Below, in pieces: positions 1 through 64,000 of a DNA stretch of 64,000 nucleotides. How positions within the stretch are numbered: position 1 is the stretch's first letter; every line of letters begins with the position of its first letter. Position numbers and translations under genes: made by a program. This stretch comes from Ruminococcus sp. (GTDB lineage: Bacteria; Bacillota; Clostridia; Oscillospirales; Acutalibacteraceae). The stretch is taken from NCBI GenBank assembly GCA_017384945.1, contig JAFNSO010000027.1:2931-66930 (forward strand), given 5' to 3'. Below the pieces are notes generated by a model. That model was not told the DNA's origin. It did no database searches and saw nothing but the letters and a program-made list of their open reading frames with translations.

Positions 1-3000
1 GCGGAAACAGTGGTTGACTTGTTGTAAAGATTCTGACCGTTGAAATCCTTGTAGGGAGTTTCCTCGAGTTCAAAGGTGACGTCGGTCTTGGCGGCATGCA
101 TCTTCTGATTCTCAACAATCGTATCGTTGGGATAATACTCGTCGCCCTCGTTTTCAACGAAGTCTGTTGCGTAAGCAAAGATACGTCCCTTGAAATTAGC
201 CTTTACGGTAAACGAAACCTCGTTGTTCTTGTCGACATTAAAGGTGCCGACCTTCTTCTTTGTGTTGCCCGTCTTATCCATAAGGAAGCAGGTGATTGAT
301 TTTACGCCCGAGCCGTCGCTGTCACCGTCCTCGGCGATATCTGCGGCTGTTACGGTAACCTTTACGTTATCCTTGAAGAAGAAGCTGTAGTCGGTTTCAC
401 TGACCGTCTTGTTGTCCTCTGTTTTTGAAAGCTTTTCGGTTAATTTAGATTTCTTGCTTGTATCAAAATAGAAGCTTGTGATTACGGGTCCAGTTTTATC
501 AAAATGGAATTCAAACTTGTCATTGTACGCGCAGTCATCCTTGTTGAGCTTACCGTCCTTTGTAGTGCTGACGTTGTTGCCCCAAGCGCGAATCTTGATA
601 ACAGACTTACCCTCTTGCTTGTAATCGTCGTCAACGCTGTTGAGGTCGAGCACAACCTTGATTACCGAATACTTCTTGCCCGTATACGCCGAGGGCTTTG
701 TGAACACACCGTTATCGTGGTCGGTGATAAGCGAGCCGGGAGCTTCTGGCTTCATATTTTCATCAAGCTCATAGAACTTGGCGTACTGTGTAACATCAAT
801 TGTTGAACCACTGTTTTCGATGTAAACCGCGATTTTCTGAATCTTTGAGGTTGTATCCTTTACAACCGCCGCGTATGTGAAATCGTCGTTGAACCAGAGG
901 TAGTTTTTGCTGTCCCTGTATCCCTTCTTGGTGACGCTTCCGAGAACGTTAATATCAGGCTTATTTGAGGTCTTTGTCGCGACAATATCGTCAAACGCGT
1001 CAAAGCCCTTAGTAACGTCAATCTCCTTCTCGGCTGAATCAAGAACAACGGATACGTCCTTGTCGTTGTACTTATATTCCTTTGACTTGTTGTCAAAATT
1101 ATCCTTAAGAGAAATCTTGAGCTTATTAAAGAAGCTGTTTTTATCCGAGTTGCCGACCTTGAGCTCGAAGGAGCGTGAGTAATACTCTCTGCCGTCGTCC
1201 TTGTCGTCAAGTCTCTTAAAGGAACCTGCGATCGGAGAAACCTCTCCGTTGGAGTCGTTTGTAAGCGAGATACCGCTTTCGGAAATTCCCGCGGAGGGAG
1301 ACTCGTCGGAAACGATAACCTCAACGAGAATCTTGTTGTTTGAATAGAGACCGAAGGTCAGAAGGTTGAGAATCTGATCGGCGGCGTTGTTGGCGCCCTT
1401 CTTGAATATAACCTTCTCGAGAGTCGGAGCGGATTCATCAATGTTGAAGCCTACCTTGAACTCCTTGGAAACCTCGGAGTTGTTCGTAACCTTAAAGGTG
1501 AGGATGAACGCGCCGCTTGAAACGCCGTAATCGGTCGCGTCGAACTGAGCTACAACCGAGGTCGTCTTTGTTCCGTCGAAATCGGGAGCCGTGGCGTCGG
1601 AAGCGCTCTTCATACATTTGACTCTTACGGGCTTGTCGGTTTTACCTGTCTTTAAGGTCGCTTCCACAGCCTTGATACCCGAGAGCTCGTCAATGAATCT
1701 CGCGCTGATTGTAGCGTGCTTCTTTGATTCCTCGGAGTAGGTTCCGCCGTCATAGTCGCCCTCGCCCGCTCTCGCGTCCTCAAAGTTTTCAAACGCGAAG
1801 CCGTCCTTCTTGGCGTCCTTTACCTTTTCGTCGAAGGTCTTGTCAATCTTGATGTTTTCGGGATCCTTGTTGACTACGATGTCGAACTTGCTGTCGGCGT
1901 CGTGCTTTTCATCGTTGACCTTTGTCTGTGAATCAGCGTAATAGAAGCCCGAATATGAGTTGTTGAGCTTATCCGTTACCGTAACCTTTAAATCCTTGTA
2001 GTTACTGCGCGCGGCGTCTGAGCCCACTGACAGGTCAAATACCTTAACGTACTTGCCGTCCTTGAAGTAAGAGGATGAATTGGATGTATCAGCCTCTACC
2101 TTCTCGCCCTTTTCCGAGGTGAGGAGGATTTTGTCGTACTCAATACCCGACGAGGGAGCTGCGTCAGTGATTGTGACCTCAGCCTTAACCTTTGTTTTTG
2201 AGTAAAGACCGAAGGTGAGAGCGTTGAAGAACGCGTCGGCGGCGGTGCCTTCCTTCTGCGGAATGAACTTGACCTGCTCAACGCTCGGGTTCGTCTCGTC
2301 CACAAGGAACGATACGCCGAAATCAGCCTTTAAGCCGATGTTGTTCTTTACTGTGTATGTGATTGTGTACTCGCCGCTTTCGAGCTTGCCGTCCGCGTTG
2401 AATACGGTATTAACTGATGTTATTTTCTCCGCGCCTGTATTTGCGGGTGTTACGGTGAGAGGAAGCTCTTCCTTGGAATCCTTTTTGCCGTCCTTAGTGA
2501 GCACAGCCTTTACATCGGCGATTCCCGATACGCTGTCAACAAATTTTGCGACAATCTTGCTGCCCTGATTGAAACGGTTGCTGTAGTAAACCTTGTCGCC
2601 TTCCTTGACGGAAGCAAAGTTCTCGAACTCCACCGCGCCGTCGAGGACGATATTTGTCTTGTCGTTGTTGATTACGAGATCGTACTTTTCGTCCGCTTTG
2701 ACTGTCTTGTCCTCGCAGACTACCTCGCCGTCGTAGTATTTAGCCTCAAACTTATTGTTGAACTTATCCTTGACATTGAGGGTGAGATCCTTGTAGTTGC
2801 TCTTGTCTGCCGTTGTACCCGCGGCGAGAGTAAACTCCTTCTTATAAGTTACCTTTTTTCTTGTTTCGTTCTCCGACGAGAAGGTGCTCTCGCCATTGAC
2901 CGACTCGCCCTTGGCGGAGGTAAGCTTTACGTCCTCGCAGAGTATGCGCGCGGACGGCTTTGCGTCGCTTATTGTGACGACCGCCTTCATGGTGCCGTTG

Positions 3001-6000
3001 GAATAGAGACCGAAGCTCAGAATGTTAAGGAGCTTATCGACGTCTGACTGCTCGTAAACAAGCTCGAGCTTTTCAAACTCGGGTGTTGTCTTGTCGATAT
3101 CAAAGTCAACGGAGAACTTCTTCTTCTGACCTACGTTGTTTTTGACTGTGAAGGACAGAGTATAGCTTCCCGTCTCGAGCTTGAGAGCCGAGATGTTGAC
3201 CTTGGCGTCCGCCTTGAGAACCTTTGAGCTTAAAAGGTCGGGAGCTATAACGTCAACCTTTGCGGGAGCCGCGTCGCCCTTAATGATTTCAGCGGTAATC
3301 TCGTTAAGACCCTTGAGCTCGTCGCTGAACTGAGCCGTTACGGTACCGTTGGAGGTCTGAGCGTCGCTGAATATCGCGGTGCCGTCTACGGAGTCGCTGT
3401 AGTCGAAGTTCTCGAACTTAAAGCCGTCCTCAACTACGTCCGCTCCCTTGTCGAACTCTGTGTTGATTTTGATTGTGCTGTCGCTGTTGTTGAGGATAAT
3501 ATCGAAGTTCTTGTCAACCGCCTTATCCTCACCGTTGATTTTAACGTTTGTGCTGTAGTACTTTGCCTTAATCTCGTTCTGGAGATTATCATTGATTGTA
3601 AATACGATATCCTTGTAGTTGCTCTTCGAGATATCGTCGGATACGGAAATGATGAAGTCCTTTGTGTACTTTCCGTCCTTCTGCTTAAAGCTCGCCGCAA
3701 CGGGAGAAACCTTGTAGCCCGCAGCGGAATCGAGGATAACGTCGTTATCGGAAATACCGCATGAGGGATCAGCGTCCTTGATTGTAAGAGTAACCTTAAC
3801 GTCGCTGTCGGAGAAGAGACCGAAGGTGAGAACATTTAAGAGGTTCTGAACAGCCGTTGTCTCAGCGGGAGCGAACGCTACGCTCTCAACAACAGGGGCT
3901 GTCTTGTCGACCGTAAAGTGGCTTGTTACCGTTTTCTTCACGCCGCTGTTGTTGTATACGGTGAACACAGCCTCGTACTCGCCGTCGGGAATACCGTCCT
4001 TATATACGTCCGTTGTCGCAAACTCAATCTTGAGGTCACTTGCCTTTGAGCCGCTCATTGTAGGTGTGAGCTTAGCGGATGTAACCTTGGCGCCGTTGAG
4101 AGTTACCTCGGTCTTATCGGTATCTATGCCCGAGAGTGAATCTCTGATTGTAACAAAGAGCTTGCCGTCCTTGTTTACGAAGAGCTTGTTGCCGTCGGAG
4201 ATAAAAGGAGTTCCGAGGTCATAGCTTACGCCTTCAAATACGTCCTTCTTGTCGCCGCTGTCGGCGGTAATATTTTCAATGTTGGAAGTATTGTTTGAGG
4301 AAACAATCTCGAAGTTCTCGCCGGGAGTAAGAGTCTTTCCGTCAACTGTCGGCTTGAAGTCGGTAATCGGAAGAACAACGTCCTTGCCGTTGCCGATAGC
4401 GTCCTCAACGGTGAATTTGATATTCTTGTAGGAGGAGCTGTTGTTTACGTCGAGCGAGAAGGTGATATTTGCCGACTCCTTCTGAGAAGCGTTTCTTGTA
4501 AGAGTGTCGCCCGAGTGAATGAACTTAACGTTAGTGATACCCGACGACTTGACGACTGAAGAGAGTGTATCGTCAATTTCGAGTTCAACGTCAACGGAAG
4601 AATTGGAATATACTCCGTTGTTGTCGGCGTTTGAAATACTTCCGTTTATTTTTACGCTCTTGATTACGGGAGCGTCGTTATCAACGAAGATTTCCTTTGT
4701 CTTGACCGACTTGTTGCCGGCGTTGTTAACGGCTGTCATACGGAAAATGTATCTTCCGCTCTCAAGCTTGTCTGTTTCGTAGGATACGGGAACCTCCGTC
4801 TCCTTCTTTGTATCGGGAGCGAACGACGCGGCTACCTTGTCGGTAATATTTGTCAGAGCCGCTTCCGCGATATCAACGTCTGACGCAACCTTTCCGAACT
4901 CTACCTTGATTGCGCTGAGACCTGAGTTGTTGTCTGTGAATTTGGAGGTGATTACCGCCTTCTCACCCTTGTAGAAGCCGTTCTTGCTTTCAAGACCCGA
5001 AACCTCTATATTGCTGATATTAACATCATCAAGCGAAGCGAGAATATCGTAAACCTCGGGGTCGTTGTCCGCGGCAACCTGAACGCTGAGGTTCTTGCCC
5101 GACGCCTTGAGCTTGTATACGGAGGAAGAGTTGCCCGCCGTGTCCTTAATCTTGAAGCGAAGGTTAACAAGCTTAGCCGCCTTGGACGCGGGAGCCTTAT
5201 AGAAGTACTTACTGCCCTCGGTCTTGACAAATTTGAGCACGTCGCTGTTAGCTCCGTCAAGAATAATCGCGTTGTCGCTGAGCGGCGAGGGGTTTGCGCC
5301 CTCGTTTACGGCGGTAAAGATAACGGTGAGATCCTCGTTGGAGTAAACGCCGTAATCTCTGTAGTTCTTGCCGTTTTCAACCGCAACCTCGCTTACCGCG
5401 GGAGCCTTGTTGTCGTATTTGATTTCAGCGGTTTCAAAGCTGTCGCTGTTGCCCGCCTTGTCTGTTACTACGATTGTCTTTTTGCCGAAATCGGTAGCTT
5501 CAAAGCTGTAAACACCGCCCTCGGCAGTGAGCTCGTCCTCACCGAGCTTAACTGTGCTTATTCCAGAGCACTCCGTATCGGAGGGATAATCCTTGACCTT
5601 AAAGCTGACCTTTACGGGCTTGTTTGTCCAGTCGGACTCGGAATATGTAAAGCCCTGAGTAAGACGAGGCTTTTCCTTATCAATCTTTACGGGCTTAGTC
5701 GTGATTTCGGTGTGGTTGCCGACACTGTCGGAAATGCTGATGATGTAGGTTGCGTACTCGTCCGCCGTAAAGCTGTAAACCTTGTTTACGGGAGCGAGGG
5801 GCTTGCCGTCGCCCGAATCGGTTGACTTGCGGTATGTAACGGTGCCTACGCCCGAGATATCGTCGGTAATCTTTACGGATACCTTGGAGTTCTTATTTGT
5901 CCAGATTTTATCCGCGTCGTTTTCGTAGGTGATGTCCGCGTCGCCGACCTGAGGAGCGGAATTGTCGATTGTGTATGTCTTTACGGACTCGGACGCGTTT

Positions 6001-7802
6001 CCGCAGTTGTTGACCGCGAGAACCTTGAAGTCATATTTTCCCGACTCAATCGCGGCGGGAACGGTGAATTTGAGAGTCTTGTTCTTTATCTTTGAGGTCT
6101 CGGAATTATCAAGCTTGTCTACCTGAGCGTATTCCGTATCGCCTGTCTTTTTATACATAAGGACAGCCTCTTTGAGACCTACTACCTCGTCCTTTACCTT
6201 TACGGAAATCTCCTTGCCCGCGGGAATCTGAGTAACCGAGGCGTCTCCGTCGGCCTCGAAGTCAAGAATGTCGGGTTTGATTTTCTGAGATATGATAACC
6301 TCAAACGAAACTCTGGACTCATCGTTGAGAAGCTCCTCAACCTTGTCCTTGTTCTTAATCTTTACATATACGCTGTCAGTAAGCATATTGTAGGAAGCGC
6401 TGTTACCCGCCTCGTCGGTGAGCTTGATATTCAAATCATACTTGCCGTCCTCTGTGTCAAGAACAGGAAGCGCAAACTTGTTGCCCGCGCCGCTTAAAGC
6501 GGATGTACCGTTGAGCAAACTGAGAGTCTTTACGGGAGCTCCGTCCTTAGTGTCAACGTCAACAGTCGCGAAAACCTTTCTGTTGTCATACAGACCGAAG
6601 GAAAGCTTTCTGAGCGCGGCGTCTGCGTCGCTTTCATCGGCTGAGAAGGTAACCGTAACGTCCTCTGCCGCGGGAGCGCTCTTGCAAATCTTAAGCTTGC
6701 TCTTTTCGATTGTATAATCAGCGGCCTCGCCCGCGTTGTTATCGTAGGAGACCTTGTAATCCTGCATAGTGTCCGCTACGAAGAAATACTCTCCGCCGCT
6801 TTCGCTTACGGTATAAGCGTTGTTATTTTTAACGCCCTTTACAGACACGGAATTTTTGCTGACGCCCGACTCGTTGTCGCTGAGCTTGAACGTAACCTTG
6901 AGGTTGCCCTTTGTCCACTTGCCTGTCATATCATCCGCGGAGGATGTCGCGGCGTCGGTAATCGAAAGCAGCTCAAAAACAGGAGCGGACTTGTCAATCT
7001 TAACCTTGTCGGTAGCCTTTTCCGTCTTGTAGCCGAACTTATCGGTCAGGGTAACGGTGTAGTTATCATTCTTTTCGGCGATAAAGCTGTACTTTCCGTC
7101 AGAGCTCGAGACAGTGACGTCATCCGAACCGCACTTACAGGACGCCTTGTCAACAATATCTTTATCAGCCTCAAACGTAACCTTTACGTTTTTGTTTGTC
7201 CATGAATTGTTATCTCCGCCGTCGTATTTGAAGTCGCCGATAGCGGGACCCTTCTTTACAACTTCAAAGGTTGTATCAATATCGTTAAAAGGAGTGCCTT
7301 CGGAATTTTTATTGACAAACACAAGACGGTTTACACCCTCCTTAAGACCGCTTTGCAACGCCTTTTCAACGTCAACGGTAAGGGTGATGTTACCTTCGCT
7401 GTCCTTTTCCGCCTTGTAGCCCTCAGGCTTACAAACCTCCATCTGATTAGCTAATTTGCTCTTCAAATCTATTTTAAGAGAAAGTGTTTCAGGCTTTGAG
7501 GGATCAAATTCCGCGGCGGTTTTCGGGAAAAACCTGTAATAAAGCTTCTTGACCTTTCCTCCGTCGAAATAATAATTCTTACCGTTTGAATTTTTAACGG
7601 CGTAAGCCTCATCGTCAGCAAACAGCTCATAGCTCTTTGTTACGCCCGAGCCTGTTTTGATACGAGGTTTTTTCTCATCGGGAGTCGCGATTTTAGCGGA
7701 GCCCGAAATAACGGGAGCGACAAAAAGCGTACCCGTAACAATTAAAACCGAGAGAAGCGCGGCAATTGTTTTTCGCAGCGCGTTTAAGCTTTTTCTTCTC
7801 AT
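1..7802 (-). CDS. Giant secreted Ig-like repeat surface protein (>2600 aa; 3' end outside the window)
   Basis: Not in the ORF track, consistent with no stop codon in the window. ATG at 7802 overlaps the upstream stop (ATGA) with AGGAG RBS near 7810-7814. N-terminus MRRKSLNALRKTIAALLSVLIVTGTLFVAPVISGSA is signal-peptide-like. Repeated Ig-like boundaries (IDKSAPV, IDNSAPQ, YDNKAPA, VDNDAPV, D/NxAGN). The same frame is still open at position 3 (...KDFNGQNLYNKSTTVS). Confidence 0.88.
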   Translation of the reverse strand, partial: MRRKSLNALRKTIAALLSVLIVTGTLFVAPVISGSAKIATPDEKKPRIKTGSGVTKSYELFADDEAYAVKNSNGKNYYFDGGKVKKLYYRFFPKTAAEFDPSKPETLSLKIDLKSKLANQMEVCKPEGYKAEKDSEGNITLTVDVEKALQSGLKEGVNRLVFVNKNSEGTPFNDIDTTFEVVKKGPAIGDFKYDGGDNNSWTNKNVKVTFEADKDIVDKASCKCGSDDVTVSSSDGKYSFIAEKNDNYTVTLTDKFGYKTEKATDKVKIDKSAPVFELLSITDAATSSADDMTGKWTKGNLKVTFKLSDNESGVSKNSVSVKGVKNNNAYTVSESGGEYFFVADTMQDYKVSYDNNAGEAADYTIEKSKLKICKSAPAAEDVTVTFSADESDADAALRKLSFGLYDNRKVFATVDVDTKDGAPVKTLSLLNGTSALSGAGNKFALPVLDTEDGKYDLNIKLTDEAGNSASYNMLTDSVYVKIKNKDKVEELLNDESRVSFEVIISQKIKPDILDFEADGDASVTQIPAGKEISVKVKDEVVGLKEAVLMYKKTGDTEYAQVDKLDNSETSKIKNKTLKFTVPAAIESGKYDFKVLAVNNCGNASESVKTYTIDNSAPQVGDADITYENDADKIWTNKNSKVSVKITDDISGVGTVTYRKSTDSGDGKPLAPVNKVYSFTADEYATYIISISDSVGNHTEITTKPVKIDKEKPRLTQGFTYSESDWTNKPVKVSFKVKDYPSDTECSGISTVKLGEDELTAEGGVYSFEATDFGKKTIVVTDKAGNSDSFETAEIKYDNKAPAVSEVAVENGKNYRDYGVYSNEDLTVIFTAVNEGANPSPLSDNAIILDGANSDVLKFVKTEGSKYFYKAPASKAAKLVNLRFKIKDTAGNSSSVYKLKASGKNLSVQVAADNDPEVYDILASLDDVNISNIEVSGLESKNGFYKGEKAVITSKFTDNNSGLSAIKVEFGKVASDVDIAEAALTNITDKVAASFAPDTKKETEVPVSYETDKLESGRYIFRMTAVNNAGNKSVKTKEIFVDNDAPVIKSVKINGSISNADNNGVYSNSSVDVELEIDDTLSSVVKSSGITNVKFIHSGDTLTRNASQKESANITFSLDVNNSSSYKNIKFTVEDAIGNGKDVVLPITDFKPTVDGKTLTPGENFEIVSSNNTSNIENITADSGDKKDVFEGVSYDLGTPFISDGNKLFVNKDGKLFVTIRDSLSGIDTDKTEVTLNGAKVTSAKLTPTMSGSKASDLKIEFATTDVYKDGIPDGEYEAVFTVYNNSGVKKTVTSHFTVDKTAPVVESVAFAPAETTAVQNLLNVLTFGLFSDSDVKVTLTIKDADPSCGISDNDVILDSAAGYKVSPVAASFKQKDGKYTKDFIISVSDDISKSNYKDIVFTINDNLQNEIKAKYYSTNVKINGEDKAVDKNFDIILNNSDSTIKINTEFDKGADVVEDGFKFENFDYSDSVDGTAIFSDAQTSNGTVTAQFSDELKGLNEITAEIIKGDAAPAKVDVIAPDLLSSKVLKADAKVNISALKLETGSYTLSFTVKNNVGQKKKFSVDFDIDKTTPEFEKLELVYEQSDVDKLLNILSFGLYSNGTMKAVVTISDAKPSARILCEDVKLTSAKGESVNGESTFSSENETRKKVTYKKEFTLAAGTTADKSNYKDLTLNVKDKFNNKFEAKYYDGEVVCEDKTVKADEKYDLVINNDKTNIVLDGAVEFENFASVKEGDKVYYSNRFNQGSKIVAKFVDSVSGIADVKAVLTKDGKKDSKEELPLTVTPANTGAEKITSVNTVFNADGKLESGEYTITYTVKNNIGLKADFGVSFLVDETNPSVEQVKFIPQKEGTAADAFFNALTFGLYSKTKVKAEVTITDAAPSSGIEYDKILLTSEKGEKVEADTSNSSSYFKDGKYVKVFDLSVGSDAARSNYKDLKVTVTDKLNNSYSGFYYADSQTKVNDEKHDADSKFDIVVNKDPENIKIDKTFDEKVKDAKKDGFAFENFEDARAGEGDYDGGTYSEESKKHATISARFIDELSGIKAVEATLKTGKTDKPVRVKCMKSASDATAPDFDGTKTTSVVAQFDATDYGVSSGAFILTFKVTNNSEVSKEFKVGFNIDESAPTLEKVIFKKGANNAADQILNLLTFGLYSNNKILVEVIVSDESPSAGISESGISLTNDSNGEVSPIAGSFKRLDDKDDGREYYSRSFELKVGNSDKNSFFNKLKISLKDNFDNKSKEYKYNDKDVSVVLDSAEKEIDVTKGFDAFDDIVATKTSNKPDINVLGSVTKKGYRDSKNYLWFNDDFTYAAVVKDTTSKIQKIAVYIENSGSTIDVTQYAKFYELDENMKPEAPGSLITDHDNGVFTKPSAYTGKKYSVIKVVLDLNSVDDDYKQEGKSVIKIRAWGNNVSTTKDGKLNKDDCAYNDKFEFHFDKTGPVITSFYFDTSKKSKLTEKLSKTEDNKTVSETDYSFFFKDNVKVTVTAADIAEDGDSDGSGVKSITCFLMDKTGNTKKKVGTFNVDKNNEVSFTVKANFKGRIFAYATDFVENEGDEYYPNDTIVENQKMHAAKTDVTFELEETPYKDFNGQNLYNKSTTVS

Positions 7803-8272
7803 TTTCTACTCTCCTTCTGGTTATTTAAAAAATTAATATATATAAAATTTATTCCGTTAAACAGACCGTGCATATGCACCGAAGCCAACAGCAAGGCAAT
7901 CAGAATAATCCAGACTGTCTGGCTGATAACAGGAACAAATATAAAAACCAAATTCAGAATAATTAAGAATATCAGCAGTATATCAATAACAAAAGCGGGC
8001 TTATTGCTGAAGAAACACAGAAAACCGGGTCTTCGGTAGGACGAGCGGTTTTTTTGCGCCGCTCTTCTGTGAGAGTTGATGATAAACAACAGAATGTAGC
8101 CGTAAACCATTCCGCCCCAAAAAAGGACTCCCGCCGCGACGGCGATAATAACATTAAACGCATTGCCCTCATAATTGCCTATAAAAGTAAGTAAAATTGA
8201 AAATGCCGAAATAATTAAAGAAATTACCGATTGCTTAAAAAGAAATACGTCTTTTTTCAAGATTTCCTCCAA
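7799..8272 (-). CDS. Multi-pass (about 4 TM) membrane protein, unknown function
   Basis: Four hydrophobic segments; stop overlaps the giant ORF start; start codon (TTG) uncertain. Confidence 0.7.
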   Translation of the reverse strand: MEEILKKDVFLFKQSVISLIISAFSILLTFIGNYEGNAFNVIIAVAAGVLFWGGMVYGYILLFIINSHRRAAQKNRSSYRRPGFLCFFSNKPAFVIDILLIFLIILNLVFIFVPVISQTVWIILIALLLASVHMHGLFNGINFIYINFLNNQKESRK

Positions 8273-8338
8273 AAATCACCTAATGATAAAAGTCAAGTCA
8301 CCCCAACAACGGCAAAAAGCCGCTGTTGAGGAAAAAAC

Positions 8339-8932
8339 TTATAGTATCTCGTCGGAATTTATGAGCATAACTTCCTTCTTAACGGTAAAGTGAATGCTCT
8401 CCGACACATTCGGATTATTTGCCTTGAGGTTCTCGTCCGTGGAAGGATTGAGATTAACCTCGCTGAGAACGGTTGTCTCGTTGAATACAGGCTGCGGCGA
8501 AGCCGTGTTCTGCTGAGAAACGTCTTCGTTCTGAGCGAGAACGCTCGTCTGATTATCGCCGTAGTTATCATCCTGAGACAAAACACTCGTCTGCTCCGAG
8601 CCGTAGCCCGCGGGCTGAGAAGACGCGGGGGCGCCGGTCTCCGTTTTCGGAGGCGGAACAACCGCGGGAGCTCTGCCCTTTTTCTTTCTCTTCTCGGAAA
8701 GCTCTGTTGTCATTGTCTTGCCGTCGACCCTGAGTCTGCCTGTGCTGGCGTTAGCCTTCTGCATCTGGCTCACGGTCTTTGCCTTGGCGCGGCCTGTTTT
8801 CATATCAAAAATCGATTTGATATCGAAAACTATAAAGAGAATGACAGTAATTATGAAAAACAGAATACAGAATGAAAGCGAAACAATGAAGCAGGTATTT
8901 AAAATACCGATTACAGAGGTATCCGCGCCCAT
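8339..8932 (-). CDS. Single-TM membrane protein with a low-complexity tail carrying three (E/Q)T(T/S)VL motifs
   Basis: N-terminal hydrophobic helix; EQTSVL, NQTSVL and NETTVL motifs; start overlaps the kinase stop. Confidence 0.8.
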   Translation of the reverse strand: MGADTSVIGILNTCFIVSLSFCILFFIITVILFIVFDIKSIFDMKTGRAKAKTVSQMQKANASTGRLRVDGKTMTTELSEKRKKKGRAPAVVPPPKTETGAPASSQPAGYGSEQTSVLSQDDNYGDNQTSVLAQNEDVSQQNTASPQPVFNETTVLSEVNLNPSTDENLKANNPNVSESIHFTVKKEVMLINSDEIL

Positions 8933-10647
8933 TATTCATCCCCTCCTTCCATATCCGGCTTAACGTTACCGTAACCGTTTTCCTTGGCTTGTTTTAGGTT
9001 TTCGGTGATATTGTTTACAATTTCCGAGTTACGGAGGATTGTATTCTGGTCGGAGAACTTAGGATCCGCCTGAACAGCGTCGACACTTGCCTTCAAGGTA
9101 TCGATAAGCGAATAGAAATTGTTCTCGGAAATACCGTTTTTGTAAAGAACATCGTTACGGGTAGCAAGCTCGTTGGCGACAAACTTGTAGCCGAGCAACG
9201 CGACCTTTATGTTATCGGTTCGAATAATATCGGCGGAGGAAAGCTCCTGCAGCGCCTTGAAATACTCGCTGACGTCAAATGACGTGTCACCCGAAATATC
9301 ATTTTCCTTTTCGTAGCTGTCGGAGATAACCTTAAGTCTCTTTGCTCTGTCAACCCTTTTGGGGTCGTTTGAATTTTCGATAACCTTATTAAGCCACTTG
9401 CTCGCCATAAGGATTCCCGCGTGTGTGCTGTCCTCCTTGAGGCCGTCGGTGCTGTACCCGAACATCAGCAGATTCGCGAGATCGTAGGCAAACTCATTTC
9501 CGAAGGCAGCCTTGTCCTTGGCGATAAGCTCAGACTCGTGAATCGACTCAATGTTAAGGAGATCATTTTTCTCGTCAGGTGTGATAAGGTCGTCGCTCTT
9601 GTAAATATTCAAAAGCTCGTTGTAAGCTTTAATGTTGTCGGGTTCCATCTCGACAGCCTGCTTGAGCATTTTCTCGTCCTGTTTGTTTACGCCCTGAGTA
9701 ACGAGAGAGTCGTAGGTGGACGCCTGCATTGAGTTGCCCGCGACTGTAAAGCAAACCGAAGCGATTCCCAGAACAACCGTCAGAATAAGGGAGGTCAAAA
9801 ACACCTTCCACTTAATCGACTGAACCCTTTTGTTTTCAATGTCGAGGTCCTTGTAGTGGTCGAGCGCATATAGAAGCTCGGCGCAGGACTGGTAGCGGTC
9901 GTCGGGGTTACGCTGTGTACATTTTGTGATAATCTCCTCGAGACCCGATGAAAGATTCGGGTTCCACTGGCGTATGGGATACATCTCATACGGAGGAGTA
10001 CATGGATTGTGACCTGTAACGAGATGATACATGGTCGCGCCGAGACAGTAAATATCCGTTCTCGCGTCGGTCTGACCGTGACCTCCGTATTGCTCGGGAG
10101 CCGCGTAGCCCTGCGTACCGAGGCAGGTGGTATCCTCGACGCTGGACGACTTGAACTCACGAGCCGTACCGAAGTCAATAAGCGAGACGTTACCGTCCGG
10201 CTTAAGCATAACGTTGGCGGGCTTCATATCTCGGTAGATAATCGGAGGCTTGCGGGAGTGGAGGTATCCGAGTACGTCGCACAGCTGCTTTGACCACTCG
10301 ATTACGTCGTCCTGACTCTGAGCGCCCTTTTCGAGAGCCTTGCTCAGAGAGTTACCCTCGATATAATCCATAACGATGAGGAAGCTTCCGTCGCCGTCTA
10401 TTACATCAATAATACTGGGAAGGTTGGGGTGGTTAAATCTTTTCAGAAGGTCGGTCTCAACAATAAGGTTCTGCTTTACGACCTCAAAATTCTGAACGCC
10501 GTCCTTTCGGACCTCTTTTATTGCCCAGATTTTGTTCGCGCGCTCGTTTACCGCCTGGTAAACAACGCTCATTCCGCCCTTACCTACAACTCTGAGTATT
10601 TTATATTTTCCGTCTACTATAGAACCAATTTCAAGCATACCGTTCAC
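8932..10647 (-). CDS. Hanks-type Ser/Thr protein kinase with TM helix and extracellular helical domain
   Basis: GKGGMSVV, AIK, YRDMKPAN, DFG and APE motifs intact; TM segment VFLTSLILTVVLGIASVCF; no PASTA repeats seen. Confidence 0.95.
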   Translation of the reverse strand: MNGMLEIGSIVDGKYKILRVVGKGGMSVVYQAVNERANKIWAIKEVRKDGVQNFEVVKQNLIVETDLLKRFNHPNLPSIIDVIDGDGSFLIVMDYIEGNSLSKALEKGAQSQDDVIEWSKQLCDVLGYLHSRKPPIIYRDMKPANVMLKPDGNVSLIDFGTAREFKSSSVEDTTCLGTQGYAAPEQYGGHGQTDARTDIYCLGATMYHLVTGHNPCTPPYEMYPIRQWNPNLSSGLEEIITKCTQRNPDDRYQSCAELLYALDHYKDLDIENKRVQSIKWKVFLTSLILTVVLGIASVCFTVAGNSMQASTYDSLVTQGVNKQDEKMLKQAVEMEPDNIKAYNELLNIYKSDDLITPDEKNDLLNIESIHESELIAKDKAAFGNEFAYDLANLLMFGYSTDGLKEDSTHAGILMASKWLNKVIENSNDPKRVDRAKRLKVISDSYEKENDISGDTSFDVSEYFKALQELSSADIIRTDNIKVALLGYKFVANELATRNDVLYKNGISENNFYSLIDTLKASVDAVQADPKFSDQNTILRNSEIVNNITENLKQAKENGYGNVKPDMEGGDE

Positions 10648-10648
10648 C

Positions 10649-11416
10649 TCACGCTGTCTTTACTAACAAGACAGTAATATTATCGAGCTCCTGTCTGTAC
10701 TTGTTGAGCTCGGTAAGATAAACCGCGTTATCGTTCATCGACTGTTCGTTTACAAGAACATACGGATTGAGTCTCTCGTAAATCTCGTCGGAGGAGATGA
10801 TGTGTCTGAAACCGTCGGAGCAAAGCATATACACCTCGCCCGTATGAACGTCGCCCGAGAAGAAATCCGGTTCTATAAAATTGCTGGCTCCGATGCACTG
10901 GAGCAAAACATTCCTCTGAGGACTGTTTTTTGCCTCCTCGTAGGTCATTCTGCCCATATCCATCTCGCGCTGTACAAATGTCTGATCCTTAGTAAGCTGA
11001 ACCAGACTGTCCGAAATTCTGTACGCGCGTGAGTCGCCTATGTTAATGATATAGTACTTATCACCGAGAATCAAAAGCGCTATGAGGGTAGTACCCATGG
11101 TAACGCTGTTTTTTGCCGAGTAGTCATGGATTCTGTCGTTGCAGCCGAAAGCGATTTTCTCCCACGAGCTGAATATTCTGTCCTTCGGGTCAGAAAGAGT
11201 CATAATCTCGGGGAGTTGAGTGTAGAACCACTCCTTGAACGAGCGGATAACAACCGCGCTCGCAACCTCGCCCTTCGCGAGACCGCCCATTCCGTCACAT
11301 ATAACAGCAAGCAAAACATTCCCGACGTCGGACTTGGCCTCGAGCAAAAGAGCCGAATCCTGATTGGTGCTTTTTTTGATACCTATATCAGTATGAACCG
11401 CTGTCAAAAATTCCAT
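10649..11416 (-). CDS. PP2C/PPM-family Ser/Thr protein phosphatase
   Basis: NQD, ICDGMGG, GTT, NIGDSR, CSDG and DNIT motifs; probable start at MEFLTAVHTD (11416). Confidence 0.93.
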   Translation of the reverse strand: MEFLTAVHTDIGIKKSTNQDSALLLEAKSDVGNVLLAVICDGMGGLAKGEVASAVVIRSFKEWFYTQLPEIMTLSDPKDRIFSSWEKIAFGCNDRIHDYSAKNSVTMGTTLIALLILGDKYYIINIGDSRAYRISDSLVQLTKDQTFVQREMDMGRMTYEEAKNSPQRNVLLQCIGASNFIEPDFFSGDVHTGEVYMLCSDGFRHIISSDEIYERLNPYVLVNEQSMNDNAVYLTELNKYRQELDNITVLLVKTA

Positions 11417-11590
11417 AATAACAAATCTTTCCGCCCGCAGCTTCATTTATCCGGCTTACGCGGGCGGGTAAGGTCGGATTAAGGAAAAAAACGTTTCCCG
11501 ATAAAGCTGCCCATAAAACAGCCTTAACTCAGCTTGCCGAAAAACGGCAAGCTGAGTATAAATCTTAGTTAAAGATTAAAGCTTTTTAAA

Positions 11591-13081
11591 TCAGCCCAAG
11601 AACTCGAACTCTTCGTCGGAAACCTTAATTGTGTCGCCCTTGGAAAGTACAACCTCCTGATTCGGGCTTACTCTTGTTCCGTTTACGTATGTGCAGTTTG
11701 TGGAGTTGAGGTCGGTGATGTAGCATCTGCCGCCGCGAACCTTAATCTTGCAGTGAGCGCGGCTGATTGAGTTGTTGTCGCTGATGCAGTAGTCTACTCT
11801 TCTTCTCTCTTTACCGATGATGAACTCGTTCTTGTTGATAGCGATTGTCTCGCTGTTTCTCTTTCTGCGGAGTGAGAAGCCCTGAGCCTGACCGCCGAGT
11901 ACGGTTGTCTCGCCCGCGCCCTCGCCGAGAACGCTTGTCTCTCCGGCTCCGTCATTGGACGGCATTGTCGGAGGAACGGGAGGTACTCTTCCGCCTACAG
12001 GAGGTACGGGAGGTGTCGGAGGAGGCATCATCGGGCCGTTGCCGCCGTTGCCGCCTGACTTCTTCTTGCTGTTAACAATAATAAGGATAACAACAACTAC
12101 TATGATAACAGCTACTACAGCGATAGCAATAATAATGATAAGAGTGGGATCAAAACCACCTTCACCGCCGTTGTTAACTTCTGTCGGAGCCTCTGTTGCT
12201 ATGGGAGCGAGAGTTGTCTCCTCAGCAACAGTTGTCTCTTCCTCGCCAGCCTTGGTCTCATCAGTCGTGTTTCCATCGGGTGTCTGATACTCTATACCGA
12301 GGTCGTCAAGAGCCGCCTTAACCTGATCGATGGCTACGGCATACTGGAATGTTTGGTCATCAAATCCCATCTTTGTAATGCCGACAACATTACCGTCGCT
12401 GTCAACAAGAGGACCGCCCGAGTTGCCGCCCTGAATGGCTGTATCGAACTGAACGTACTTTGTTCCCGAATTATCAACAAGATTGGAAACAGTAGAGCTT
12501 GTGATTGAAAGCTTTTCGTCTGTGTAAGTGATGCTGTCCTGTAACCACTTTGCGGATCCGGGATATCCGAGGATGTGGACAGGCTGAGTCTTTTCAAGAG
12601 ATCCGCTGTCACCGAGAACAACAGGGTCTCTCTTGACAGTGCTGTTGAGGGTGAGGATAGCGTAGTCGGAAGCGCTGGAGTTCTTGAGTGTAGCGTTAAC
12701 GAGCATACCGCCGTTAACCGTTACGGCGTAGGAGAGCTTTGAGGGGTTGAACTTAAAGTCGTCATAACCCTTATCGGCGTAATACTCTTTCAGCGCGACG
12801 CCGAGCTCTGACTTTGCAGTGATAACGTGCTGACATGTAAGAATGGTTGTTGAGTTGATAAGGAAGCAGGAGCCTGAGGGCAGATAAGCCGCGGGCATAC
12901 CTGAACCCGGATCGTACAGGAAGTTGATCTGAAGTACGCTCTTCTTTACATTTACAACAGCCTCATTCGCCTTGCCTTCGGCTGACGCTGAAATCGCTAC
13001 CGAAAATACTAAGGAAAGCGCAAGTACAAGCGCAATAACCAAGCTTAGTATTCTCTTGGTGTGTACTTTTGAATGTTTCAT
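11591..13081 (-). CDS. Signal peptide + trypsin-like serine protease + TM + Pro-rich linker + C-terminal FHA domain
   Basis: Catalytic triad context LTCQHV / SDYAIL / GNSGGP; long TM segment; FHA motifs IGK..SISRAH..NSTN..VNG. Confidence 0.9.
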   Translation of the reverse strand: MKHSKVHTKRILSLVIALVLALSLVFSVAISASAEGKANEAVVNVKKSVLQINFLYDPGSGMPAAYLPSGSCFLINSTTILTCQHVITAKSELGVALKEYYADKGYDDFKFNPSKLSYAVTVNGGMLVNATLKNSSASDYAILTLNSTVKRDPVVLGDSGSLEKTQPVHILGYPGSAKWLQDSITYTDEKLSITSSTVSNLVDNSGTKYVQFDTAIQGGNSGGPLVDSDGNVVGITKMGFDDQTFQYAVAIDQVKAALDDLGIEYQTPDGNTTDETKAGEEETTVAEETTLAPIATEAPTEVNNGGEGGFDPTLIIIIAIAVVAVIIVVVVILIIVNSKKKSGGNGGNGPMMPPPTPPVPPVGGRVPPVPPTMPSNDGAGETSVLGEGAGETTVLGGQAQGFSLRRKRNSETIAINKNEFIIGKERRRVDYCISDNNSISRAHCKIKVRGGRCYITDLNSTNCTYVNGTRVSPNQEVVLSKGDTIKVSDEEFEFLG

Positions 13082-13252
13082 TATTTTTCCTCCTAAGAAA
13101 AAAGATTATTATAATATGCGAGTCAATCGCATTAATTACCCCTTTTAATTTTTTTATTTGCTTTTAGACGATTAATGTGGTTTAATAGTAATATAAAAAT
13201 GAAAATCTTTTCCGCAATTTTGACAAATAACCTGTTTATAAGACAAACGACC

Positions 13253-13456
13253 TTATTTTGAAAAGAGCTTTTCAAACGGAACATCCGGAAAAAGCTGTTT
13301 ATTCACATTCATAGCTTCGTTGATGTCGAACTCCTTTTCCCCCGAAAGCCTCATGAGAACTTCATCCTCACTCAAATTGAGCGCAACAATAAAGTCCCCA
13401 ACCGAAACATTACCTTCTTCGATCGAAGCCTTTATTAATGGAAATATACATTTCAT
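13253..13456 (-). CDS. Small Cro-like XRE HTH protein with an acidic putative recognition helix
   Basis: Pattern IFPLIKA...LNLS...RLSGEKEFDINEA...LFPD.PFEKLF resembles Firmicute phage Cro-like proteins; GAGGGG RBS. Confidence 0.65.
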   Translation of the reverse strand: MKCIFPLIKASIEEGNVSVGDFIVALNLSEDEVLMRLSGEKEFDINEAMNVNKQLFPDVPFEKLFSK

Positions 13457-13507
13457 AATCTACCCCTCAAAACGAAATTATAACCCGTAATTCGTTAACC
13501 CGACACC

Positions 13508-13536
13508 ATTCTACACGATTTTTCGTTTATTGTCAA
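13508..13536 (-). promoter_or_regulatory. Sigma-A promoter of the Cro-like gene with a palindromic operator-like site in the spacer
   Basis: TTGACA (13536-13531), 17 bp, TAGAAT (13513-13508); ACGA-TTTT-TCGT palindrome at 13515-13526. Confidence 0.7.
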
Positions 13537-13647
13537 CATTTTACATAAAATCTGAATAATTTTTTGAAAAAAATATAACAGATATTTGCAACTTTAACAT
13601 TTTACTAAATTGCTTTGCGTTTTATTATTCAAGAAAGGAGCATAAAA

Positions 13648-14013
13648 ATGAATAAAGATTACTCATTGATTTCATCGGAAAATGTCAAAACACTTCTCTC
13701 AAGAAACAGAATGTCCGTCCGTCAATTGGCGGAGCTGCTCGGAATCGCTCCGACAACGCTCAACGACTCGCTGAAAAGCAAAAAAGGTGTCTCGATAGAT
13801 AACCTTATAAAAATCGCGGAATTTTTTAATCTCAGCGTAAACGATTTGTGCGACCCAAGGCTGTTTGAATTTAACAGCAGCAAGATGACCCCCTGTGACG
13901 AGCTTGTCAGAAAATACAAGCTTCTAGACGACCACGGAAAGGCCTTGGTTTCTACGGTTCTCAGCCTTGAGTACCGACGCTGTATTTCGGGACATAAAAA
14001 TAAGCTTAGCTGA
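13648..14013 (+). CDS. XRE-family HTH repressor (CI/ImmR-like, no S24 peptidase domain)
   Basis: MSVRQLAELLGIAPTTL..SIDNLIKIAEFFNLSVNDL; C-terminal LVRKYKLLDDHGK helix; AAGGAG RBS at 13635-13640. Confidence 0.88.
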   Translation: MNKDYSLISSENVKTLLSRNRMSVRQLAELLGIAPTTLNDSLKSKKGVSIDNLIKIAEFFNLSVNDLCDPRLFEFNSSKMTPCDELVRKYKLLDDHGKALVSTVLSLEYRRCISGHKNKLS

Positions 14014-14031
14014 GCGCGCAAAAACGCGAAA

Positions 14032-14063
14032 AAGGGCAGACTCAAAAAAACGAGTCTGCCCTT
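14032..14063. terminator. Terminator hairpin between the convergent XRE and clp genes
   Basis: AAGGGCAGACTC / GAGTCTGCCCTT 12-bp stem. Confidence 0.75.
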
Positions 14064-14090
14064 CGGCATATTTATACTTATCTTTTCAAT

Positions 14091-16418
14091 TTATATTGTA
14101 TAGAGCTTCACTTCGTCGTCCTCGACCGAGGCGCTGATCGCGCCGAGCTCTCCGTCGCGGTGAGCTATGAGCACGTTTGTAATCTTGTCCTCGATGTTCT
14201 TGCGGATGAAGTTGCGAAGGTCGCGCGCTCCGCTTGTACCCGAGCCCGCCTTCTGAGCAACAAGGGAGCAGACATTTTCGTCATAGGTAAAGCGTATTCC
14301 CTTTTCGGCCAGCGGCTCAACGTACTCATCAAGCATAAGCGCGGCGATTTTCCCGTAGTCGTCCATATTGAGCGAGCGGAAAACGATAATCTCGTCGACA
14401 CGCGCGATAAACTCGGGACGAAGGAAGTCTCTGAGTCCCTTCATCGCTCTCTCCTTAACTACGTCGTCCTCCTGCTTGCCGAAGCCGAGGGCGTTCTCGC
14501 GCCTTTCGGAGCCCGCGTTGGAGGTCATAACGATTACGGTATTCTCAAAGCTTACGCTCCTGCCGTGGGCGTCGGTGACTCTGCCCTCGTCGAGAATCTG
14601 CAAAAGGATGTTGAGCACGTCGGGATGAGCCTTCTCTATCTCGTCAAAAAGGAGCACCGAGTACGGACGGCGTCTGACCTTTTCGGTCACCTGACCCGCC
14701 TCGTCGTAGCCGACGTAGCCCGGGGGTGAGCCGATAATCTTGGAGACCGAGTGCTTTTCCATAAACTCGGACATATCGAGTCTGATAAGTGTCTCGGGGG
14801 TGTCAAAGAGCTGCTGTGAGAGAACCTTTACGAGCTCTGTTTTTCCGACTCCCGTGGGACCCACAAAGATGAAAGACGCGGGTCGTCTGCGCGGGGAGAT
14901 CTGCACTCTGCTTCTTCTGATAGCGGCGGAGAGAGCTTCGACAGCCTCGTCCTGACCGATGATTTTCTTCTTGAGCTCGCTCTCCAAATCGGCGAGCTTG
15001 CTGAGCTCGTTCTCTCTGATACGGCTCGAGGGGATTCCCGTCCAAAGCTCGATTACCTTGGCGATGTCCTCCTCCTCAACGGGAGCGTTGACCTTTGCCA
15101 TATCGATTTCGGAGAGCTCCTTATCGGTTCGTGCGATTTTTGAACGGACGTCGGCGATCGCCTCGTAGTTCTTCTCGTCCTCCCCCTCAAGCTCGGTGAG
15201 CTGAGCTCCGAACGCCGCCTTTGAAAGCATAAGCCTGTCGTAGCGCTCCATTTCCTTGTTGCGAAGAGCGGCGCACGCGCAGCTTTCGTCGAGAAGGTCG
15301 ATCGCCTTGTCGGGCAGGAATCGGTCGTTGATGTAGCGCTCGGAGAGAACAACCGTCTTTCGGACGATATCGTCGTTGACCTGAACACGGTGGTGAGCCT
15401 CGTAGTAGCCCTTGACTCCCTTGATGACCTCGATCGTCTCGGCAATTGAGGGCTCGCCAACCTTGACGGGCTGGAAACGGCGCTCAAGAGCGGAGTCCTT
15501 TTCGATGTATTTTCTGTATTCGTTGAAGGTCGTGGCGCCGATCACCTGAACCTCGCCTCTTGAGAGAGCGGGCTTGAGTATGTTCGCGGCGTTCATCGTA
15601 CCCTCGTTGTCGCCTGTTCCGACGAGAGAATGAACCTCGTCGATAAAGATTATGATATTCCCGGCTTCCTTTATTTCAGCCATAAGACCCTTCATACGGC
15701 TCTCAAACTGACCTCTGAACTGGGTTCCCGCGACAAGCGCGGTGAGGTCGAGCATATAAATCTCCTTGCCGCTGAGCCTGAGCGGGACTCTTCCCGCGGC
15801 AATTCTCAGCGCGAGTCCCTCGGCGATAGCCGTTTTACCGACTCCGGGCTCGCCTATGAGACAGGGGTTGTTCTTGCTTCTGCGCGAAAGAATCTGAATA
15901 ACGCGCTCGATTTCCTTGTCTCGTCCGATAATGTTGTCGATTCTGCCGTTTTTTGCCTTTTCGGTCAGGTTCTCGCAATAGAGGTTGAGGTGCTTGCGCT
16001 TTTTGTCGTTCTTGCTCTTGCCGCGGCGGCGCTCCTTTTTATCGGAGCCTGAGTTCTCGCCCTGATTGTTGTTTCCGAAAAGATTGTTGAAAAACGGGAA
16101 GGTCGGAGCTCCTCCGGGGGTGAAGTTTCCGTTGTCCTCGTTCTGCTCCTCAAACTTTTCCATCTGCTCGGCAAGGTTTTCGACGTTCATCGACTCCATC
16201 ATCTGCTTCATCGAATCGTCGTTCATAAGATTGTCCATCTGATCCTGAACCATCTCGAGGTCGTCGTCGGAAAGACCCATCTTGCTGATTAAATCCTCGA
16301 CGGGCTTGATTCCGAGCTCCTTCGCGCACGTAAGGCAGTAGCCCATTGTCGCGTCCGAGCTTGTGTTCTGTGATACAAAGACCACGGCGGGTCTTTTTCC
16401 GCATTTACTGCAAATCAT
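14091..16418 (-). CDS. ATP-dependent Clp protease ATP-binding subunit (ClpC/ClpE-like, N-terminal Zn finger)
   Basis: CxxC..CxxC N-terminus; Walker A motifs GEPGVGKT and GPTGVGKT; LGF ClpP-docking loop. Confidence 0.93.
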
Positions 16419-16434
16419 ATATTACTCCTTTAAA

Positions 16435-17001
16435 TTACTTATCTCTGTTCTTCATAAGCTGTCTGAAAATCATACCGTATCTCACGAGCGCGAATAACAT
16501 CATCGCGGTTGTAAGCGAAAGAAGAACAATCGACAGAATATCGTTTTCGTAGTTGAATGCCGCCTTTAAAAAAACTATGAGACACACGGAGACGTAGAAC
16601 ATAAACGTTCCTGCTTTGCCGTACCACTTCGCGGCGGGCGGCGTGATTTTATACTTGATAAGCTGAGAGCCGCCGACGAGCATAAGCGCGTCCTTTATAA
16701 TCAGCACTATCATCACAGGCGCTACGACGGGCGTCAGAATAACCATACAGACCATAATCGCGAACAGCGTCAGCTTGTCGGCGATCGGGTCAAGGATTTT
16801 TCCGAGCGAAGTCACCTGATTAAATGTCCTCGCCACAAAGCCGTCGAGCGCGTCGCTTATTCCCGAGAGAATCAACGCGGCGGCAGCGAGAACATAATTC
16901 TTTTGAAGAAAAAATATCACAAACGGAGCGATTAAAACAATTCTCAGAAAGCTGAGCATATTCGCTACCGTAAAAATCTCCTTACTTCCATTCGTTTTCA
17001 T
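16435..17001 (-). CDS. pgsA: CDP-alcohol phosphatidyltransferase (PgsA-like)
   Basis: DALDGFVAR..TSLGKILDPIADK motif. Confidence 0.85.
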   Translation of the reverse strand: MKTNGSKEIFTVANMLSFLRIVLIAPFVIFFLQKNYVLAAAALILSGISDALDGFVARTFNQVTSLGKILDPIADKLTLFAIMVCMVILTPVVAPVMIVLIIKDALMLVGGSQLIKYKITPPAAKWYGKAGTFMFYVSVCLIVFLKAAFNYENDILSIVLLSLTTAMMLFALVRYGMIFRQLMKNRDK

Positions 17002-17019
17002 AAAGCACCCCTGTACATC

Positions 17020-17784
17020 TTACTGCGCGGTTGAAGCCGCCTGCGTTGCCTGCTCGACAAGGGTATCGGCGTCGTGTGAGCTGCCGAGCACAAGCGCGAA
17101 GGCGTTCATAAAGTCGGAGTAGTAAACCGTTTTAAAAATAACGCTTGTATCAATCATCTCGGGCGTGATAATCGGGTCAGCCGAAAGCGGCAGGATTATT
17201 CTGCAAACCAGAATGGCTAAATAGCAAATCGCTACGCCCTCAACAAGTCCGAGCGCTCCTCCGAGCAGACGGTTTATCGAATTGATCACGGGCAGTTCAA
17301 AAATCAAAGCGAGCTTGCGCGAAATCAGCTTGCAGACAAACATAAAAACTATAAACAAAACGACCAGAAGCACCGCGCTGAGAACCGAAATCACAACGGG
17401 AGCGATTGAATTGTCCACCGTCTGAGCGATTGAGTCGGCGTTGTTATTAGCCGCCTCATACGCCGAACCCGCGATTGAGTCGCAGGTGATACCCAAGCCC
17501 TTGAGCAGAATTTTTATAAACTCGGGAAGCTGGTCGACCGCTTCCTGTGAGATAATCTGAGCGTTTTGTGCGGAGCCCTCGACCGTCTCGGAGACGCTTT
17601 GAGTTACCGACTGCGAGATAAACTGGGTATAAATCCACGAGGACAAAAGCTTGCTTCCGAAATACGCGAGAACTCCCGAAACAGCGACGCTCGCGACATT
17701 TAGAATCGTTCTCGCGATACCACGCCTGATTCCCGCTATTACGAGGATAGTCGCGAACGCGACCAAAATAATATCTAAAATCAT
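17020..17784 (-). CDS. CvpA (colicin V production)-family membrane protein
   Basis: LDII..GIRRG N-terminus; NRLLGGALGLVEG motif. Confidence 0.75.
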   Translation of the reverse strand: MILDIILVAFATILVIAGIRRGIARTILNVASVAVSGVLAYFGSKLLSSWIYTQFISQSVTQSVSETVEGSAQNAQIISQEAVDQLPEFIKILLKGLGITCDSIAGSAYEAANNNADSIAQTVDNSIAPVVISVLSAVLLVVLFIVFMFVCKLISRKLALIFELPVINSINRLLGGALGLVEGVAICYLAILVCRIILPLSADPIITPEMIDTSVIFKTVYYSDFMNAFALVLGSSHDADTLVEQATQAASTAQ

Positions 17785-17788
17785 AACC

Positions 17789-19048
17789 TTAACCCGAAAC
17801 TACTTTTCTTATTTCATTTATACCGAGGATGTAGGCGCTGTCGGTGCTCTCCAGCCTAACTGCCTTAGCTCCCGTTCCCGCGTCGACGTTGCCGAGAGCT
17901 TTTCCGTCGGTATTGTAAATATAGCATTTATTTGAGTCGAGAACGGCGATTCTGTTCTTGAACAGGCTGATTGACTCGACCGCCCTCTTTGTGTCGTTGA
18001 CGTTTACTATCTCGCCGTTTATATTGACGTAATTGAGCGAGCATTTTCTTCCGTCGGCGGAACGCGACAGCGAAAGCACAAACGCGTTTGTGTTTATATC
18101 AATGTCAAAAGCGGTGAGCTGCTTGTTTCCGTACTCGACCTCGTTGAGCTTTCCGCCTCTTATATCAATCGTATACGCGGCGTCGGAGCCGACTATACAA
18201 ACGGAATTTGAATTGAAATACTCGCAGTCGTACACTGTCGTCTCGTCGAGCGAATAGGTCGCTACGGGATCCTTGCTCGCGAAATCAAGCACATAGGCGA
18301 TTCCGAGCAGGCTTCCGTTGTCGCCCGTAACTCCGCACGCCACGCAGCCCGAGCCGTTCGGGTTGAGCGAAACCGAATTTATGTAATACTCCGAGAACGA
18401 GTAGGCATACAGCTTTTCACCCTTTGAATTATACACATGAAGTTTTGAAAGATAACCGTCGGTCTGCGTCACCACGCAGTAAACGCCGTTTGAATTTATA
18501 TCGGCGGTAATCACGTAGTTGTCGGTGTCCTTTATGGGGTTGAGCTTGTCCTTTTTGCCGACGACATAGCCGTTTCCGCCGAGGTTATAAATGATTACAT
18601 TATCCCCCGCGGTCTCCATGACGGGCTTTGAAAAGCTGTGCTGGTTGTAGCCGATTTCGTTTCCCTCCGGGCTGACGCTTGAGAACGAGGTATCTGAGAC
18701 GTAGGTGATCCCTCCTCCCGACTGAAAATTACCGACGCTCACGTTTGAGCCGATAATATTGACGGGAAAGCCCTTGTCGGACGAGCCGAGCAGGTCATAC
18801 TTGACCCAGTTGCCGATTTTGTCGGGAGTGAGCGCGTCGCGGTTCGCCACAGCGAAAACCACGAGCCCTATCACAACAATCACAGCCGCGATTATGAGTA
18901 TCCGCTTGACCGCCTCGGGCGAAATCTGCGTTCTCTCGTCGTTATATTCCTCGAGAGGAACGTCCTCGTAGCTGAGCACGACCCTCTGCGTTCGTTTTCT
19001 TTTATCAACATTTTTGACGCTGTAGCGTCCTCCGCGTTTCCTCCACAT
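17789..19048 (-). CDS. Membrane-anchored beta-rich protein (DUF5711-like)
   Basis: Single N-terminal TM followed by a beta-propeller-like region. Confidence 0.6.
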   Translation of the reverse strand: MWRKRGGRYSVKNVDKRKRTQRVVLSYEDVPLEEYNDERTQISPEAVKRILIIAAVIVVIGLVVFAVANRDALTPDKIGNWVKYDLLGSSDKGFPVNIIGSNVSVGNFQSGGGITYVSDTSFSSVSPEGNEIGYNQHSFSKPVMETAGDNVIIYNLGGNGYVVGKKDKLNPIKDTDNYVITADINSNGVYCVVTQTDGYLSKLHVYNSKGEKLYAYSFSEYYINSVSLNPNGSGCVACGVTGDNGSLLGIAYVLDFASKDPVATYSLDETTVYDCEYFNSNSVCIVGSDAAYTIDIRGGKLNEVEYGNKQLTAFDIDINTNAFVLSLSRSADGRKCSLNYVNINGEIVNVNDTKRAVESISLFKNRIAVLDSNKCYIYNTDGKALGNVDAGTGAKAVRLESTDSAYILGINEIRKVVSG

Positions 19049-19095
19049 ATCCTTTCTCCTAACTAAGCTCTTCGCTGTTCTCCTTTTTTATCCAT

Positions 19096-19860
19096 TCAAT
19101 AAAACACCTTATTCAGATACAGTCCGCAGGCGGGAGCTGTGGGACCCGCCGCCGCTCTGTCCTTTTTCTTCAAAATACCTTCGATTGAGTCGGGCTCAAG
19201 CCTTCCCTGAGAAATCTCAAGCAGGGTACCGACCATAATTCTCACCATATTATACAGAAAGCCGTCAGCCTCAACGGTCATCGTCACGAGGTCTCCCTCT
19301 CTTTCGACCGAGAACCTTTTGACGTTCCTGACAAAATCGCCCTTTTCCCTCTTGTCCGCTGTGCAAAACGAGGTGAAGTCGTGTTGTCCGACATACGCCT
19401 GTGCCGCGGTATTGAGCATTTTTTCGTCGAGCTTATACCTGTATTTCAGCGCATAGCCGTTTAAAAACGGATTCCTCAGCGGGCTGTTCCAGATTTTGTA
19501 AATATACTGCTTGCCCTTACAGTCGTACCTCGCGTGGAAGTCTGAATCGACCTCCCTGCATTCGAGACACACAACCTCGTCGGGAAGGTAGCTGTTGAGC
19601 GCGCTGACGAGCCTTTCGGCGGGAATCGGGTGCGCGATTTTTACGCTTATGCAGTACATATTGGCGTGCACACCGCTGTCTGTACGGCTGCAGCCCTTCA
19701 AATCCCTGAAGCCGCCGACGATCCTGACGAGCGCCTTCTGAAAAACCTCCTGAACCGTCAGGGCGTTGTTCTGAACCTGCCAGCCGTGAAAACCTCTGCC
19801 GTCGTATTGAATTGTGAGAAACAGATTCCTCAGATCACCGAGGTCAGAAATATATTGCAT
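19096..19860 (-). CDS. truA: tRNA pseudouridine(38-40) synthase
   Basis: YDG..FHGWQVQ, SRTDSGVHA, FHARY, GFLYNMVR; start uncertain (overlaps ecfT). Confidence 0.95.
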   Translation of the reverse strand: MQYISDLGDLRNLFLTIQYDGRGFHGWQVQNNALTVQEVFQKALVRIVGGFRDLKGCSRTDSGVHANMYCISVKIAHPIPAERLVSALNSYLPDEVVCLECREVDSDFHARYDCKGKQYIYKIWNSPLRNPFLNGYALKYRYKLDEKMLNTAAQAYVGQHDFTSFCTADKREKGDFVRNVKRFSVEREGDLVTMTVEADGFLYNMVRIMVGTLLEISQGRLEPDSIEGILKKKDRAAAGPTAPACGLYLNKVFY

Positions 19861-20642
19861 AGCACTATCCCCGAAAGAAGCAAGGCCTCCGCAACGATTG
19901 AAGCAAAGTCGAGACCCTTCATTTTGAGGGTTTTCATTCTTGTTCTGCCGTCTCCGCCCCTGTAGCAGCGGCACTCCATCGCGACCGCGAGCTCATACGC
20001 TCTTCTGAACGCCGAGACAAACAGCGGAATCAACACGGGCGTCATCGCCCTTACCTTCTTTATAACGCCGCCCGACTCCATATCGGCTCCCCTCGCCTTC
20101 TGAGCCGACATGATCTTGTCGGTCTCCTCGAGCAGAGTCGGCACAAACCGAAGCGCAATTGTCATCATCATCGCGATCTCATGCACCTTGATATGGAAAA
20201 CCTTGAGCGGACTCATAAGCCGCTCGATAGCGTCGGTCAGATCGGTCGGCGAGGTCGTAAAGGTCAGACACGAGCTTACAAGAATAAGAAGCACGATTCT
20301 GACCGAGACGAAAACCGCCCTGTATATGCCGCTGAGCGTGATTTTTATTATACCCCACTCAAAAATCGGGGTTCCCCCTCCGTAGAAGATATTCAAGACG
20401 GAGGTAATAAGCACGATTATAAGAACTACCCTCACGCTTTTGAGGTACATCTTCAAAGAAATACCCGAAAGCAGAATAACCGCAAGCGTCGCCGCGCTGA
20501 CAAGCGCCAGAGACGCGAAGTTGAAGGTACAGAAGATAAACACGATATGGGCTATGAGGAGCACCATCTTGACCCTCGGGTCCATTTTATGAATAACGCT
20601 CTTCCCCGGGATGAACTGACCGAAGCTTATACCGCTTATCAT
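19830..20642 (-). CDS. ecfT: ECF transporter transmembrane subunit
   Basis: DPRVK, ALRFVP, AQKARG and AMECRCY motifs. Confidence 0.93.
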   Translation of the reverse strand: MISGISFGQFIPGKSVIHKMDPRVKMVLLIAHIVFIFCTFNFASLALVSAATLAVILLSGISLKMYLKSVRVVLIIVLITSVLNIFYGGGTPIFEWGIIKITLSGIYRAVFVSVRIVLLILVSSCLTFTTSPTDLTDAIERLMSPLKVFHIKVHEIAMMMTIALRFVPTLLEETDKIMSAQKARGADMESGGVIKKVRAMTPVLIPLFVSAFRRAYELAVAMECRCYRGGDGRTRMKTLKMKGLDFASIVAEALLLSGIVLCNIFLTSVI

Positions 20643-21502
20643 AGCTTCGACCTCCTTTTGAGCTGATTGAGGATTTCCTCAAACGCCTGTCCGACGGTCA
20701 GAATACCGTCCGAAAAGTCGTAGCCCTTTTCTCTTAAAATGGTCATTATCCGCGTAATCTGCGGAACCCTCAGCCCCATCGACTCGAGCTCCTCGACCCG
20801 CGAGAACACAGACCTCGGAGTATCCAGCATTTCGAGTCTGCCGTGGTTTAAAACCATTATCCTGTCCGCGATCCTCGCGACGTCCTCCATACTGTGAGAG
20901 ACGAGAATGACGGTGTTTTTTCTCTCCTTGTGGTAGCCGATTATCTGCGAAAGCAGAACGTCTCTGCCCTTCGGGTCGAGTCCCGCCGTCGGCTCGTCGA
21001 GCACAAGCACGTCGGGGTCCATAGCGATCACGCCCGCGATTGCGGCTCTTCTTTTCTCGCCGCCCGACAAATCAAACGGCGATTTGCCCAGAAGCCTGTC
21101 GTCGAGCGAGACGAATCTCGCCGCTTTTCTTACTGTTTTATCTAAATCATCTCCCGAGAGTCGCTTGTTTATCGGACCGAAGGAGATGTCCTTGTATACT
21201 GTTTCGTCAAAAAGCTGGTACTCGGGGTACTGGAAAACCATTCCGACCTTGAATCGGATTTTGCGGATTTCCTTCGGCTTTTCCCAGATATCCTGTCCCT
21301 CGAGCAGAACCTGTCCCGAGGTCGGGCGGATAAGTCCGTTGAGCATTTGCACAAAGGTGCTTTTTCCCGAGCCCGTATGGCCGATCAAGCCGATCACCTC
21401 CCCCTCGTTTATGCTGAGGCTGAGATTATCGACCGCTTTTTTCTCAAAGGGAGTGCCCTCGCCGTAAACGAAGCTGAGATTTTTGACCTCGATTATGCTC
21501 AT
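20639..21502 (-). CDS. ecfA2: ECF transporter ATPase A'
   Basis: [25 protein letters not shown]. Confidence 0.93.
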
Positions 21503-22326
21503 TTCAGCACCTCCTCGAGAAAGCCCACGCATTCCTCCGCGTTCAGCGGCATTTTCGTGAACCTTACACCCGCGCCGATGAGCTTGTAAGCAAGCTCTGT
21601 CGCCTGCGGGACGTCGAGCGAATGACGCTTGAGCAGCGGCACCTCGCAGAAAACCTCGCGCGGAGTGCCCTCAACGAGCACCTTACCCTTATCCATAACG
21701 ATGACCCTGTCCGCGAGGACTGCCTCGTTCATATAGTGGGTTATAAGCACGATTGTGATTCCCTTTTCCTTGAGTGACCTTATCGCTGTCATAACCTCTT
21801 CTCTTCCGCTAGGGTCGAGCATAGCCGTCGGCTCGTCGAACACCACGCAGCTCGGACGCATAGCGAGGATACCCGCAATCGCGACCCTTTGCTTCTGACC
21901 GCCCGAGAGCTTGTGCGCCTCGTGACGGCGGTACTCGTACATCCCGACCGCCTTAAGGCTTTCGTCGACTCTTCGGCGGATTTCCTCGGGCTCAATCCCG
22001 AGGTTTTCGGGGCCGAAGGCTACGTCCTCCTCTATAATGCTCGCGACGAGCTGATTGTCGGGGTTTTGCAGCACAAGACCGACGTTCGAGCGGATCTCGT
22101 AGGTCAGCTTTTCGTCCTTTGTGTCCATTTTATCGACATAAACGACGCCCTCGTCGGGCAAAAGCATGGCGTTTAGCATTTTTGCCATAGTGGACTTGCC
22201 GCAGCCGTTGTGACCGAGCAGAGCCACGAACTCGCCTTTTTCTATTTTCAGGCTGACGCCGCCGAGAACATCCCTGTTCTCCTCGTCATAAGAAAACCTT
22301 ACGTTTTCAGCCGATATAAAACTCAT
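21499..22326 (-). CDS. ecfA1: ECF transporter ATPase A
   Basis: [22 protein letters not shown]. Confidence 0.93.
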
Positions 22327-23190
22327 TTATTTCTCCCAAATAACAGTAGAGCCGCACGGCAGACACATTCCCGTCTGCGTAACCCTAAGTCCGATTTCGT
22401 CGGCGCTTACCCTTCCGCCGAATCGGCTTTTGAGCTCTATGTTCAACAAATACTCCATAACCGCGGGTGACAAGCCCGTCGTGTATGAATTGAGAATCAA
22501 AAACGAGGGATTGTCGCTCATTACCTGTATACATAATTCTATCAAAGAATAAAGCTTTTCTTCAATTTTCCAGACCTCGCCGTTGGGACCTCTTCCGTAG
22601 GAGGGCGGGTCCATTATAATTCCGTCGTACTTATTGCCTCGGCGGATTTCACGGTTTACGAACTTGACGCAGTCGTCGACAAGCCACCTTACGGGCTTAT
22701 CGGCGATACCCGAGCTTTGGGCGTTCTCCTTTGCCCAATTGACCATACCCTTGCTGGCGTCAACGTGACAGACCCTTGCCCCCGCGTCCATAGCGGCGAG
22801 CGTGGCGCAGCCCGTATATCCGAACAGATTCAGGATATTAAGCGGGCGGTTCTCCTTTTCGATTCTGTCCTGAACCCAGTCCCAGTTTACCGCCTGCTCG
22901 GGGAAAACCCCCGTATGCTTAAAGCCCATCGGCTTTACGTTGAAAATCAGGCTTTTGAACCTTACGCTCCAGCTGTCGGGCACCTTTTTATACATTTCCC
23001 AGTGACCGCCGCCTTTATTCGAGCGGTGGTAACGCGCGTGGGCGTTTCTCCAAAGCGGATTTTTCCTTTCGGAATGCCAGATGATTTGCGGGTCGGGGCG
23101 GATAAGTATGATATTGCCCCAGCGCTCCAGTCTTTCGCCGTCCGAGCAGTCAATCAGCTCGTAGTCCTTCCAGTTATCAGATACTCTCAT
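22327..23190 (-). CDS. Class I SAM-dependent methyltransferase (RlmI/RlmK-like)
   Basis: LNLFGYTG and MDPPSYG motifs. Confidence 0.85.
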   Translation of the reverse strand: MRVSDNWKDYELIDCSDGERLERWGNIILIRPDPQIIWHSERKNPLWRNAHARYHRSNKGGGHWEMYKKVPDSWSVRFKSLIFNVKPMGFKHTGVFPEQAVNWDWVQDRIEKENRPLNILNLFGYTGCATLAAMDAGARVCHVDASKGMVNWAKENAQSSGIADKPVRWLVDDCVKFVNREIRRGNKYDGIIMDPPSYGRGPNGEVWKIEEKLYSLIELCIQVMSDNPSFLILNSYTTGLSPAVMEYLLNIELKSRFGGRVSADEIGLRVTQTGMCLPCGSTVIWEK

Positions 23191-23210
23191 AAATTACCTT
23201 ACTTTTAAAA

Positions 23211-24272
23211 TCAATCAAACAATGTCGGCTGACCGACCTTTACTCCGCCGGGAAAAGCGAGCCCCAAATGCTCGCACGCGGCGGCTGTTATACAGCGGCC
23301 TCTCGGCGTTCTGCTGAGAAAACCGATTTGCATAAGATACGGCTCGTACACGTCCTCAATTGTGACAGCCTCCTCGCCTATCGCGGCGGCGAGTGTTTCG
23401 AGCCCGACGGGGCCGCCGTTGTAGAATTTAACGATAGCCTCAAGCATTCTTCTGTCGTTGCTGTCGAGTCCGAGCTCGTCGACTCCGAGCCTCTCGAGCG
23501 CTGTCCGAGCGGTTTCGAGCGTAATCACTCCGTCGGACAGGACCTGAGCGAAGTCGCGCACGCGCTTCAAAAACCTGTTGGCGATTCTCGGCGTTCCTCG
23601 TGAACGCGAGGCGATTTCGACCGCGCCGTCGTGCTCGATCTCAATGCCCAAGATCGAAGCGCTTCTCTCGACGATTCTCGCGAGCTCCTCGGTCGTATAC
23701 AGCTCGAGTCTCAGCACAACGCCGAAGCGGTCTCTGAGCGGAGCCGTGAGCTGACCCGCTCTCGTCGTCGCTCCGACCAGCGTAAACTTCGGCAGCGGCA
23801 GGTGATAAGAGGTAGCCATCTGACCCTTGCCCGTGATAATATCGATCGCGAAGTCCTCCATTGACGGGTACAAGATTTCCTCGACCGCTCTGCTCAGTCT
23901 ATGGATTTCGTCGATAAAAAGCACGTCGCCCTGATTCAGATTCGTCAGAAGCGAAGCCAGATCCCCGGGCTTTTCGATCGCGGGACCCGACGTGATTCTG
24001 ACCGAAACCCCGAGCTCGTTCGCGATAATCGCGGAAAGCGTAGTTTTTCCGAGTCCGGGAGGGCCGTACAAAAGCACGTGGTCAAGCGACTCACCGCGCT
24101 GCTTAGCCGCGTCGATAAAGACCCGCAAATTCTCCTTGACCGTTTCCTGACCGATATAGTCGTCAAGCGTCCTTGGTCTCAGCGGGTTCTCGTTTTCGCC
24201 GTTGTCCTCGGGTATCTGCGAGGTATCAACTATTCTGTTCTCAAAATCAAACTCATCCGAATACTCAATCAT
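23211..24272 (-). CDS. ruvB: Holliday junction branch migration helicase
   Basis: [28 protein letters not shown]. Confidence 0.97.
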
Positions 24273-24362
24273 TTTTTTACTTTTTCCTCGTCATCATCGT
24301 TCGTTCCTATCCCCCTTGCCTTAGCACCTCTATGAAGCTTTGGATACTTGGGATAGGTTCAT
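24270..24362. repeat. Diverged copy of the ~100-nt structured intergenic element
   Basis: Shares TCGTCA..TCGTTCGTTCCTATC...CCTCT.TGAAG.TTTGGATA...GGATAGGTTC with 32710-32927. Confidence 0.8.
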
Positions 24363-24409
24363 CTATGTATAAACTTCGTTTTAACAAACAAACGTAAAGA
24401 TATGCAAAA

Positions 24410-24441
24410 AATTGCGAATTGCGCATTGCGCATTGCGAATT
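24410..24441. repeat. Heptamer tandem repeat (A/C)ATTGCG x4
   Basis: aattgcg aattgcg cattgcg cattgcg aatt, directly after the ruvA stop. Confidence 0.85.
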
Positions 24442-25037
24442 TACTTCCTGCCCATCAGCTTCAGGGTCTCTCCTATAAGCTTCTCAACAGGCAGGCTCGA
24501 ATCGAGCGTGGAGATAAACGGGCTTACATCCGCCGAGGAGTAGCCGAGCACTCCGAGCGCCTCTATCGCCTTTTGGACGTTGCCTGTCGAGTACGCCGCC
24601 GCTGACGCCACTCCCGAAACGAGCTCTCTCTCGTCGGTCAGCTTGAATTTATCCTTAAGCTCAAGGATTATCCTCTGGGCAAGCTTTTTGCCGACTCCCT
24701 GCGCGAGGGTGATCGTCTTGACGTCGCCCGTCGCCACCGCCATAGAAATCTGCTGCGGTGAAAGCGCCGAGAGAATCGCGAGTCCGACCTTCGGTCCGAC
24801 TCCGCTCACTCCGATAAGCGTCTTGAACGCCGAAAGCTCCTCCTGAGTCGAGAAGCCGTACAGCTCCATCGCGTCCTCCCTGACATTCAGGTGCGTAAAG
24901 AGCTTTGACTCGCTGCCGACGCTCAGATTTTTCTGTGTATTTATTGTCGTAAGGCACTTATATCCGACGCCGCCGCACTCGATGACCGCGACTCCCGCGC
25001 CGATGTGAATGACCTCACCCCGTAAGCTGTAGTACAT
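24441..25037 (-). CDS. ruvA: Holliday junction DNA-binding subunit
   Basis: GVGY, VRED..LYGF, VSGVGPK, GVGKKLAQRIILELK. Confidence 0.97.
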   Translation of the reverse strand: MYYSLRGEVIHIGAGVAVIECGGVGYKCLTTINTQKNLSVGSESKLFTHLNVREDAMELYGFSTQEELSAFKTLIGVSGVGPKVGLAILSALSPQQISMAVATGDVKTITLAQGVGKKLAQRIILELKDKFKLTDERELVSGVASAAAYSTGNVQKAIEALGVLGYSSADVSPFISTLDSSLPVEKLIGETLKLMGRK

Positions 25038-25051
25038 ATTTTTCCTCTTCG

Positions 25052-25546
25052 TTAGTTAAGCATTTGTCTTAGCTGTGTGCCGTTCGCCTGACAATGCGTG
25101 ATCGCGATAGCGAGCGCGTCGGCGGTATCGTCGGGCTTCGGGATCTCTGGCAGCTTCAAAAGCCTGCGTGTCATCTCCATAACCTGCGGCTTTTTCGCCT
25201 TGCCGTAACCCGTGACGGCTGTTTTGACCTGAAGCGGCGTATACTCAAAAATCGGAAGTCCCGCCTGCTTTGCCGCGAGAAGGATAACTCCCCTCGCCTC
25301 CGCGACCATAATCGCGGTCTTTTGGTTCGTGGTGAAGTAGAGCTTTTCGATCGCGACCGCCTCGGGCTTAAAGCTCGAGATAACCTCGCTAATATCCTCG
25401 TAAATCACCTTTAATCTCAGGTTGAAATCCATATCGGCGTCGGTCGTTACGGCGCCGTAGCGCAAGGGACGGAAGCTGTGGTTTTTGTGCTCAATCAAAC
25501 CCCAGCCGACAATAGCGTACCCGGGGTCAATTCCGAGAATAATCAT
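25052..25546 (-). CDS. ruvC: Crossover junction endodeoxyribonuclease
   Basis: ILGIDPG, EARG, PDDTADALA. Confidence 0.97.
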   Translation of the reverse strand: MIILGIDPGYAIVGWGLIEHKNHSFRPLRYGAVTTDADMDFNLRLKVIYEDISEVISSFKPEAVAIEKLYFTTNQKTAIMVAEARGVILLAAKQAGLPIFEYTPLQVKTAVTGYGKAKKPQVMEMTRRLLKLPEIPKPDDTADALAIAITHCQANGTQLRQMLN

Positions 25547-25659
25547 ACAGACCTCCACCTGTCCAGTTTATCCGAAATATTATACCACAGAAACGGCGGA
25601 TTATCAATATTATTTGTATATACTTTTTGACCAAAATGACTATTTGCGGGGACAGCAAA

Positions 25660-25688
25660 AGGTCGGGCGAATCCTGTCCGCCCGACCT
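25660..25688 (-). terminator. Terminator of the O-antigen ligase gene
   Basis: AGGTCGGGCG / CGCCCGACCT stem with a short U-tract on the minus strand. Confidence 0.65.
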
Positions 25689-25701
25689 GTGATAAAAACT
25701 A

Positions 25702-27276
25702 TTAACTTTCTTTTTGTCTGCAAACGCTCTCCGCGAGACCGAGGAAGATGAACACAAGCGGGGTCACAATCGGAGTCGCGATATTAACCGTACTCTGGAA
25801 CAAATAGCACACGACGGGAGCGATGAACGCCAGCGCGAGGTAGTTTTCCTTTGCCTTTCTGAACGCCCTTACGATCGCCGAACCCATAACCGTCAGATAC
25901 GCCGCAAGTCCGAACACGCCGACGGTGACGAGGTAGTTCAAAAACTCGTTGTGAGCGCAGTTTGTGGAGGAATTTCCGAACTTGTCGTTGAGCTCCGTAA
26001 AGAACGGCTCAAACGCGTAGTAGAAGCAGTCGGGACCCCAGCCGACAATGGCGTTCTTGAAGCCCGAGCCGAGGAATATCTCCCAAGCCTTGATCCACAT
26101 ATAACCTCTGTGTGTTCCCCACTTCTCGTTAAAGCGGAAGAGCTTTGTAACCGAGTTGAGCTTTGAGGTCGTGTCAACAAAGGTGTAGTTCACAAACACG
26201 CCTACGAGCACAGCGATTCCCGCCAAATACAGCGCGCCGAGCGCAATCGGAACCGCGACGGGGAGCTTTTTGTCTCCCTTGCGGGCTAGAAGCGCGAAAG
26301 CGACCGCGACCGCGGCGACAACGGCGAGAGCTATATATGATTTGTCGCTGTAAATGAAAAACTTCTGCATAGCGCCGAAGCCCTTCTGCTTGTCCCCCAT
26401 AGCGAGCGAAAACAGTCTTACGGCCTTCGCGCAGATGAGCATAACCGAAACCGCGATAAAATACCCCGAAAGCTTCTTGAGGCTCCTCGAATAGTAGAGC
26501 AGGAGCAGCGCCATAAGCGGAGCAAAGCCCAAAAATCCGCTCTCACTGTCGGCACAGAGCATAGCTGCGAAGCCGAGCCCCGTCAGCGCGAGGTAGAAAC
26601 ACCGCAGCACGGTATTCTTGTGGTTGAGCCAAAAAACAAGGAACAGCGGCACAACAACGCAGCAGAACGCGGACATAATATTCTTGTTGCCTATGGTAGA
26701 TGTAAAATCCTTCGCGGTTTTCTCGCTGTAGTTGTTTAAGATACCTATAGGGTCGATGTAGAAATAGTTGAGAATACAGAGCGTACAAACAATCGCCGCG
26801 GTAATTCCGAGCACGACAAAAACGTACTCCTTGAAAGCAAAGCACCTAGACGCGACAATGTAAACGAAGAAATAAAGAATGAACAAAAACAATCCGTTGT
26901 TTCTTCCGATTTCACCCGTAAGACACTGGTCGGGATAAGCCGAGAATATTGTGGAAACAATATAAACAAGTATGAGCGCCGCGAACGCGTAATCGGTCAA
27001 AGTCAGCCGTTGGTACCACTTTTTGTCGGGGATTATCCCCTCGCGGTTGCGCTCGTTCAAAAGCAAAAGCCCGATGATTATTTCCGCGATCGTCAGAACG
27101 CACGACAAAAGCAAGAACACATTCAGTTTATCGTGGCGGATGTGGGAGTACTGGCTGCTGAAATATAGCGGAAAGACCGAAAACATCAGCACCAGATAGT
27201 AATTGAGAAACGCGCCCGAGGAGTTGTAGCTCTCCGAGGGAGCTTCCTTTATTTTCTTGGAATTTTTCTTTGCCAT
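25702..27276 (-). CDS. O-antigen ligase/polymerase (Wzy_C)-family membrane protein
   Basis: Many TM segments; TIGNKN, R..W..GWGPD, AHNEFL motifs. Confidence 0.85.
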   Translation of the reverse strand: MAKKNSKKIKEAPSESYNSSGAFLNYYLVLMFSVFPLYFSSQYSHIRHDKLNVFLLLSCVLTIAEIIIGLLLLNERNREGIIPDKKWYQRLTLTDYAFAALILVYIVSTIFSAYPDQCLTGEIGRNNGLFLFILYFFVYIVASRCFAFKEYVFVVLGITAAIVCTLCILNYFYIDPIGILNNYSEKTAKDFTSTIGNKNIMSAFCCVVVPLFLVFWLNHKNTVLRCFYLALTGLGFAAMLCADSESGFLGFAPLMALLLLYYSRSLKKLSGYFIAVSVMLICAKAVRLFSLAMGDKQKGFGAMQKFFIYSDKSYIALAVVAAVAVAFALLARKGDKKLPVAVPIALGALYLAGIAVLVGVFVNYTFVDTTSKLNSVTKLFRFNEKWGTHRGYMWIKAWEIFLGSGFKNAIVGWGPDCFYYAFEPFFTELNDKFGNSSTNCAHNEFLNYLVTVGVFGLAAYLTVMGSAIVRAFRKAKENYLALAFIAPVVCYLFQSTVNIATPIVTPLVFIFLGLAESVCRQKES

Positions 27277-27334
27277 TGTATCACCGTTTTAAAGAAATAT
27301 TATACGGTAATTATAGTACAACGGCAGAAGGATG

Positions 27335-27679
27335 TCAATTTCTTTTAAGGCTCAGAGAACCGTAATCGCCCGATAATCGGAGCTTATTTTCTTTTAAGGA
27401 ATAATCAAAGCGGTAACACTGCTTATCTCCGCTGTCAAAAATGGCCAGAGTCTCCTTGTCAATCACGCAGAGCCCCTGAATTTTGGTTGATTTTTCTTTT
27501 TCGGAAATTTCAAGACAGCCGAAGTCCTCCCGAAAGCTCAGACTCACCCGCCTTTCACCCCGAAGCTGAGCGCTCCAGCGGTTGAGACGTATTTCGTCCG
27601 CCTGATTCGCGACCGCGGGAGCGCAGGAGGAGAGCACAAAAGCCGCGCAGAAAACAAGCAAAAACAAATATTTTTTCAT
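27335..27679 (-). CDS. Small lipoprotein, unknown function
   Basis: Lipobox LSSC after a hydrophobic leader. Confidence 0.65.
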   Translation of the reverse strand: MKKYLFLLVFCAAFVLSSCAPAVANQADEIRLNRWSAQLRGERRVSLSFREDFGCLEISEKEKSTKIQGLCVIDKETLAIFDSGDKQCYRFDYSLKENKLRLSGDYGSLSLKRN

Positions 27680-27809
27680 ACTAAAGGATATGAAATCATA
27701 ACAGCTTTTATAACTACTTTACAGTTTTGTTATAATTCTTGATACGCATTAAAAATCAAAGTATAATGAGCTTATAAGACTCAAAATTCGACAAAAAAGG
27801 ACGACTCCT

Positions 27810-28808
27810 ATGCAGCATATTACAGAAAACGTGAACTTATTCGACGACAACGGCGACGTTGTTTTCGGCGGCTGGTCGCGCGAGCGGCTTTTTGAATACA
27901 ACAAGGACGTATATCCTGCCCGAAACAAGCTTGTCGAGAAGGACTCCTACTTCATCACAAACGACGAAATGGGCTTTTACCTCGGGGTTGAGACCGTGGG
28001 GACGGAGCTCGCGATCAGAATCGTTCTGATCGACTTCAAGTCGGGCGAGCTTATTCGCGACAGTATCTCAAAGAAAATCGTGCTCGACCTCACTCCCCTT
28101 CCTCAGTCCGAGGGCAAGGGCGAGTTCTCCTACACCGACAAAAAAATCGCCCTCACGCTGACCAACACGGTTGACGGAAGGTACATCAAGTGCGATTTTA
28201 TCGACTTCAACAACTACAAAAATCTCTTCGTAAAGGTATTCATAAAGAACGGCGAGGGCGACAGTATGAACGTAGTCGCTCCATTTGACGAAAACCACAA
28301 GTGCTTCTACTACAAAAGGTTCGTCCCGACCTTTACGGCGAGCGGAGTCGTGCGTTTCGGCGGAACAGACTACAACCTCACCGACGAAAACAGCTGTGTC
28401 TACCTCAACTGGAGCCGTTACGCGCTGTTCAAGCACCAAAAGTATCAGAGCCTCAACGCCTGCTTCCCGATTGGAGGCCACAAATTCGCGATTAATCTCA
28501 GCTCGAAGGTCGGAAACAACAAAAAGGGCACCGAAAGCTGTTATTTCCTCGACAAAAGGCTGTACAAGGTCGGCAGGCTCAAGGTTTCGGGCGACGAAAG
28601 AAAAACGGAAAGCGAGTGGAGATTCGAGACCCTCGACGGCAAATGCGATTTGCTTTTCACCCCCGACAGGGACGACCACGGACTCCAGACCTGCAAGTGC
28701 GATAAGCTCACCTTCGTATTCGGCACGCTTAACGGCAGGCTCGAAAACGACGAGGTAAAGCTCAGAATCAGAGACAAAAAAGCTCATATGATTTTCATAA
28801 ACATCTAA
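27810..28808 (+). CDS. DUF2804-like protein (divergent)
   Basis: Overall layout (GWSR..YN, PF..FYY, VFG..G) resembles DUF2804; RBS present. Confidence 0.6.
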   Translation: MQHITENVNLFDDNGDVVFGGWSRERLFEYNKDVYPARNKLVEKDSYFITNDEMGFYLGVETVGTELAIRIVLIDFKSGELIRDSISKKIVLDLTPLPQSEGKGEFSYTDKKIALTLTNTVDGRYIKCDFIDFNNYKNLFVKVFIKNGEGDSMNVVAPFDENHKCFYYKRFVPTFTASGVVRFGGTDYNLTDENSCVYLNWSRYALFKHQKYQSLNACFPIGGHKFAINLSSKVGNNKKGTESCYFLDKRLYKVGRLKVSGDERKTESEWRFETLDGKCDLLFTPDRDDHGLQTCKCDKLTFVFGTLNGRLENDEVKLRIRDKKAHMIFINI

Positions 28809-28814
28809 AAAAAC

Positions 28815-28842
28815 GGCAGATAAGCGAGAAAGCTTATCTGCC
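28815..28842. terminator. Terminator hairpin
   Basis: GGCAGATAAGC / GCTTATCTGCC between convergent genes. Confidence 0.75.
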
Positions 28843-28861
28843 TGATTTTTTACCTTTTACC

Positions 28862-29296
28862 TTAACTCTTGAGGTATCTCGCGAAGATTCCCATAACCGA
28901 AAGAAACGCCGTCAGAAGATACAAAAGCATAGCGCACATCGAACCGAAGCATAGGTTCGCGGGACCGACAAAAAGAATAACACAAATCACGCCCAGCGCT
29001 GAGCAGATGATTCCGACCACGTTTTTGAGGTTATACTCCCTGTCGAAAATCTGAAAGCCAACCGCTATTACGGGGATAACAAGGAACGCCAGAAAGCAAA
29101 GTCCCATCGTATTGAGGACGGGATTTTCGGAGCCTATGTAGCTTACCATTTCCATAGCGGTAAAAAAGCTCGTTTTCCCGGGGACGATCTGACCGCCCCA
29201 TATAAACGGCCAAGTGGTCAGAAAAATTTCAATCAGAAACAATATAATCTGAATAACTCTTATTCTCTTGGTTGTTTTGTTCTGTACTTTTATCAT
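28862..29296 (-). CDS. Small multi-TM membrane protein
   Basis: Four hydrophobic segments; GGAG RBS. Confidence 0.7.
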   Translation of the reverse strand: MIKVQNKTTKRIRVIQIILFLIEIFLTTWPFIWGGQIVPGKTSFFTAMEMVSYIGSENPVLNTMGLCFLAFLVIPVIAVGFQIFDREYNLKNVVGIICSALGVICVILFVGPANLCFGSMCAMLLYLLTAFLSVMGIFARYLKS

Positions 29297-29429
29297 TTTA
29301 GTTCTCCATTAGAATTATATTTGTGTATTTCATACAACAATTCGTATTATAACACAAAATTTCTTCTTGCACAATAGTCAAATGTGTGATATCATTTATT
29401 AGTTGGTAATTTTATTTTAGTAAGGTGAT

Positions 29430-31046
29430 ATGATGAATTGGACTAAAGAAGCGGTAATGTACAACATTTACCCTCTCGGATTTTGCGGAGCTCCGAGGGA
29501 AAACGACTTCAACCTCTGCTACAGACTCGACAAAATCTACGACTGGATCGACAATTTTAAAAAGCTCGGCGTGAACACCCTCGTACTCAACCCTGTTTTC
29601 GAGAGCACCCGCCACGGCTACGACACAATCGACTACTACAAAATCGACAGCCGTTTGGGCGATAATAATTCTTTTAAAAAAATATGCGACACCCTTCACG
29701 AGAACGGGATCCGCATAATCCTCGACGGCGTTTTCAACCACGTCGGACGCGATTTCTTCGCGTTCAAGGACGTTCAGCAGAACCGCGAGAGCTCGCAGTA
29801 CTGCTCATGGTTTATGAACCTCAACTTCGGCGGCAACAACCACTACAACGACGGCTTCTGCTACGAGGGCTGGGCGGGTCACATCGACCTCGTAAAGCTC
29901 AACCTCGATAACCGTCAGGTCACCGACCACCTCATCGGCGCTGTAAAATTCTGGATCGACGAGTTCAAAATCGACGGTCTCCGTCTCGACGCCGCCGACG
30001 TAATCAACATCGACTTCTTCAAGCAGCTGCGCAACACCTGTCTCAGCCTCAGACCCGACTTCTGGCTCTACGGCGAGGTTGTAGGCGGCGACTACAACCG
30101 CTGGGCTAACGATAACGCCCTCCACTCGGTCACAAACTACGAGTGCTACAAGGGCATTTACTCCAGCCACAACGACCACAATTACTTTGAAATCGCGCAC
30201 TCGCTCAACCGCCAGTTCGGAAGCGGCGGAATATACAAGGGAATTTACACCTTCAATTTCGCGGACAACCACGACGTCAACCGCGTGGCAAGTATGCTCA
30301 GAGAGCCCGAACACCTCCTCAACGTCTACACAATCCTCTACACAATGCCCGGAGTTCCCTGCATTTACTACGGAAGCGAATGGGGAATCAAGGGAATGAG
30401 GACGCGCACAAGCGACTACGAGCTGCGCCCATGTCTCGACATAAACAACATCCCCGAGCCGAACTACAAGCTCTACAACCACCTGTGCAGGCTCGGCAAA
30501 ATCAGAAAGGCTCTGCCCGCGCTTCAAATCGGTGATTTTGAGAATGTAAACATCAGAAACGAACAGCTCGTATACAAACGCAAATGCGGCAACCAGTGCG
30601 TATACGTCGCGTTAAACCTCAGTCAGAACCCGTTTGAAATCGACTTCAACACCGAGTCGGGCGGCTGGCTTACCGACGCTCTGACAGGCGACAACTTCAA
30701 GACCGAGGGCTACGTCAGGATCCCGCTCGAGCCGTGTTCCTCGAGGATTCTTCTCCTCGGCGACGGAAGCGGACTCAGCCTTGACGACGAAGAAGTCGCT
30801 CAGCCAGTGACTCAGGAGACCGAGACGCTCTCACCCGAGCCCGTACAGATTGGCAGATACCGCCACTTCAAGGGCGGCGAGTACGAGGTGATCGGCGTAG
30901 CCAAGGACAGCGAGACCGAAAATGAAAAGGTTGTCTACAAGGCTCTCTACGGCGAAGGACAGCTCTGGGTCAGAGACAAGGACAACTTTGAGGCGATAGT
31001 AGAAAGAGACGGACAGCGTTTCAGACGCTTCACAAAAATCGACTAA
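29430..31046 (+). CDS. Cytoplasmic GH13 alpha-amylase-family hydrolase fused to a C-terminal DUF1653 domain
   Basis: HGYDT, DGVFNH, DGLRLDAA, GEV, NHD; tail GRYRHFKGGEY..SET..VVYKALYG..LWVR. Confidence 0.9.
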   Translation: MMNWTKEAVMYNIYPLGFCGAPRENDFNLCYRLDKIYDWIDNFKKLGVNTLVLNPVFESTRHGYDTIDYYKIDSRLGDNNSFKKICDTLHENGIRIILDGVFNHVGRDFFAFKDVQQNRESSQYCSWFMNLNFGGNNHYNDGFCYEGWAGHIDLVKLNLDNRQVTDHLIGAVKFWIDEFKIDGLRLDAADVINIDFFKQLRNTCLSLRPDFWLYGEVVGGDYNRWANDNALHSVTNYECYKGIYSSHNDHNYFEIAHSLNRQFGSGGIYKGIYTFNFADNHDVNRVASMLREPEHLLNVYTILYTMPGVPCIYYGSEWGIKGMRTRTSDYELRPCLDINNIPEPNYKLYNHLCRLGKIRKALPALQIGDFENVNIRNEQLVYKRKCGNQCVYVALNLSQNPFEIDFNTESGGWLTDALTGDNFKTEGYVRIPLEPCSSRILLLGDGSGLSLDDEEVAQPVTQETETLSPEPVQIGRYRHFKGGEYEVIGVAKDSETENEKVVYKALYGEGQLWVRDKDNFEAIVERDGQRFRRFTKID

Positions 31047-31056
31047 ACTAAAAAAA

Positions 31057-31086
31057 CGGCGGATAAGCGTTTTTGCTTATCTGCCG
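31057..31086. terminator. Bidirectional terminator
   Basis: CGGCGGATAAGC / GCTTATCTGCCG with flanking A- and T-tracts. Confidence 0.8.
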
Positions 31087-31370
31087 TTTTTATTGTCATA
31101 CATATTTTTTGCCGAATATGGGTTTACGTTCTTTTTATTCGCGTTCGGCTCAGGCGACTGACCTCCCCAGCGGGCAAAGACAATGAGCAAATACCTCATA
31201 ACTCCCGCGAGAAGCCACACGACGAGCGTAAGCCAAAACCAGAATATCGGCAATCCGAACAAAAAATGGGCAATCAGCGTAAACCACATCGGAACAGAGC
31301 ACAGCCACGAGCTAAGTCTGAAAAACAAAAAGAAAAACAAGCCGTACATAAACTCCGCGAATCCGCTCAT
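31077..31370 (-). CDS. Small membrane protein
   Basis: Start MSGFAE with GAGGAG RBS; hydrophobic; NPYS tail. Confidence 0.65.
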   Translation of the reverse strand: MSGFAEFMYGLFFFLFFRLSSWLCSVPMWFTLIAHFLFGLPIFWFWLTLVVWLLAGVMRYLLIVFARWGGQSPEPNANKKNVNPYSAKNMYDNKNGR

Positions 31371-31446
31371 ACAAATCACTCCTCTCAAAATGATTATAAC
31401 ACAGTCTGTCAAGTACCCGACACTTTTATTATGTGTAAATTCAAAA

Positions 31447-31479
31447 AAACGGACAGGCAGGAAAACCGTCTGTCCGTTT
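31447..31479 (-). terminator. Terminator of the LCP gene
   Basis: AAACGGACAG / CTGTCCGTTT stem with a U-tract on the minus strand. Confidence 0.75.
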
Positions 31480-31485
31480 GAATCA

Positions 31486-32598
31486 TTAACTATCAAGGAG
31501 CTTGCCGAAGATAAACTTCGCGAACTTCTTTCTGCACAAATCCATATCGTTGATCTGGATGCAGGAGCCCGCCGCGGGGTCTGTATAGTATGACCAGAGG
31601 CCGTCCTGCGGGATCGTGTACTGCTTGACCTTATACTTCATATACGCCATAGCGTGAGTTACAAGACCTGTGATTTCGTCCTTCTTGAGGTTTGTTGTTA
31701 CAAGAGGACCGACGTCCGAAACCATCTGGATGATCTGCGGAAGTGAAGCGTTCCTTACGCTGTTGAAAACTGTCTCAAGGAGCTTTCTCTGACGTGAGGT
31801 TCTGTCCCAGTCGTCTCCGCCCTGAACGCCGTCGTAGCCTCGGTCACGCGCGTACCAAAGCGCCTGCTGACCCGTGAGGGTGATTTTTCCGTCCTTCTCG
31901 GGAAGGAGGTGAGCCGACTTTGTCTGGTGGTTAATGTACATCTGATAGTTGATATACGCGACCTCGCCCTGGTCGAGCTCGATCTCAAGACCGCCGAGAA
32001 CATCGATAATCTTCTTGAAGCTTGTGAAGTCAACGACCGCGTAACGGTCAACCTTAACGCCGAAATTGGACTCAATAGTTCTGATAGCCAGCGACGCTCC
32101 GCCGAGCGAATAGGACGCGTTGAGCTTATTGTACCCGTGCTCGGGAATATAAACGTAAGTATCACGCTGGAAGGACGTGAGCTTTATGCTCTTTGAGTTG
32201 TTGTCGATCGACGCCATAATCATCGAGTCGGAACGTCCCGTTGTACCCTTTGCGTGGTTATCCTCGCCGAAGAGCATTACGTTAAGAATCTTTGGGTTTG
32301 AAAGCAAATCGGTGTTATTAACCGCGGTTTTGAAATCCCCGGGATCCTCGGTGTTCACGGTCGCGTCGGGCTTTGTCGCCTTCGTCGCCTGAGTCTCGTC
32401 AGCCTTGAACTCGAGTGAATCGAGAGCCTCGTAGTAGTAAATCATACCCGCTCCCGTAAGCATACAAAGCACAGCGAGGAAAATCGCGATTGCTCGGCGT
32501 ACTCTGCCTTTTTTCTTGTATAGCTTGACAACCTGTGTGCCCGAGTTGATATCTACAAAATCGGAGCGGTTGTCAGGATTATGTCTTTGATTAGCCAT
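31486..32598 (-). CDS. LytR-CpsA-Psr (LCP) family glycopolymer transferase
   Basis: TM; GRSDSM, SFQRD, KLNASY, ALWYAR, D..RTSRQ motifs. Confidence 0.92.
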   Translation of the reverse strand: MANQRHNPDNRSDFVDINSGTQVVKLYKKKGRVRRAIAIFLAVLCMLTGAGMIYYYEALDSLEFKADETQATKATKPDATVNTEDPGDFKTAVNNTDLLSNPKILNVMLFGEDNHAKGTTGRSDSMIMASIDNNSKSIKLTSFQRDTYVYIPEHGYNKLNASYSLGGASLAIRTIESNFGVKVDRYAVVDFTSFKKIIDVLGGLEIELDQGEVAYINYQMYINHQTKSAHLLPEKDGKITLTGQQALWYARDRGYDGVQGGDDWDRTSRQRKLLETVFNSVRNASLPQIIQMVSDVGPLVTTNLKKDEITGLVTHAMAYMKYKVKQYTIPQDGLWSYYTDPAAGSCIQINDMDLCRKKFAKFIFGKLLDS

Positions 32599-32709
32599 AA
32601 TAACTCCCCTTATAATGAAATTTCCCATATTTCGACATTATAATATAGGATAGTATAACACAGCACCCACCACATTATTATTCCTCAAAAGAATATAACT
32701 TCTTTGTCA

Positions 32710-32927
32710 TTTTTTTAGAGTTTCTTCGTCAGGCTCGTTCGTTCCTATCGGAGCGTTCATATCCCCCGAACCGTCGTGCCTCTGTGAAGTTTTGGATATG
32801 GAGGATAGGTTCTTCTCCTTTTTTTAGAGTTTCTTCGTCAGGCTCGTTCGTTCCTGTCGGAGCGTTCATATCCCCCGAACCGTCGTGCCTCTGTGAAGTT
32901 TTGGATATGGAGGATAGGTTCTACTCC
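32710..32927. repeat. Tandem duplication of a 109-bp structured non-coding element (2 copies, 2 mismatches)
   Basis: Copy 1 32710-32818, copy 2 32819-32927; differences at 32747/32856 and 32814/32923; nested stems CCTATC/GATAGG and CATATCC/GGATATG. Confidence 0.92.
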
Positions 32928-33077
32928 TTGGTTTTTTCCAAAAAGAGTTTTCAACTCTCAACTCTGAAAGTTTTCCGAATAACTAATTGCGCATTGCGAA
33001 TTAAATACTGTGTCTTAATACAGTAGTGTCATACTATTTTCAAAAAGTTTCAAAAAATCTGAATTTTTCACATTTTT

Positions 33078-33662
33078 TTAAAATTCATCAATCGTCAGGC
33101 TGAATGACGGCATAAATTTTTCCATAAACTCGTCGGCTTCGGGGAGCTTCATCGCCTTTATCGCCTTTTCGGTCGAAAATTTCGCCCTCAGAAAGTCGTC
33201 GTTTCCCATTCTGAGCTCCTCGACGCACTTTACATACGCCGAAAGCTTATCAGCCGCTTTTACGAAAATCTTCAGAGACTCGTCTTTTTCATTCTCAAAA
33301 AGAATTATATCCTCATATTCCTCCCTCAATTCCTCGGGAAGCATCGAAACGAGCCTTTCGCCCGCAAGCTTTTCGACTTTTTTGTAGGAAGAGATTATTT
33401 CGGGGTTATAATACTTAACGGGCGTCGGCATATCACCCGTGATGATCTCGGTTGAGTCGTGGTACATCCCGAGAAGCGCCGCGCGCTCGGCGTTGAGCTC
33501 CTCTCCTGTTCTCCTGTTATGCAAAAGCACGAGCAAATGCGCGAAAAACGCGACCTGCAAGCTGTGCTCGGAGATATTCTCGGTGTTTGTATTATTCATC
33601 AATCCCCAGCGGTTTATGTATTTCATACGTGATAGCATGGCAAAAAAGTGAGATTTTTCCAT
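33078..33662 (-). CDS. yfbR: HD-domain 5'-deoxynucleotidase (YfbR-like)
   Basis: MKYINRW, ENISEHS, YHD, TGDMPTPVKY, ADKL. Confidence 0.88.
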   Translation of the reverse strand: MEKSHFFAMLSRMKYINRWGLMNNTNTENISEHSLQVAFFAHLLVLLHNRRTGEELNAERAALLGMYHDSTEIITGDMPTPVKYYNPEIISSYKKVEKLAGERLVSMLPEELREEYEDIILFENEKDESLKIFVKAADKLSAYVKCVEELRMGNDDFLRAKFSTEKAIKAMKLPEADEFMEKFMPSFSLTIDEF

Positions 33663-33758
33663 TTTTTCAATCCTTTTACAAATTTTTATTTCAAAACACA
33701 TCAAAATGTGCTATAATATTTTAATACATTTTCAATTCATTGTAAAGCAGGAAACAAA

Positions 33759-36176
33759 ATGATTGGTTATAAATTAGAGAAAAATATTTACAAGCACTGC
33801 GGACTTCTGACGTTTCTGCTGGCGGGGCTTATAGCGGCTTTGCTTTTTGTTCCCGTAATGGTCGAAAACGGCGGAATGTTTATGTACTACGGTGACTTCA
33901 ACGTACAGGAAATACCGTTTTACCAGATGGTTCACGACCACGTCCGCGAGGGTATGCTCGGCTGGAGCCACACCACCGACCTCGGCTCCGCTACTGTTCC
34001 CGCCTACTCGTTTTATCTCATGGGGAGTCCGTTTTTCTGGCTGACAATCCCCTTTCCGAGCGAAGCCGTACCCTTCCTCATGGGGCCGCTTTTTATTCTG
34101 AAATTCGCCTGCGCCGCGATGACCTCGTACTTCTACCTCAAGCGCTACGTAAGAAACAGGCTGTTCGCCACGGCGGGCGGTCTGCTGTACGCGTTCTCGG
34201 GATTCTCGATTTACAACATCTTTTTCTTCCACTTTCACGAGCCGATGATTGTCTTTCCCCTGCTTTTGTGGGCGATCGACCGCTTTATGTGCGACGACAA
34301 AAAGGGCGCGCTGGCTCCCGTTGTGTTTATCTGCTGCCTTATAAACTACTATTTCTTCGCGGGAATGGCTGTTTTCGCGGCGGCTTACTGGCTTATACTC
34401 GTTTTCACAAACCGCTGCAAATTGTCATTTTCCAAAACGGTTTTCTTCTTTCTCGAGGTAATCCTCGGGGTCGGGGCAACGGCGTTTATGATTATTCCGA
34501 CGGTACTCTTCCTCATGGGCAACCCGAGGCTTTCCGTTCTGCCCGACGGCTACAACGCCCTCGTCTACGACATTCCGCAAAAATACTGGTACATCATTCT
34601 CAGCTTCTTCTTCCCTCCCGAAATGCCCGCTCAGATGAACTTCACGCCCGACGTAAACGCGAACTGGGCTTCCGTCAGCGGTTGGCTTCCGCTCGCGGGA
34701 ATGACGGGCGTTATCGGCTATCTGCAGCTCAGAAAGCGCGACTGGATTAAAAAGCTTATCCTGCTTTGCGTAATAATGGCGCTGATCCCTGTGCTCAACT
34801 CCGCGTTTCAGCTGCTCAACTCGAGCATTTACTACGCGAGATGGTTTTATATGCCCGTACTGATTTTGTCGCTCGCTACCGTCCGGTCTCTCGAGGACAG
34901 AAGAATCGACTGGAACCGCGCCTTTTGCTGGTCGGCGGGGATCACCGCGGCGATCGCTCTCTTCACGGGGCTTATGCCGAAAACGATTTACGACGAAAAC
35001 GACAAGGTTGAGAGCGTCAACATCGGTCTGATGGACTACATCGCGAGGTACTGGGTGTACGTGGCTGTCGCCATGGTTTCACTTCTGCTCTTCGCGCTGA
35101 TTGTAAAGCGTTACGAAACAGGCACAAAGAGGTTGGCCGTTATGACGATCGCGGGAATAGCGGTCATCACGCTTGTTTCCTCGACATATATTGTGCAGAC
35201 AGGCAACTCCCTCGACGCGGACGACACGCCTTTCATACGCGAAAACATAGTCAACCGAACCGAAGCCCGAAAGCTCCCCGACATCAAAAACTGCCGAAGC
35301 GACTTTTACGACGTTCCCGACAACACCGCGATGTACTGGCAGATCCCGTCAATCAGAGCGTTCCACAGCGTCGTTTCGACCTCGATTATGAAGTTCTACG
35401 ACTCGGCTCTCGACGTCACAAGAGACACCTCCTCCGAGCCCGACACCGACCAGTACGGGCTGAGAGGGCTTCTTAGCTGCCGATACCTCTTCGCGAGGGA
35501 AAAAAGCGACTTTGAAGAGGACGACAAGCCCGCTATGCCCTACTGGAGACGAATAACCTCCGTCGACGGAATGGAGGTCTACGAAAACGAGTGCTTCATC
35601 CCGATGGGCTTTATGTTTGACAAGTTTGTCTCAAAAAGGGAGTTTCTCAATATTCAGACGGTCTACCGCTCCGAGGCTTTGCTCAAGGCTATGGTGCTGT
35701 CGCAAAAGGACCTCGCGCTTTACTCCGATATAACGGGCTACACCGACGAGGATTTCGCGAAAATCAACGAGGATATCGGCGAATACAAGAGCAAAACCGA
35801 AGGCTTTGAGTACGGAAAGGAAGAGTACCTGAAGGACTGCGAAAGGCTGAAAGAAAACTCCTGCCAAAGCTTTGAATTCACCAAAAACGGCTTTAAGGCG
35901 GAGCTTTACAACAAGGGTGAGGACAATCTGCTGTTCTTTTCGGTACCTTACGACAATGGCTGGACGGCGTATGTCAACGGCAAAAAAACCGACATCGTAA
36001 AATGCGATTTCGGATTTATGGCGGTCAGGGTTCAGGGTAGGACGAACTCAAAAATAGAATTCAGATACAACATATACGGTTTCGATATAGGAATTATAAT
36101 CACGGTATGCTGTGGTATAATATTTCTTATGTATATCGGAGTCCTGATAATTTTAAACAGAAGGAAGCGTTGCTGA
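33759..36176 (+). CDS. YfhO-family GT-C membrane glycosyltransferase
   Basis: GDFNVQ, YLMGSPF, many TMs, C-terminal SVPYDNGWTAYVNG. Confidence 0.9.
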   Translation: MIGYKLEKNIYKHCGLLTFLLAGLIAALLFVPVMVENGGMFMYYGDFNVQEIPFYQMVHDHVREGMLGWSHTTDLGSATVPAYSFYLMGSPFFWLTIPFPSEAVPFLMGPLFILKFACAAMTSYFYLKRYVRNRLFATAGGLLYAFSGFSIYNIFFFHFHEPMIVFPLLLWAIDRFMCDDKKGALAPVVFICCLINYYFFAGMAVFAAAYWLILVFTNRCKLSFSKTVFFFLEVILGVGATAFMIIPTVLFLMGNPRLSVLPDGYNALVYDIPQKYWYIILSFFFPPEMPAQMNFTPDVNANWASVSGWLPLAGMTGVIGYLQLRKRDWIKKLILLCVIMALIPVLNSAFQLLNSSIYYARWFYMPVLILSLATVRSLEDRRIDWNRAFCWSAGITAAIALFTGLMPKTIYDENDKVESVNIGLMDYIARYWVYVAVAMVSLLLFALIVKRYETGTKRLAVMTIAGIAVITLVSSTYIVQTGNSLDADDTPFIRENIVNRTEARKLPDIKNCRSDFYDVPDNTAMYWQIPSIRAFHSVVSTSIMKFYDSALDVTRDTSSEPDTDQYGLRGLLSCRYLFAREKSDFEEDDKPAMPYWRRITSVDGMEVYENECFIPMGFMFDKFVSKREFLNIQTVYRSEALLKAMVLSQKDLALYSDITGYTDEDFAKINEDIGEYKSKTEGFEYGKEEYLKDCERLKENSCQSFEFTKNGFKAELYNKGEDNLLFFSVPYDNGWTAYVNGKKTDIVKCDFGFMAVRVQGRTNSKIEFRYNIYGFDIGIIITVCCGIIFLMYIGVLIILNRRKRC

Positions 36177-37432
36177 TGAATTTCGGCAAGGAAATTTTAC
36201 GATACAAGGACGAGCTTTTGAGCGATTTGAAAACGCTTATGGAAATCCGCTCGGTCTACAGCGAAAGCCCGAAGGAATGCGAAAAAGCGCTGGACTTTAT
36301 GCTGAAAAGAGCCTCGGATTTCGGGCTTGTCACAAAGAATATAAAGAACAAGGCGGGTCACGCCGAGCTCGGACACGGAAAAAAGCTCTGCGCCGCGCTG
36401 ACTCACCTTGACGTTGTGCCCGCGGGCAAGGGCTGGAGCGTCGAGCCGTTCACCCTGACGAGGAAAAACGGCAGGCTCTACGGCAGAGGGATCGACGACG
36501 ACAAGGGCGCGTCGATGGTGAACCTCTACTGCTTAAGGGCGCTTAAGGAAAGCGGAATCAAGGGCAAAAACACGCTCCGCGCCATTTTCGGCACCGACGA
36601 GGAGGTCGGGATGTCGGATATGGAGACGTATTTTGAAAACGAAGCCCTCCCAGACCTCAGCTTCACGCCCGACAGCGACTACGGTATCTGCTGCGCGGAA
36701 AAGGGAATATTGCAGATTAAAATAAGCTCGGACGAACGCTGTCCGTTCAGGCTGACCGCGGGAAACGCGCTCAACGCCGTACCCGACGAGGCGCTGGCAG
36801 AGCTTGAAAACGGAGAAACAATCTCCGTTTCGGGAAAGGCGTCTCACGCCTGCGAGCCCCAAAAGGGCGAAAACGCCGCGGTAAAGCTAATAAACACACT
36901 AAACGAATCGACAGCGCTGACGAACTTCATCAAAAAATACATCTCAACCGATGTTTACGGAGAGCTGATGGGAATAAGCGCCGAGGACGAACCCTCGGGA
37001 AGGCTCACACTCAACCTCGGCAGACTCAGAGTCAACGAGCAAGAGAACTGCTTCACGCTCGATATCCGCTATCCCGTCACAAAGGATTATGAAGAAATAC
37101 TCAGCAAAATCAAAATTCTTTGTGAGAAAAATAATCTTAAAACGGAGGTTTTGCACCACTCCGCTCCCCTGTATCTCCCGAAGGACAGCGAAACCGTGAG
37201 CATTCTTTCGCGCGCGTACAAAGAGATTACGGGCGACCTCCCCGAGCTCTACTCGACAGGCGGAGGAACCTACGCGAGGATGCTGGGCGGAAGAGGAGTC
37301 GCGTTCGGTCCCGCGTTTAAGGACGACAACGTAAATATGCACAATTCGGACGAAAGTATCGACGAAGAAAAATTCTTTTTACACGCTCAGATTTGCCTGC
37401 AGGCGATGTACGAGCTGTACACAACGGAGTAA
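36176..37432 (+). CDS. M20 Sapep/PepV-like dipeptidase
   Basis: HLDVVP, GRGIDDDKG, DEE, GGGTYAR, H..DE; ATG overlaps the yfhO stop. Confidence 0.9.
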   Translation: MNFGKEILRYKDELLSDLKTLMEIRSVYSESPKECEKALDFMLKRASDFGLVTKNIKNKAGHAELGHGKKLCAALTHLDVVPAGKGWSVEPFTLTRKNGRLYGRGIDDDKGASMVNLYCLRALKESGIKGKNTLRAIFGTDEEVGMSDMETYFENEALPDLSFTPDSDYGICCAEKGILQIKISSDERCPFRLTAGNALNAVPDEALAELENGETISVSGKASHACEPQKGENAAVKLINTLNESTALTNFIKKYISTDVYGELMGISAEDEPSGRLTLNLGRLRVNEQENCFTLDIRYPVTKDYEEILSKIKILCEKNNLKTEVLHHSAPLYLPKDSETVSILSRAYKEITGDLPELYSTGGGTYARMLGGRGVAFGPAFKDDNVNMHNSDESIDEEKFFLHAQICLQAMYELYTTE

Positions 37433-37434
37433 AT

Positions 37435-38205
37435 ATGTCAACAGAAAGAATTATCAGAAATCAGGCAAGAGAAAAGCTCAGCGGCAATTTTGTTCTCGCG
37501 ACAGCGGGCTTGCTGACGGTTTTCGCGCTTTTGATTTTAATATTGTTCTCGCAGGAAACAATACTCACCATATTTAACGTCTGGGACGAAAACGGCGTCG
37601 CGAAGGAAGGAACTGAGCTGCTTGTAAGCCTCGCCTCCCTGCTTGCCGTGACAGCCCTCATTGCGCTCAGTCCCGTAAAAAACGGCTTTCTGAGGCTTTG
37701 CTTTTTGTTCGCGAACGGAAAGGAAGCGAATTATAACGACCTTTTCTTCTACTTCAAAAAGGGTTATTTTCTCAAAACCGTCGGCTTCAATCTCATTCTG
37801 GCGCTCAAAAAGCTTGTAAAGGCGTTTCTCTGCTTTTTGCCGTGTATTGTTTCAAGCTATTTCACCTACACCCTGAAAAGCCTCGTCGTGCTGGGTATAA
37901 TCTCATTTTTGCTTTTTCTTTTCGGACTTACGCTTTTCATAATTCTGATTTTAAAATACTTTATTTCCGAATTTATCTACATCGACGACAGCAACACGGA
38001 TTTTACGACTATTTTCGCTGTTACCAACCACATCATCAAACGTCACAGAGGCGATGTGTATATGCTGTGGTGTTCATTTTTGCCGTGGCTGGGACTGTGC
38101 TTCTTTGTGCTGCCCGCGCTCTACGTTTTCCCCTACGCGCTGACCGCCTCCGCTGTCTCGGCAAAATGGCTTCTTACTATATACAAGGACGGTAGAATGA
38201 TATGA
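37435..38205 (+). CDS. DUF975-like membrane protein
   Basis: AREKLSG N-terminus, multiple TMs, SFLPW..YVFPY. Confidence 0.65.
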   Translation: MSTERIIRNQAREKLSGNFVLATAGLLTVFALLILILFSQETILTIFNVWDENGVAKEGTELLVSLASLLAVTALIALSPVKNGFLRLCFLFANGKEANYNDLFFYFKKGYFLKTVGFNLILALKKLVKAFLCFLPCIVSSYFTYTLKSLVVLGIISFLLFLFGLTLFIILILKYFISEFIYIDDSNTDFTTIFAVTNHIIKRHRGDVYMLWCSFLPWLGLCFFVLPALYVFPYALTASAVSAKWLLTIYKDGRMI

Positions 38206-39242
38206 TAATAACAGTTGGCGTTATCGCTTACAACGAGAAGAACTCGCTGGGCTCGCTGCTCAAGGACATCTGCGCTCAGACATATGACCACAAGAAAATC
38301 GAGGTTCTGCTCGTTGACAGCAACTCCACCGACAATACAAAGGTAATTATGGAGACCTTCCGCAAGAATAACAAGGCTGATTTCTATGATATAAAGGTTC
38401 TCTCAAACCCCAAGCGCACCCAGCCCTGCGGCTGGAACGTCGTGCTCAACAACTACAGCGGCGACGCGGTTGTCAGGATCGACGCCCACGCTTCGATCCC
38501 CTCGGACTTCATCGAGAAGAATGTGACCACCTTAAAGGATGAGTACATCTGCGGCGGCTTCAGACCTAATATTATCGACGAAAAAACCCCGTGGAAGGAA
38601 ACCTTGCTTCTGGTTGAGACCTCAATGTTCGGAAGCTCGATCGCTCCGTACCGCCGTCAGCAGGGAAAAACCTACGTCAATTCACTTTTTCACGGCGCGT
38701 ACAAGCGCGAGGTTTTTGACAAGGTGGGCTTTTTCAACGAGTGTCTGACCCGAACCGAGGACAACGAAATGCACTACCGAATCCACAAGGCGGGCTTCAA
38801 GCTCTGCTTTAACCCCGAAATCATCTCCTATCAGCACACGAGAAACAACCTCAAAAGTATGATAAAGCAGAAATTCGGCAACGGAAAATGGATCGGCCTC
38901 ACCCTATCGGTGTCGCCCAAGTGCCTTTCGTACTATCATTTTGTACCGTTTCTGTTTGTGGGAGGTCTTTTGTTTACTTCGCTGATCGCTCTGCTCGGCT
39001 ACCCTCTTCTGCTTGAGATCCTCCTGCTTTTGTACTCGATGTTTGACTTTGTAAACACCGTAAGCTGCTTTACGATGCGCGACATTCACCCGCAGTTTTT
39101 CCTGCTTCCGATTCTTTTCCCGATGATGCACATAGCCTACGGCGTCGGAACGATCGTCGGAATACTCGAGATTCCCTTCTGGAAGCGCAAGCTCAAAAAG
39201 CAAAGGGAGCTCGAAGAGAATAATTCCAAAGAAGAAAAATAA
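38202..39242 (+). CDS. GT2 glycosyltransferase (ExoA-like) with C-terminal TMs
   Basis: YNE, VDSNSTD, IDAH, RTEDNE. Confidence 0.9.
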   Translation: MIITVGVIAYNEKNSLGSLLKDICAQTYDHKKIEVLLVDSNSTDNTKVIMETFRKNNKADFYDIKVLSNPKRTQPCGWNVVLNNYSGDAVVRIDAHASIPSDFIEKNVTTLKDEYICGGFRPNIIDEKTPWKETLLLVETSMFGSSIAPYRRQQGKTYVNSLFHGAYKREVFDKVGFFNECLTRTEDNEMHYRIHKAGFKLCFNPEIISYQHTRNNLKSMIKQKFGNGKWIGLTLSVSPKCLSYYHFVPFLFVGGLLFTSLIALLGYPLLLEILLLLYSMFDFVNTVSCFTMRDIHPQFFLLPILFPMMHIAYGVGTIVGILEIPFWKRKLKKQRELEENNSKEEK

Positions 39243-39251
39243 GGAGCTATT

Positions 39252-40088
39252 ATGGCAATAACTCTCAGCGACAGGGAGCTTCGCGGCTTGCAGCTCAAGG
39301 AGCTCGGACTTTTAAAATACTTTCGCGACTACTGCGACGAAAGAGGCATCACCTACTATCTGTGCGGGGGATGTCTTATCGGCGCGCTGAGATACAAAAA
39401 ATTCATCCCGTGGGACGACGACGCGGACGTTTTTATGCCGAGAGAGGACTACGAGCGGTTCATAAAGCTGTATCTCGAGGAAAACCCGAGCGAACGCTAC
39501 GTTCTTCTGAACGAAACGGACGAGACCTTCACCCGCAACTGCTTCGCGACCCTTGTGGACACGAGCGCTACGCTTATAAAAAACTATCAGGCGGATTTAA
39601 AAATCCCTCACGGGGTCGCGTTTGACATCTTCCCCGTCGACCCGAGGCCGTCGGGAATCAAGAAAAAGTTCCAGCTTTTCTGGTGCGTGATCTACTCGCT
39701 TTTCCGCGCTCAGACCGTCCCCGAAAAACACGGCGGAGTGCTCGCGCTCGGAAGCCGGGTTCTGCTCGGAATATTCAGAGGCTTTAAGCTCCGCAAAAAA
39801 ATCTGGAAATTCGCCGAAAGGCATATGACAAAATACAGGCTTGAGGACTGCGACTACATATGCGAGCTGTGCGCTGGACCTCGGATTATGAAAAACGAGT
39901 ACCCGAAGGAGCTCTTCGACTCCACCGCCGAGGTCGAGTTTGAGGGCGAGAGATTCAAGGTAATGCGCGGCTACAGGGAATACCTCGCGCTCGCGTTCGG
40001 CGAGGACTATATGACCCCGCCGCCCAAGGAGGAGCAGGTCGTGACCCACGACTTAAAGCTTCTCGATTTGGACAAGCCGTGCGTTTGA
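39252..40088 (+). CDS. LicD-family phosphotransferase
   Basis: GGCLIGALR..FIPWDDDAD, DIFP, YMTPPP. Confidence 0.92.
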   Translation: MAITLSDRELRGLQLKELGLLKYFRDYCDERGITYYLCGGCLIGALRYKKFIPWDDDADVFMPREDYERFIKLYLEENPSERYVLLNETDETFTRNCFATLVDTSATLIKNYQADLKIPHGVAFDIFPVDPRPSGIKKKFQLFWCVIYSLFRAQTVPEKHGGVLALGSRVLLGIFRGFKLRKKIWKFAERHMTKYRLEDCDYICELCAGPRIMKNEYPKELFDSTAEVEFEGERFKVMRGYREYLALAFGEDYMTPPPKEEQVVTHDLKLLDLDKPCV

Positions 40089-40126
40089 GTTTTTGCGATT
40101 AACAATTAAAGATTAACTATTAACAG

Positions 40127-40180
40127 TTATGGTCGGGCAGAAGGGTTCCTCTGATAGAGAACTTTTCTGCCCGACCATAA
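40127..40180. terminator. Long bidirectional hairpin between licD and folT, preceded by a TTAAnnn heptamer tract
   Basis: TTATGGTCGGGCAGAA...TTCTGCCCGACCATAA; heptamers at 40099-40126. Confidence 0.75.
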
Positions 40181-40182
40181 TT

Positions 40183-40746
40183 TTAATTCTTTATTCTGAT
40201 TCTTCCTACCGCTTTGCCGACAGCCAATATGACGAGCACCGTAGGAACGAACTTAATCGCCTCGCTGATCACTCTCGTCCATAGGTAAATCCAAAACGAG
40301 TTGCCCTGACCCGCGCCGTAAATGAAATACAGCCAGTAGCCCGACAAAAGCACCTCGACGAACACCGCGTTGATTGCCCAGGAAATAATAACGGTTTTAA
40401 CGGAAACATTATTCTTATAAAGAAAATACCCGAGTATCAGTCCCGTTATGATTCCGTTGAGCGTAAAGCCGGGAAAGTAGGTCCCGCCCGCGGGATTCAT
40501 AAAGAAGGCGAGAATGTCTCCGAGTCCGCCGATCAGCGCCGCGCCGACGGGTCCGAACATCGCCGCCGCGACCGCTATGGGCAGAAAATTGAGGCTGATT
40601 TTGACGAGGTTACCGAACATCGGCATTGTGGAATTCGCGAAAATCCCGAGGATTATCCTCAGCGCCAAAAGCATAGCCAGAGCCGTGAGCGAAAACAGGT
40701 TACTTAATTCTTTTGCAGAATTAAGCGTTTTTTCTTTTAATGTCAT
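40183..40746 (-). CDS. folT: Folate ECF transporter S component
   Basis: Multi-TM, FGP..G..DIL, YFPGFTL motif; lies below a THF riboswitch. Confidence 0.9.
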   Translation of the reverse strand: MTLKEKTLNSAKELSNLFSLTALAMLLALRIILGIFANSTMPMFGNLVKISLNFLPIAVAAAMFGPVGAALIGGLGDILAFFMNPAGGTYFPGFTLNGIITGLILGYFLYKNNVSVKTVIISWAINAVFVEVLLSGYWLYFIYGAGQGNSFWIYLWTRVISEAIKFVPTVLVILAVGKAVGRIRIKN

Positions 40747-40843
40747 AAGCGTCAATCCTTCCGTTGAACACTGCAACAATCAATTACATAATGCTTACAC
40801 AAAGAAAGCGTTTCTTTGCGTAGTGCGCAAATAAAAAGCAAAA

Positions 40844-40863
40844 GGGACCGCGCGCGCAGTCCC
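40844..40863 (-). terminator. THF riboswitch expression-platform terminator
   Basis: GGGACTGCGCGCGCGGTCCC followed by TTTTGCTTTTT on the minus strand. Confidence 0.8.
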
Positions 40864-40877
40864 TGAATATCAATGCT

Positions 40878-40974
40878 ACAGTGGGATGCGAAGCCCGCAC
40901 CGCAATCCGAAGATTTTCGTTCCCCTGACAACTCCCCGTTCAAAGGACACTTCACGCGCGAACCTCTACTCTGC
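40878..40974 (-). ncRNA. THF riboswitch
   Basis: GCAGAGTAG..GCGTGAAGTG..GGGAGTTG..ACGAAA..GCGG..GCATCCCACTG matches the THF aptamer layout; upstream of folT; TTGACA-16-TATAAT promoter at 40991-41018. Confidence 0.9.
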
Positions 40975-41021
40975 GAAATTTTACATTACCATTATAATAC
41001 TATATAGATATTTGTCAAGTC

Positions 41022-41687
41022 TTAAATGATTCCCGCGAAAATCAACAGCACAAGCAGCATTGTCGCGACCAAAAGCGCCGAAATAATCGCGATTATGATT
41101 GTGTTCGAGCGTTTGTACTCGGAGTCGTTCGTCTCACGCTCGGGTACAAGCCGTGATTTTCTCAGGGCTGTCACAGCTCCCTTGTAGAGCAGGAGCACAA
41201 GAGCGGCGTTCAGTCCCGCCTTGATCGCGTTGAACGGAATAAGGACGGGTACAAACATCCCGAGCACGGCTTCTCTCGGAACGCCCATAAAAATCGGCGT
41301 CATAATATAATTCCATAAAAGCATTATAGCTATCATCGAAAGCGAGCCCGCCACAAGTCCGACAATCGCGCGGGAAATAGTTTTTTTGCGGTAGTAAATC
41401 ACCGAGCTTACACCGACGAACATAGCCGACGCAAGGAAATTCATCAGAAGCCCGATTGGGCCTGTTGTGCTGATTGTGAGCATTTCCACCGTACAGGTTA
41501 TAAGCGACATCAGAAGTCCTATCAGCGGTCCGTAAATGAATGCCGATATTGTGAGAATAACGTCCTTCGGCTCATAGGTCAGAAAGCCCGAGATGTTGGG
41601 CAAGCGAAGGAACATATCCGCCGCGATAGCCAGCGCTGTGAGCATACCGACGGAGCAAATTGTTTTTACACGGTTTTGATTTGTCAT
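41022..41687 (-). CDS. ribU: Riboflavin ECF transporter S component (RibU-like)
   Basis: FLTYEPKD, GP..G, PFNAIK; lies below an FMN riboswitch. Confidence 0.82.
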   Translation of the reverse strand: MTNQNRVKTICSVGMLTALAIAADMFLRLPNISGFLTYEPKDVILTISAFIYGPLIGLLMSLITCTVEMLTISTTGPIGLLMNFLASAMFVGVSSVIYYRKKTISRAIVGLVAGSLSMIAIMLLWNYIMTPIFMGVPREAVLGMFVPVLIPFNAIKAGLNAALVLLLYKGAVTALRKSRLVPERETNDSEYKRSNTIIIAIISALLVATMLLVLLIFAGII

Positions 41688-41787
41688 AAAATGACCTCCT
41701 AAGAAATATTTTAGGAGCTGAAGTCGGGTATTTTTCCGAAAACGAAAAAACCGCCGCGAAACCGCGACGGAGCATTTTAAACGGAAA

Positions 41788-41900
<113 letters not shown>

Positions 41901-41912
41901 CTTCTTATTATA

Positions 41913-42833
41913 TTATACGCCGAACAGCTCAAATGTCAATAGCGAGAGGTTATTTTCACAATACTCGATCTCCTTGGAAAAGAGAACCACAGCTCTTTCA
42001 ACCGGCAATCCGAGCGACGCGATTGTACCGACCGCGAAGCAGGCGAGCGCGAACGGTCTGAAAACATCTCCGTCATACACGGCGCGCAGAAGATAGCGGT
42101 AGATGTAGTATGAAAAAATCCTCTTGTGCTCTTCGGTTAAGTATATTTCTTCTATAGAATTAATTTCTTTAAAAAGCTCTCTTCCCTCTTCTGTCAGGTA
42201 CTCGAAGCTGTCGAATATTTCGGTACCGAAGGTGAAGTCCGTGTCCCCTTTGAATTCGGGGTATTCAAAGCTCTTGTTCGCGGCGTTTTCGCAAGCCTCA
42301 ACGCCAAAGCGGAGCATTTCACCGAGCGACAGCTTTTCGTCGAGACGCTTAAAAACAAGCTCTCTTATCCCTTTCAGGTACAAAAACAAATCGGCGTCGA
42401 GCTCGTTTAAATCAGGGTCTCGGTCATCAGACTCACTCTCAAAAACGAGGTCGTTTTTCAAAATCAAACCGCACGCCTCGGGACACGCGAGGGAAAGCCC
42501 CCATTCCGCGCTTCCCCCGAAGGAGGTCGAAAACCGCGGGAATTTCCTGCAGGTCTGACACAGCGCGCTTTCTCCGAGCTCTGTATAAATATCACAGAGC
42601 TTGGTCTCATTCAGGAACGGACAGCGTTTGCTTATATTCACAAAGCAAATGTCACCATCCGAATCCCTTGTCATTGAGGCTCTCAGCCTGTCGCCGAACG
42701 GAGTTTTAATTCTATTATAGAACTTTGCGCTTTTTTCGTCGACGACAATTTCCCACTTCGCGCAGCAGGTGTCGGGACAACGGTCGGCGACGCATTTAAA
42801 ATCCTTGTAAAACGAGGGATAGTAATTAATCAT
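41913..42833 (-). CDS. FliB-family (flagellin lysine N-methylase-like) Cys-rich protein
   Basis: FKC.ADRCPDTCC..W.I, CPFL..LC.I, CQTCRKFPR, SLACPE, EIEY. Confidence 0.8.
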   Translation of the reverse strand: MINYYPSFYKDFKCVADRCPDTCCAKWEIVVDEKSAKFYNRIKTPFGDRLRASMTRDSDGDICFVNISKRCPFLNETKLCDIYTELGESALCQTCRKFPRFSTSFGGSAEWGLSLACPEACGLILKNDLVFESESDDRDPDLNELDADLFLYLKGIRELVFKRLDEKLSLGEMLRFGVEACENAANKSFEYPEFKGDTDFTFGTEIFDSFEYLTEEGRELFKEINSIEEIYLTEEHKRIFSYYIYRYLLRAVYDGDVFRPFALACFAVGTIASLGLPVERAVVLFSKEIEYCENNLSLLTFELFGV

Positions 42834-43686
42834 TTTTCTTCTTATCCTTGAAAACGAAATCACAGATCGGTCGGCGATAGATGTAGTTGAACTGTACACC
42901 GCACAGGAAAATATACATCATAAAATAAATCCAGATCATAACGATCACAACCGTACCGAGACTTCCGTAAATCGAGGAGGTTCCGAAGATCCTCGTGTAA
43001 ATCACGACCCCCTGCGAGAACAAAAGCCACGCAAGCGACACAGGCGCCATTCCCGGGAGGAGCGCGCGGAATCCCGCGAACCGCTTATCCTCAACCTTCT
43101 TGCGTAAAAACAGCTTCAAGGCGAGCGTCAGAACGATCGTAACCAAAACAAATACTACCGAATAAGTCAGGATGTATATTATCACCGAGGAACACGGCAG
43201 GCTCTCGATAAACGGTCTGATATAGTCGTCGAGAAAGCCCCAGACGAGCGTTCCGACAGCCAAAAGGAAAATCACCAGAAACAGCGCGAGCGTGTAGCCC
43301 ATAGCGATTATCCGCTTGATCACCCAGAAATGTCTGTCGGGCAGGCGGTAGATCCGCCTTATGCCGTCGGTAACGGAGTACATAGCCTTTCCCGCCGACC
43401 ACAGCGCGACTATAACAGTCGAGACCGCAACGCCCGCCGAACGCTCGATCGTGTCGGAAATAAGCCTTTGCAGCCAGCTCAGGCCCGTCTTTGTCAGGCT
43501 CGAATTGAGCGCCTCATCGTACATATTCTTGTCGCCGAAAATAATCGCCAAAAGCGCGAAAATAAACATAAGAAACGGAACAAAGGACAGAATTATATAA
43601 AACGCCGACTGACCCGACAGCGCGGAGATATTGTCGCGTTTGTTTTTGTTAAGAAAATGCTTGATGTGACCGATCAGCTTAATCAT
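42826..43686 (-). CDS. YihY/BrkB-family membrane protein
   Basis: AFYIILSFVP, LWSA, IYGSLG..MIWIY. Confidence 0.88.
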   Translation of the reverse strand: MIKLIGHIKHFLNKNKRDNISALSGQSAFYIILSFVPFLMFIFALLAIIFGDKNMYDEALNSSLTKTGLSWLQRLISDTIERSAGVAVSTVIVALWSAGKAMYSVTDGIRRIYRLPDRHFWVIKRIIAMGYTLALFLVIFLLAVGTLVWGFLDDYIRPFIESLPCSSVIIYILTYSVVFVLVTIVLTLALKLFLRKKVEDKRFAGFRALLPGMAPVSLAWLLFSQGVVIYTRIFGTSSIYGSLGTVVIVMIWIYFMMYIFLCGVQFNYIYRRPICDFVFKDKKKND

Positions 43687-43710
43687 AAAATCATCTTTTC
43701 GACGCGGGAT

Positions 43711-44469
43711 TTACTGCGATAGCTTATTGAGGAAGGCTCTGACGCGGTCGTTTTTCGGGTTGTCGATTACGTCCTCGGGTCTGCCCTGCTCAACGATGTA
43801 GCCCTCGTCCATAAATATCACGCGGTCTGAAACGCCCCTCGCGAAGTCAATCTCGTGGGTTACGATTACCATTGTCATCCTCTTGCTCGCGAGGTCTCTT
43901 AATACCTTCAAAATCTCGCCCGTAAGCTCGGGGTCGAGCGCCGAGGTGGGCTCGTCAAAGAATAGGATTTTCGGATTCATCGCGAGAGCGCGCGCAATCG
44001 CGACACGCTGCTGCTGTCCGCCCGAAAGCTGACAGGGATAGTAGTCGAGCTTATCGCCGATTCCCATTTGCTCGAGCAAAGCCTTCGCTTCCTCCTCGAC
44101 CTCTCCCTTCTCACGCTTCTGAGTGTGGATCGGCGCATCAATAACGTTTTTGAGCACGGTGTAGTGCGGAAAAAGGTTAAAATTCTGGAAAACAAGACCG
44201 AAGTAGTTGATAATTCGCTTCAAATCCTGCTTCGACGCGTAGACCGAGCGGCCGTTGACCTCGGTGACCGCGTCCTCGCCGCAGTACTTCATCGTACCCG
44301 CGTCCATTGTCTCAAGCAGAGTAGCGCAGCGCAGGAGAGTCGACTTTCCGCTTCCCGAGGGTCCGAGGATTGATACGACCTCGCCCTCCTCAACGGAGAT
44401 AGATATGTCCTTCAAGACCTCGAGGTCGTCAAAGGATTTTTTGATATTGTTTATTTCGAGTAATTTCAA
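43711..44469 (-). CDS. Polar amino acid ABC transporter ATPase
   Basis: GPSGSGKS, FQNFNLFPH, LSGGQQQR, DEPTSALD. Confidence 0.95.
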   Translation of the reverse strand: MKLLEINNIKKSFDDLEVLKDISISVEEGEVVSILGPSGSGKSTLLRCATLLETMDAGTMKYCGEDAVTEVNGRSVYASKQDLKRIINYFGLVFQNFNLFPHYTVLKNVIDAPIHTQKREKGEVEEEAKALLEQMGIGDKLDYYPCQLSGGQQQRVAIARALAMNPKILFFDEPTSALDPELTGEILKVLRDLASKRMTMVIVTHEIDFARGVSDRVIFMDEGYIVEQGRPEDVIDNPKNDRVRAFLNKLSQ

Positions 44470-44481
44470 CGCGCTGCCTCC

Positions 44482-45243
44482 TTAGCTGTAGTAGTTCATT
44501 TTCTTCTCGAGAAGTCCCATAGCGTAGGATACAACGAGGTTGAAAATGTAATAGAACAAGCCCGCGACGAACAGCGGCATAATGGTGCTTTCGGTGGCGG
44601 AAATCTGCTTCGCGAGCGTGAACATCTCGACAAAGGCGATCGCGAACGCGAGTGAGGTATCCTTTACCAGCGTTATTACCTCGTTTGTGACAGGAGGTAA
44701 AATATGGCGCACCATCTGCGGGAAAACGATTTTCATAAAGGTCTGAGCCTTCGTGTAGCCGAGAACATGAGCCGCCTCGTACTGACCCTTGGGCACAGCC
44801 TCGATTCCCGAGCGGTAAATTTCCGCGAAATAGGCGGCGTAGTTTAGCGCAAAGCCGATTATCGCGGCGTAAAAACGGTACTCGGTGCTGAGCGCGACTT
44901 TGAACACAAAATAGGGTCCAAAGTACACGACGAGCAGTTGAAGCATAAGCGGAGTTCCGCGCATGATCGAGATGTAGAATTTCGCGATCAGCTCAACGAC
45001 CTTGAATCTCGAGCGTCTCGCGAAGCAAACGAGAAGACCGAGCGGCATTGAGAAGAGAAGCGTCAGCACAAATAGCACGAGCGACGCCCACATACCCTCG
45101 GAGAGCTGGAGTATTACGCCGAAAAACCACCCGAGCCCGCTTTTGTCGTCGAGCGAGCATGAGGTGAGCAGCGACGGCACCAAAAGCGCCGCCATAACCG
45201 CGACGGCTATTATACCTTTAGTATTTGAAATATGTTTTTTCAT
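44482..45243 (-). CDS. Polar amino acid ABC transporter permease
   Basis: RGTPLMLQL, AYFAEIYRSG, KDTSL. Confidence 0.95.
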   Translation of the reverse strand: MKKHISNTKGIIAVAVMAALLVPSLLTSCSLDDKSGLGWFFGVILQLSEGMWASLVLFVLTLLFSMPLGLLVCFARRSRFKVVELIAKFYISIMRGTPLMLQLLVVYFGPYFVFKVALSTEYRFYAAIIGFALNYAAYFAEIYRSGIEAVPKGQYEAAHVLGYTKAQTFMKIVFPQMVRHILPPVTNEVITLVKDTSLAFAIAFVEMFTLAKQISATESTIMPLFVAGLFYYIFNLVVSYAMGLLEKKMNYYS

Positions 45244-45302
45244 TATGTCACCTGTATAACGGAAATGCCGCCTCGGTGAGACGGCATTAATCGTCTATTT
45301 AA

Positions 45303-46133
45303 TTATTTTCCTAAGCAGAGAGCGTCCTCGAGCTTGTATTCCTTGGCAATCTTCTCTACAGTACCGTCCTTGGACATCTCAAGAAGTGTCTTTTCGACCT
45401 TGTCCTTGAGCTCGGTGTTGCCCTTCTTGAAGCCGATACCGTACTGCTCGGAGGAAATCTGGTCGTCAAGGAGTCTGAACTTATCCTTGGAAGCCTCAAC
45501 CTTGTAGTTGGCTACGCCGATATCCATGCAAACCGCGTCAACAGCGCCTGACTCAAGGTTAAGGAGAGCTGTCTCGTAGTTGGGGATCTGCTGGAGCTCC
45601 TTGAAGGAAGCCGCGAGCTTCTTGTTCTCCTTTGTGGCGTCGTCGCCTGTGAGAGCCGCGAGAGCGGAGGAATCGCTCTGAACAGCTACTGTCTTGCCCT
45701 TTAAGTCGGCGAGAGACTTGATGTCTGAGCTCTTGCCTACTACAACGACCTGAGAGTTGTCGATGTAAGGAACAGACCATGTGTAGTCATCCTCACGACC
45801 GTTGATTGTGAAGCCGTTCCAGATGCAGTCGATCGTACCCGAGTTGAGCTCCATATCCTTTGAATCCCAGTCGATGGGCTGCTTTTTGAGCTCCCAGTTG
45901 TTGCGCTTGCAAACCTCGGCGGCGAGGTCAAGGTCAAAGCCCTTGTATTCGCCTGTTTTCTCGTCCTTGTAGCCGTATGGCGGGAACTCGGCGTCAAAGC
46001 CTACAGTGAGAGTAGTTGTCGCCGTGTCAGCCTTTGAGCCCGACTTATCCGAGGAGCCGCAGCCTGAAAATACAAACGGTACCGCCGTAATGATCATAGC
46101 GACGGCAAGTAATAAAGCTAATGTTTTTTTCAT
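45303..46133 (-). CDS. Amino acid ABC transporter substrate-binding lipoprotein
   Basis: FSGC lipobox; FPPYG, GFD.DLA, WNG. Confidence 0.93.
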   Translation of the reverse strand: MKKTLALLLAVAMIITAVPFVFSGCGSSDKSGSKADTATTTLTVGFDAEFPPYGYKDEKTGEYKGFDLDLAAEVCKRNNWELKKQPIDWDSKDMELNSGTIDCIWNGFTINGREDDYTWSVPYIDNSQVVVVGKSSDIKSLADLKGKTVAVQSDSSALAALTGDDATKENKKLAASFKELQQIPNYETALLNLESGAVDAVCMDIGVANYKVEASKDKFRLLDDQISSEQYGIGFKKGNTELKDKVEKTLLEMSKDGTVEKIAKEYKLEDALCLGK

Positions 46134-46168
46134 TGTAATTCACCTCATAATAGTATTAAAACAAGGCT

Positions 46169-46197
46169 ATTTTAGCATAGCACCGCGCTAAAGTCAA
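46169..46197 (-). promoter_or_regulatory. Promoter of the amino acid ABC operon with an overlapping palindromic site
   Basis: TTGACT-17-TAAAAT with extended -10 TG; TTTAGC...GCTAAA inverted repeat across the spacer. Confidence 0.65.
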
Positions 46198-46228
46198 GGC
46201 TTTTTTACCCAATGCGCCTACTGTTTCT

Positions 46229-47938
46229 CTAAACAAGCACGCTGTTCATATTGACCTTTGCCTCGTCGCTTATGAGAATCTCTCCGTCTGCGGTCTCGGC
46301 GAAGGTGTAAAAGTAAACGTCGCCGTACTTTTTCGCGTTTTCAAGCGACGAGTAGGGCTCGTAAATAAACTGGTACTGACCCGAAATATTAGCCTTTGAG
46401 ACCTTGGAGTTATGCACAGCGACATTGTCGGAAACGGAGGTTCCGTTTTCGACCGCAGCTATTGCCGCCTTTAGCTCGTCTTTGGTCTTGGCGCTGAGCG
46501 CGAAGGCTGTTCCCATTCTCTTGAAGGAGCCGACGTCGGCTGTCGCGAGAAGCTGAACCGTCACTCTTTCGTCGTCAAGCTGATAGCTGTTGAAGTCGAT
46601 TGAAACTATATCCTCCTTAGGTGTCGAAGCGCTTTCACTGCTCGTAAACACAGAGTCGTTTGTCACATAGAACGAGTACGAGGTTCCGCGGGCTACGGCT
46701 CTGCCGTTTGTTACAAAGTAACAGTCCGTATCGCTTGTGAGCGTAGCTACGTCCTTGTAGCGGTACCGCGTCGTCTGAGAGTTGAACTCGACTGTGTAGT
46801 ACTTAGGCTCGTCGTTTATCGTAACCTCGATTGTGTCGCCCGAGAGAGCCGTATTCCCTATTGAATACGTCACATACGGGCTTTTCAGCATCGGGTAATA
46901 CTCCTCCGCTATTTCCTTTACGCTCGACTTAAAGGTCGTAATCTTCTTCGAACGCGATGCGGGTGCGGATTCGTCGGCGGAGGTATAATGATTGTAATTA
47001 TAAACAATGGTGTAATCGCGTCTGAGCTTATTTTGCAAAAGAGTCACGTCGTTTACGTCAAATCGGCAGTCGCCGTTCATATCGCAGTTCTGGGAATTGA
47101 AATCGACGTCCTCGTTATTTAGCTCGCTTTGCATAACGCTTATATCCCTGTCATTGACAGCTCCGTCAAAGTTAACGTCGCCCAAAAGACTTTCGGGCAT
47201 TGAAGAAACCGTCTCAAAGGGGATCGAGTTGGTCTCGCAGTAGGACTGAGCAACGCTTCCCTCGGTCGTGTAAACCTTGACATTCGGGGAATTGTCAAAC
47301 ACATTCGCGCCTATCGTCGTAACCGAGTCGGGAATGTAAATCTTTTTAAGAGAGGAATTCTTCGCAAAGCAGCCCGAGTCGATTTTTACGACTCCGTCGG
47401 GAATAACTACCGTCCTAAGCGCTGTAGCCGAAAACGCCGAGCTTCCGAGGTTTTTCAGAGTAGACGGAAATGAAACGCGCCTCAAGGCTGAGTCATTGTC
47501 GTAGCAGTTGTTCTCAATGTCCGTCAGAGAGGTTCCGAAAAGCAGAGCGTCGCTAAGCTTTTTGTCATAAGCAAAGGCGTATTTTTCAAAATACGTAAAG
47601 CTCTTTGAATAGTAAACGGTTTCAAGATTCGCGCAGCCTCTTACCGCCCACTGTCTTATGTTCGTCATCTGATCGTGAAAAACGAGGCTTGTCATAGTCG
47701 AATTGTTGGCAAACGCCTTCTTGTCCACGCGCTTGACGAGCTTTGAGTAGAGGTATTCGGGAACCGTAACCTCTGAGTCGGTGCCCCTGTATTTATAGAC
47801 CGAGTATGTATCGTCGTAATCGGTCTCGAAATCAAAGTCAGGGTACTCGTCGGGAGAAAAATAAGCCTGAGCCGCGTATGAAGCGGACAAAGCCATAATT
47901 GCCGCAATTATAAAAGAAATTATTTTTTTCAAAATCAT
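46229..47938 (-). CDS. Secreted BspA-type LRR protein with an internal dockerin and an unknown C-terminal domain
   Basis: Signal peptide; IPDGVVKI and IPDSVTTIG LRRs; GDVNFDGAVNDRD...DMNGDCRFDVNDVTLLQ dockerin. Confidence 0.82.
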   Translation of the reverse strand: MILKKIISFIIAAIMALSASYAAQAYFSPDEYPDFDFETDYDDTYSVYKYRGTDSEVTVPEYLYSKLVKRVDKKAFANNSTMTSLVFHDQMTNIRQWAVRGCANLETVYYSKSFTYFEKYAFAYDKKLSDALLFGTSLTDIENNCYDNDSALRRVSFPSTLKNLGSSAFSATALRTVVIPDGVVKIDSGCFAKNSSLKKIYIPDSVTTIGANVFDNSPNVKVYTTEGSVAQSYCETNSIPFETVSSMPESLLGDVNFDGAVNDRDISVMQSELNNEDVDFNSQNCDMNGDCRFDVNDVTLLQNKLRRDYTIVYNYNHYTSADESAPASRSKKITTFKSSVKEIAEEYYPMLKSPYVTYSIGNTALSGDTIEVTINDEPKYYTVEFNSQTTRYRYKDVATLTSDTDCYFVTNGRAVARGTSYSFYVTNDSVFTSSESASTPKEDIVSIDFNSYQLDDERVTVQLLATADVGSFKRMGTAFALSAKTKDELKAAIAAVENGTSVSDNVAVHNSKVSKANISGQYQFIYEPYSSLENAKKYGDVYFYTFAETADGEILISDEAKVNMNSVLV

Positions 47939-48049
47939 CACCTTCTTTCTAATGATATTAACATAAAAGCATAGTTTTTTCAACAAAAAGTTGCGGTCGG
48001 GGTCATAATTTGGTATTATATTTATATCAAATTTGAAAAGAGACTGTTT

Positions 48050-48841
48050 ATGCTTCCATCCTTTTACATAGGCTCGCTGAGCATCAGCACATACGGGCTG
48101 TGCGTATCCTTCGGGCTGATCATTATGGCGCTTACGGCGTTTCTGCTCGGCAGAAGATACGGGATTTTGCTCGAGGACATAGTTTTCGGTGAGCTCACGG
48201 CGCTTTCAGGGGCGTTTATCGGAGCGCATATTTTTTTCGCGCTCACAAATATCGACAAGCTCTCAAACGGGATTTATATTTTTATAAAAGAAAAAAGAGA
48301 TTTTTCCTTTCTGCTCGACCTCATAACCGTCTACGCGGGCGGAATGGTTTTTTACGGCGGTCTGCTCGGCGGGCTTTTGTTCGGAATAATCTACTGCAAA
48401 ATCCGCAAAATAAACCTCGGGATGTACAGCGACTGCTTTGCCGCGGCGATTCCGCTTTTTCACGCCTTCGGCAGAGTCGGCTGCTTTCTGAGCGGCTGTT
48501 GCTACGGAATCGAGAGCGAATTCGGCTTCACCGCGCACAGCGCGATCGTAGACTCCTGCAACCACGTAAACCGCTTCCCCGTTCAGCTTTTGGAGAGTGC
48601 TTTGAACCTCATAATCTTTGCGGTTCTGCTGTATTTATTCCGAAAAAGAATTATGGAAGGCAGATTGATTGCCCTATACCTCATAATGTACGCTGTAGTT
48701 CGTTTTTTCGACGAGTTTCTCAGGGGCGACGAATACAGGGGAATTTACTTTTTCCTCTCGACAAGCCAGTGGCTCAGCCTTATAATTTTTATATGCGCGG
48801 TTATAATTCTTATTAAGAATAAAAAACAACGTGTAAAATGA
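48050..48841 (+). CDS. lgt: Prolipoprotein diacylglyceryl transferase family protein
   Basis: GGMVFYGG, GRVGCF..GCCYG, PVQLLE, RF..EFLR. Confidence 0.82.
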   Translation: MLPSFYIGSLSISTYGLCVSFGLIIMALTAFLLGRRYGILLEDIVFGELTALSGAFIGAHIFFALTNIDKLSNGIYIFIKEKRDFSFLLDLITVYAGGMVFYGGLLGGLLFGIIYCKIRKINLGMYSDCFAAAIPLFHAFGRVGCFLSGCCYGIESEFGFTAHSAIVDSCNHVNRFPVQLLESALNLIIFAVLLYLFRKRIMEGRLIALYLIMYAVVRFFDEFLRGDEYRGIYFFLSTSQWLSLIIFICAVIILIKNKKQRVK

Positions 48842-48863
48842 TATTATAGAAGTTGGTGATATT

Positions 48864-49250
48864 ATGAAAAAATGCGACTACTGCGGTAAGGAAATTACAT
48901 ATTTTGAGCAATACTGCTGCGACGAGTGTCAGCGAAAGACGCTCGACTTCTACGATTATCAGGCAAAATACTCCAAGTTCTTCGGAATAGTAAACGCCGT
49001 TTGCGTAATGGGGATCCCGATCGGGCTGTTTATGTTCTCGCTCGTCAGACCGATTGGCTTTACGATGATGAGCTTCGCGGTGTTATTTTTAGGGCTTATG
49101 ATTGTTATTTTCCCCTTCCCCGTTGAAAATATGATTTCGTCAATGAAGCTCAAAAAGGCGGTCGACGTCACGAGGATAATCGGAGCCGTACTTCTGGCGC
49201 TGGGAATTTTGCTTGTAATTCTCGACTTCATATTTTTTATAAGATTTTAA
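48864..49250 (+). CDS. Zn-ribbon membrane protein (DUF2116-like)
   Basis: CDYCG..YCCDEC followed by three TMs. Confidence 0.6.
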   Translation: MKKCDYCGKEITYFEQYCCDECQRKTLDFYDYQAKYSKFFGIVNAVCVMGIPIGLFMFSLVRPIGFTMMSFAVLFLGLMIVIFPFPVENMISSMKLKKAVDVTRIIGAVLLALGILLVILDFIFFIRF

Positions 49251-49326
49251 ATATAAAATATTATTTTTTTGAATAAAAACCTCCGTTTCGGTCATAATAA
49301 GAGTGGCTGAAAAGGAGGTATTTTTT

Positions 49327-49548
49327 ATGATTTTGGATAGAATCGCGCTTGTGCTCTCTATTATCGGCGGACTCAACTGGGGTCTTGTCGGAATTTTTCA
49401 GTTCGATTTGGTCGCCTATATCTGCGGCGGTCAGACAGGAATAGTCAGCAGGATTGTGTATATCCTCGTGGCGATTTCGTCAATCTGGTGTATTTCGCTT
49501 TTGTTCAGAGAAAGAGACTACAACCATACAAGCGTGAGAGCGCAGTAA
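49327..49548 (+). CDS. DUF378-family small membrane protein
   Basis: IIGGLNWGLVGIFQFDLV..SRIVYILV. Confidence 0.9.
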   Translation: MILDRIALVLSIIGGLNWGLVGIFQFDLVAYICGGQTGIVSRIVYILVAISSIWCISLLFRERDYNHTSVRAQ

Positions 49549-49594
49549 GGAAGGCGTGCCGAACGGCACGCCTTAATTTACGTTAATTGTTTAA

Positions 49595-50803
49595 TTATTT
49601 AAGTGATTCGACGATCGCCTTTGTGTCTCTCGCGATAACGAGCTCCTCGTTTGTGGCGATAAGCTCAACGCGGATTTTGGAATTGTCGGTCGAGAGCTTG
49701 CCTTCGTTGCCGTGTACGCAGGCGTCGTTCGCCGCGTAGTCCATCTCAACGCCGAGAGGCTTTAAGTAATCGCAAACAGCCTTTCTGAGCGACGGCTGGT
49801 TCTCACCGAGACCTGCTGTGAACACGATTCCGTCACAGCCGCCGAGTGCAACATAGTAGGAACCGATGAACTTCGCGATCTGATAGTAAAGCATTTCGTG
49901 AGTGAGTCTTGCGCGGTGGTTACCCGCTTCCTCAGCCGCGGCGATGTCGCGGTCGTCGGAGGAAACGCCCGAAATACCGAGCAGACCTGATTTTTTGTTG
50001 AGGATAGTATCCATATCAGCAGCTGAGAGACCCTCTCTCTCCTGAATGAAGGTTACAACCGACGGGTCGAGCGAGCCCGAGCGGGTACCCATCATAAAGC
50101 CGTCGAGCGGAGTAAGACCCATTGAGGTGTCGATTACCTTGCCGCCGTCGATAGCGGTGATTGAGGAGCCGTTGCCGATGTGACAGGTGATGAGCTTTAA
50201 GTCCTTGATGTCCTTGCCCATACGCTTAGCCATTTCGCCGCTTACAAAACGGTGCGAGGTGCCGTGGAAGCCGTAGCGGCGGATAGCGTACTTCTCGTAA
50301 TACTCATAAGGAATAGCGTACATATACGCCTTTTCGGGCATTGTGCTGTGGAAGGCTGTGTCGAATACAACAACCTGAGGAACGTCCTTGCCGAAAACCT
50401 CCTCGCTGGAGATGATACCCTGAGCGTTCGCGGGATTGTGAAGAGGAGCGAGCGGTCCGAGCTTCTGGATCGAACGGATAACGCCGTCGTCAACGAGGCA
50501 TGACTCGTGGAAGATGCTTCCGCCCTGTACTATTCTGTGACCGACAGCGGAAACCTCGGAGAGTTCCTTGATAACGCCTACCTCGGGGTCGAGGAGCATA
50601 TCCTTTACCTGTGTGAACGCGACAGCGTGGTCGGGCATAGCGACTTCCTTCTTGATGTTGACGTCGCCCGCCTTGTAGCCGATGAAGGAGCCGTCGTCGC
50701 CGATACGCTCGCAGTTGCCCTTTGCAAGAACGCTCTCATCGGTCATATCGATGAGCTGATACTTGAGCGAGGAGCTGCCCGCGTTTATTACCAAAATTTT
50801 CAT
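49595..50803 (-). CDS. ackA: Acetate kinase
   Basis: NAGSSSLK, GHR, APLHNP, FDTAFH, YGFHGTSH, TNEEL. Confidence 0.97.
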   Translation of the reverse strand: MKILVINAGSSSLKYQLIDMTDESVLAKGNCERIGDDGSFIGYKAGDVNIKKEVAMPDHAVAFTQVKDMLLDPEVGVIKELSEVSAVGHRIVQGGSIFHESCLVDDGVIRSIQKLGPLAPLHNPANAQGIISSEEVFGKDVPQVVVFDTAFHSTMPEKAYMYAIPYEYYEKYAIRRYGFHGTSHRFVSGEMAKRMGKDIKDLKLITCHIGNGSSITAIDGGKVIDTSMGLTPLDGFMMGTRSGSLDPSVVTFIQEREGLSAADMDTILNKKSGLLGISGVSSDDRDIAAAEEAGNHRARLTHEMLYYQIAKFIGSYYVALGGCDGIVFTAGLGENQPSLRKAVCDYLKPLGVEMDYAANDACVHGNEGKLSTDNSKIRVELIATNEELVIARDTKAIVESLK

Positions 50804-50929
50804 AATTTTGTCCCCTTTGATTATTGAATTATTTTTTAAATCATACTATACTATAATAAACTAAACGAACTCATTTTGCAAGTTTTTTTTAGAGAAAATG
50901 CAGGATTTTACAAAAAAATGGAGCAATTT

Positions 50930-52081
50930 ATGAATTTTAACGCGATAATTTGCGAATACAACCCGTTTCACAACGGTCACAAGTACCATATTGAGCGGGT
51001 CAAGACCGAAAACAATGCGCCCACGGCGGCGATTATGAGCGGAAGCTTTACCCAAAGAGGTGATGTTTCCGTTACAGATAAATTCACAAAAGCGAAAACC
51101 GCGGTCGAAAACGGAGCGGATTTGGTTGTCGAGCTGCCGACCGTTTACGCGCTCGGCTCGGCCCGGACCTTCGCGAGAGGCGGAGTAGGGATCGCCGAGG
51201 CGATGGGCTGTGTAAAAAACCTCTGCTTTTCAGCCGAGAACGCCGACAAAGAACTTTTAACCGAAACCGCTCGGGCGTTCGAGGACGAAAAATTCAAGGC
51301 TGAGCTCAAGAATAATATGCAAAGCGGGGACTACTACCCGCAGGCGGTCGAAAAGGCAATGCGAAAGGTTTTCTCCGACCGACACGCAAATATCGTCAGC
51401 GAACCGAACAACATTCTCGCGGTCGAGTACATACGCGAGTCAAAAACACTCGATTTCATTGTTACAAAAAGAATGGGCGCGGCGCACGACTCGACGGGAG
51501 GAAGCTCCTCGATAAAAAGCGCGTCCGAGCTCAGACAAATGCTCAGAAGCGGAAAAGACATCTCCCCCTTCAGCCCGTCAAAGCTGAGCGAAACCGCCGA
51601 CGTTGAGCGGCTCGACAGAATTATCCTCTACAAGCTCAGAACAATGACTCAAAGCGAGCTCAGACTCCTCCCCGACGTCAGCGAGGGGCTCGAAAACAGA
51701 ATCGCCGAGGCGGTCAAAAGCTCCGTTTCGGTCGCCGAAATCCTCGAAAAGGTAAAGACCAAGCGCTACACAATGGCGAGACTGAGAAGAATACTTCTCT
51801 GCGCTCTGCTCGGGATCACCGATGAAATGGGCAAATGCACTCCCCCCTACATAAGAGTCCTCGCCTTCAACGCGCGCGGAGCCGAAATGCTCGGCGAAAT
51901 CAAGAAAAGCTCAAGTATCCCTCTGATTACAAACGTCGCCGACGGGTACAAGAGTCTCGGCGACAGCGCGAAAAGGATTTTTGACATCGACATTCTGGCA
52001 ACAGACGTTCTGGCTCTCGCCTTTAAAAACCCAAAGCCCTGCAAGCTCGATTTCACCCGGGGCGTTATAGTTATAAAATAA
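50930..52081 (+). CDS. tmcAL: tRNA(Met) cytidine acetate ligase (YlbM-like HIGH nucleotidyltransferase)
   Basis: EYNPFHNGH, SGSFTQRG, PNNILAVEY, EGLENR. Confidence 0.88.
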   Translation: MNFNAIICEYNPFHNGHKYHIERVKTENNAPTAAIMSGSFTQRGDVSVTDKFTKAKTAVENGADLVVELPTVYALGSARTFARGGVGIAEAMGCVKNLCFSAENADKELLTETARAFEDEKFKAELKNNMQSGDYYPQAVEKAMRKVFSDRHANIVSEPNNILAVEYIRESKTLDFIVTKRMGAAHDSTGGSSSIKSASELRQMLRSGKDISPFSPSKLSETADVERLDRIILYKLRTMTQSELRLLPDVSEGLENRIAEAVKSSVSVAEILEKVKTKRYTMARLRRILLCALLGITDEMGKCTPPYIRVLAFNARGAEMLGEIKKSSSIPLITNVADGYKSLGDSAKRIFDIDILATDVLALAFKNPKPCKLDFTRGVIVIK

Positions 52082-52113
52082 GAAAAGCGTGCCCGGGGCA
52101 CGCTTTTCCGATA

Positions 52114-53514
52114 TTATACAGGATAAACCTTGTTTTTAGTGTCGCCGAGCTCGGGGTCGAAGCCCGCCTTGGCGGCTCTTCTTTTTTCAAAGAATTTGGT
52201 TGCGACCTCGGGGAACTGAGCGTATGATAATACGTCCTCGTCCTGCTCGATATACTGCGGGATTTCAGCGCGGAGCTTTTCGAGCTCGGGCTCGATCAAA
52301 TCCGCGGGACGGCAGGTAATCGGCTTTTCGTCGCCGATAATCGACTTTCTGAACTCAGGGTCAATCGGCATCGGAGTTGTGCCGTACTTGCCCTCGATTA
52401 TTCCTCTGAACTCCTTTGTGACCATCTGGTAACGCTTGCCCGTGATTACGTTGAACACAGCCTGAGTACCGACGATCTGTGAGGTCGGAGTAACAAGCGG
52501 CGGATAACCCGCATCCTTACGGACTCTCGGAACCTCGGCGAGACACTCGTCGAGCTGATCCTCCTTGCCCGCCTGCTTGAGCTGGGAAATAAGGTTGGAG
52601 AGCATTCCGACCGGAACCTGATACAAAAGCGCCTTTGTATCGGCTGTGAGAATCTTTGTGTCGAGAAGTCCCGAGTCAATGTACTTCTTTCTGAGCTCCA
52701 TAAAGTAGCTTCTGATTTCGGTGAACGCTTCGAGGTTGAGACCCGTATCGTACTCGCTGCCCATGAGCGCCGCAACCATCGACTCTGTCGGGGAGTGCGA
52801 CGTACCCTGCGAGAGCGGAGAAATCGCGGTGTCGATTATATCGGCGCCCGCCTCGACTCCCTTGAGGAGACACATCGAGCCGAGACCCGAGGTGTAGTGG
52901 GTGTGCAGAGCAACGGGAAGGTCTACCGCTTCCTTGATTGCCTTGACAAGCTCATACGTTTTATACGGCGTGAGAAGCGCAGCCATATCCTTGATGCAGA
53001 TCGAATCCGCGCCCGCGTCGGCGATACGCTTCGCGTAATCAACATAATACTCGTTTGTGAAAACGGGGCCTGTTGTGTAGCTTATGGCTACCTGAGCGTG
53101 AGCTCCCTCTTTTTTTGCCGCCTTGATAGCGCTTTGGAGGTTCTTAATATCGTTGAGCGCGTCGAAAATACGGATAATATCAATACCGTTCGCGACGCTC
53201 TTCTGTACAAAATACTCGAGCACATCATCCGCGTAGTGGCGGTAGCCGAGCATATTCTGTCCGCGGAAAAGCATTTGAAGCTTTGTGTTCGGGCAGTTCT
53301 CACGGATCGTGCGGAGTCTCTGCCACGGATCCTCGTTTAAGAATCTGAGACAGCTGTCAAACGTCGCTCCGCCCCAGCACTCGAGAGAATGATAGCCGAT
53401 TTTGTCGAGCATTGGAAGTACGGGAAGCATTTCCTCGGTCGTCATTCTTGTAGCGATAAGACTCTGGTGGGCGTCGCGAAGAGCTGTTTCGGTAACTAAA
53501 ATCTTCTTTGCCAT
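52114..53514 (-). CDS. Pyruvate/oxaloacetate carboxyltransferase (OadA / transcarboxylase 5S-like, no biotinyl domain)
   Basis: LRDAHQS, WGGATFD, IKDMA, HTH, PPLVTPTSQ. Confidence 0.92.
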   Translation of the reverse strand: MAKKILVTETALRDAHQSLIATRMTTEEMLPVLPMLDKIGYHSLECWGGATFDSCLRFLNEDPWQRLRTIRENCPNTKLQMLFRGQNMLGYRHYADDVLEYFVQKSVANGIDIIRIFDALNDIKNLQSAIKAAKKEGAHAQVAISYTTGPVFTNEYYVDYAKRIADAGADSICIKDMAALLTPYKTYELVKAIKEAVDLPVALHTHYTSGLGSMCLLKGVEAGADIIDTAISPLSQGTSHSPTESMVAALMGSEYDTGLNLEAFTEIRSYFMELRKKYIDSGLLDTKILTADTKALLYQVPVGMLSNLISQLKQAGKEDQLDECLAEVPRVRKDAGYPPLVTPTSQIVGTQAVFNVITGKRYQMVTKEFRGIIEGKYGTTPMPIDPEFRKSIIGDEKPITCRPADLIEPELEKLRAEIPQYIEQDEDVLSYAQFPEVATKFFEKRRAAKAGFDPELGDTKNKVYPV

Positions 53515-53524
53515 ATTCTACCTC

Positions 53525-53887
53525 TTAATTCATAGTAAGGAGAACCTTACCTGTGTCAACGGCGTCGCCCGCTGTGACCTCGATTGAAGCAACAGTTCCG
53601 TCCTGAGCCGCCTTTACGGGGGTTTCCATCTTCATAGCCTCAATGAATATGAGGTCCTGACCCGCCGAGACCGCCTCGCCTGTCTTAACCTCAACTCTTA
53701 CGACCGTACCGGGCATGGGAGCCGTAACCTTAACAGCGCCAGCGCTTCCCGAAGGAGCCGCAGCGGGCTTGGGAGCGGGAGCGGGAGCCGCCGCGGGAGC
53801 GGAGGTCTGAACAGCGGAGGAAGAGCCGAGCTCCTCAACCTGAACATCGTATGCTGTGCCGTTTACTGTGATGCGTAAATTTTTCAT
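53525..53887 (-). CDS. Biotin carboxyl carrier protein (1.3S-like)
   Basis: Ala/Pro linker, APMPG, EAMKME. Confidence 0.93.
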
Positions 53888-53904
53888 AAGTATTCCCCTA
53901 TCTA

Positions 53905-55212
53905 TCAAATTGTTGAGTGCTTTTTGGAAAGAGTTTCAACTCTCTTGCCCGAAAGCATATACATTGTAGTTGTGATTGCCTTTCTGAGCTCGTCCTCGGT
54001 GAGAACGTCGTCGACGTAGCCGTTTTCGCACGCCTTTTCAGCCGAGAGGTTTTCAGCCGCGAACTGAGCGGCTGCAGCCTTCTGCTCCGCGACGGGAACG
54101 TTCATCTTCTCGGGAGCGAGGATCAGAGCGGCGGCTTCAACGCTTACGGGGCTGATGACAGCGCCGTCGAGCGCGAAAACAACGTCGGCGTTAGCGCCCG
54201 CGCCCGCGAGAGCGATGTAGGAAGCTCCGACCGCCGTACCTGTAACGACGGAAATCTTAGCCGTAGTCGCCTCGGCGTAGGCGGAAGTAACCTTTGCCGC
54301 GGACTTTATGTCCTCAAAGCCCTCCGCGTTGACGAAGGTGAGCACAGGAAGCGAAAAAGCGTCGCAGAAGCGGACGAATCTCGCGATTTTATTAGCGTCA
54401 TCGGCGGAAACAATGCCGCCGAGCGTATTTACGAGACCTACTGTTTTGCCGTCGATTCTTCCGAAGGCGGTTCTCGAGATGTCTCCGAAGTCCTTTGAAA
54501 GCTTGAACGCGGAGCCCGCGTCAACGACCTTGGAGCCTATGCAGTCGCCCGGCTCCGGGTCAGCCGACTCAAAGGCGTACGGCTCGACAATATTATTGAG
54601 CGGGAGATATGTAACAAGCTCCTTTGCCTTTTCAACGGCGTCGGCGCTGTCCTCTGCGACAACAGAGGCGACTCCCGACTTTGCGTTGTAATCCGCGTCG
54701 CAATTACCACCCATCTGATCGAGCGAAAGTCTCGAGCCCTTTGTAACTATTACAAAATCAGCGCATGAAGCGTTGAGAGCCGAGGTACCGATACAATCGC
54801 CGAGCACGACGGAAATCTGCGGAACGACGCCCGAAAGCTGTGAAGCCGCGTTCAGAACCTCGCCGTAGCCCTGCAAAAGCGCGTTGCCCTCGTCGAGTCT
54901 GCCGCCCTTTGAATCGTAAAAGCCGACAACGGGCGCGCCTGTCTTGAGCGCGAGGTCGTAAATTTTTTTGAGCTTAGCCGCCTGAGCCTTGCTCATTGCT
55001 CCGCCGCAAAAATCGGGGTTCTGAGCGAAGGCGTAAACAAACACTCCCTCAACCGTACCGTAGCCCGCGACAACCTCGGCGTAAGAATCCCGGGATTTCG
55101 CGAGAACATCAACGCTCATAAAGTCTCCGTCGTCAAAGAACGACTCCAAAAGCTTATAAGCGGCGGTCGAGGCGATTGACGCCTTAGCCTGAGTTACATT
55201 CTCTATACTCAT
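53905..55212 (-). CDS. Acyl-CoA carboxyltransferase subunit (12S/PccB-like, divergent)
   Basis: [20 protein letters not shown]-terminal KKH. Confidence 0.85.
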
Positions 55213-55754
55213 AAGTAGTCCTCCTGTTATTGGTATATATACATACTAATTATATATTATTCACCGCGAAATCGCAAGATAAAATTTGAACGCGGGCGAA
55301 ATTAAACATATTCAATACTTTATTCCTTAATCTCAGTTTCCTTTTGTCTATTTTTCACTCCGCTCCTGAACAAAAAACCGACAACAAAATAATCATTTTT
55401 TGATTAACTTCACCTGATTATCGCTAATTATATATATGTTGTACCTAATTCTGATAAAATAATCTAAATTTATGTAATTTTGTACAGTTTTACATATTGA
55501 CCGTCGGCAATTACGACAAACAGAACAAATGAAAAGGTCGATATTACACATATCTCACAAAGAATTACAAAATTAAATTTTTCGCAATGTAAATTTACGT
55601 CACATCCTTAATCAATGTGCTGTTTTTACACCCTAAAATCAGAGTCTCCCAATTTGAGTTTTTAAAAAATTTTGTTTATAATATATAATAACTATAGGAA
55701 TAACTATTAATTATACACAAAAATATTTTACAAAACTATAAAGAGGGTGATTTT

Positions 55755-57437
55755 GTGAGCACGAATAAAATAAAGACAAGAGCTTCAGTTTTTATCGCAA
55801 TGATTGTATTTATTGTCGGAATTTGCATTTCCGCGGTAATTACTTACGCGGACGCTTACTACACCATCAGGCTCGAATACAAATACAGCGACGGCAGCAT
55901 CGCGCATGATCCCTACGTCGCGGTTTTCCCCGAAAACGAAGAGGTAAACGTAACCGTCAGCAATCCAATCATCCCGGGCTACAAGCCGATGGACTCTTTG
56001 GATGAGAACGCTGTGGAGAGCGAAACCACCACTCTCAGTTTTACGCTTACCGAAAATCATACAATTACTGTCTACTACGTGCCCGACCTCGTTCACTACA
56101 AGGTGCGTTACTTCAAGCAGAACATAAGGGACGACCTTTACACAGAGGATCTTTCGCTTTCAAACGATTATTACGAGCGCACGGGTTACACGGGCGAATA
56201 TCCGACTTACCTTGAGGAACTCAGGTTTGACGGCTTTACGACTCTGTTTCACGAGCCCGACTTTATCGCCGCGGACGGTTCCACCGTGTTTATGGTTTAC
56301 TACGACAGAAACTACTATCTCATAAACTTCGACCTTGACGGCGGCTACGGCGTCGAGCCTGTTTACGCGAAGTACGGCTCGCTCTACACAATATCCGAGC
56401 CGCATCGACTGGGTTACACCTTCGCGGGCTGGCACCTTGCCGATGAACAAGGACACTTTATCGACAACGACGGCAATATAATCACTCAGGCGCAGGCCGA
56501 AACGGAAGCCGAAAAGTTCACCAGCGGAACCGTACCTGACAAAAACGTAACCTACAAGGAGAACACTGAAATGACCATCAAAAGAACGGCAGCGCTTGCT
56601 ATTGCAATTTTCCTTTGTATGTCATCTTTCATCGCACACGCCGCGGACTCGTATCTTACCATCGACGGCTTCGTATTTGAAATCACAGAGGGAACGGCGG
56701 TCATTCACGATTATGACGACCGCTCAGCCGATGTGGTGATTCCCGAAAAGCTTCTCGTGAACGTGGAAGTGATTGATGACTACACATTTTTTGAAGACAA
56801 GGGTATCACTTCTGTCTCGTTTGAAAAATCAAAGCGGCTGAAGCGAATCGGCGTGAACGCCTTTTACGGCTGTACGGGGCTGAAAAGCCTTGAGCTGCCC
56901 GAGTCGCTTAATGAGCTGGGGTTCGGAGCCTTTCAGAACTGTGAAAACCTCGGGTCGGTCGCGCTTCAATGCGAGGTTGCCTCTATCCCGTCTCAGTGCT
57001 TCCTCGGTTGCAAAAAGCTCAACGGAGTTGTCCTTCCCGATACGCTCACCGAGATTTCCTCACACGCCTTCTCGGGCTGCGGGTCGCTCAGCGACATAAC
57101 GATCCCATCGGGCGTGACAAAAATCGCGGACGACGCGTTTTCGGGCTGCGGGAGCCTCAGAATCTTCTGCGACGAGGGCTCATACGCCCAAGCCTACGCC
57201 GAAGCTCACGGTATTGAGTGTGTGCTTATAAGCGCCTACCCCGACGGCGACGCGAATATGGACGGCAAATTCAATATTTCCGACGCTACATTCATCCAGA
57301 AATCGCTTGTAGGAATAAAGCAAATCAACTCCAATCTGCAAAAAAAGCTTGCCGACACTAACCGCGACGGCAGAATAAGCGTCAGAGACGCGACAAATAT
57401 TCAGATGTACCTCGCGGGGATAACCGACGAGCTTTGA
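55755..57437 (+). CDS. Chimeric ORF: truncated surface protein (MucBP-like + InlB B-repeat) fused in frame to an LRR-dockerin gene that has its own start at 56571
   Basis: First signal peptide at the N-terminus; INFDLDGG..GYTFAGW repeat; internal AAGGAG (56556-56561) and ATG (56571) followed by a second signal peptide; BspA LRRs; C-terminal dockerin GDANMDG..SDATFIQ..DTNRDG..RDATNIQ. Confidence 0.8.
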   Translation: MSTNKIKTRASVFIAMIVFIVGICISAVITYADAYYTIRLEYKYSDGSIAHDPYVAVFPENEEVNVTVSNPIIPGYKPMDSLDENAVESETTTLSFTLTENHTITVYYVPDLVHYKVRYFKQNIRDDLYTEDLSLSNDYYERTGYTGEYPTYLEELRFDGFTTLFHEPDFIAADGSTVFMVYYDRNYYLINFDLDGGYGVEPVYAKYGSLYTISEPHRLGYTFAGWHLADEQGHFIDNDGNIITQAQAETEAEKFTSGTVPDKNVTYKENTEMTIKRTAALAIAIFLCMSSFIAHAADSYLTIDGFVFEITEGTAVIHDYDDRSADVVIPEKLLVNVEVIDDYTFFEDKGITSVSFEKSKRLKRIGVNAFYGCTGLKSLELPESLNELGFGAFQNCENLGSVALQCEVASIPSQCFLGCKKLNGVVLPDTLTEISSHAFSGCGSLSDITIPSGVTKIADDAFSGCGSLRIFCDEGSYAQAYAEAHGIECVLISAYPDGDANMDGKFNISDATFIQKSLVGIKQINSNLQKKLADTNRDGRISVRDATNIQMYLAGITDEL

Positions 57438-57470
57438 TAAATTCACCAATTCCTTAATTTTCTTTCATAA

Positions 57471-57559
57471 AGAAAGCGTACGTATTTATTTACGTGCGCT
57501 TTCTGCCTTTTATGACGGATATTTTAATGAAAAAAGGACAGGCTTTACGCTTGTCCCTT
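57471..57559. terminator. Pair of terminators for the convergent dockerin gene and rluB
   Basis: AGAAAGCGTACGTA/TACGTGCGCTTTCT and GGACA(G)/(T)TGTCC hairpins. Confidence 0.65.
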
Positions 57560-57562
57560 ATC

Positions 57563-58303
57563 TTATCCCTTATTGCTGCCCGAATTGAGGAGCTTTTTTA
57601 CCTCGTCGGCTGTTAGGTCGCGCCACATTCCGCGCTTCAGCTTTCCCATTTTAACCGAGCCTACGGCTATTCTTCTCAGCCTCGTAACGTCTACGCCTAC
57701 AGCCTCGCACATCCTGCGGATCTCGCGGTTTCTGCCCTCGTGAAGCACAAACTCGACCGACGCTCTGTCCTCCTCGCGTTTCATAACTCTGACCTCGCAG
57801 GGAGCTGTCTTTCGACCGTCGATTTCGATTCCCGAGCTGATTTTCTTCGCCTGCTCCGCGGTGAGGTCGGGAATTACGGTGACATGGTAGACCTTGTTGA
57901 TTTGCTTTTTCGGGTGCGTTACAGTGTTGGCGAACTCTCCGTCGTTCGTGAGCAGGAGCATACCCTCGGAATCCTTGTCCAGTCTGCCGACAGGATAAAC
58001 ACGCTCGGGGATGTCCTTGATCAAATCCGCGACGCACTTTCTGCCGCGCTCGTCGCTCATTGTGGTGACGTAGCCGCGCGGCTTGTTGAGCATTATGTAC
58101 CTTTTTCCGCCCTTCTTTTTAAGGACGATCCTCTTGTTGTGAACGTATACCTTGTCGAGGTCAGGGTGAACCTTGTCGCCCAGCTCGGCGCGTCTGCCGT
58201 TGATTTTTACGGCGCCGTTCTCTATCAGTGTCTCGGACTTGCGGCGTGAGGCAACCCCACAGTCCGCCATAAATTTTTGAAGCCTTACGAGCTTAGAACG
58301 CAT
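57563..58303 (-). CDS. rluB: rRNA pseudouridine synthase (RluB/RsuA family)
   Basis: S4 domain SRRK; GRLD; EGRNREIRRM; located downstream of scpAB. Confidence 0.85.
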   Translation of the reverse strand: MRSKLVRLQKFMADCGVASRRKSETLIENGAVKINGRRAELGDKVHPDLDKVYVHNKRIVLKKKGGKRYIMLNKPRGYVTTMSDERGRKCVADLIKDIPERVYPVGRLDKDSEGMLLLTNDGEFANTVTHPKKQINKVYHVTVIPDLTAEQAKKISSGIEIDGRKTAPCEVRVMKREEDRASVEFVLHEGRNREIRRMCEAVGVDVTRLRRIAVGSVKMGKLKRGMWRDLTADEVKKLLNSGSNKG

Positions 58304-59417
58304 TTTGCAACATTCCTTTTATAACGTCTAAAAATGATTTATTTTCTATTAACGAATTATTATTTTCAATCGCCCTCAGCTTATGAGAGGCAATTATTTT
58401 TCCTTTATAGAAGTATTCCACAGCGCCGAGCGCTTGCTTTTTCTTTACGGGCGCGTAGATAAAATTGTCGAGAAGCATTTTGCTCTCGATTTTTTCCTTA
58501 TCGGCGGCTTTTGTGACAAAAACGCTCCTCCCCTCGCCCACCACGGTTGTAAAGGGCTTTTTACCGCCGACCGTCGGGACGTCGAGACAAAGGTCGGTGT
58601 CGTCGAGCTCGTTCATTTTGTATGTATTAAAGCCGTAGTCGTACAGACTCATATGGTCAGCCCAGTCGCGCCTGTCGTCAAGCGTCACGCAAACGAGCGT
58701 CAGCCCGTCCTTTTTCGCCGCGGAGACAAGGCACCTGCCCGCCGCTGTCGTAAAGCCTGTTTTTCCGCCGATACAGTGCTTGTAAAGCGATAAAAGGCGG
58801 TTGTGGTTGGAGTAGGTTGTGGTTTTATTCTTAGGCTTTATAAAGCTCACCGTGGCCGTTTTTCGGGCGGTAAGAGCGCGAAAGTCGGGGTTTTTGAGCG
58901 CCTGAGCCATCAGTACGGCGAGGTCAAGCGCCGAGGAATAATGCTCCTGAGCGTCAAGCCCGCTCGGGGTCACGAAATGGGTATTCATCATTCCGATTTC
59001 AGCCGCGCGTCTGTTCATAAGCTCAGAGAATTTTTCAACGCTGCCCGCTATTGAAATCGCGGCGGCGTTCGCCGCGTCGTTGCCCGAGCAAAGCATAAGC
59101 CCGACAGCCAAATCGCGCAGCGTCACACGCTCGCCGACCTTTAAGTACATACTGCTGCCCTCGGCAGTCATTTCCTTAGTGAAGGTGACGGTCTTATTAT
59201 TTTTCGCGGCGTACTCGAGCGTAAGCAGGGTTGTCATAAGCTTCGTGGTAGAAGCGGGCTTCATCGGTTTATTTTCGTTTTTGGAATAATAAACAGCGCC
59301 GTTATCGGCACAGTACAGTACCGCCGCCCCTGCCGAGACGGAAACCTCGGCGCAGTGAGCCTTTATCGGAGCAAAAGTTATAAAGAACGCGATAATAACG
59401 CAGGCAAGCCTTTTCAT
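58293..59417 (-). CDS. D-alanyl-D-alanine carboxypeptidase (S11, DacB/DacF-like)
   Basis: STTK, SGN and KTG motifs; signal peptide. Confidence 0.92.
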   Translation of the reverse strand: MKRLACVIIAFFITFAPIKAHCAEVSVSAGAAVLYCADNGAVYYSKNENKPMKPASTTKLMTTLLTLEYAAKNNKTVTFTKEMTAEGSSMYLKVGERVTLRDLAVGLMLCSGNDAANAAAISIAGSVEKFSELMNRRAAEIGMMNTHFVTPSGLDAQEHYSSALDLAVLMAQALKNPDFRALTARKTATVSFIKPKNKTTTYSNHNRLLSLYKHCIGGKTGFTTAAGRCLVSAAKKDGLTLVCVTLDDRRDWADHMSLYDYGFNTYKMNELDDTDLCLDVPTVGGKKPFTTVVGEGRSVFVTKAADKEKIESKMLLDNFIYAPVKKKQALGAVEYFYKGKIIASHKLRAIENNNSLIENKSFLDVIKGMLQNAF

Positions 59418-59475
59418 ACAATCACCAATTAATTATATGAAAAAGCCGACGAAATTATAACCTTTCCGCTGTATG

Positions 59476-59907
59476 CTAAAACAGGTCGTCCTCGTCCGCT
59501 GTTTCAGCCTCAACGTCGTAGTGGACCTCGTTTTTCTTGTCCTTTTTGAACAGCGAGGTCACCTTGTCGACGAGCTCGGGCATCATACCGACAACTCTGT
59601 CGGCGGCGCCGTCGTACTTGTCGAGTGAAATAAGCTTAACGTTGCCCTTGTAGACGGTCAGAAACGCGACGGGCTGGATCGTAACGCCCGCTCCGCTTCC
59701 GCCGCCGAAGCAGTCCTTGTTTTCCTTTTTTGTCGGAAAATCGGAGCCGCCCGAGGCAAAGCCGTAGGTCACCTTTGAAACTGGGATTATTATTGTACCC
59801 TCGGGAGATGTAATCGGGTCGCCGATAATGGTGTTGACGTCGACCATCTCCTTGATTTTTTCCATTGTTGTGTCCATTAATCCGTTGATTGGATGTTGTT
59901 CACTCAT
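59476..59907 (-). CDS. ytfJ: Sporulation protein YtfJ/GerW
   Basis: VDVNTIIGDPI, PVSKV.YGFASGG, FGGGSGAG. Confidence 0.92.
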   Translation of the reverse strand: MSEQHPINGLMDTTMEKIKEMVDVNTIIGDPITSPEGTIIIPVSKVTYGFASGGSDFPTKKENKDCFGGGSGAGVTIQPVAFLTVYKGNVKLISLDKYDGAADRVVGMMPELVDKVTSLFKKDKKNEVHYDVEAETADEDDLF

Positions 59908-59910
59908 AAT

Positions 59911-60591
59911 TTATCTCCTATCCTTATCCGTTTTCGGCGGATTTTTCTTTTGCTTTTTGGGTTTCGCCTTGAGGAAGAGCATTAACGCCGCGAACGCCTT
60001 TGACAATACGGTTGTGAGGATAAAGATTATTCTTATCCTCGCGGTGACGACGGCGTATGCCCGATTGACCGCGTCGGCGGTGAAATCGGGGTCGACGCTT
60101 ACGTCGTAGTCCTCGATGTTAACAACCTGCATTATCGCTCTGAGCGCGGGAAAGAACACCGCGCACACCTTGCCGTATTTCTCACCCGCGTCGGCTGAGT
60201 CCTCGCCCGCGATTTTGAGCAGGATTTTCAGCTCGGTCACGTGGAGATGACGGAACAACCCCTTTAGTATTCCCGACGCAAGCTTCGCGACGCGCTTAAA
60301 AATATTCACAAGCCCCGAAATTCCCTTTTGCTTAACATAGGCTTTCAGGTCAAAGGAGCTTTTCTCCTTTTTTTCGGGCTTTTTTTGTTTTTTCTCCTTG
60401 GGCTTTTCCTTCTGCTTTTGCTTTTTCTTCTTCTTTTTCTTTGGCTTTGGGGGCAAAATCTGAAATTTCAGAAACGCCGCCTTTACAACAAGGCTCGGGC
60501 TCTCGTCATACACGAAATACACCCAAATATTAAAAAGCGTCAGCAAAAACAGCAGAAGCAGTACGCCCAGAATTATATACAACGCGAGCAT
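59911..60591 (-). CDS. DUF2953 (YtfI-like) protein
   Basis: N-terminal TM, Lys-rich tract, DSA..G..YG, PDF; adjacent to ytfJ. Confidence 0.75.
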   Translation of the reverse strand: MLALYIILGVLLLLFLLTLFNIWVYFVYDESPSLVVKAAFLKFQILPPKPKKKKKKKQKQKEKPKEKKQKKPEKKEKSSFDLKAYVKQKGISGLVNIFKRVAKLASGILKGLFRHLHVTELKILLKIAGEDSADAGEKYGKVCAVFFPALRAIMQVVNIEDYDVSVDPDFTADAVNRAYAVVTARIRIIFILTTVLSKAFAALMLFLKAKPKKQKKNPPKTDKDRR

Positions 60592-60592
60592 A

Positions 60593-61177
60593 TCATTCTG
60601 TTGCCTTTTCGATTACTTCCTCAACAGTCATCTGAACGTCGCCGCTCTCTTCGTCGGGCTTTGAGTCGTCCTCGGGAAGCGGCGGAAGCTCCTCGATCGA
60701 GGAGATATTAAAGCACCTCAAAAAGTTCTCGGTCGTACCGTAAATAAGCGGTCTGCCGGGGAGTTCGAGTCTGCCCTTTTCCTCAATCAGGTCCTTGGAG
60801 GTCAGCGAGCCGATTACACCCGAGCAGTCGACGCCTCTGATTTGCTCGACAAACGACTTTGTGACGGGCTGGTTATAGGCGATTACAGCCAAAACCTCGA
60901 GCGCCGCCTGCGAAAGCGGGGTATTCCGTCTCAAATCCATCACGGTGCGTATCTGCGGCGCGTACTCCTTGACGCTGACCATCTGATAACTGTCCTTTAG
61001 CTTTATGATAGTAATTCCCCGATTTGAGCTTTGATATTCATTTTTCAGCTCCTCGAGGTGTTCCTTTGCCTCCGACTCGGAAATCTCGAGCGCGGCGGCA
61101 ATTCTGGACGGCTCAACCGAGGAGCCGTTCGCGAAAAGAATCGCCTCGATAGCGGGATTTATTTTTTCTGCGTTCAT
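60593..61177 (-). CDS. scpB: SMC-Scp complex subunit
   Basis: LSQAALEVLAVIAYNQPVT, PGRP..YGTT..FL. Confidence 0.95.
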   Translation of the reverse strand: MNAEKINPAIEAILFANGSSVEPSRIAAALEISESEAKEHLEELKNEYQSSNRGITIIKLKDSYQMVSVKEYAPQIRTVMDLRRNTPLSQAALEVLAVIAYNQPVTKSFVEQIRGVDCSGVIGSLTSKDLIEEKGRLELPGRPLIYGTTENFLRCFNISSIEELPPLPEDDSKPDEESGDVQMTVEEVIEKATE

Positions 61178-61893
61178 CTTTTACCCTCCAGCATATAGAC
61201 CTGCGCGTCGTCGCCGTCGCCTTCGATTCTGACCCTCTTGCCCTTTACGAGCTCGAGTACGGCGAGAAAGGTCGCGACAAGCTCGCTTCGCTCGTTGGCG
61301 GCGGTAAACAGCTCGTGGTAACGAACCCTTTTACCGTGCCACAGCTTTCGCATAACAGTGATTATCCTCGCGTTGACCGAGACGATTTTACGCTCGATGA
61401 TCCCCGAGAACGCCGACTGAGGCGGCGGGAGCTTTCGCTTTCCCCTGCCGACGGCGTCGATATAGCCCTTGACGATGTCGGAGGGGTCGTGCCTGCGGTT
61501 GTAGGTCAAGTCAAATTTCACGGGAGAAGCGTCCTTGTAAAAGGTGTCGAAGTCGTAGATTTTGCTCATTTTCTCGGCGATTTGCTTAGTGAGCTGATAC
61601 TCAATGAGCTGTCCCGAGAGCTCCTTCTTGAGCTCCTCAGCCTCGTCCTCGTATTTCGGAAGGAGCATAGCGGATTTGATATACACAAGCCTCGACGCCA
61701 TCGCCAGAAACTCGGAGGCTATGTCCATCTGATTCTCGCGCATACGCTGAATCTGCTCCATATACTGCTCCAGAAGCTCGGAAATCTGAATGTCGTAGAT
61801 GTTTATTTTATTTTTGGATATCAAGGTCAGCAGCAAATCAAGCGGGCCCTCAAAGGACTCCAGCTTGTAGCTGAGCTGAGGTATTGTTTCCAT
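61174..61893 (-). CDS. scpA: Segregation/condensation protein A
   Basis: FEGPLDLLL, FLAVLEL. Confidence 0.95.
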   Translation of the reverse strand: METIPQLSYKLESFEGPLDLLLTLISKNKINIYDIQISELLEQYMEQIQRMRENQMDIASEFLAMASRLVYIKSAMLLPKYEDEAEELKKELSGQLIEYQLTKQIAEKMSKIYDFDTFYKDASPVKFDLTYNRRHDPSDIVKGYIDAVGRGKRKLPPPQSAFSGIIERKIVSVNARIITVMRKLWHGKRVRYHELFTAANERSELVATFLAVLELVKGKRVRIEGDGDDAQVYMLEGKR

Positions 61894-61909
61894 AAATTAA
61901 ATTTCCTTT

Positions 61910-62584
61910 TTAGAAAAATGAGAACGGTAAAGCGGTCAGCCAAGAAATGAACTGTCCGAGCAAAGAGCTGAAATATCCTATCGGAAGGATGTCAAACCAA
62001 ACAAGAATCAAAATAACGCCGAAGAAGATGTTTTCGTACTTATACAGGGTGTAGACCCACTTGTCGGGCAAAAACATAAACAGAATCTTTGAGCCGTCGA
62101 GCGGAGGAATCGGCATCAGGTTGAACACCGCGAGAGTGATGTTGAGCTCGATATAGTAAACAAAAAACAATAGCACGTAATTTCCGAACTGCGAAAGCAA
62201 AAACGCCGAACAGAAGGTAATAAGCGCGTTGAGAATCAGTCCGCCGACGATCGCCGCGACTAAATTGGCAACGGGACCCGCGAGGGCGGTGATTCCCATT
62301 CCGATTTTGGGATTCTTGAAATTGCGGTCGTCGATCGGCACAGGCTTTGCCCAGCCGAAGCCAATCAGAAGAATCATCAGCGCGCCGACGGGGTCTATGT
62401 GTTCAATCGGGTTGAGCGTCAGTCTTTTGCGGTATTTTACGCTTGTATCACCCAGCTTGTAGGCTGTAAAGGCGTGAGCCCACTCGTGGAAGGGCATAAC
62501 AAGAAAAATTACGACAAGCGAGGCGAGAATATCCACCACCGCGGTAGTGAAATCGAGTCGTCCCGAAAGCAAGGATATGAGCAT
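61910..62584 (-). CDS. Site-2 protease (M50) family protein
   Basis: HEWAH, AGP, FNLMPIPPLDG. Confidence 0.92.
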   Translation of the reverse strand: MLISLLSGRLDFTTAVVDILASLVVIFLVMPFHEWAHAFTAYKLGDTSVKYRKRLTLNPIEHIDPVGALMILLIGFGWAKPVPIDDRNFKNPKIGMGITALAGPVANLVAAIVGGLILNALITFCSAFLLSQFGNYVLLFFVYYIELNITLAVFNLMPIPPLDGSKILFMFLPDKWVYTLYKYENIFFGVILILVWFDILPIGYFSSLLGQFISWLTALPFSFF

Positions 62585-62704
62585 AGCGCTACTCCCCTAT
62601 TCTAAAATGTAATTAAAATTATTATACTACAGAAAGGATAAAAAAACAAGGCTTTTTGACAAGGGAGCAAAATTTGAAAAATTCAAAAAATTTCCCAAAA
62701 ACAC

Positions 62705-62733
62705 TTGCATTTTTTCTCGATATCATTTATAAT
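62705..62733 (+). promoter_or_regulatory. Sigma-A promoter of rpmB
   Basis: TTGCAT-17-TATAAT. Confidence 0.7.
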
Positions 62734-62791
62734 ACAATAGTTAAGTTTATGAATTATAATAAATTTGTATGTCATAAGGAGGTGCGGACAC

Positions 62792-62980
62792 ATGGCAAAG
62801 TGTGATTTCTGCGGTAAGGGTGTAACTTTCGGAATCAAGGTTTCTCACTCACACAGACGTTCAAACAGAACTTGGAAGCCCAACGTTCAGAGAGTAAAGG
62901 CTATCGTCGACGGCTCTCCTAAGCACGTTTACGCTTGCACAAGATGCTTGCGTTCAGGCAAGGTTGAGCGCGCCGTATAA
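62792..62980 (+). CDS. rpmB: 50S ribosomal protein L28 (Zn-binding CxxC form)
   Basis: MAKCDFCGK..VSHSHRRSNRTWKPNVQ..CTRCLRS; AGGAGG RBS. Confidence 0.97.
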   Translation: MAKCDFCGKGVTFGIKVSHSHRRSNRTWKPNVQRVKAIVDGSPKHVYACTRCLRSGKVERAV

Positions 62981-62995
62981 TCTTTTAAAAAAATT

Positions 62996-63017
62996 ATCCC
63001 CCGAGTTTCGGGGGATT
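62996..63017. terminator. Bidirectional terminator after rpmB
   Basis: ATCCCCCGA / TCGGGGGAT with A- and T-tracts. Confidence 0.85.
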
Positions 63018-63039
63018 TTTTCTTTTCCTTATTCAAAAA

Positions 63040-64000
63040 CTATCTAAGCTTAATCTTAACTGTCTTTATCAACGTTTTAGGCTTATATTTTGAATTACCT
63101 TTAGCTGTAATTCCAACTTTGATTTTGTATGTACCAACCTTTGCCTTTTTCCACTTCTTAATTGTGATAGCACCTTTTTTATTGATACTTACAAGCTTGC
63201 GGATTTTCTTTGTTATTCCGCTTTTTACTAATTTATAAGTGACCTTGCCTTGATTATTCTTAACCGTAATAACCTTAACCTCTTGCGTCTTTTTCTTGAG
63301 TTTTTTTGCCTTTATTGTTTTTGTCTTAACAGTCACATTAATAGGATTAGCCTTTTTCTTAACAGTAGGCTTTACAACTGTTGGAGTTGTTGGCTTATTC
63401 TCAGTAGGCTGAGGATTAATTACAATCGGATCTGTTTTAGCAGGTTCAGTCTGCTTATCTGTTGGTGGTTCGGTTACTGTAGGCTCATTTGTAACAGGTT
63501 CAGTAGGTTTATCTGTTGATGACTCTGTTGGATTGGTCGTAACAGGTTCAGTCGGTTTATCTGTTGTTACCTCTGTCGGCTCGGTTGTGACAGGTTCAGT
63601 TGGATTATCTGTTGATGACTCTGTCGGATTGGTCGTAACAGGTTCAGTCGGTTTATCTGTTGATGACTCTGTCGGATTGGTCGTAACAGGTTCGGTCGGC
63701 TTGTCAGTTGATGACTCTGTTGGATTGGTCGTAACAGGTTCGGTCGGCTTATCTGTTGTTGCCTCTGTCGGCTCGCTTGTAACAGGTTCAGTCGGCTTAT
63801 TTGCTGACGATTCTGTCGGCTCGGTCGTAACAGGTTCAGTTAGCTTATCTGTTGTTGGCTCTGTTGGTTCAGTTGAATTGTTATCGCTTGTAGTTTCTTC
63901 AATCTTGTCGTCAATATACTGATAATAATCAGGCTCGGCAGTAATAACGTACTGGCTATTTTTCAAAACATCTATTGCTCTCCACACAATTTCTTTTGTT
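63040..64000 (-). CDS. C-terminal part of a surface protein with Pro/Thr/Glu tandem repeats and a Lys-rich terminal domain (start outside the window)
   Basis: Frame stays open to the window end; repeats of TDKPTEPVTTNPTESS; basic tail KKKANPINVTVKTK...KIKLR. Confidence 0.85.
   Translation of the reverse strand, partial: TKEIVWRAIDVLKNSQYVITAEPDYYQYIDDKIEETTSDNNSTEPTEPTTDKLTEPVTTEPTESSANKPTEPVTSEPTEATTDKPTEPVTTNPTESSTDKPTEPVTTNPTESSTDKPTEPVTTNPTESSTDNPTEPVTTEPTEVTTDKPTEPVTTNPTESSTDKPTEPVTNEPTVTEPPTDKQTEPAKTDPIVINPQPTENKPTTPTVVKPTVKKKANPINVTVKTKTIKAKKLKKKTQEVKVITVKNNQGKVTYKLVKSGITKKIRKLVSINKKGAITIKKWKKAKVGTYKIKVGITAKGNSKYKPKTLIKTVKIKLR
63480..63870 (-). repeat. 48-bp coding tandem repeat (about 8 units)
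   Basis: Recurrent acaggttc(a/g)gtcgg..tatctgttgatgactctgt.gg unit. Confidence 0.9.

Follow-up and report, generated by a model that had tools for sequence, protein, structure and literature searches.

T7SSd, T7SSe and T7SSj, described from genomes in 2024, are the closest known systems to the locus analysed here (Garrett, Higginson and Palmer, microLife 2024, PMC11217815). Their membrane kinase has an ectodomain that is either helical or of the TPR type, and they also include a phosphatase of the PPM family, the zinc-ribbon protein TseK, and single-TM proteins whose cytoplasmic tails are unstructured (PMC11217815). Another of their parts, TsxI, is large and carries a signal peptide, Ig domains and a C-terminal TM helix (PMC11217815). 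A second described system is the Esr pathway, which is Esx-linked in Actinomycetales and combines a surface filament of Ig repeats, exported by Sec, with kinases, a phosphatase and an output protein bearing FHA (2026 preprint, PMC13622651). The output protein is reported to be phosphorylated on a threonine that lies in a disordered stretch preceding the FHA domain (PMC13622651).

The window, a stretch of 64,000 nucleotides from Ruminococcus sp., begins with six genes on the minus strand, which read from position 13081 towards position 1 in the order TrpFHA, PP2C, STK1, p197, p157 and giant; ORF calling showed that the six genes proposed by the first-pass annotation are real and correctly placed. 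TrpFHA (11591..13081, minus strand) encodes a 496-aa protease-TM-FHA protein with a signal peptide (Trypsin_2, E 2e-25; FHA, E 1e-18). The next gene (10649..11446, minus strand) encodes a TsxF-like PP2C/PPM Ser/Thr phosphatase (NCBIfam Stp1/IreP PP2C, E 2e-53), and its true start is likely to be an ATG 30 nt downstream, which gives the 255 aa seen in relatives. STK1 (8932..10647, minus strand) is a TsxD-like Hanks-type Ser/Thr kinase of 571 aa (Pkinase, E 8e-48), p197 (8339..8932, minus strand) is a TsxH-like protein of 197 aa whose features were read from sequence and hydropathy, and p157 (7799..8272, minus strand) is a 4-TM membrane protein of 157 aa. The TsxI-like giant Ig-repeat gene lies partly in the window (1..7802, minus strand), which holds the first 2600 aa of 3294 aa; the ORF ends outside it, at contig position C7:848.

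Translational coupling, which had been suggested for several of these genes, holds for two pairs: the STK1 and p197 genes overlap by 1 nt (TAATG), and the p157 and giant genes overlap by 4 nt (ATGA), the stop of p157 falling on the start of the giant gene. The PP2C and STK1 genes are separated by about 1 nt. Gaps of 66 nt ahead of p157 and of 144 nt or more between TrpFHA and PP2C also occur. The latter gap holds a perfect 13-bp hairpin (11521..11551, minus strand; ACTCAGCTTGCCG / CGGCAAGCTGAGT, loop TTTTT), read from the sequence, which is absent in relatives, where the gap is about 13–18 nt; a role as attenuator or RNA-stability element is possible. Upstream of TrpFHA, the best sigma-70-like match is TTGACA-17-TAGAAT (13508..13536, minus strand; 11/12), and this consensus match is the probable promoter of the operon.

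The first-pass annotation had proposed these genes as a candidate undescribed system, standing on its own, and it named the flank beyond position 1 as the place to look for secretion genes. That flank proved to be a T7SS cluster with EssC and WXG100 genes, which overturns the claim by the annotation's own terms. The left end of the contig carrying the window (C7) overlaps the start of contig C70 by 26 nt; this overlap occurs nowhere else in the assembly and keeps the reading frame of a second membrane kinase, STK2, which has a TPR ectodomain, lies downstream of the giant gene across the C7/C70 join and belongs to the same operon. Its catalytic residues are invariant, as are those of STK1 and PP2C. 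The operon also includes a TPR/CarboxypepD_reg membrane protein downstream of the giant gene and, on C70, ZnR123, a zinc-ribbon TM protein. Two small TM-FHA proteins on C70, FHA178 and FHA170, have the canonical GR, SxxH and NG residues. The T7SS hallmarks are present in the cluster: an EssC-type FtsK ATPase, WXG100 proteins and YukD. The ATPase (1654 aa, L050:3793-8757) matches FtsK_SpoIIIE in two stretches (E 9e-52), has hydrophobic segments at about residues 266–324, and bears an N-terminal FHA domain with the canonical GR, SxxH and NG residues. C70 further encodes two WXG100 proteins (E 6.5e-12 and 9.6e-15), YukD (E 2.7e-6, above the cut-off), a LytTR regulator recognized by its domain match inside the cluster, and a Mbeg1/Lipase_3 protein with a C-terminal WXG100-like domain, a lipase effector, with small WXG-like partners. 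DUF6382 matches occurred in this genome only at a second T7SS locus on another contig (C34), and no DUF6382-FHA TseJ was found in the present cluster. Since the kinase, phosphatase, FHA, single-TM and giant Ig parts were published in 2024 as those of T7SSd/e/j (PMC11217815), the system is not undescribed.

The view that the genes form a dedicated kinase/phosphatase/FHA module tied to the giant protein fared better. A gene-neighbourhood search found that about 35 species-level genomes, whose labels are Ruminococcus, Lachnospiraceae, Coprococcus or Clostridia, have TrpFHA, PP2C, the kinase, p197, p157 and the giant gene in the same order, and because the order recurs in this way the six-gene arrangement is not a product of chance. 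The full cluster order is colinear on single contigs in two genomes (G001 and G004), in which YukD and the WXG100 proteins are also conserved. Among 15 genomes checked, EssC lies on the same strand as TrpFHA and 15–21 kb downstream in nine and 2.4 kb downstream in a tenth, contig identity for seven of these ten being taken from matching coordinates only; a linked EssC was not found in the other five, where contigs end or the MAGs are incomplete. The linkage between TrpFHA and the T7SS persists in the rearranged orders of two genomes, G005 and G015. In the locus of the latter (L042), a distant variant, the TrpFHA gene adjoins EssC, the surrounding locus has no kinase gene, and no giant homologue was found in the genome with this giant query; the protease therefore appears tied to the secretion machine and not to the giant protein. 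The module is also distinct from the PASTA kinase, as had been proposed: the PASTA kinase of this genome sits on a separate contig (C5), and a Pfam scan found no PASTA domain in STK1.

The main new detail of the cluster is an outward-facing protease fused to FHA, a domain of the phosphothreonine-reading type. The TM helix of TrpFHA lies at about residues 312–338, and its catalytic triad is conserved in 120, 120 and 119 of 120 homologues. In the AF2 model the protease and FHA domains have pLDDT >90 and the linkers <50. The protease domain matches HtrA1/HtrA3 with a TMt of about 0.82 (Foldseek), and the nearest folds and sequences are those of HtrA1/3, DegS, DegQ and MarP. As the chymotrypsin-fold protease domain and its His/Asp/Ser triad are present and neither PDZ nor another peptide-sensing domain was found in a Pfam scan, TrpFHA has an HtrA-like domain and is not a canonical HtrA/DegP (S1C) protein. 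Just upstream of the FHA domain are the tandem phosphothreonine-type motifs ETSVL (aa 381–385) and ETTVL (aa 391–395; together 11897..11941, minus strand), in which T382, L385, T392 and L395 are invariant in all 120 homologues; the two invariant threonines are likewise new here. Genome-wide, [EQ]T[TS]VL occurs six times in six-frame ORFs of at least 100 aa, and five of the six occurrences are in TrpFHA and p197. In the FHA domain, S440, R441, H443, N462, N467 and G468 are invariant across the 120 aligned homologues, and 119 of them have Lys where a canonical 'GR' supplies the pThr-binding Arg. The model does not dock the motifs on the FHA domain, the motif region having pLDDT <50. The tail comes closest to the DUF6382-FHA protein encoded at the second T7SS locus, to which it is 42% identical across 117 aa. 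On these sequence grounds TrpFHA can be read as a TsxJ-type FHA adaptor whose N-terminal domain would have been swapped, an extracellular protease standing in place of DUF6382. Its distribution is patchy: among 120 genera of the family that were sampled, 6 gave a match at E <= 1e-20, which mostly covered the tail with its motifs and FHA.

The enzymes that could act on such motifs appear intact. STK1 has one TM helix (about residues 280–307) and a 260-aa helical ectodomain, and 37 orthologues all keep K44, D140, N145, D158 and the APE motif; the PP2C motifs DGMGG, GDSR, SDG and DN are invariant in 41. In p197 the TM helix is N-terminal, and two parts are conserved, the juxtamembrane segment and a strand-like peptide at the C-terminus. 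The cytoplasmic region of p197 is disordered and contains the motifs QTSVL (aa 114), QTSVL (aa 128) and ETTVL (aa 152; 8465..8593, minus strand). Their number varies from 0 to 4 across 30 orthologues, some of which have no strict motif, and T..L at +3 recurs. A paralogue, p126, is encoded in the second T7SS locus. From these features p197 is a candidate kinase substrate and FHA docking scaffold. Neither Pfam nor NCBIfam gave a match for p157, and no Atlas neighbour was informative; about 30 loci keep the gene at this position, and the locus L002 shows the same overlap between it and the giant gene. This 4-TM partner translationally coupled to the giant gene, and the second kinase in the cluster, are also new here.

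The giant protein is made up of a Sec signal peptide, Ig-like domains strung together over a great length, a C-terminal TM helix and a KKRKR tail, and no LPXTG motif was found in it. Conservation is highest in the membrane-proximal C-terminal 655 aa, and the distal part is variable. The C-terminal 655 aa have >1300 homologues, including 'Ig-like domain repeat protein' entries of Bacillales, and homologues of the giant protein are also named 'carboxypeptidase regulatory-like domain-containing protein'; the same two names are carried by the BLAST matches of TseI (PMC11217815). AF2 modelled the C-terminal 693 aa as about seven Ig-like domains and a TM helix, a model that matches titin and contactin-type Ig strings (Foldseek), and the N-terminal 450 aa are Ig-like by a weak feature search.

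We consider it quite likely that a ~32 kb kinase/phosphatase/FHA-bearing T7SS cluster, T7SSe/j-like by component descriptions, has these six genes as its promoter-proximal half. In such a cluster the invariant threonines in the (E/Q)T(T/S)VL motifs of p197 and the TrpFHA tail would be the residues that the kinases phosphorylate. The FHA domains of TrpFHA, the two TM-FHA proteins and EssC would read these marks, the reading would assemble or activate the translocon, and PP2C would reset the phospho-switch. The giant Ig fibre would be fixed next to the machine through its TM helix and the conserved Ig rod near the membrane, with p157 probably contributing, and would extend far past the wall, where it could make contact with targets or serve in sensing. 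The HtrA-like ectodomain of TrpFHA would act as a membrane-anchored protease on the outer face of the machine, in a position analogous to that of MycP in T7SSa. Several observations given above tell against this picture: the missing TseJ, the Lys at the 'GR' position of TrpFHA, the undocked motifs of the AF2 model, the p197 orthologues with no strict motif, the five genomes in which a linked EssC was not found, and the coordinate-based contig identity of seven of the ten linked genomes.

An Esr-like threat sensor is possible, though we consider this reading less likely than not. Here the giant fibre would be the input: contact of its distal end with a competitor, phage or epibiont would be passed on to the membrane kinases, and FHA-bearing outputs phosphorylated by them would turn on the T7SS and, via LytTR, transcription. 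It is favoured by the published Esx-linked pathway of similar make-up (PMC13622651), which shares with the present cluster a surface Ig-repeat filament, kinases, a phosphatase, an FHA protein with threonine in a disordered region, and a genetic tie to a T7SS. In the TrpFHA tail, too, FHA comes after T-motifs in a disordered stretch; the giant protein varies distally and is conserved near the membrane, and a LytTR regulator lies within the cluster. However, Pfam scans of the cluster proteins found no MoxR, vWA, transglutaminase or beta-propeller tip, and the weak Ig-like signal in the N-terminal 450 aa of the giant protein also speaks against it. The filament here is TM-anchored, and the phylum is another one. 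This reading is compatible with the T7SSe/j-like cluster and differs in making the giant protein a sensor instead of a structural or adhesive part.

The first-pass annotation's own model, in which cytoplasmic phosphorylation read by FHA controls the extracellular protease so that the giant protein is processed, released or positioned, seems unlikely to us; its more plausible form is one within the T7SS, where the protease would trim the TsxI fibre. In favour of the model, about 35 genomes show strict co-inheritance of TrpFHA with the giant gene, the protease keeps an intact catalytic triad, and both proteins are predicted on the outer face of the same membrane. Nevertheless, the module is not autonomous and belongs to a T7SS cluster, the G015 variant has TrpFHA next to EssC with neither a kinase gene in the locus nor a giant homologue found with this query, and the sequence reveals neither a cleavage site nor a mechanism. 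The model was framed as a pThr analogue of LapD/LapG/LapA, with which the locus shares only a concept, that of a periplasmic or surface protease controlled from inside the cell and acting on a giant adhesin. Pfam and NCBIfam searches found LapD, LapG and LapA features in none of the six proteins, and the locus differs in having no c-di-GMP receptor, LapG-type cysteine protease, T1SS or RTX adhesin.

A stress sensor working from outside in, where the PDZ-less HtrA-like ectodomain would detect damaged or unfolded envelope proteins like DegS or MarP and tune T7SS firing through the FHA tail, strikes us as quite improbable. The nearest folds and sequences of the protease agree with it, and there is published precedent: a passage of PMC11217815 citing IreK links envelope damage to T7SSb activation, and a passage of PMC13713981 links it to H1-T6SS activation. 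On the other side, a single TM helix between long disordered linkers offers no evident route for conformational signalling, and the Pfam scan found no peptide-sensing domain in TrpFHA. That the T7SS genes downstream have nothing to do with the six genes and adjoin them by chance is very improbable, for although the first gene is followed by a 144-nt gap with a hairpin and TrpFHA is patchily distributed (6 of 120 sampled genera), colinearity is kept across taxa labelled as different families, the linkage persists in the rearranged G005 and G015, and the component set matches the published T7SSe.

Compared with other known systems, the TrpFHA tail resembles GarA/OdhI in carrying, on one polypeptide, a conserved ETT/ETS threonine motif within a disordered segment that adjoins an FHA domain, a layout that invites binding in cis or in trans after phosphorylation. 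It differs in that the motif is tandem, N-terminal to FHA and on a membrane protein, the context is secretion and not metabolic regulation, and the canonical Arg is Lys. The comparison with PpkA/PppA/Fha1 (TagH), drawn already in the first-pass annotation, is apt: both combine a Hanks kinase that sits in the membrane and has an extracytoplasmic domain with a PP2C and FHA readers at a secretion machine, and in the former Thr phosphorylation gates T6SS assembly. Here the machine is a T7SS in a monoderm, no T6SS genes were found at the locus, and there are several membrane-anchored FHA proteins, one of them fused to a protease.

Like MycP of the mycobacterial T7SSa, TrpFHA is a Sec-exported, single-TM-anchored extracytoplasmic serine protease and a conserved component of a T7SS cluster. 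MycP is, however, a subtilisin (S8) with a short cytoplasmic tail, whereas TrpFHA is S1C HtrA-like with a long tail bearing pThr-type motifs and FHA, so that the likeness, drawn by analogy, is one of position and logic and not of homology. It is a rather doubtful but specific proposal that the HtrA-like protease with its FHA tail is a core component of a Clostridia T7SS and a convergent counterpart of mycosin, whose position at the machine's outer face, or activity there on the TsxI fibre or secreted substrates, might be gated from the cytoplasm by kinase and phosphatase through the two invariant threonines.

With T7SSe, T7SSd and T7SSj the cluster shares the FHA-bearing EssC-type ATPase, two WXG100 proteins, YukD and a 'reverse' lipase effector with small WXG-like partners. 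As in T7SSe, STK1 is TseD-like, with a helical ectodomain and an intact active site, PP2C is TsxF-like, and the giant protein is TsxI/TseI-like by its architecture and the names of its homologues. By architecture, p197 is a candidate TseH-like protein and ZnR123 a candidate TseK-like one. STK2, with its TPR ectodomain, is TsjD-like as in T7SSj. The cluster thus mixes e and j features, because STK2 has the TPR repeats of j and yet a TseH-like p197 is present, j having no TseH orthologue. It differs from the published systems in its hosts, uncultured Ruminococcus-like and Lachnospiraceae bacteria that receive no mention in PMC11217815, and in having two kinases instead of one, two small TM-FHA proteins, p157, a TPR/CarboxypepD_reg membrane protein and a LytTR regulator in addition. 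In place of a DUF6382-FHA TseJ, it has a TsxJ-type T-motif and FHA tail joined via a TM helix to an extracellular HtrA-like protease.

The six genes of the first-pass annotation are present in the window and lie in a row on the minus strand, spanning positions 13081 to 1. The first (11591-13081) encodes a 496-aa protein comprising a signal peptide, an HtrA-like protease, a transmembrane (TM) helix and an FHA domain, hereafter the protease-FHA protein. It is followed by genes for a PP2C phosphatase of the Stp1/IreP type (E 2e-53), a membrane Hanks kinase (STK1; Pkinase, E 8e-48) that has a single TM helix and a helical ectodomain, a 197-aa protein (p197) that has its TM helix at the N-terminus and carries three (Q/E)T(S/T)VL motifs, a 157-aa four-TM protein (p157), and a giant Ig-repeat protein, whose ORF runs past the window edge and is 3294 aa long on the full contig. 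The proposed translational coupling is real for the kinase/p197 and p157/giant pairs, because these genes overlap (TAATG and ATGA, respectively). The genome's PASTA kinase is encoded elsewhere, on contig C5, and the module is distinct from PrkC as had been supposed. The gap between the protease-FHA gene and the PP2C gene is unusually long, being only 13-18 nt in relatives, and contains a perfect 13-bp hairpin with a TTTTT loop (11521-11551, minus strand). Upstream, in the region 13253-14013, an XRE-type HTH gene (13615-14013, plus strand) diverges from the operon, with the region's best promoter-like site (13536-13508, minus strand) in between; its product may regulate the cluster locally. Further upstream is a gene for a 775-aa ClpC/ClpB-like double AAA+ ATPase (14091-16418, minus strand), likewise found upstream in one relative (locus L007), which is probably a housekeeping gene marking the cluster boundary.

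A second kinase gene begins directly downstream of the giant gene and runs off the end of its contig, C7, on which the window covers positions 2931-66930. The reverse complement of the C7 end and the start of another contig, C70, share a 26-nt overlap, found nowhere else in the assembly, that preserves the reading frame (…ALENIKKQ…), and the joined frame encodes a 635-aa kinase with a TPR ectodomain (STK2). The join is based on this overlap and on colinear relatives. C70 continues on the same strand with genes for a zinc-ribbon single-TM protein, a TM/TPR/CarboxypepD_reg protein (TPR510), a TM-FHA protein, a 1654-aa EssC-type ATPase with FHA and FtsK_SpoIIIE domains (E 9e-52), a LytTR regulator, a 221-aa protein (p221), YukD, two WXG100 proteins, and a second TM-FHA protein. 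C70 also encodes a 438-aa protein in which an Mbeg1/Lipase_3 domain stands at the N-terminus and a WXG100-like domain at the C-terminus; three small WXG-like ORFs come after it (L050:13596-15899, including the partners). By its domain order the 438-aa protein is a predicted 'reverse' lipase effector with partner proteins, as known for T7SSb and T7SSe. A gene for a BspA-type leucine-rich-repeat lipoprotein-like protein is found on the opposite strand at the far end (L050:16676-17671, minus strand). Judged from these genes, the stretch of C7 and C70 described here, about 32 kb, is a type VII secretion system (T7SS) cluster. The first-pass annotation had proposed the system as a candidate undescribed one unless the flank should prove part of a described secretion system; the flank past position 1 belongs to just such a type, and the description as undescribed has to be given up.

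Species-representative genomes were scanned with an alignment of protease-FHA homologues, which yielded 48 loci. The order protease-FHA, PP2C, kinase, p197, p157 and giant was kept in about 35 of them, in records labelled Ruminococcus, Lachnospiraceae, Coprococcus, Oscillospiraceae or Clostridia, which bears out the proposal of a dedicated pThr module conserved together with the giant protein. The second kinase gene was visible after the giant gene in five loci. In two relatives with long contigs whose downstream DNA was fetched (G001 and G004), the whole order (giant, STK2, zinc-ribbon, TPR510, TM-FHA, EssC, LytTR, p221, YukD, two WXG100 and TM-FHA) matches C70 gene for gene. In G001, G004, G005, G006, G007, G009, G010, G013 and G014, the strand of the protease-FHA gene also carries an EssC gene 15-21 kb further downstream; in G015 the distance is 2.4 kb. 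The linkage was confirmed on fetched sequence for G001, G004 and G005, and is presumed from matching coordinates for the other seven genomes. Five of the 15 genomes gave no linked EssC with this query, which does not imply absence, as they are MAGs and some contigs end: EssC is on a different contig in G002, no EssC-type match was found in G003, G008 and G011, and the linkage is uncertain in G012. The EssC orthologue of G010 (G010:C87:39461-44452; the genome of locus L018) is interrupted by two in-frame stops, a TGA and a TAG, which could mean either a pseudogene or errors in the assembly.

The locus of G015 (L042:7676-21743), from a record labelled 'Bacteroides sp.', is a distant variant. It comprises a 448-aa ORF, two small ORFs, the protease-FHA gene, a gene for a small (191-aa) TM protein, EssC, LytTR, WXG100 genes and a gene for another FHA protein, with no kinase, PP2C or giant gene, and a search of this genome with the C-terminus of the giant protein found no homologue. 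This arrangement ties the protease-FHA protein to the secretion machine and not to the giant protein. In a large protein collection, at least 1017 proteins match the protease-FHA query, and the best 120 of them all possess trypsin and FHA domains. When one genome per genus was sampled from the host's GTDB family, a match was found in only 6 of 120 genera; the cluster is therefore accessory and patchy. One carrier locus, L040, stems from a Lachnospiraceae record without a MAG label and may belong to an isolate.

Among 120 homologues of the protease-FHA protein (39-100% identity), the residues of the protease triad were kept in 120, 120 and 119, and both tail threonines, T382 and T392, with the leucine at +3 in all 120. 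The FHA residues S440, R441, H443, N462, N467 and G468 are invariant, and the canonical FHA arginine after the glycine is lysine, K424 in the present protein, in 119 of the 120. An AF2 model (74 sequences) gave confident protease and FHA domains linked by the TM helix and disordered linkers. In Foldseek, the protease domain superposed on HtrA1/HtrA3 (TMt about 0.82), followed by DegS, DegQ and MarP; the protein has no PDZ domain. The T-motifs are undocked on the FHA domain in this model, which neither supports nor excludes their binding in cis. The motif [EQ]T[TS]VL occurs six times in the 1.19 million residues of the genome's six-frame ORFs, and five of these occurrences are in p197 and the protease-FHA protein. 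The p197 orthologues retain the TM helix, the juxtamembrane segment and the C-terminal peptide, with 0-4 strict motifs and looser T-x-x-L words. Catalytic residues are invariant in 37 orthologues of STK1, 4 of STK2 and 41 of PP2C. For p157, no Pfam or NCBIfam family was found, and its Atlas neighbours were uninformative.

The same genome contains a second T7SS-like locus, kinase-less on its contig C34 (L051:1-9398), which by its gene content resembles T7SSf and may depend on the C7/C70 kinases. It encodes a PP2C, truncated where the contig ends, a TM/TPR protein with weak similarity to the ectodomain of STK1, a 126-aa p197 paralogue with the same C-terminal peptide as p197, and a DUF6382-FHA protein with a GTSVLGE word ahead of the FHA domain. 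It further holds the gene of an FHA-EssC of 1573 aa, an ORF the size of YukD, and WXG-like genes. The DUF6382 domain occurs in this genome only at this locus. Over 117 aa, T-motif region included, the tail of the protease-FHA protein shares 42% identity with the DUF6382-FHA protein, and is far closer to it than to the other FHA domains of the genome. We read the protease-FHA protein as a putative TsxJ-type adaptor in which a TM helix and an extracellular protease have taken the place of the N-terminal domain.

The most conserved part of the giant protein is its last 655 aa, which has more than 1300 homologues, Bacillales proteins among them. AF2 modeling of the C-terminal 693 aa gave about seven Ig-like domains and a TM helix, and Foldseek found in it a generic Ig rod with no special domain. 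The distal part is variable in length and sequence, the orthologues ranging from roughly 1100 to 3300 aa in loci with a complete or nearly complete gene. The N-terminal 450 aa had only Ig-like neighbours with borderline scores, and a BLAST of the protein against itself gave no hits to internal repeats. Four copies of the word L-x-x-L-(T/S)-F-G-L-(Y/F) are present (aa 397, 1322, 1592 and 2145), which may mark a domain linker, an insertion or a processing site.

The genes present, their order and conservation, and the intact state of the catalytic and binding residues are observed; from these we infer the following mechanism. The kinases would phosphorylate the motif threonines of p197 and of the protease-FHA tail; the FHA domains of the protease-FHA protein, the two TM-FHA proteins and EssC would bind these marks, leading to assembly or activation of the translocon, which PP2C would reverse. 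The conserved base of the giant Ig fibre, and probably the coupled four-TM protein as well, would keep the fibre beside the machine. With about 30 Ig-sized domains, the fibre should extend well past the wall, which makes target contact or sensing likelier than a mere wall conduit. The protease is predicted to lie on the outer face, where it might cleave the giant fibre, secreted substrates or damaged envelope proteins.

A serious rival is that the giant protein acts as a sensor, as in the Esr pathway of Actinomycetales, since a 2026 preprint (PMC13622651) reports experiments showing that Esx is controlled there by a surface Ig filament together with kinases, a phosphatase and an FHA protein that is phosphorylated within a disordered region; the Esr hallmark genes are absent from the present cluster. 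Control of the giant protein in the manner of LapD/LapG/LapA, as the first-pass annotation had it, is unsupported by the data. A cell-division module of the FhaA/FhaB/PknB/PstP type was rejected, as there is no rodA or pbpA and the FHA-FtsW/RodA gene is separate, on contig C71; a phage-defence kinase was rejected because the matches to MADS6/PglW are at the domain level only, and a sortase- or LPXTG-anchored adhesin because the giant protein instead ends in a TM helix. The gene on C71 (C71:6481-8154, plus strand) encodes a 557-aa protein with an N-terminal FHA domain joined to a part that, judged from sequence, looks like an FtsW/RodA-type polytopic membrane protein; it would be another likely client of threonine phosphorylation in this genome.

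The cluster offers several handles for testing phospho-control: two membrane proteins share a short threonine motif that is almost exclusive to the locus, four proteins carry five FHA domains between them, and there are two active-looking kinases with one phosphatase. To our knowledge, only comparative genomics has revealed T7SS variants that carry kinases, phosphatases and FHA proteins. The cluster also contributes an independent second example of a T7SS with a built-in, membrane-anchored serine protease, which bears on why mycobacteria need mycosins. Its occurrence is patchy among Ruminococcus-like bacteria and Lachnospiraceae of rumen and gut, in which, as far as we know, contact-dependent competition has been little studied.

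The cluster is a variant of a published T7SS design. T7SSc-j were defined from RefSeq neighbourhoods by Garrett, Higginson and Palmer (microLife 2024, PMC11217815), who do not mention Ruminococcus or Lachnospiraceae. In their T7SSd/e/j, TsxD is a membrane kinase whose extracellular domain is helical or built of TPRs, TsxF a PPM phosphatase, TsxH a single-TM protein with an unstructured cytoplasmic tail, TseK a zinc-ribbon single-TM protein and TsxJ a DUF6382-FHA protein; the EssC FHA domains retain the pThr-binding consensus. TsxI, a large Ig-like protein exported by Sec and ending in a TM helix, is suggested there to span the envelope, and 'reverse' lipase effectors occur at one T7SSe locus (PMC11217815). 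Nine of the ten T7SSe components are found in the present cluster, as assigned by domain or architecture; the missing one is the DUF6382-FHA component. The FHA part of TseJ resembles the protease-FHA family. What appears to be new is the exchange of DUF6382 for a protease, the invariant tandem threonines, the coupled four-TM partner of TsxI and the second kinase. By analogy, the predicted position of the protease on the outer face parallels that of the mycosin MycP in T7SSa, the architecture of which is given in the supplement of PMC11217815.

Follow-up and report, generated by a model that had tools for sequence, protein, structure and literature searches.

Phosphothreonine recognition in described systems

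FHA domains are specific for phosphothreonine and follow a +3 rule in the choice of their ligands (PMC13712964, PMC6733907). In the GarA/OdhI proteins of Actinobacteria, an ETTS phospho-motif is located in a disordered segment upstream of the FHA domain (PMC12321487). In Bdellovibrio DgcB, which is organized as tail-FHA-GGDEF (PDB 6hc0, 6hc1, 6hbz), the FHA domain binds its own N-terminal tail when the latter is phosphorylated on T14, about 18 residues before the domain (whose start is near residue 32), and the residue at +3 is a Val. In the Rv1747/PknF system of Mycobacterium tuberculosis, FHA domains and phospho-threonines of a disordered linker form intra- and intermolecular contacts which give rise to oligomerisation and clustering (PMC8339232). 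In the ArnA-ArnB pair of Sulfolobus acidocaldarius, the FHA protein binds the C-terminal tail of its partner, which holds all the known phosphorylation sites (PMC6509490). In the T6SS threonine phosphorylation pathway (PpkA/PppA/Fha1-TagH), a kinase, a PP2C and an FHA protein control a membrane-associated assembly, and the Fha condensates form through the FHA domain and a disordered region (bioRxiv 10.1101/2023.12.21.572528). Finally, MacP of Streptococcus pneumoniae, a small single-pass membrane protein, is phosphorylated by StkP on T32 in the sequence E-E-pT-K-I-L. This site has no reader, since S. pneumoniae is devoid of FHA proteins.

To our knowledge, most substrates and readers of bacterial Hanks-type kinases have been identified in a handful of model organisms, and we know of almost nothing on Hanks-kinase signalling in the abundant Clostridia of the gut and rumen. 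Here, a locus of a rumen/gut Ruminococcus was analyzed in a window of 64,000 nucleotides, i.e. the whole stretch of DNA under study. From the sequence alone, a kinase, a reader domain and an eraser can be nominated, together with seven candidate phospho-sites which are distributed over two partner proteins: T382 and T392 in a membrane-bound FHA protein, and T64, T75, T115, T129 and T153 in a 197-residue membrane protein. With a probability of roughly 60%, the TxxL motifs which contain these threonines would, once phosphorylated, serve as docking sites of the operon's FHA domain, the kinase writing the marks and the PP2C erasing them. As this circuit is nominated with precise sites, it is directly testable with peptides and purified domains.

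Organization of the operon

The genes form one operon on the minus strand (all coordinates are those of the window). It encodes, in this order, a trypsin-TM-FHA protein of 496 residues (11591-13081; Pfam Trypsin_2 and FHA), a PP2C-type Ser/Thr phosphatase of 265 residues (10649-11446; Pfam PP2C_2, 1.5e-9), a Hanks-type Ser/Thr kinase of 571 residues (8932-10647; Pfam Pkinase, 7.8e-48), the 197-residue membrane protein, mem197 (8339-8932), a multi-pass membrane protein of 157 residues without family match, mem157 (7799-8272), and a giant surface protein, of which more than 2600 residues are encoded in the window (3-7802). The stop codon of the kinase gene overlaps the start of the mem197 gene (TAATG).

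The same gene order is common to Ruminococcus, Oscillospiraceae and Lachnospiraceae MAGs, the gene of the giant protein being the last conserved gene of the cassette. In related loci, the synteny of the FHA-protein and mem197 genes with the kinase and PP2C genes is constant. The mem157 gene adjoins the mem197 gene in every locus, and the TxxL code is absent from the 157-residue protein. The trio of kinase, PP2C and FHA genes is reminiscent of the T6SS pathway; however, the host is here a Gram-positive bacterium. No T6SS genes were found in the locus, and an identification with TagH was rejected (TIGR03354, 37.6 bits for a cut-off of 120.25).

The kinase is composed of a kinase domain (residues 15-253), a TM helix (282-304) and an extracellular domain of about 265 residues for which no family match was obtained. 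Its Hanks-type nature is indicated by the PF00069 score (163.6 bits) and by the catalytic motifs read in the sequence: AIK (41-46), YRD (138-140), DFG (158-160) and a TT..APE activation loop (173-185). It was not retained as a PASTA kinase (Stk1/PrkC/PknB): the NCBIfam model PknB_PASTA_kin gave 201 bits for a cut-off of 450, through the kinase domain only, and no PASTA repeats were detected by Pfam. The phosphatase matches the PP2C profile PF13672 (PP2C_2) with 38.2 bits (cut-off 24), but was not retained as a Stp1/IreP equivalog (NCBIfam, 181 bits for a cut-off of 230).

The FHA protein and its two motifs

The 496-residue protein contains a signal peptide (residues 1-34), an extracellular trypsin-like domain (about 70-245; Trypsin_2, 2.2e-25), a TM helix (314-336), a Pro-rich disordered linker, two motifs and a C-terminal FHA domain. 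This trypsin-TM-FHA architecture is common to 396 homologues. The FHA domain covers residues 401-496 (11594-11881, minus strand; Pfam FHA, 1.1e-18), with a PF00498 match of 67.9 bits (cut-off 20.7) over residues 421-487. Its fold is predicted to be the eleven-strand beta-sandwich, with AF2 pLDDT values of at least 96 over residues 401-496, and Foldseek matched it to the FHA domains of DgcB, FhaA, EmbR, GarA and Rad53 (TM-scores normalised to the target of 0.8-0.9). Among the PDB matches, which include the GarA FHA domain, the best one, by sequence and by fold, is that of Bdellovibrio DgcB. The pocket residues S440-R441-A-H443 and S460-T461-N462 are kept, and the canonical Gly-Arg is replaced by Gly-Lys. 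The lysine concerned, K424, aligns to the DgcB Arg, and a Lys occupies this canonical phosphate-binding Arg position in 153 of the 157 FHA homologues.

Reverse-complement translation places motif 1, ETSVL, at residues 381-385 (11927-11941, minus strand) and motif 2, ETTVL, at residues 391-395 (11897-11911, minus strand). The sequence-only reading had described them as a tandem 10-residue repeat preceding the FHA domain, a feature which extends to the family, as 116 of the 120 closest homologues have two [ED]T[ST]VL copies at a distance of exactly 10 residues. T382 and L385 are invariant across 18 syntenic loci, within the variable Pro-rich linker, and T392, V394 and L395 of motif 2 are at least 90% conserved. 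In the AF2 model both motifs are disordered (pLDDT below 50) and, in their unphosphorylated form, are not docked on the FHA domain, which counts against the docking-site explanation.

Conserved T/L pairs in a disordered segment upstream of the domain correspond to an arrangement of the GarA/OdhI type, and Glu-Thr-(Thr/Ser) is found here as in ETTS. The PknB site of GarA reads T-S-V-F, in the same register as T-S-V-L of the FHA protein. However, GarA, a small soluble protein, regulates TCA-cycle enzymes, whereas the FHA domain is here the cytoplasmic end of a membrane protease, and the motif is duplicated. An orthology with OdhI/GarA was rejected for this 496-residue membrane protease (NCBIfam OdhI, 22.6 bits for a cut-off of 200).

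The distance to FHA strand 1 is 20 residues for T382 and 10 residues for T392. With a spacing close to that of pT14 in DgcB, T382 could reach the domain of its own chain, in the manner of GarA/OdhI and DgcB. For T392, contrary to the single motif of GarA, the distance is probably too short for binding in cis, and contacts in trans are its probable only mode. DgcB itself differs from the present protein by its diguanylate cyclase output, its unique motif, the Arg at the canonical position and the absence of a separate multivalent partner protein.

These distances bear on the mechanism put forward in the sequence-only reading, in which self-binding would close the phosphorylated FHA protein and the 197-residue protein would mainly be a multivalent decoy for the FHA pocket. 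Such a competition is a special case of the docking-site explanation; all the data agree with it, and the position of T382 suits it. Nevertheless, the data fit equally well a recruitment or a clustering of the FHA protein, and the placement of T392 points away from binding in cis. Furthermore, the two proteins have a membrane anchor and are translated together with the kinase, which favours assembly over sequestration, and we regard competition as rather unlikely to be the main role.

The 197-residue membrane protein

The 197-residue protein is predicted to have a short N-terminus outside the cell, a TM helix (about residues 3-36), two juxtamembrane helices (38-64), a disordered cytoplasmic tail with five TxxL sites and a conserved C-terminal block (180-197). 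AF2 likewise modelled a TM helix and, after it, a disordered tail. The proposal that the tail is phosphorylated supposed that it lies inside the cell, and this is what the positive-inside rule predicts, the net charge being higher on the C-terminal flank in 98.8% of the family members. The family comprises at least 1605 sequence clusters from Bacillota, for which neither Pfam nor NCBIfam has a model; it appears as a large unannotated family defined by a functional motif and not by a fold. The lipoteichoic acid stability factor AuxB was rejected as an identity (19.5 bits for a cut-off of 300), this score being most likely noise due to the TM helix and low complexity.

Three pentapeptides had been listed in this tail: QTSVL in its variable part (residues 114-118; 8579-8593, minus strand), QTSVL at residues 128-132 (8537-8551, minus strand) and ETTVL at residues 152-156 (8465-8479, minus strand). 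Among 117 representatives of the family, T129 is conserved to at least 90%. ETTVL is the most conserved motif of the tail: T153 and L156 are found in all of the 16 closest homologues, and their conservation among the same representatives is at least 90%. This inventory holds for the pentapeptides, but had overlooked two other cytoplasmic TxxL sites, STGRL (residues 63-67; 8732-8746, minus strand) and TTEL (residues 75-78; 8699-8710, minus strand). In the first one, none of T64, G65 and L67 varies among the 16 closest homologues, and all three are conserved to at least 90% among the 117 representatives; in the second one, T75 and L78 show no variation among the 16 homologues. The number of copies varies from 2 to 7 or more per homologue, with the T/L register kept.

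The E-T-x-hydrophobic-L site of MacP is in the register of the motif found here, and E-pT-x-I-L is thus experimentally known for a Firmicute Hanks kinase. However, MacP has a single site, and no sequence similarity to it was detected.

Specificity and conservation of the motif

The five (E/Q)T(T/S)VL pentapeptides noticed at the outset are found in two real genes, exactly at the coordinates claimed for them. A six-frame scan revealed no further [EQ]T[TS]VL in the window, and the wider [EQDN] pattern gave a single match, DTTVL at 33016-33030, in a frame interrupted by stops. In the whole genome (2.08 Mb; ORFs of at least 100 residues; 1.19 million residues), 39 occurrences of T[TS]VL were counted, the 496- and 197-residue proteins are the only ones with more than one copy, and five of the six [EQ]T[TS]VL occurrences fall in this locus. 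Such a concentration greatly exceeds what chance would give. All five pentapeptides represent a single short linear motif of consensus (E/Q)-T-x-(V/L)-L, in which Thr and the Leu at +3 are invariant.

The alignment of homologues, which had been proposed as a check, showed that in both families the motifs are kept while the linkers around them vary, and this conservation spans families at 27-50% identity. In the tails of 158 representatives of the 197-residue family, T..L was observed 786 times versus 142±11 in shuffled tails (z about 58), a statistic which is inflated by the common ancestry of these related sequences. The motif is short, which is the one point in favour of chance or functionless low-complexity repeats; its restriction to this locus in the genome, its persistence across families and its excess over shuffled tails refute this explanation, whose probability is negligible.

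In the same 158 representatives, no enrichment was observed for S..L (94 versus 110 in shuffled tails), T..[IV] (223 versus 285), T..[DE] (218 versus 334) or T...L (98 versus 142). Since only T..L exceeds the shuffles, the signal is specific for Thr and for Leu at +3, and this pattern fits the pThr-x-x-hydrophobic recognition by FHA domains. It is less easily explained by a linear motif which acts independently of phosphorylation, by beta-strand addition or by docking to the kinase, the phosphatase, the 157-residue protein or a cytoskeletal partner, with a structural role for Thr: no Ser replaces the conserved Thr, the kinase-phosphatase pair accompanies the motif in every locus, and the acidic or polar residue at -1 and the hydrophobic one at +3 correspond to sites known for Hanks kinases and FHA domains. 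On the other hand, the unphosphorylated DgcB tail also filled the FHA cleft in a crystal, and phospho-independent contacts are ascribed to GarA-type FHA domains (Nott et al. 2009, as cited in PMC12321487). On balance, such a motif seems improbable.

Candidate readers

Apart from the loci L021 and L022, all 17 related loci having a 197-residue homologue and a PP2C gene with upstream DNA gave an FHA-protein match directly upstream of the PP2C gene. In L021 and L022, two Lachnospiraceae loci, a motif-rich 197-residue homologue is accompanied by the PP2C and the kinase, without FHA gene directly upstream. Because their tails nonetheless keep the motifs, the adjacent FHA protein is not an obligatory reader.

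This raises the possibility that the threonines are acceptors of the operon kinase which are read by other FHA proteins, or which act as a charge switch on the 197-residue protein. The genome encodes seven FHA domains and four Hanks kinases in total; the six other FHA domains and the three other kinases could be alternative real partners, among which two EssC/FtsK-like FHA ATPases and small FHA proteins are candidate readers. One FHA protein encoded elsewhere in the genome (G000:C34, a 361-residue ORF) has a GTSVL about 35 residues ahead of its own FHA domain, and the Lys in place of the canonical Arg may also speak against the operon FHA domain as the reader. Conversely, the upstream FHA match is otherwise constant and the same motif is carried by the operon's own FHA protein; the restriction to Thr and the strict Leu at +3 argue for some FHA reader. 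We thus hold this possibility to be unlikely, though a real one.

Proposed circuit at the membrane

In the docking-site reading, the operon kinase would phosphorylate the first Thr of each motif copy. The FHA domain of the trypsin-TM-FHA protein would then recognize each phosphorylated copy as a pThr-x-x-Leu ligand, until the PP2C erases the mark. The 197-residue protein would be a membrane-anchored scaffold offering five sites. A multivalent and reversible network of FHA domains and phosphothreonines would arise at the membrane and may position, cluster or gate the outward-facing protease beside the giant surface protein.

This would be a phosphothreonine logic of the GarA/DgcB/Rv1747/ArnB-like kind, in variant form. 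As in Rv1747, an FHA domain and predicted phospho-acceptor threonines in a disordered region belong to a membrane protein. However, the two FHA domains of Rv1747 belong to an ABC exporter and its sites are within one chain, whereas here a protease bears a single FHA domain and a separate small protein, the putative scaffold, holds most of the sites. An exporter body of the Rv1747 type with two FHA domains was not found in the 496-residue protein, which combines a trypsin-like ectodomain and a single FHA. The ArnA-ArnB pair differs by its archaeal origin, its solubility, its vWA partner, its zinc-ribbon FHA protein, its other motif and its function in archaellum regulation.

More tentatively, members of the 197-residue family might, as membrane-anchored disordered scaffolds, form with the FHA-protease, the kinase and the phosphatase a condensate-like patch controlling the processing or the display of the giant surface protein in rumen and gut Clostridia; we consider this extension possible rather than likely. 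If true, such a phospho-driven patch would control the cell surface from the inside out, a mode for which no Gram-positive counterpart is described. Independently of this extension, the circuit would couple phosphothreonine signalling to a protease facing outwards and to a giant surface protein, which may matter for adhesion or fibre colonisation. The giant protein itself displays an N-terminal signal peptide and Ig-like repeats, and its C-terminal TM anchor is located beyond the window.

Organization of the operon

The motifs are harboured by a run of co-directional genes on the minus strand. The first of these encodes a 496-aa protein (11591-13081, minus; hereafter the FHA protein) in which a signal peptide and a trypsin-like domain precede a transmembrane (TM) helix (residues 314-336), and a Pro-rich linker leads from the helix to a C-terminal FHA domain; Pfam identified Trypsin_2 (2.2e-25) and FHA (PF00498, 1.1e-18) in this protein. 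It is followed by a PP2C phosphatase (10649-11446, minus) and a Hanks kinase (8932-10647, minus) whose catalytic core is intact and whose single TM helix leads to an unassigned ectodomain of about 265 aa. Next come a 197-aa membrane protein (8339-8932, minus), whose start overlaps the kinase stop (TAATG), a 157-aa multi-pass membrane protein (7799-8272, minus) and, overlapping the stop of the latter gene, the start of a giant ORF of more than 2600 aa (3-7802, minus) with a signal peptide and Ig-like repeats. The C-terminal TM anchor of this giant surface protein, encoded beyond the window, is followed by a short basic tail (3-7802, minus, and G000:C7:29-2930 of the same genome). After this gene lies a second Hanks kinase gene (C7:29-760), and the same trailing kinase was seen at two related loci, L014 and L016.

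Relatives of the 197-aa protein were found at 25 loci of rumen and gut MAGs (Ruminococcus, Oscillospiraceae, Lachnospiraceae). At those with sufficient DNA, the order FHA protein, PP2C, kinase, 197-aa and 157-aa protein is maintained, and a giant ORF comes after the 157-aa gene. Two Lachnospiraceae loci (L021, L022) have the PP2C without an upstream FHA gene, yet retain a motif-rich homologue of the 197-aa protein. The cassette is patchy: the scaffold, as the 197-aa protein and its homologues are called here, occurs in 10 of the 200 genomes sampled from the GTDB family of the source organism. As to the output of the proposed signalling, the conserved gene neighbours point to the extracellular protease, the giant surface protein, or both as what may be controlled.

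Distribution of the motifs

The sequence-only reading had placed five (E/Q)T(T/S)VL pentapeptides in two proteins of the locus, and translation reproduced each of them exactly. Two, ETSVL (11927-11941) and ETTVL (11897-11911), do form a tandem 10-residue unit in the FHA protein; the others, QTSVL (8579-8593 and 8537-8551) and ETTVL (8465-8479), lie in the tail of the 197-aa protein. A six-frame scan revealed no further [EQ]T[TS]VL in the window. Across the 2.08-Mb assembly, ORFs of at least 100 aa contain 39 copies of T[TS]VL; only the FHA protein and the 197-aa protein have more than one, and five of the six genomic [EQ]T[TS]VL fall at the locus. Two extra cytoplasmic sites of the wider form TxxL (Thr with Leu at +3), T64 and T75, which were absent from the earlier list, are present in the 197-aa protein. 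When the genome was scanned with a relaxed motif, just two weak candidates for further clustered sites were obtained, on contigs C13 and C102.

Elsewhere in the genome, another FHA protein (G000:C34:1514-2596, plus; 361-aa ORF) carries GTSVL about 35 residues ahead of its FHA domain. Directly downstream, a 1597-aa ORF carries an FHA domain at its N-terminus and would, by its size, be EssC/FtsK-like. The motif-before-FHA layout may be general in the source organism.

Conservation in the FHA protein

In a homologue search seeded with residues 330-496 of the FHA protein, 396 proteins were found. The trypsin-TM-FHA architecture runs throughout the best 120, some of which are named as Ruminococcus sp. 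MAG proteins, with one lacking the protease part. Two [ED]T[ST]VL copies are present in 116 of these 120, and the spacing between copies is exactly 10 residues among the homologues listed. In an alignment of the cytoplasmic tail from 18 syntenic loci, T382 and L385 are invariant and T392, V394 and L395 are conserved at 90% or more, while the surrounding linker differs in length and sequence. More distant same-order FHA proteins have other N-terminal parts and altered +1 and +2 positions (ETTYL, ETMLL, GTTLL), and retain both Thr and Leu at +3, in most cases as two copies. At one locus from a Ruminococcus MAG (L005:3737-5377), the trypsin-FHA gene is broken into ORFs of 184 and 362 aa, through either a frameshift or faulty assembly.

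A putative scaffold family with repeated TxxL sites

Among 16 close homologues of the 197-aa protein (37-53% identity), the TM helix, a juxtamembrane block and a C-terminal block are conserved; the tail is variable and has just two invariant residues, T153 and L156. In both proteins, the motif is kept inside an otherwise variable segment, which was one of the checks named in the sequence-only reading. A profile search against 1.84 billion representatives returned 1605 clusters at E<=1e-3 and 483 at E<=1e-10. Pfam and NCBIfam contain no family model for the 197-aa or the 157-aa protein, and ESM Atlas matches of the 197-aa family were hypothetical Bacillota proteins only. An identity as AuxB, raised by a weak profile match, was rejected.

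In order to quantify the motif, the tails of 158 family representatives were compared with composition-preserving shuffles. T..L was observed 786 times against 142±11 after shuffling, an excess whose z-score is inflated by the shared ancestry of the counted sequences. The related patterns stayed below their shuffled counts: T...L (98 against 142), S..L (94 against 110), T..[IV] (223 against 285) and T..[DE] (218 against 334). The motif logo of the scaffold tails reads E/Q at -1, G/T/S/E at +1, V/L/R/K at +2 and L at +3. Copy number ranges from 2 to 7 or more among homologues, the register nonetheless being unchanged, and the consensus from 117 representatives reads TGRL plus four more TxxL. 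The most extreme expansion seen is a 210-aa homologue at locus L044 (G397:C29:33800-44800, at 6701-7297), with seven near-identical consecutive x-T-T-V-L-N repeats.

Topology and structure prediction

The sequence-only reading would fail if the 197-aa tail lay outside the cell. The mean net charge of the TM flanks in the scaffold family is -0.8 on the N-terminal and +2.7 on the C-terminal side, the latter being the more positive in 98.8% of members; the tail is therefore predicted to be cytoplasmic. AF2, run with 117 sequences, predicted the TM helix (residues 3-35) with confidence, then two juxtamembrane helices (38-64), and left the tail disordered.

For the cytoplasmic part of the FHA protein, AF2 modelled the FHA domain (401-496) with pLDDT of at least 96 and the motifs as disordered (pLDDT below 50), leaving the unphosphorylated tail undocked on the domain, an outcome that counts neither for nor against binding. 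Since strand 1 of the FHA domain begins at 402, T382 and T392 lie 20 and 10 residues upstream. Among solved structures, the FHA domain of Bdellovibrio DgcB is nearest in both sequence and fold. Ser-Arg-x-His and Ser-Thr-Asn are retained in the operon domain, and the canonical Gly-Arg is replaced by Gly-Lys (K424) in 153 of 157 FHA homologues; this conserved Lys is a real caveat, and may still be able to bind phosphate. Cleavage of the motifs by the trypsin-like domain of the operon was rejected, because the two are predicted on opposite sides of the membrane, the protease domain facing outwards and the motifs lying in the cytoplasm.

A putative phosphothreonine code

FHA domains recognise pThr specifically and discriminate among ligands through the residue at +3 (PMC13712964; PMC6733907). 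Judged from sequence, a motif that admits only Thr and has Leu at +3 shows the features to be expected in an FHA ligand. According to the scheme we propose, the first Thr of every motif would be phosphorylated by the operon kinase, pT-x-x-L would be read by the operon FHA domain and the system would be reset by PP2C. Five candidate sites would be presented by the 197-aa protein on a flexible, membrane-anchored tail, and two by the FHA protein itself. A crystal structure of DgcB FHA includes the N-terminal tail of the same protein, phosphorylated on T14, with V17 (+3) in a pocket and the domain beginning at about residue 32. On the model of DgcB and GarA, cis binding would be possible for T382; T392, probably too near the FHA domain for this, would bind in trans. 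The scaffold might compete with such self-binding, as the sequence-only reading proposed, or might recruit and cluster the protease.

The underlying principle is already known from GarA/OdhI, DgcB, Rv1747, ArnA/ArnB and T6SS Fha. Rv1747 oligomerises and clusters upon phosphorylation (PMC8339232), through a multivalent FHA/phospho-linker logic resembling that proposed, on sequence grounds, for the operon. ArnA binds the multiply phosphorylated tail of ArnB (PMC6509490), as the operon FHA domain would bind the multi-site tail of its partner, and the StkP site of MacP, E-E-pT-K-I-L (pT32), provides a Firmicute precedent for the candidate sites. NCBIfam equivalog scores for OdhI, TagH, FhaB and PASTA kinases were all far under their cut-offs, which places the operon protein outside those families. 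The novelty is the combination of an FHA-tethered extracellular protease, a duplicated self-motif and a separate scaffold family that is widespread, unnamed and defined through its repeated TxxL sites; a literature search for the motif and the architecture returned nothing relevant to this combination.

Additional features of the scaffold and the operon

The C-terminal block of the 197-aa protein (residues 180-197; 8342-8395, minus) reads (I/V)-x-F-x-(V/I)-x-K-x-x-x-x-(I/V)-H-T-x-E-x-I. It is common to the entire scaffold family and to a mini-paralogue, was not folded by AF2 (pLDDT 60-75) and may be a second docking element. The mini-paralogue (G000:C11:11887-12048, minus, outside the window; about 97 aa) combines a single TM helix with two TxxL sites (ETSRL and KTKEL) and the block hydrophobic-x-K-x-x-M-L-I-H-S-D-E-E-I; it adjoins none of the kinases found in the genome search.

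The 144-nt gap separating the FHA gene from the PP2C gene contains a hairpin with a perfect 13-bp stem and a 5-nt loop (about 11527-11557, minus), which was not called by the terminator scan because a T-run is absent, and which might tune the ratio of the FHA protein to the downstream products. A second stem-loop of about 10 bp (about 8304-8328, minus) occupies the 66-nt gap from the 197-aa stop to the 157-aa start. Finally, a near-consensus sigma-70-like promoter (TTGACA, 17 nt, TAGAAT) is predicted at 13508-13536 (minus), some 430 nt ahead of the start of the FHA gene.
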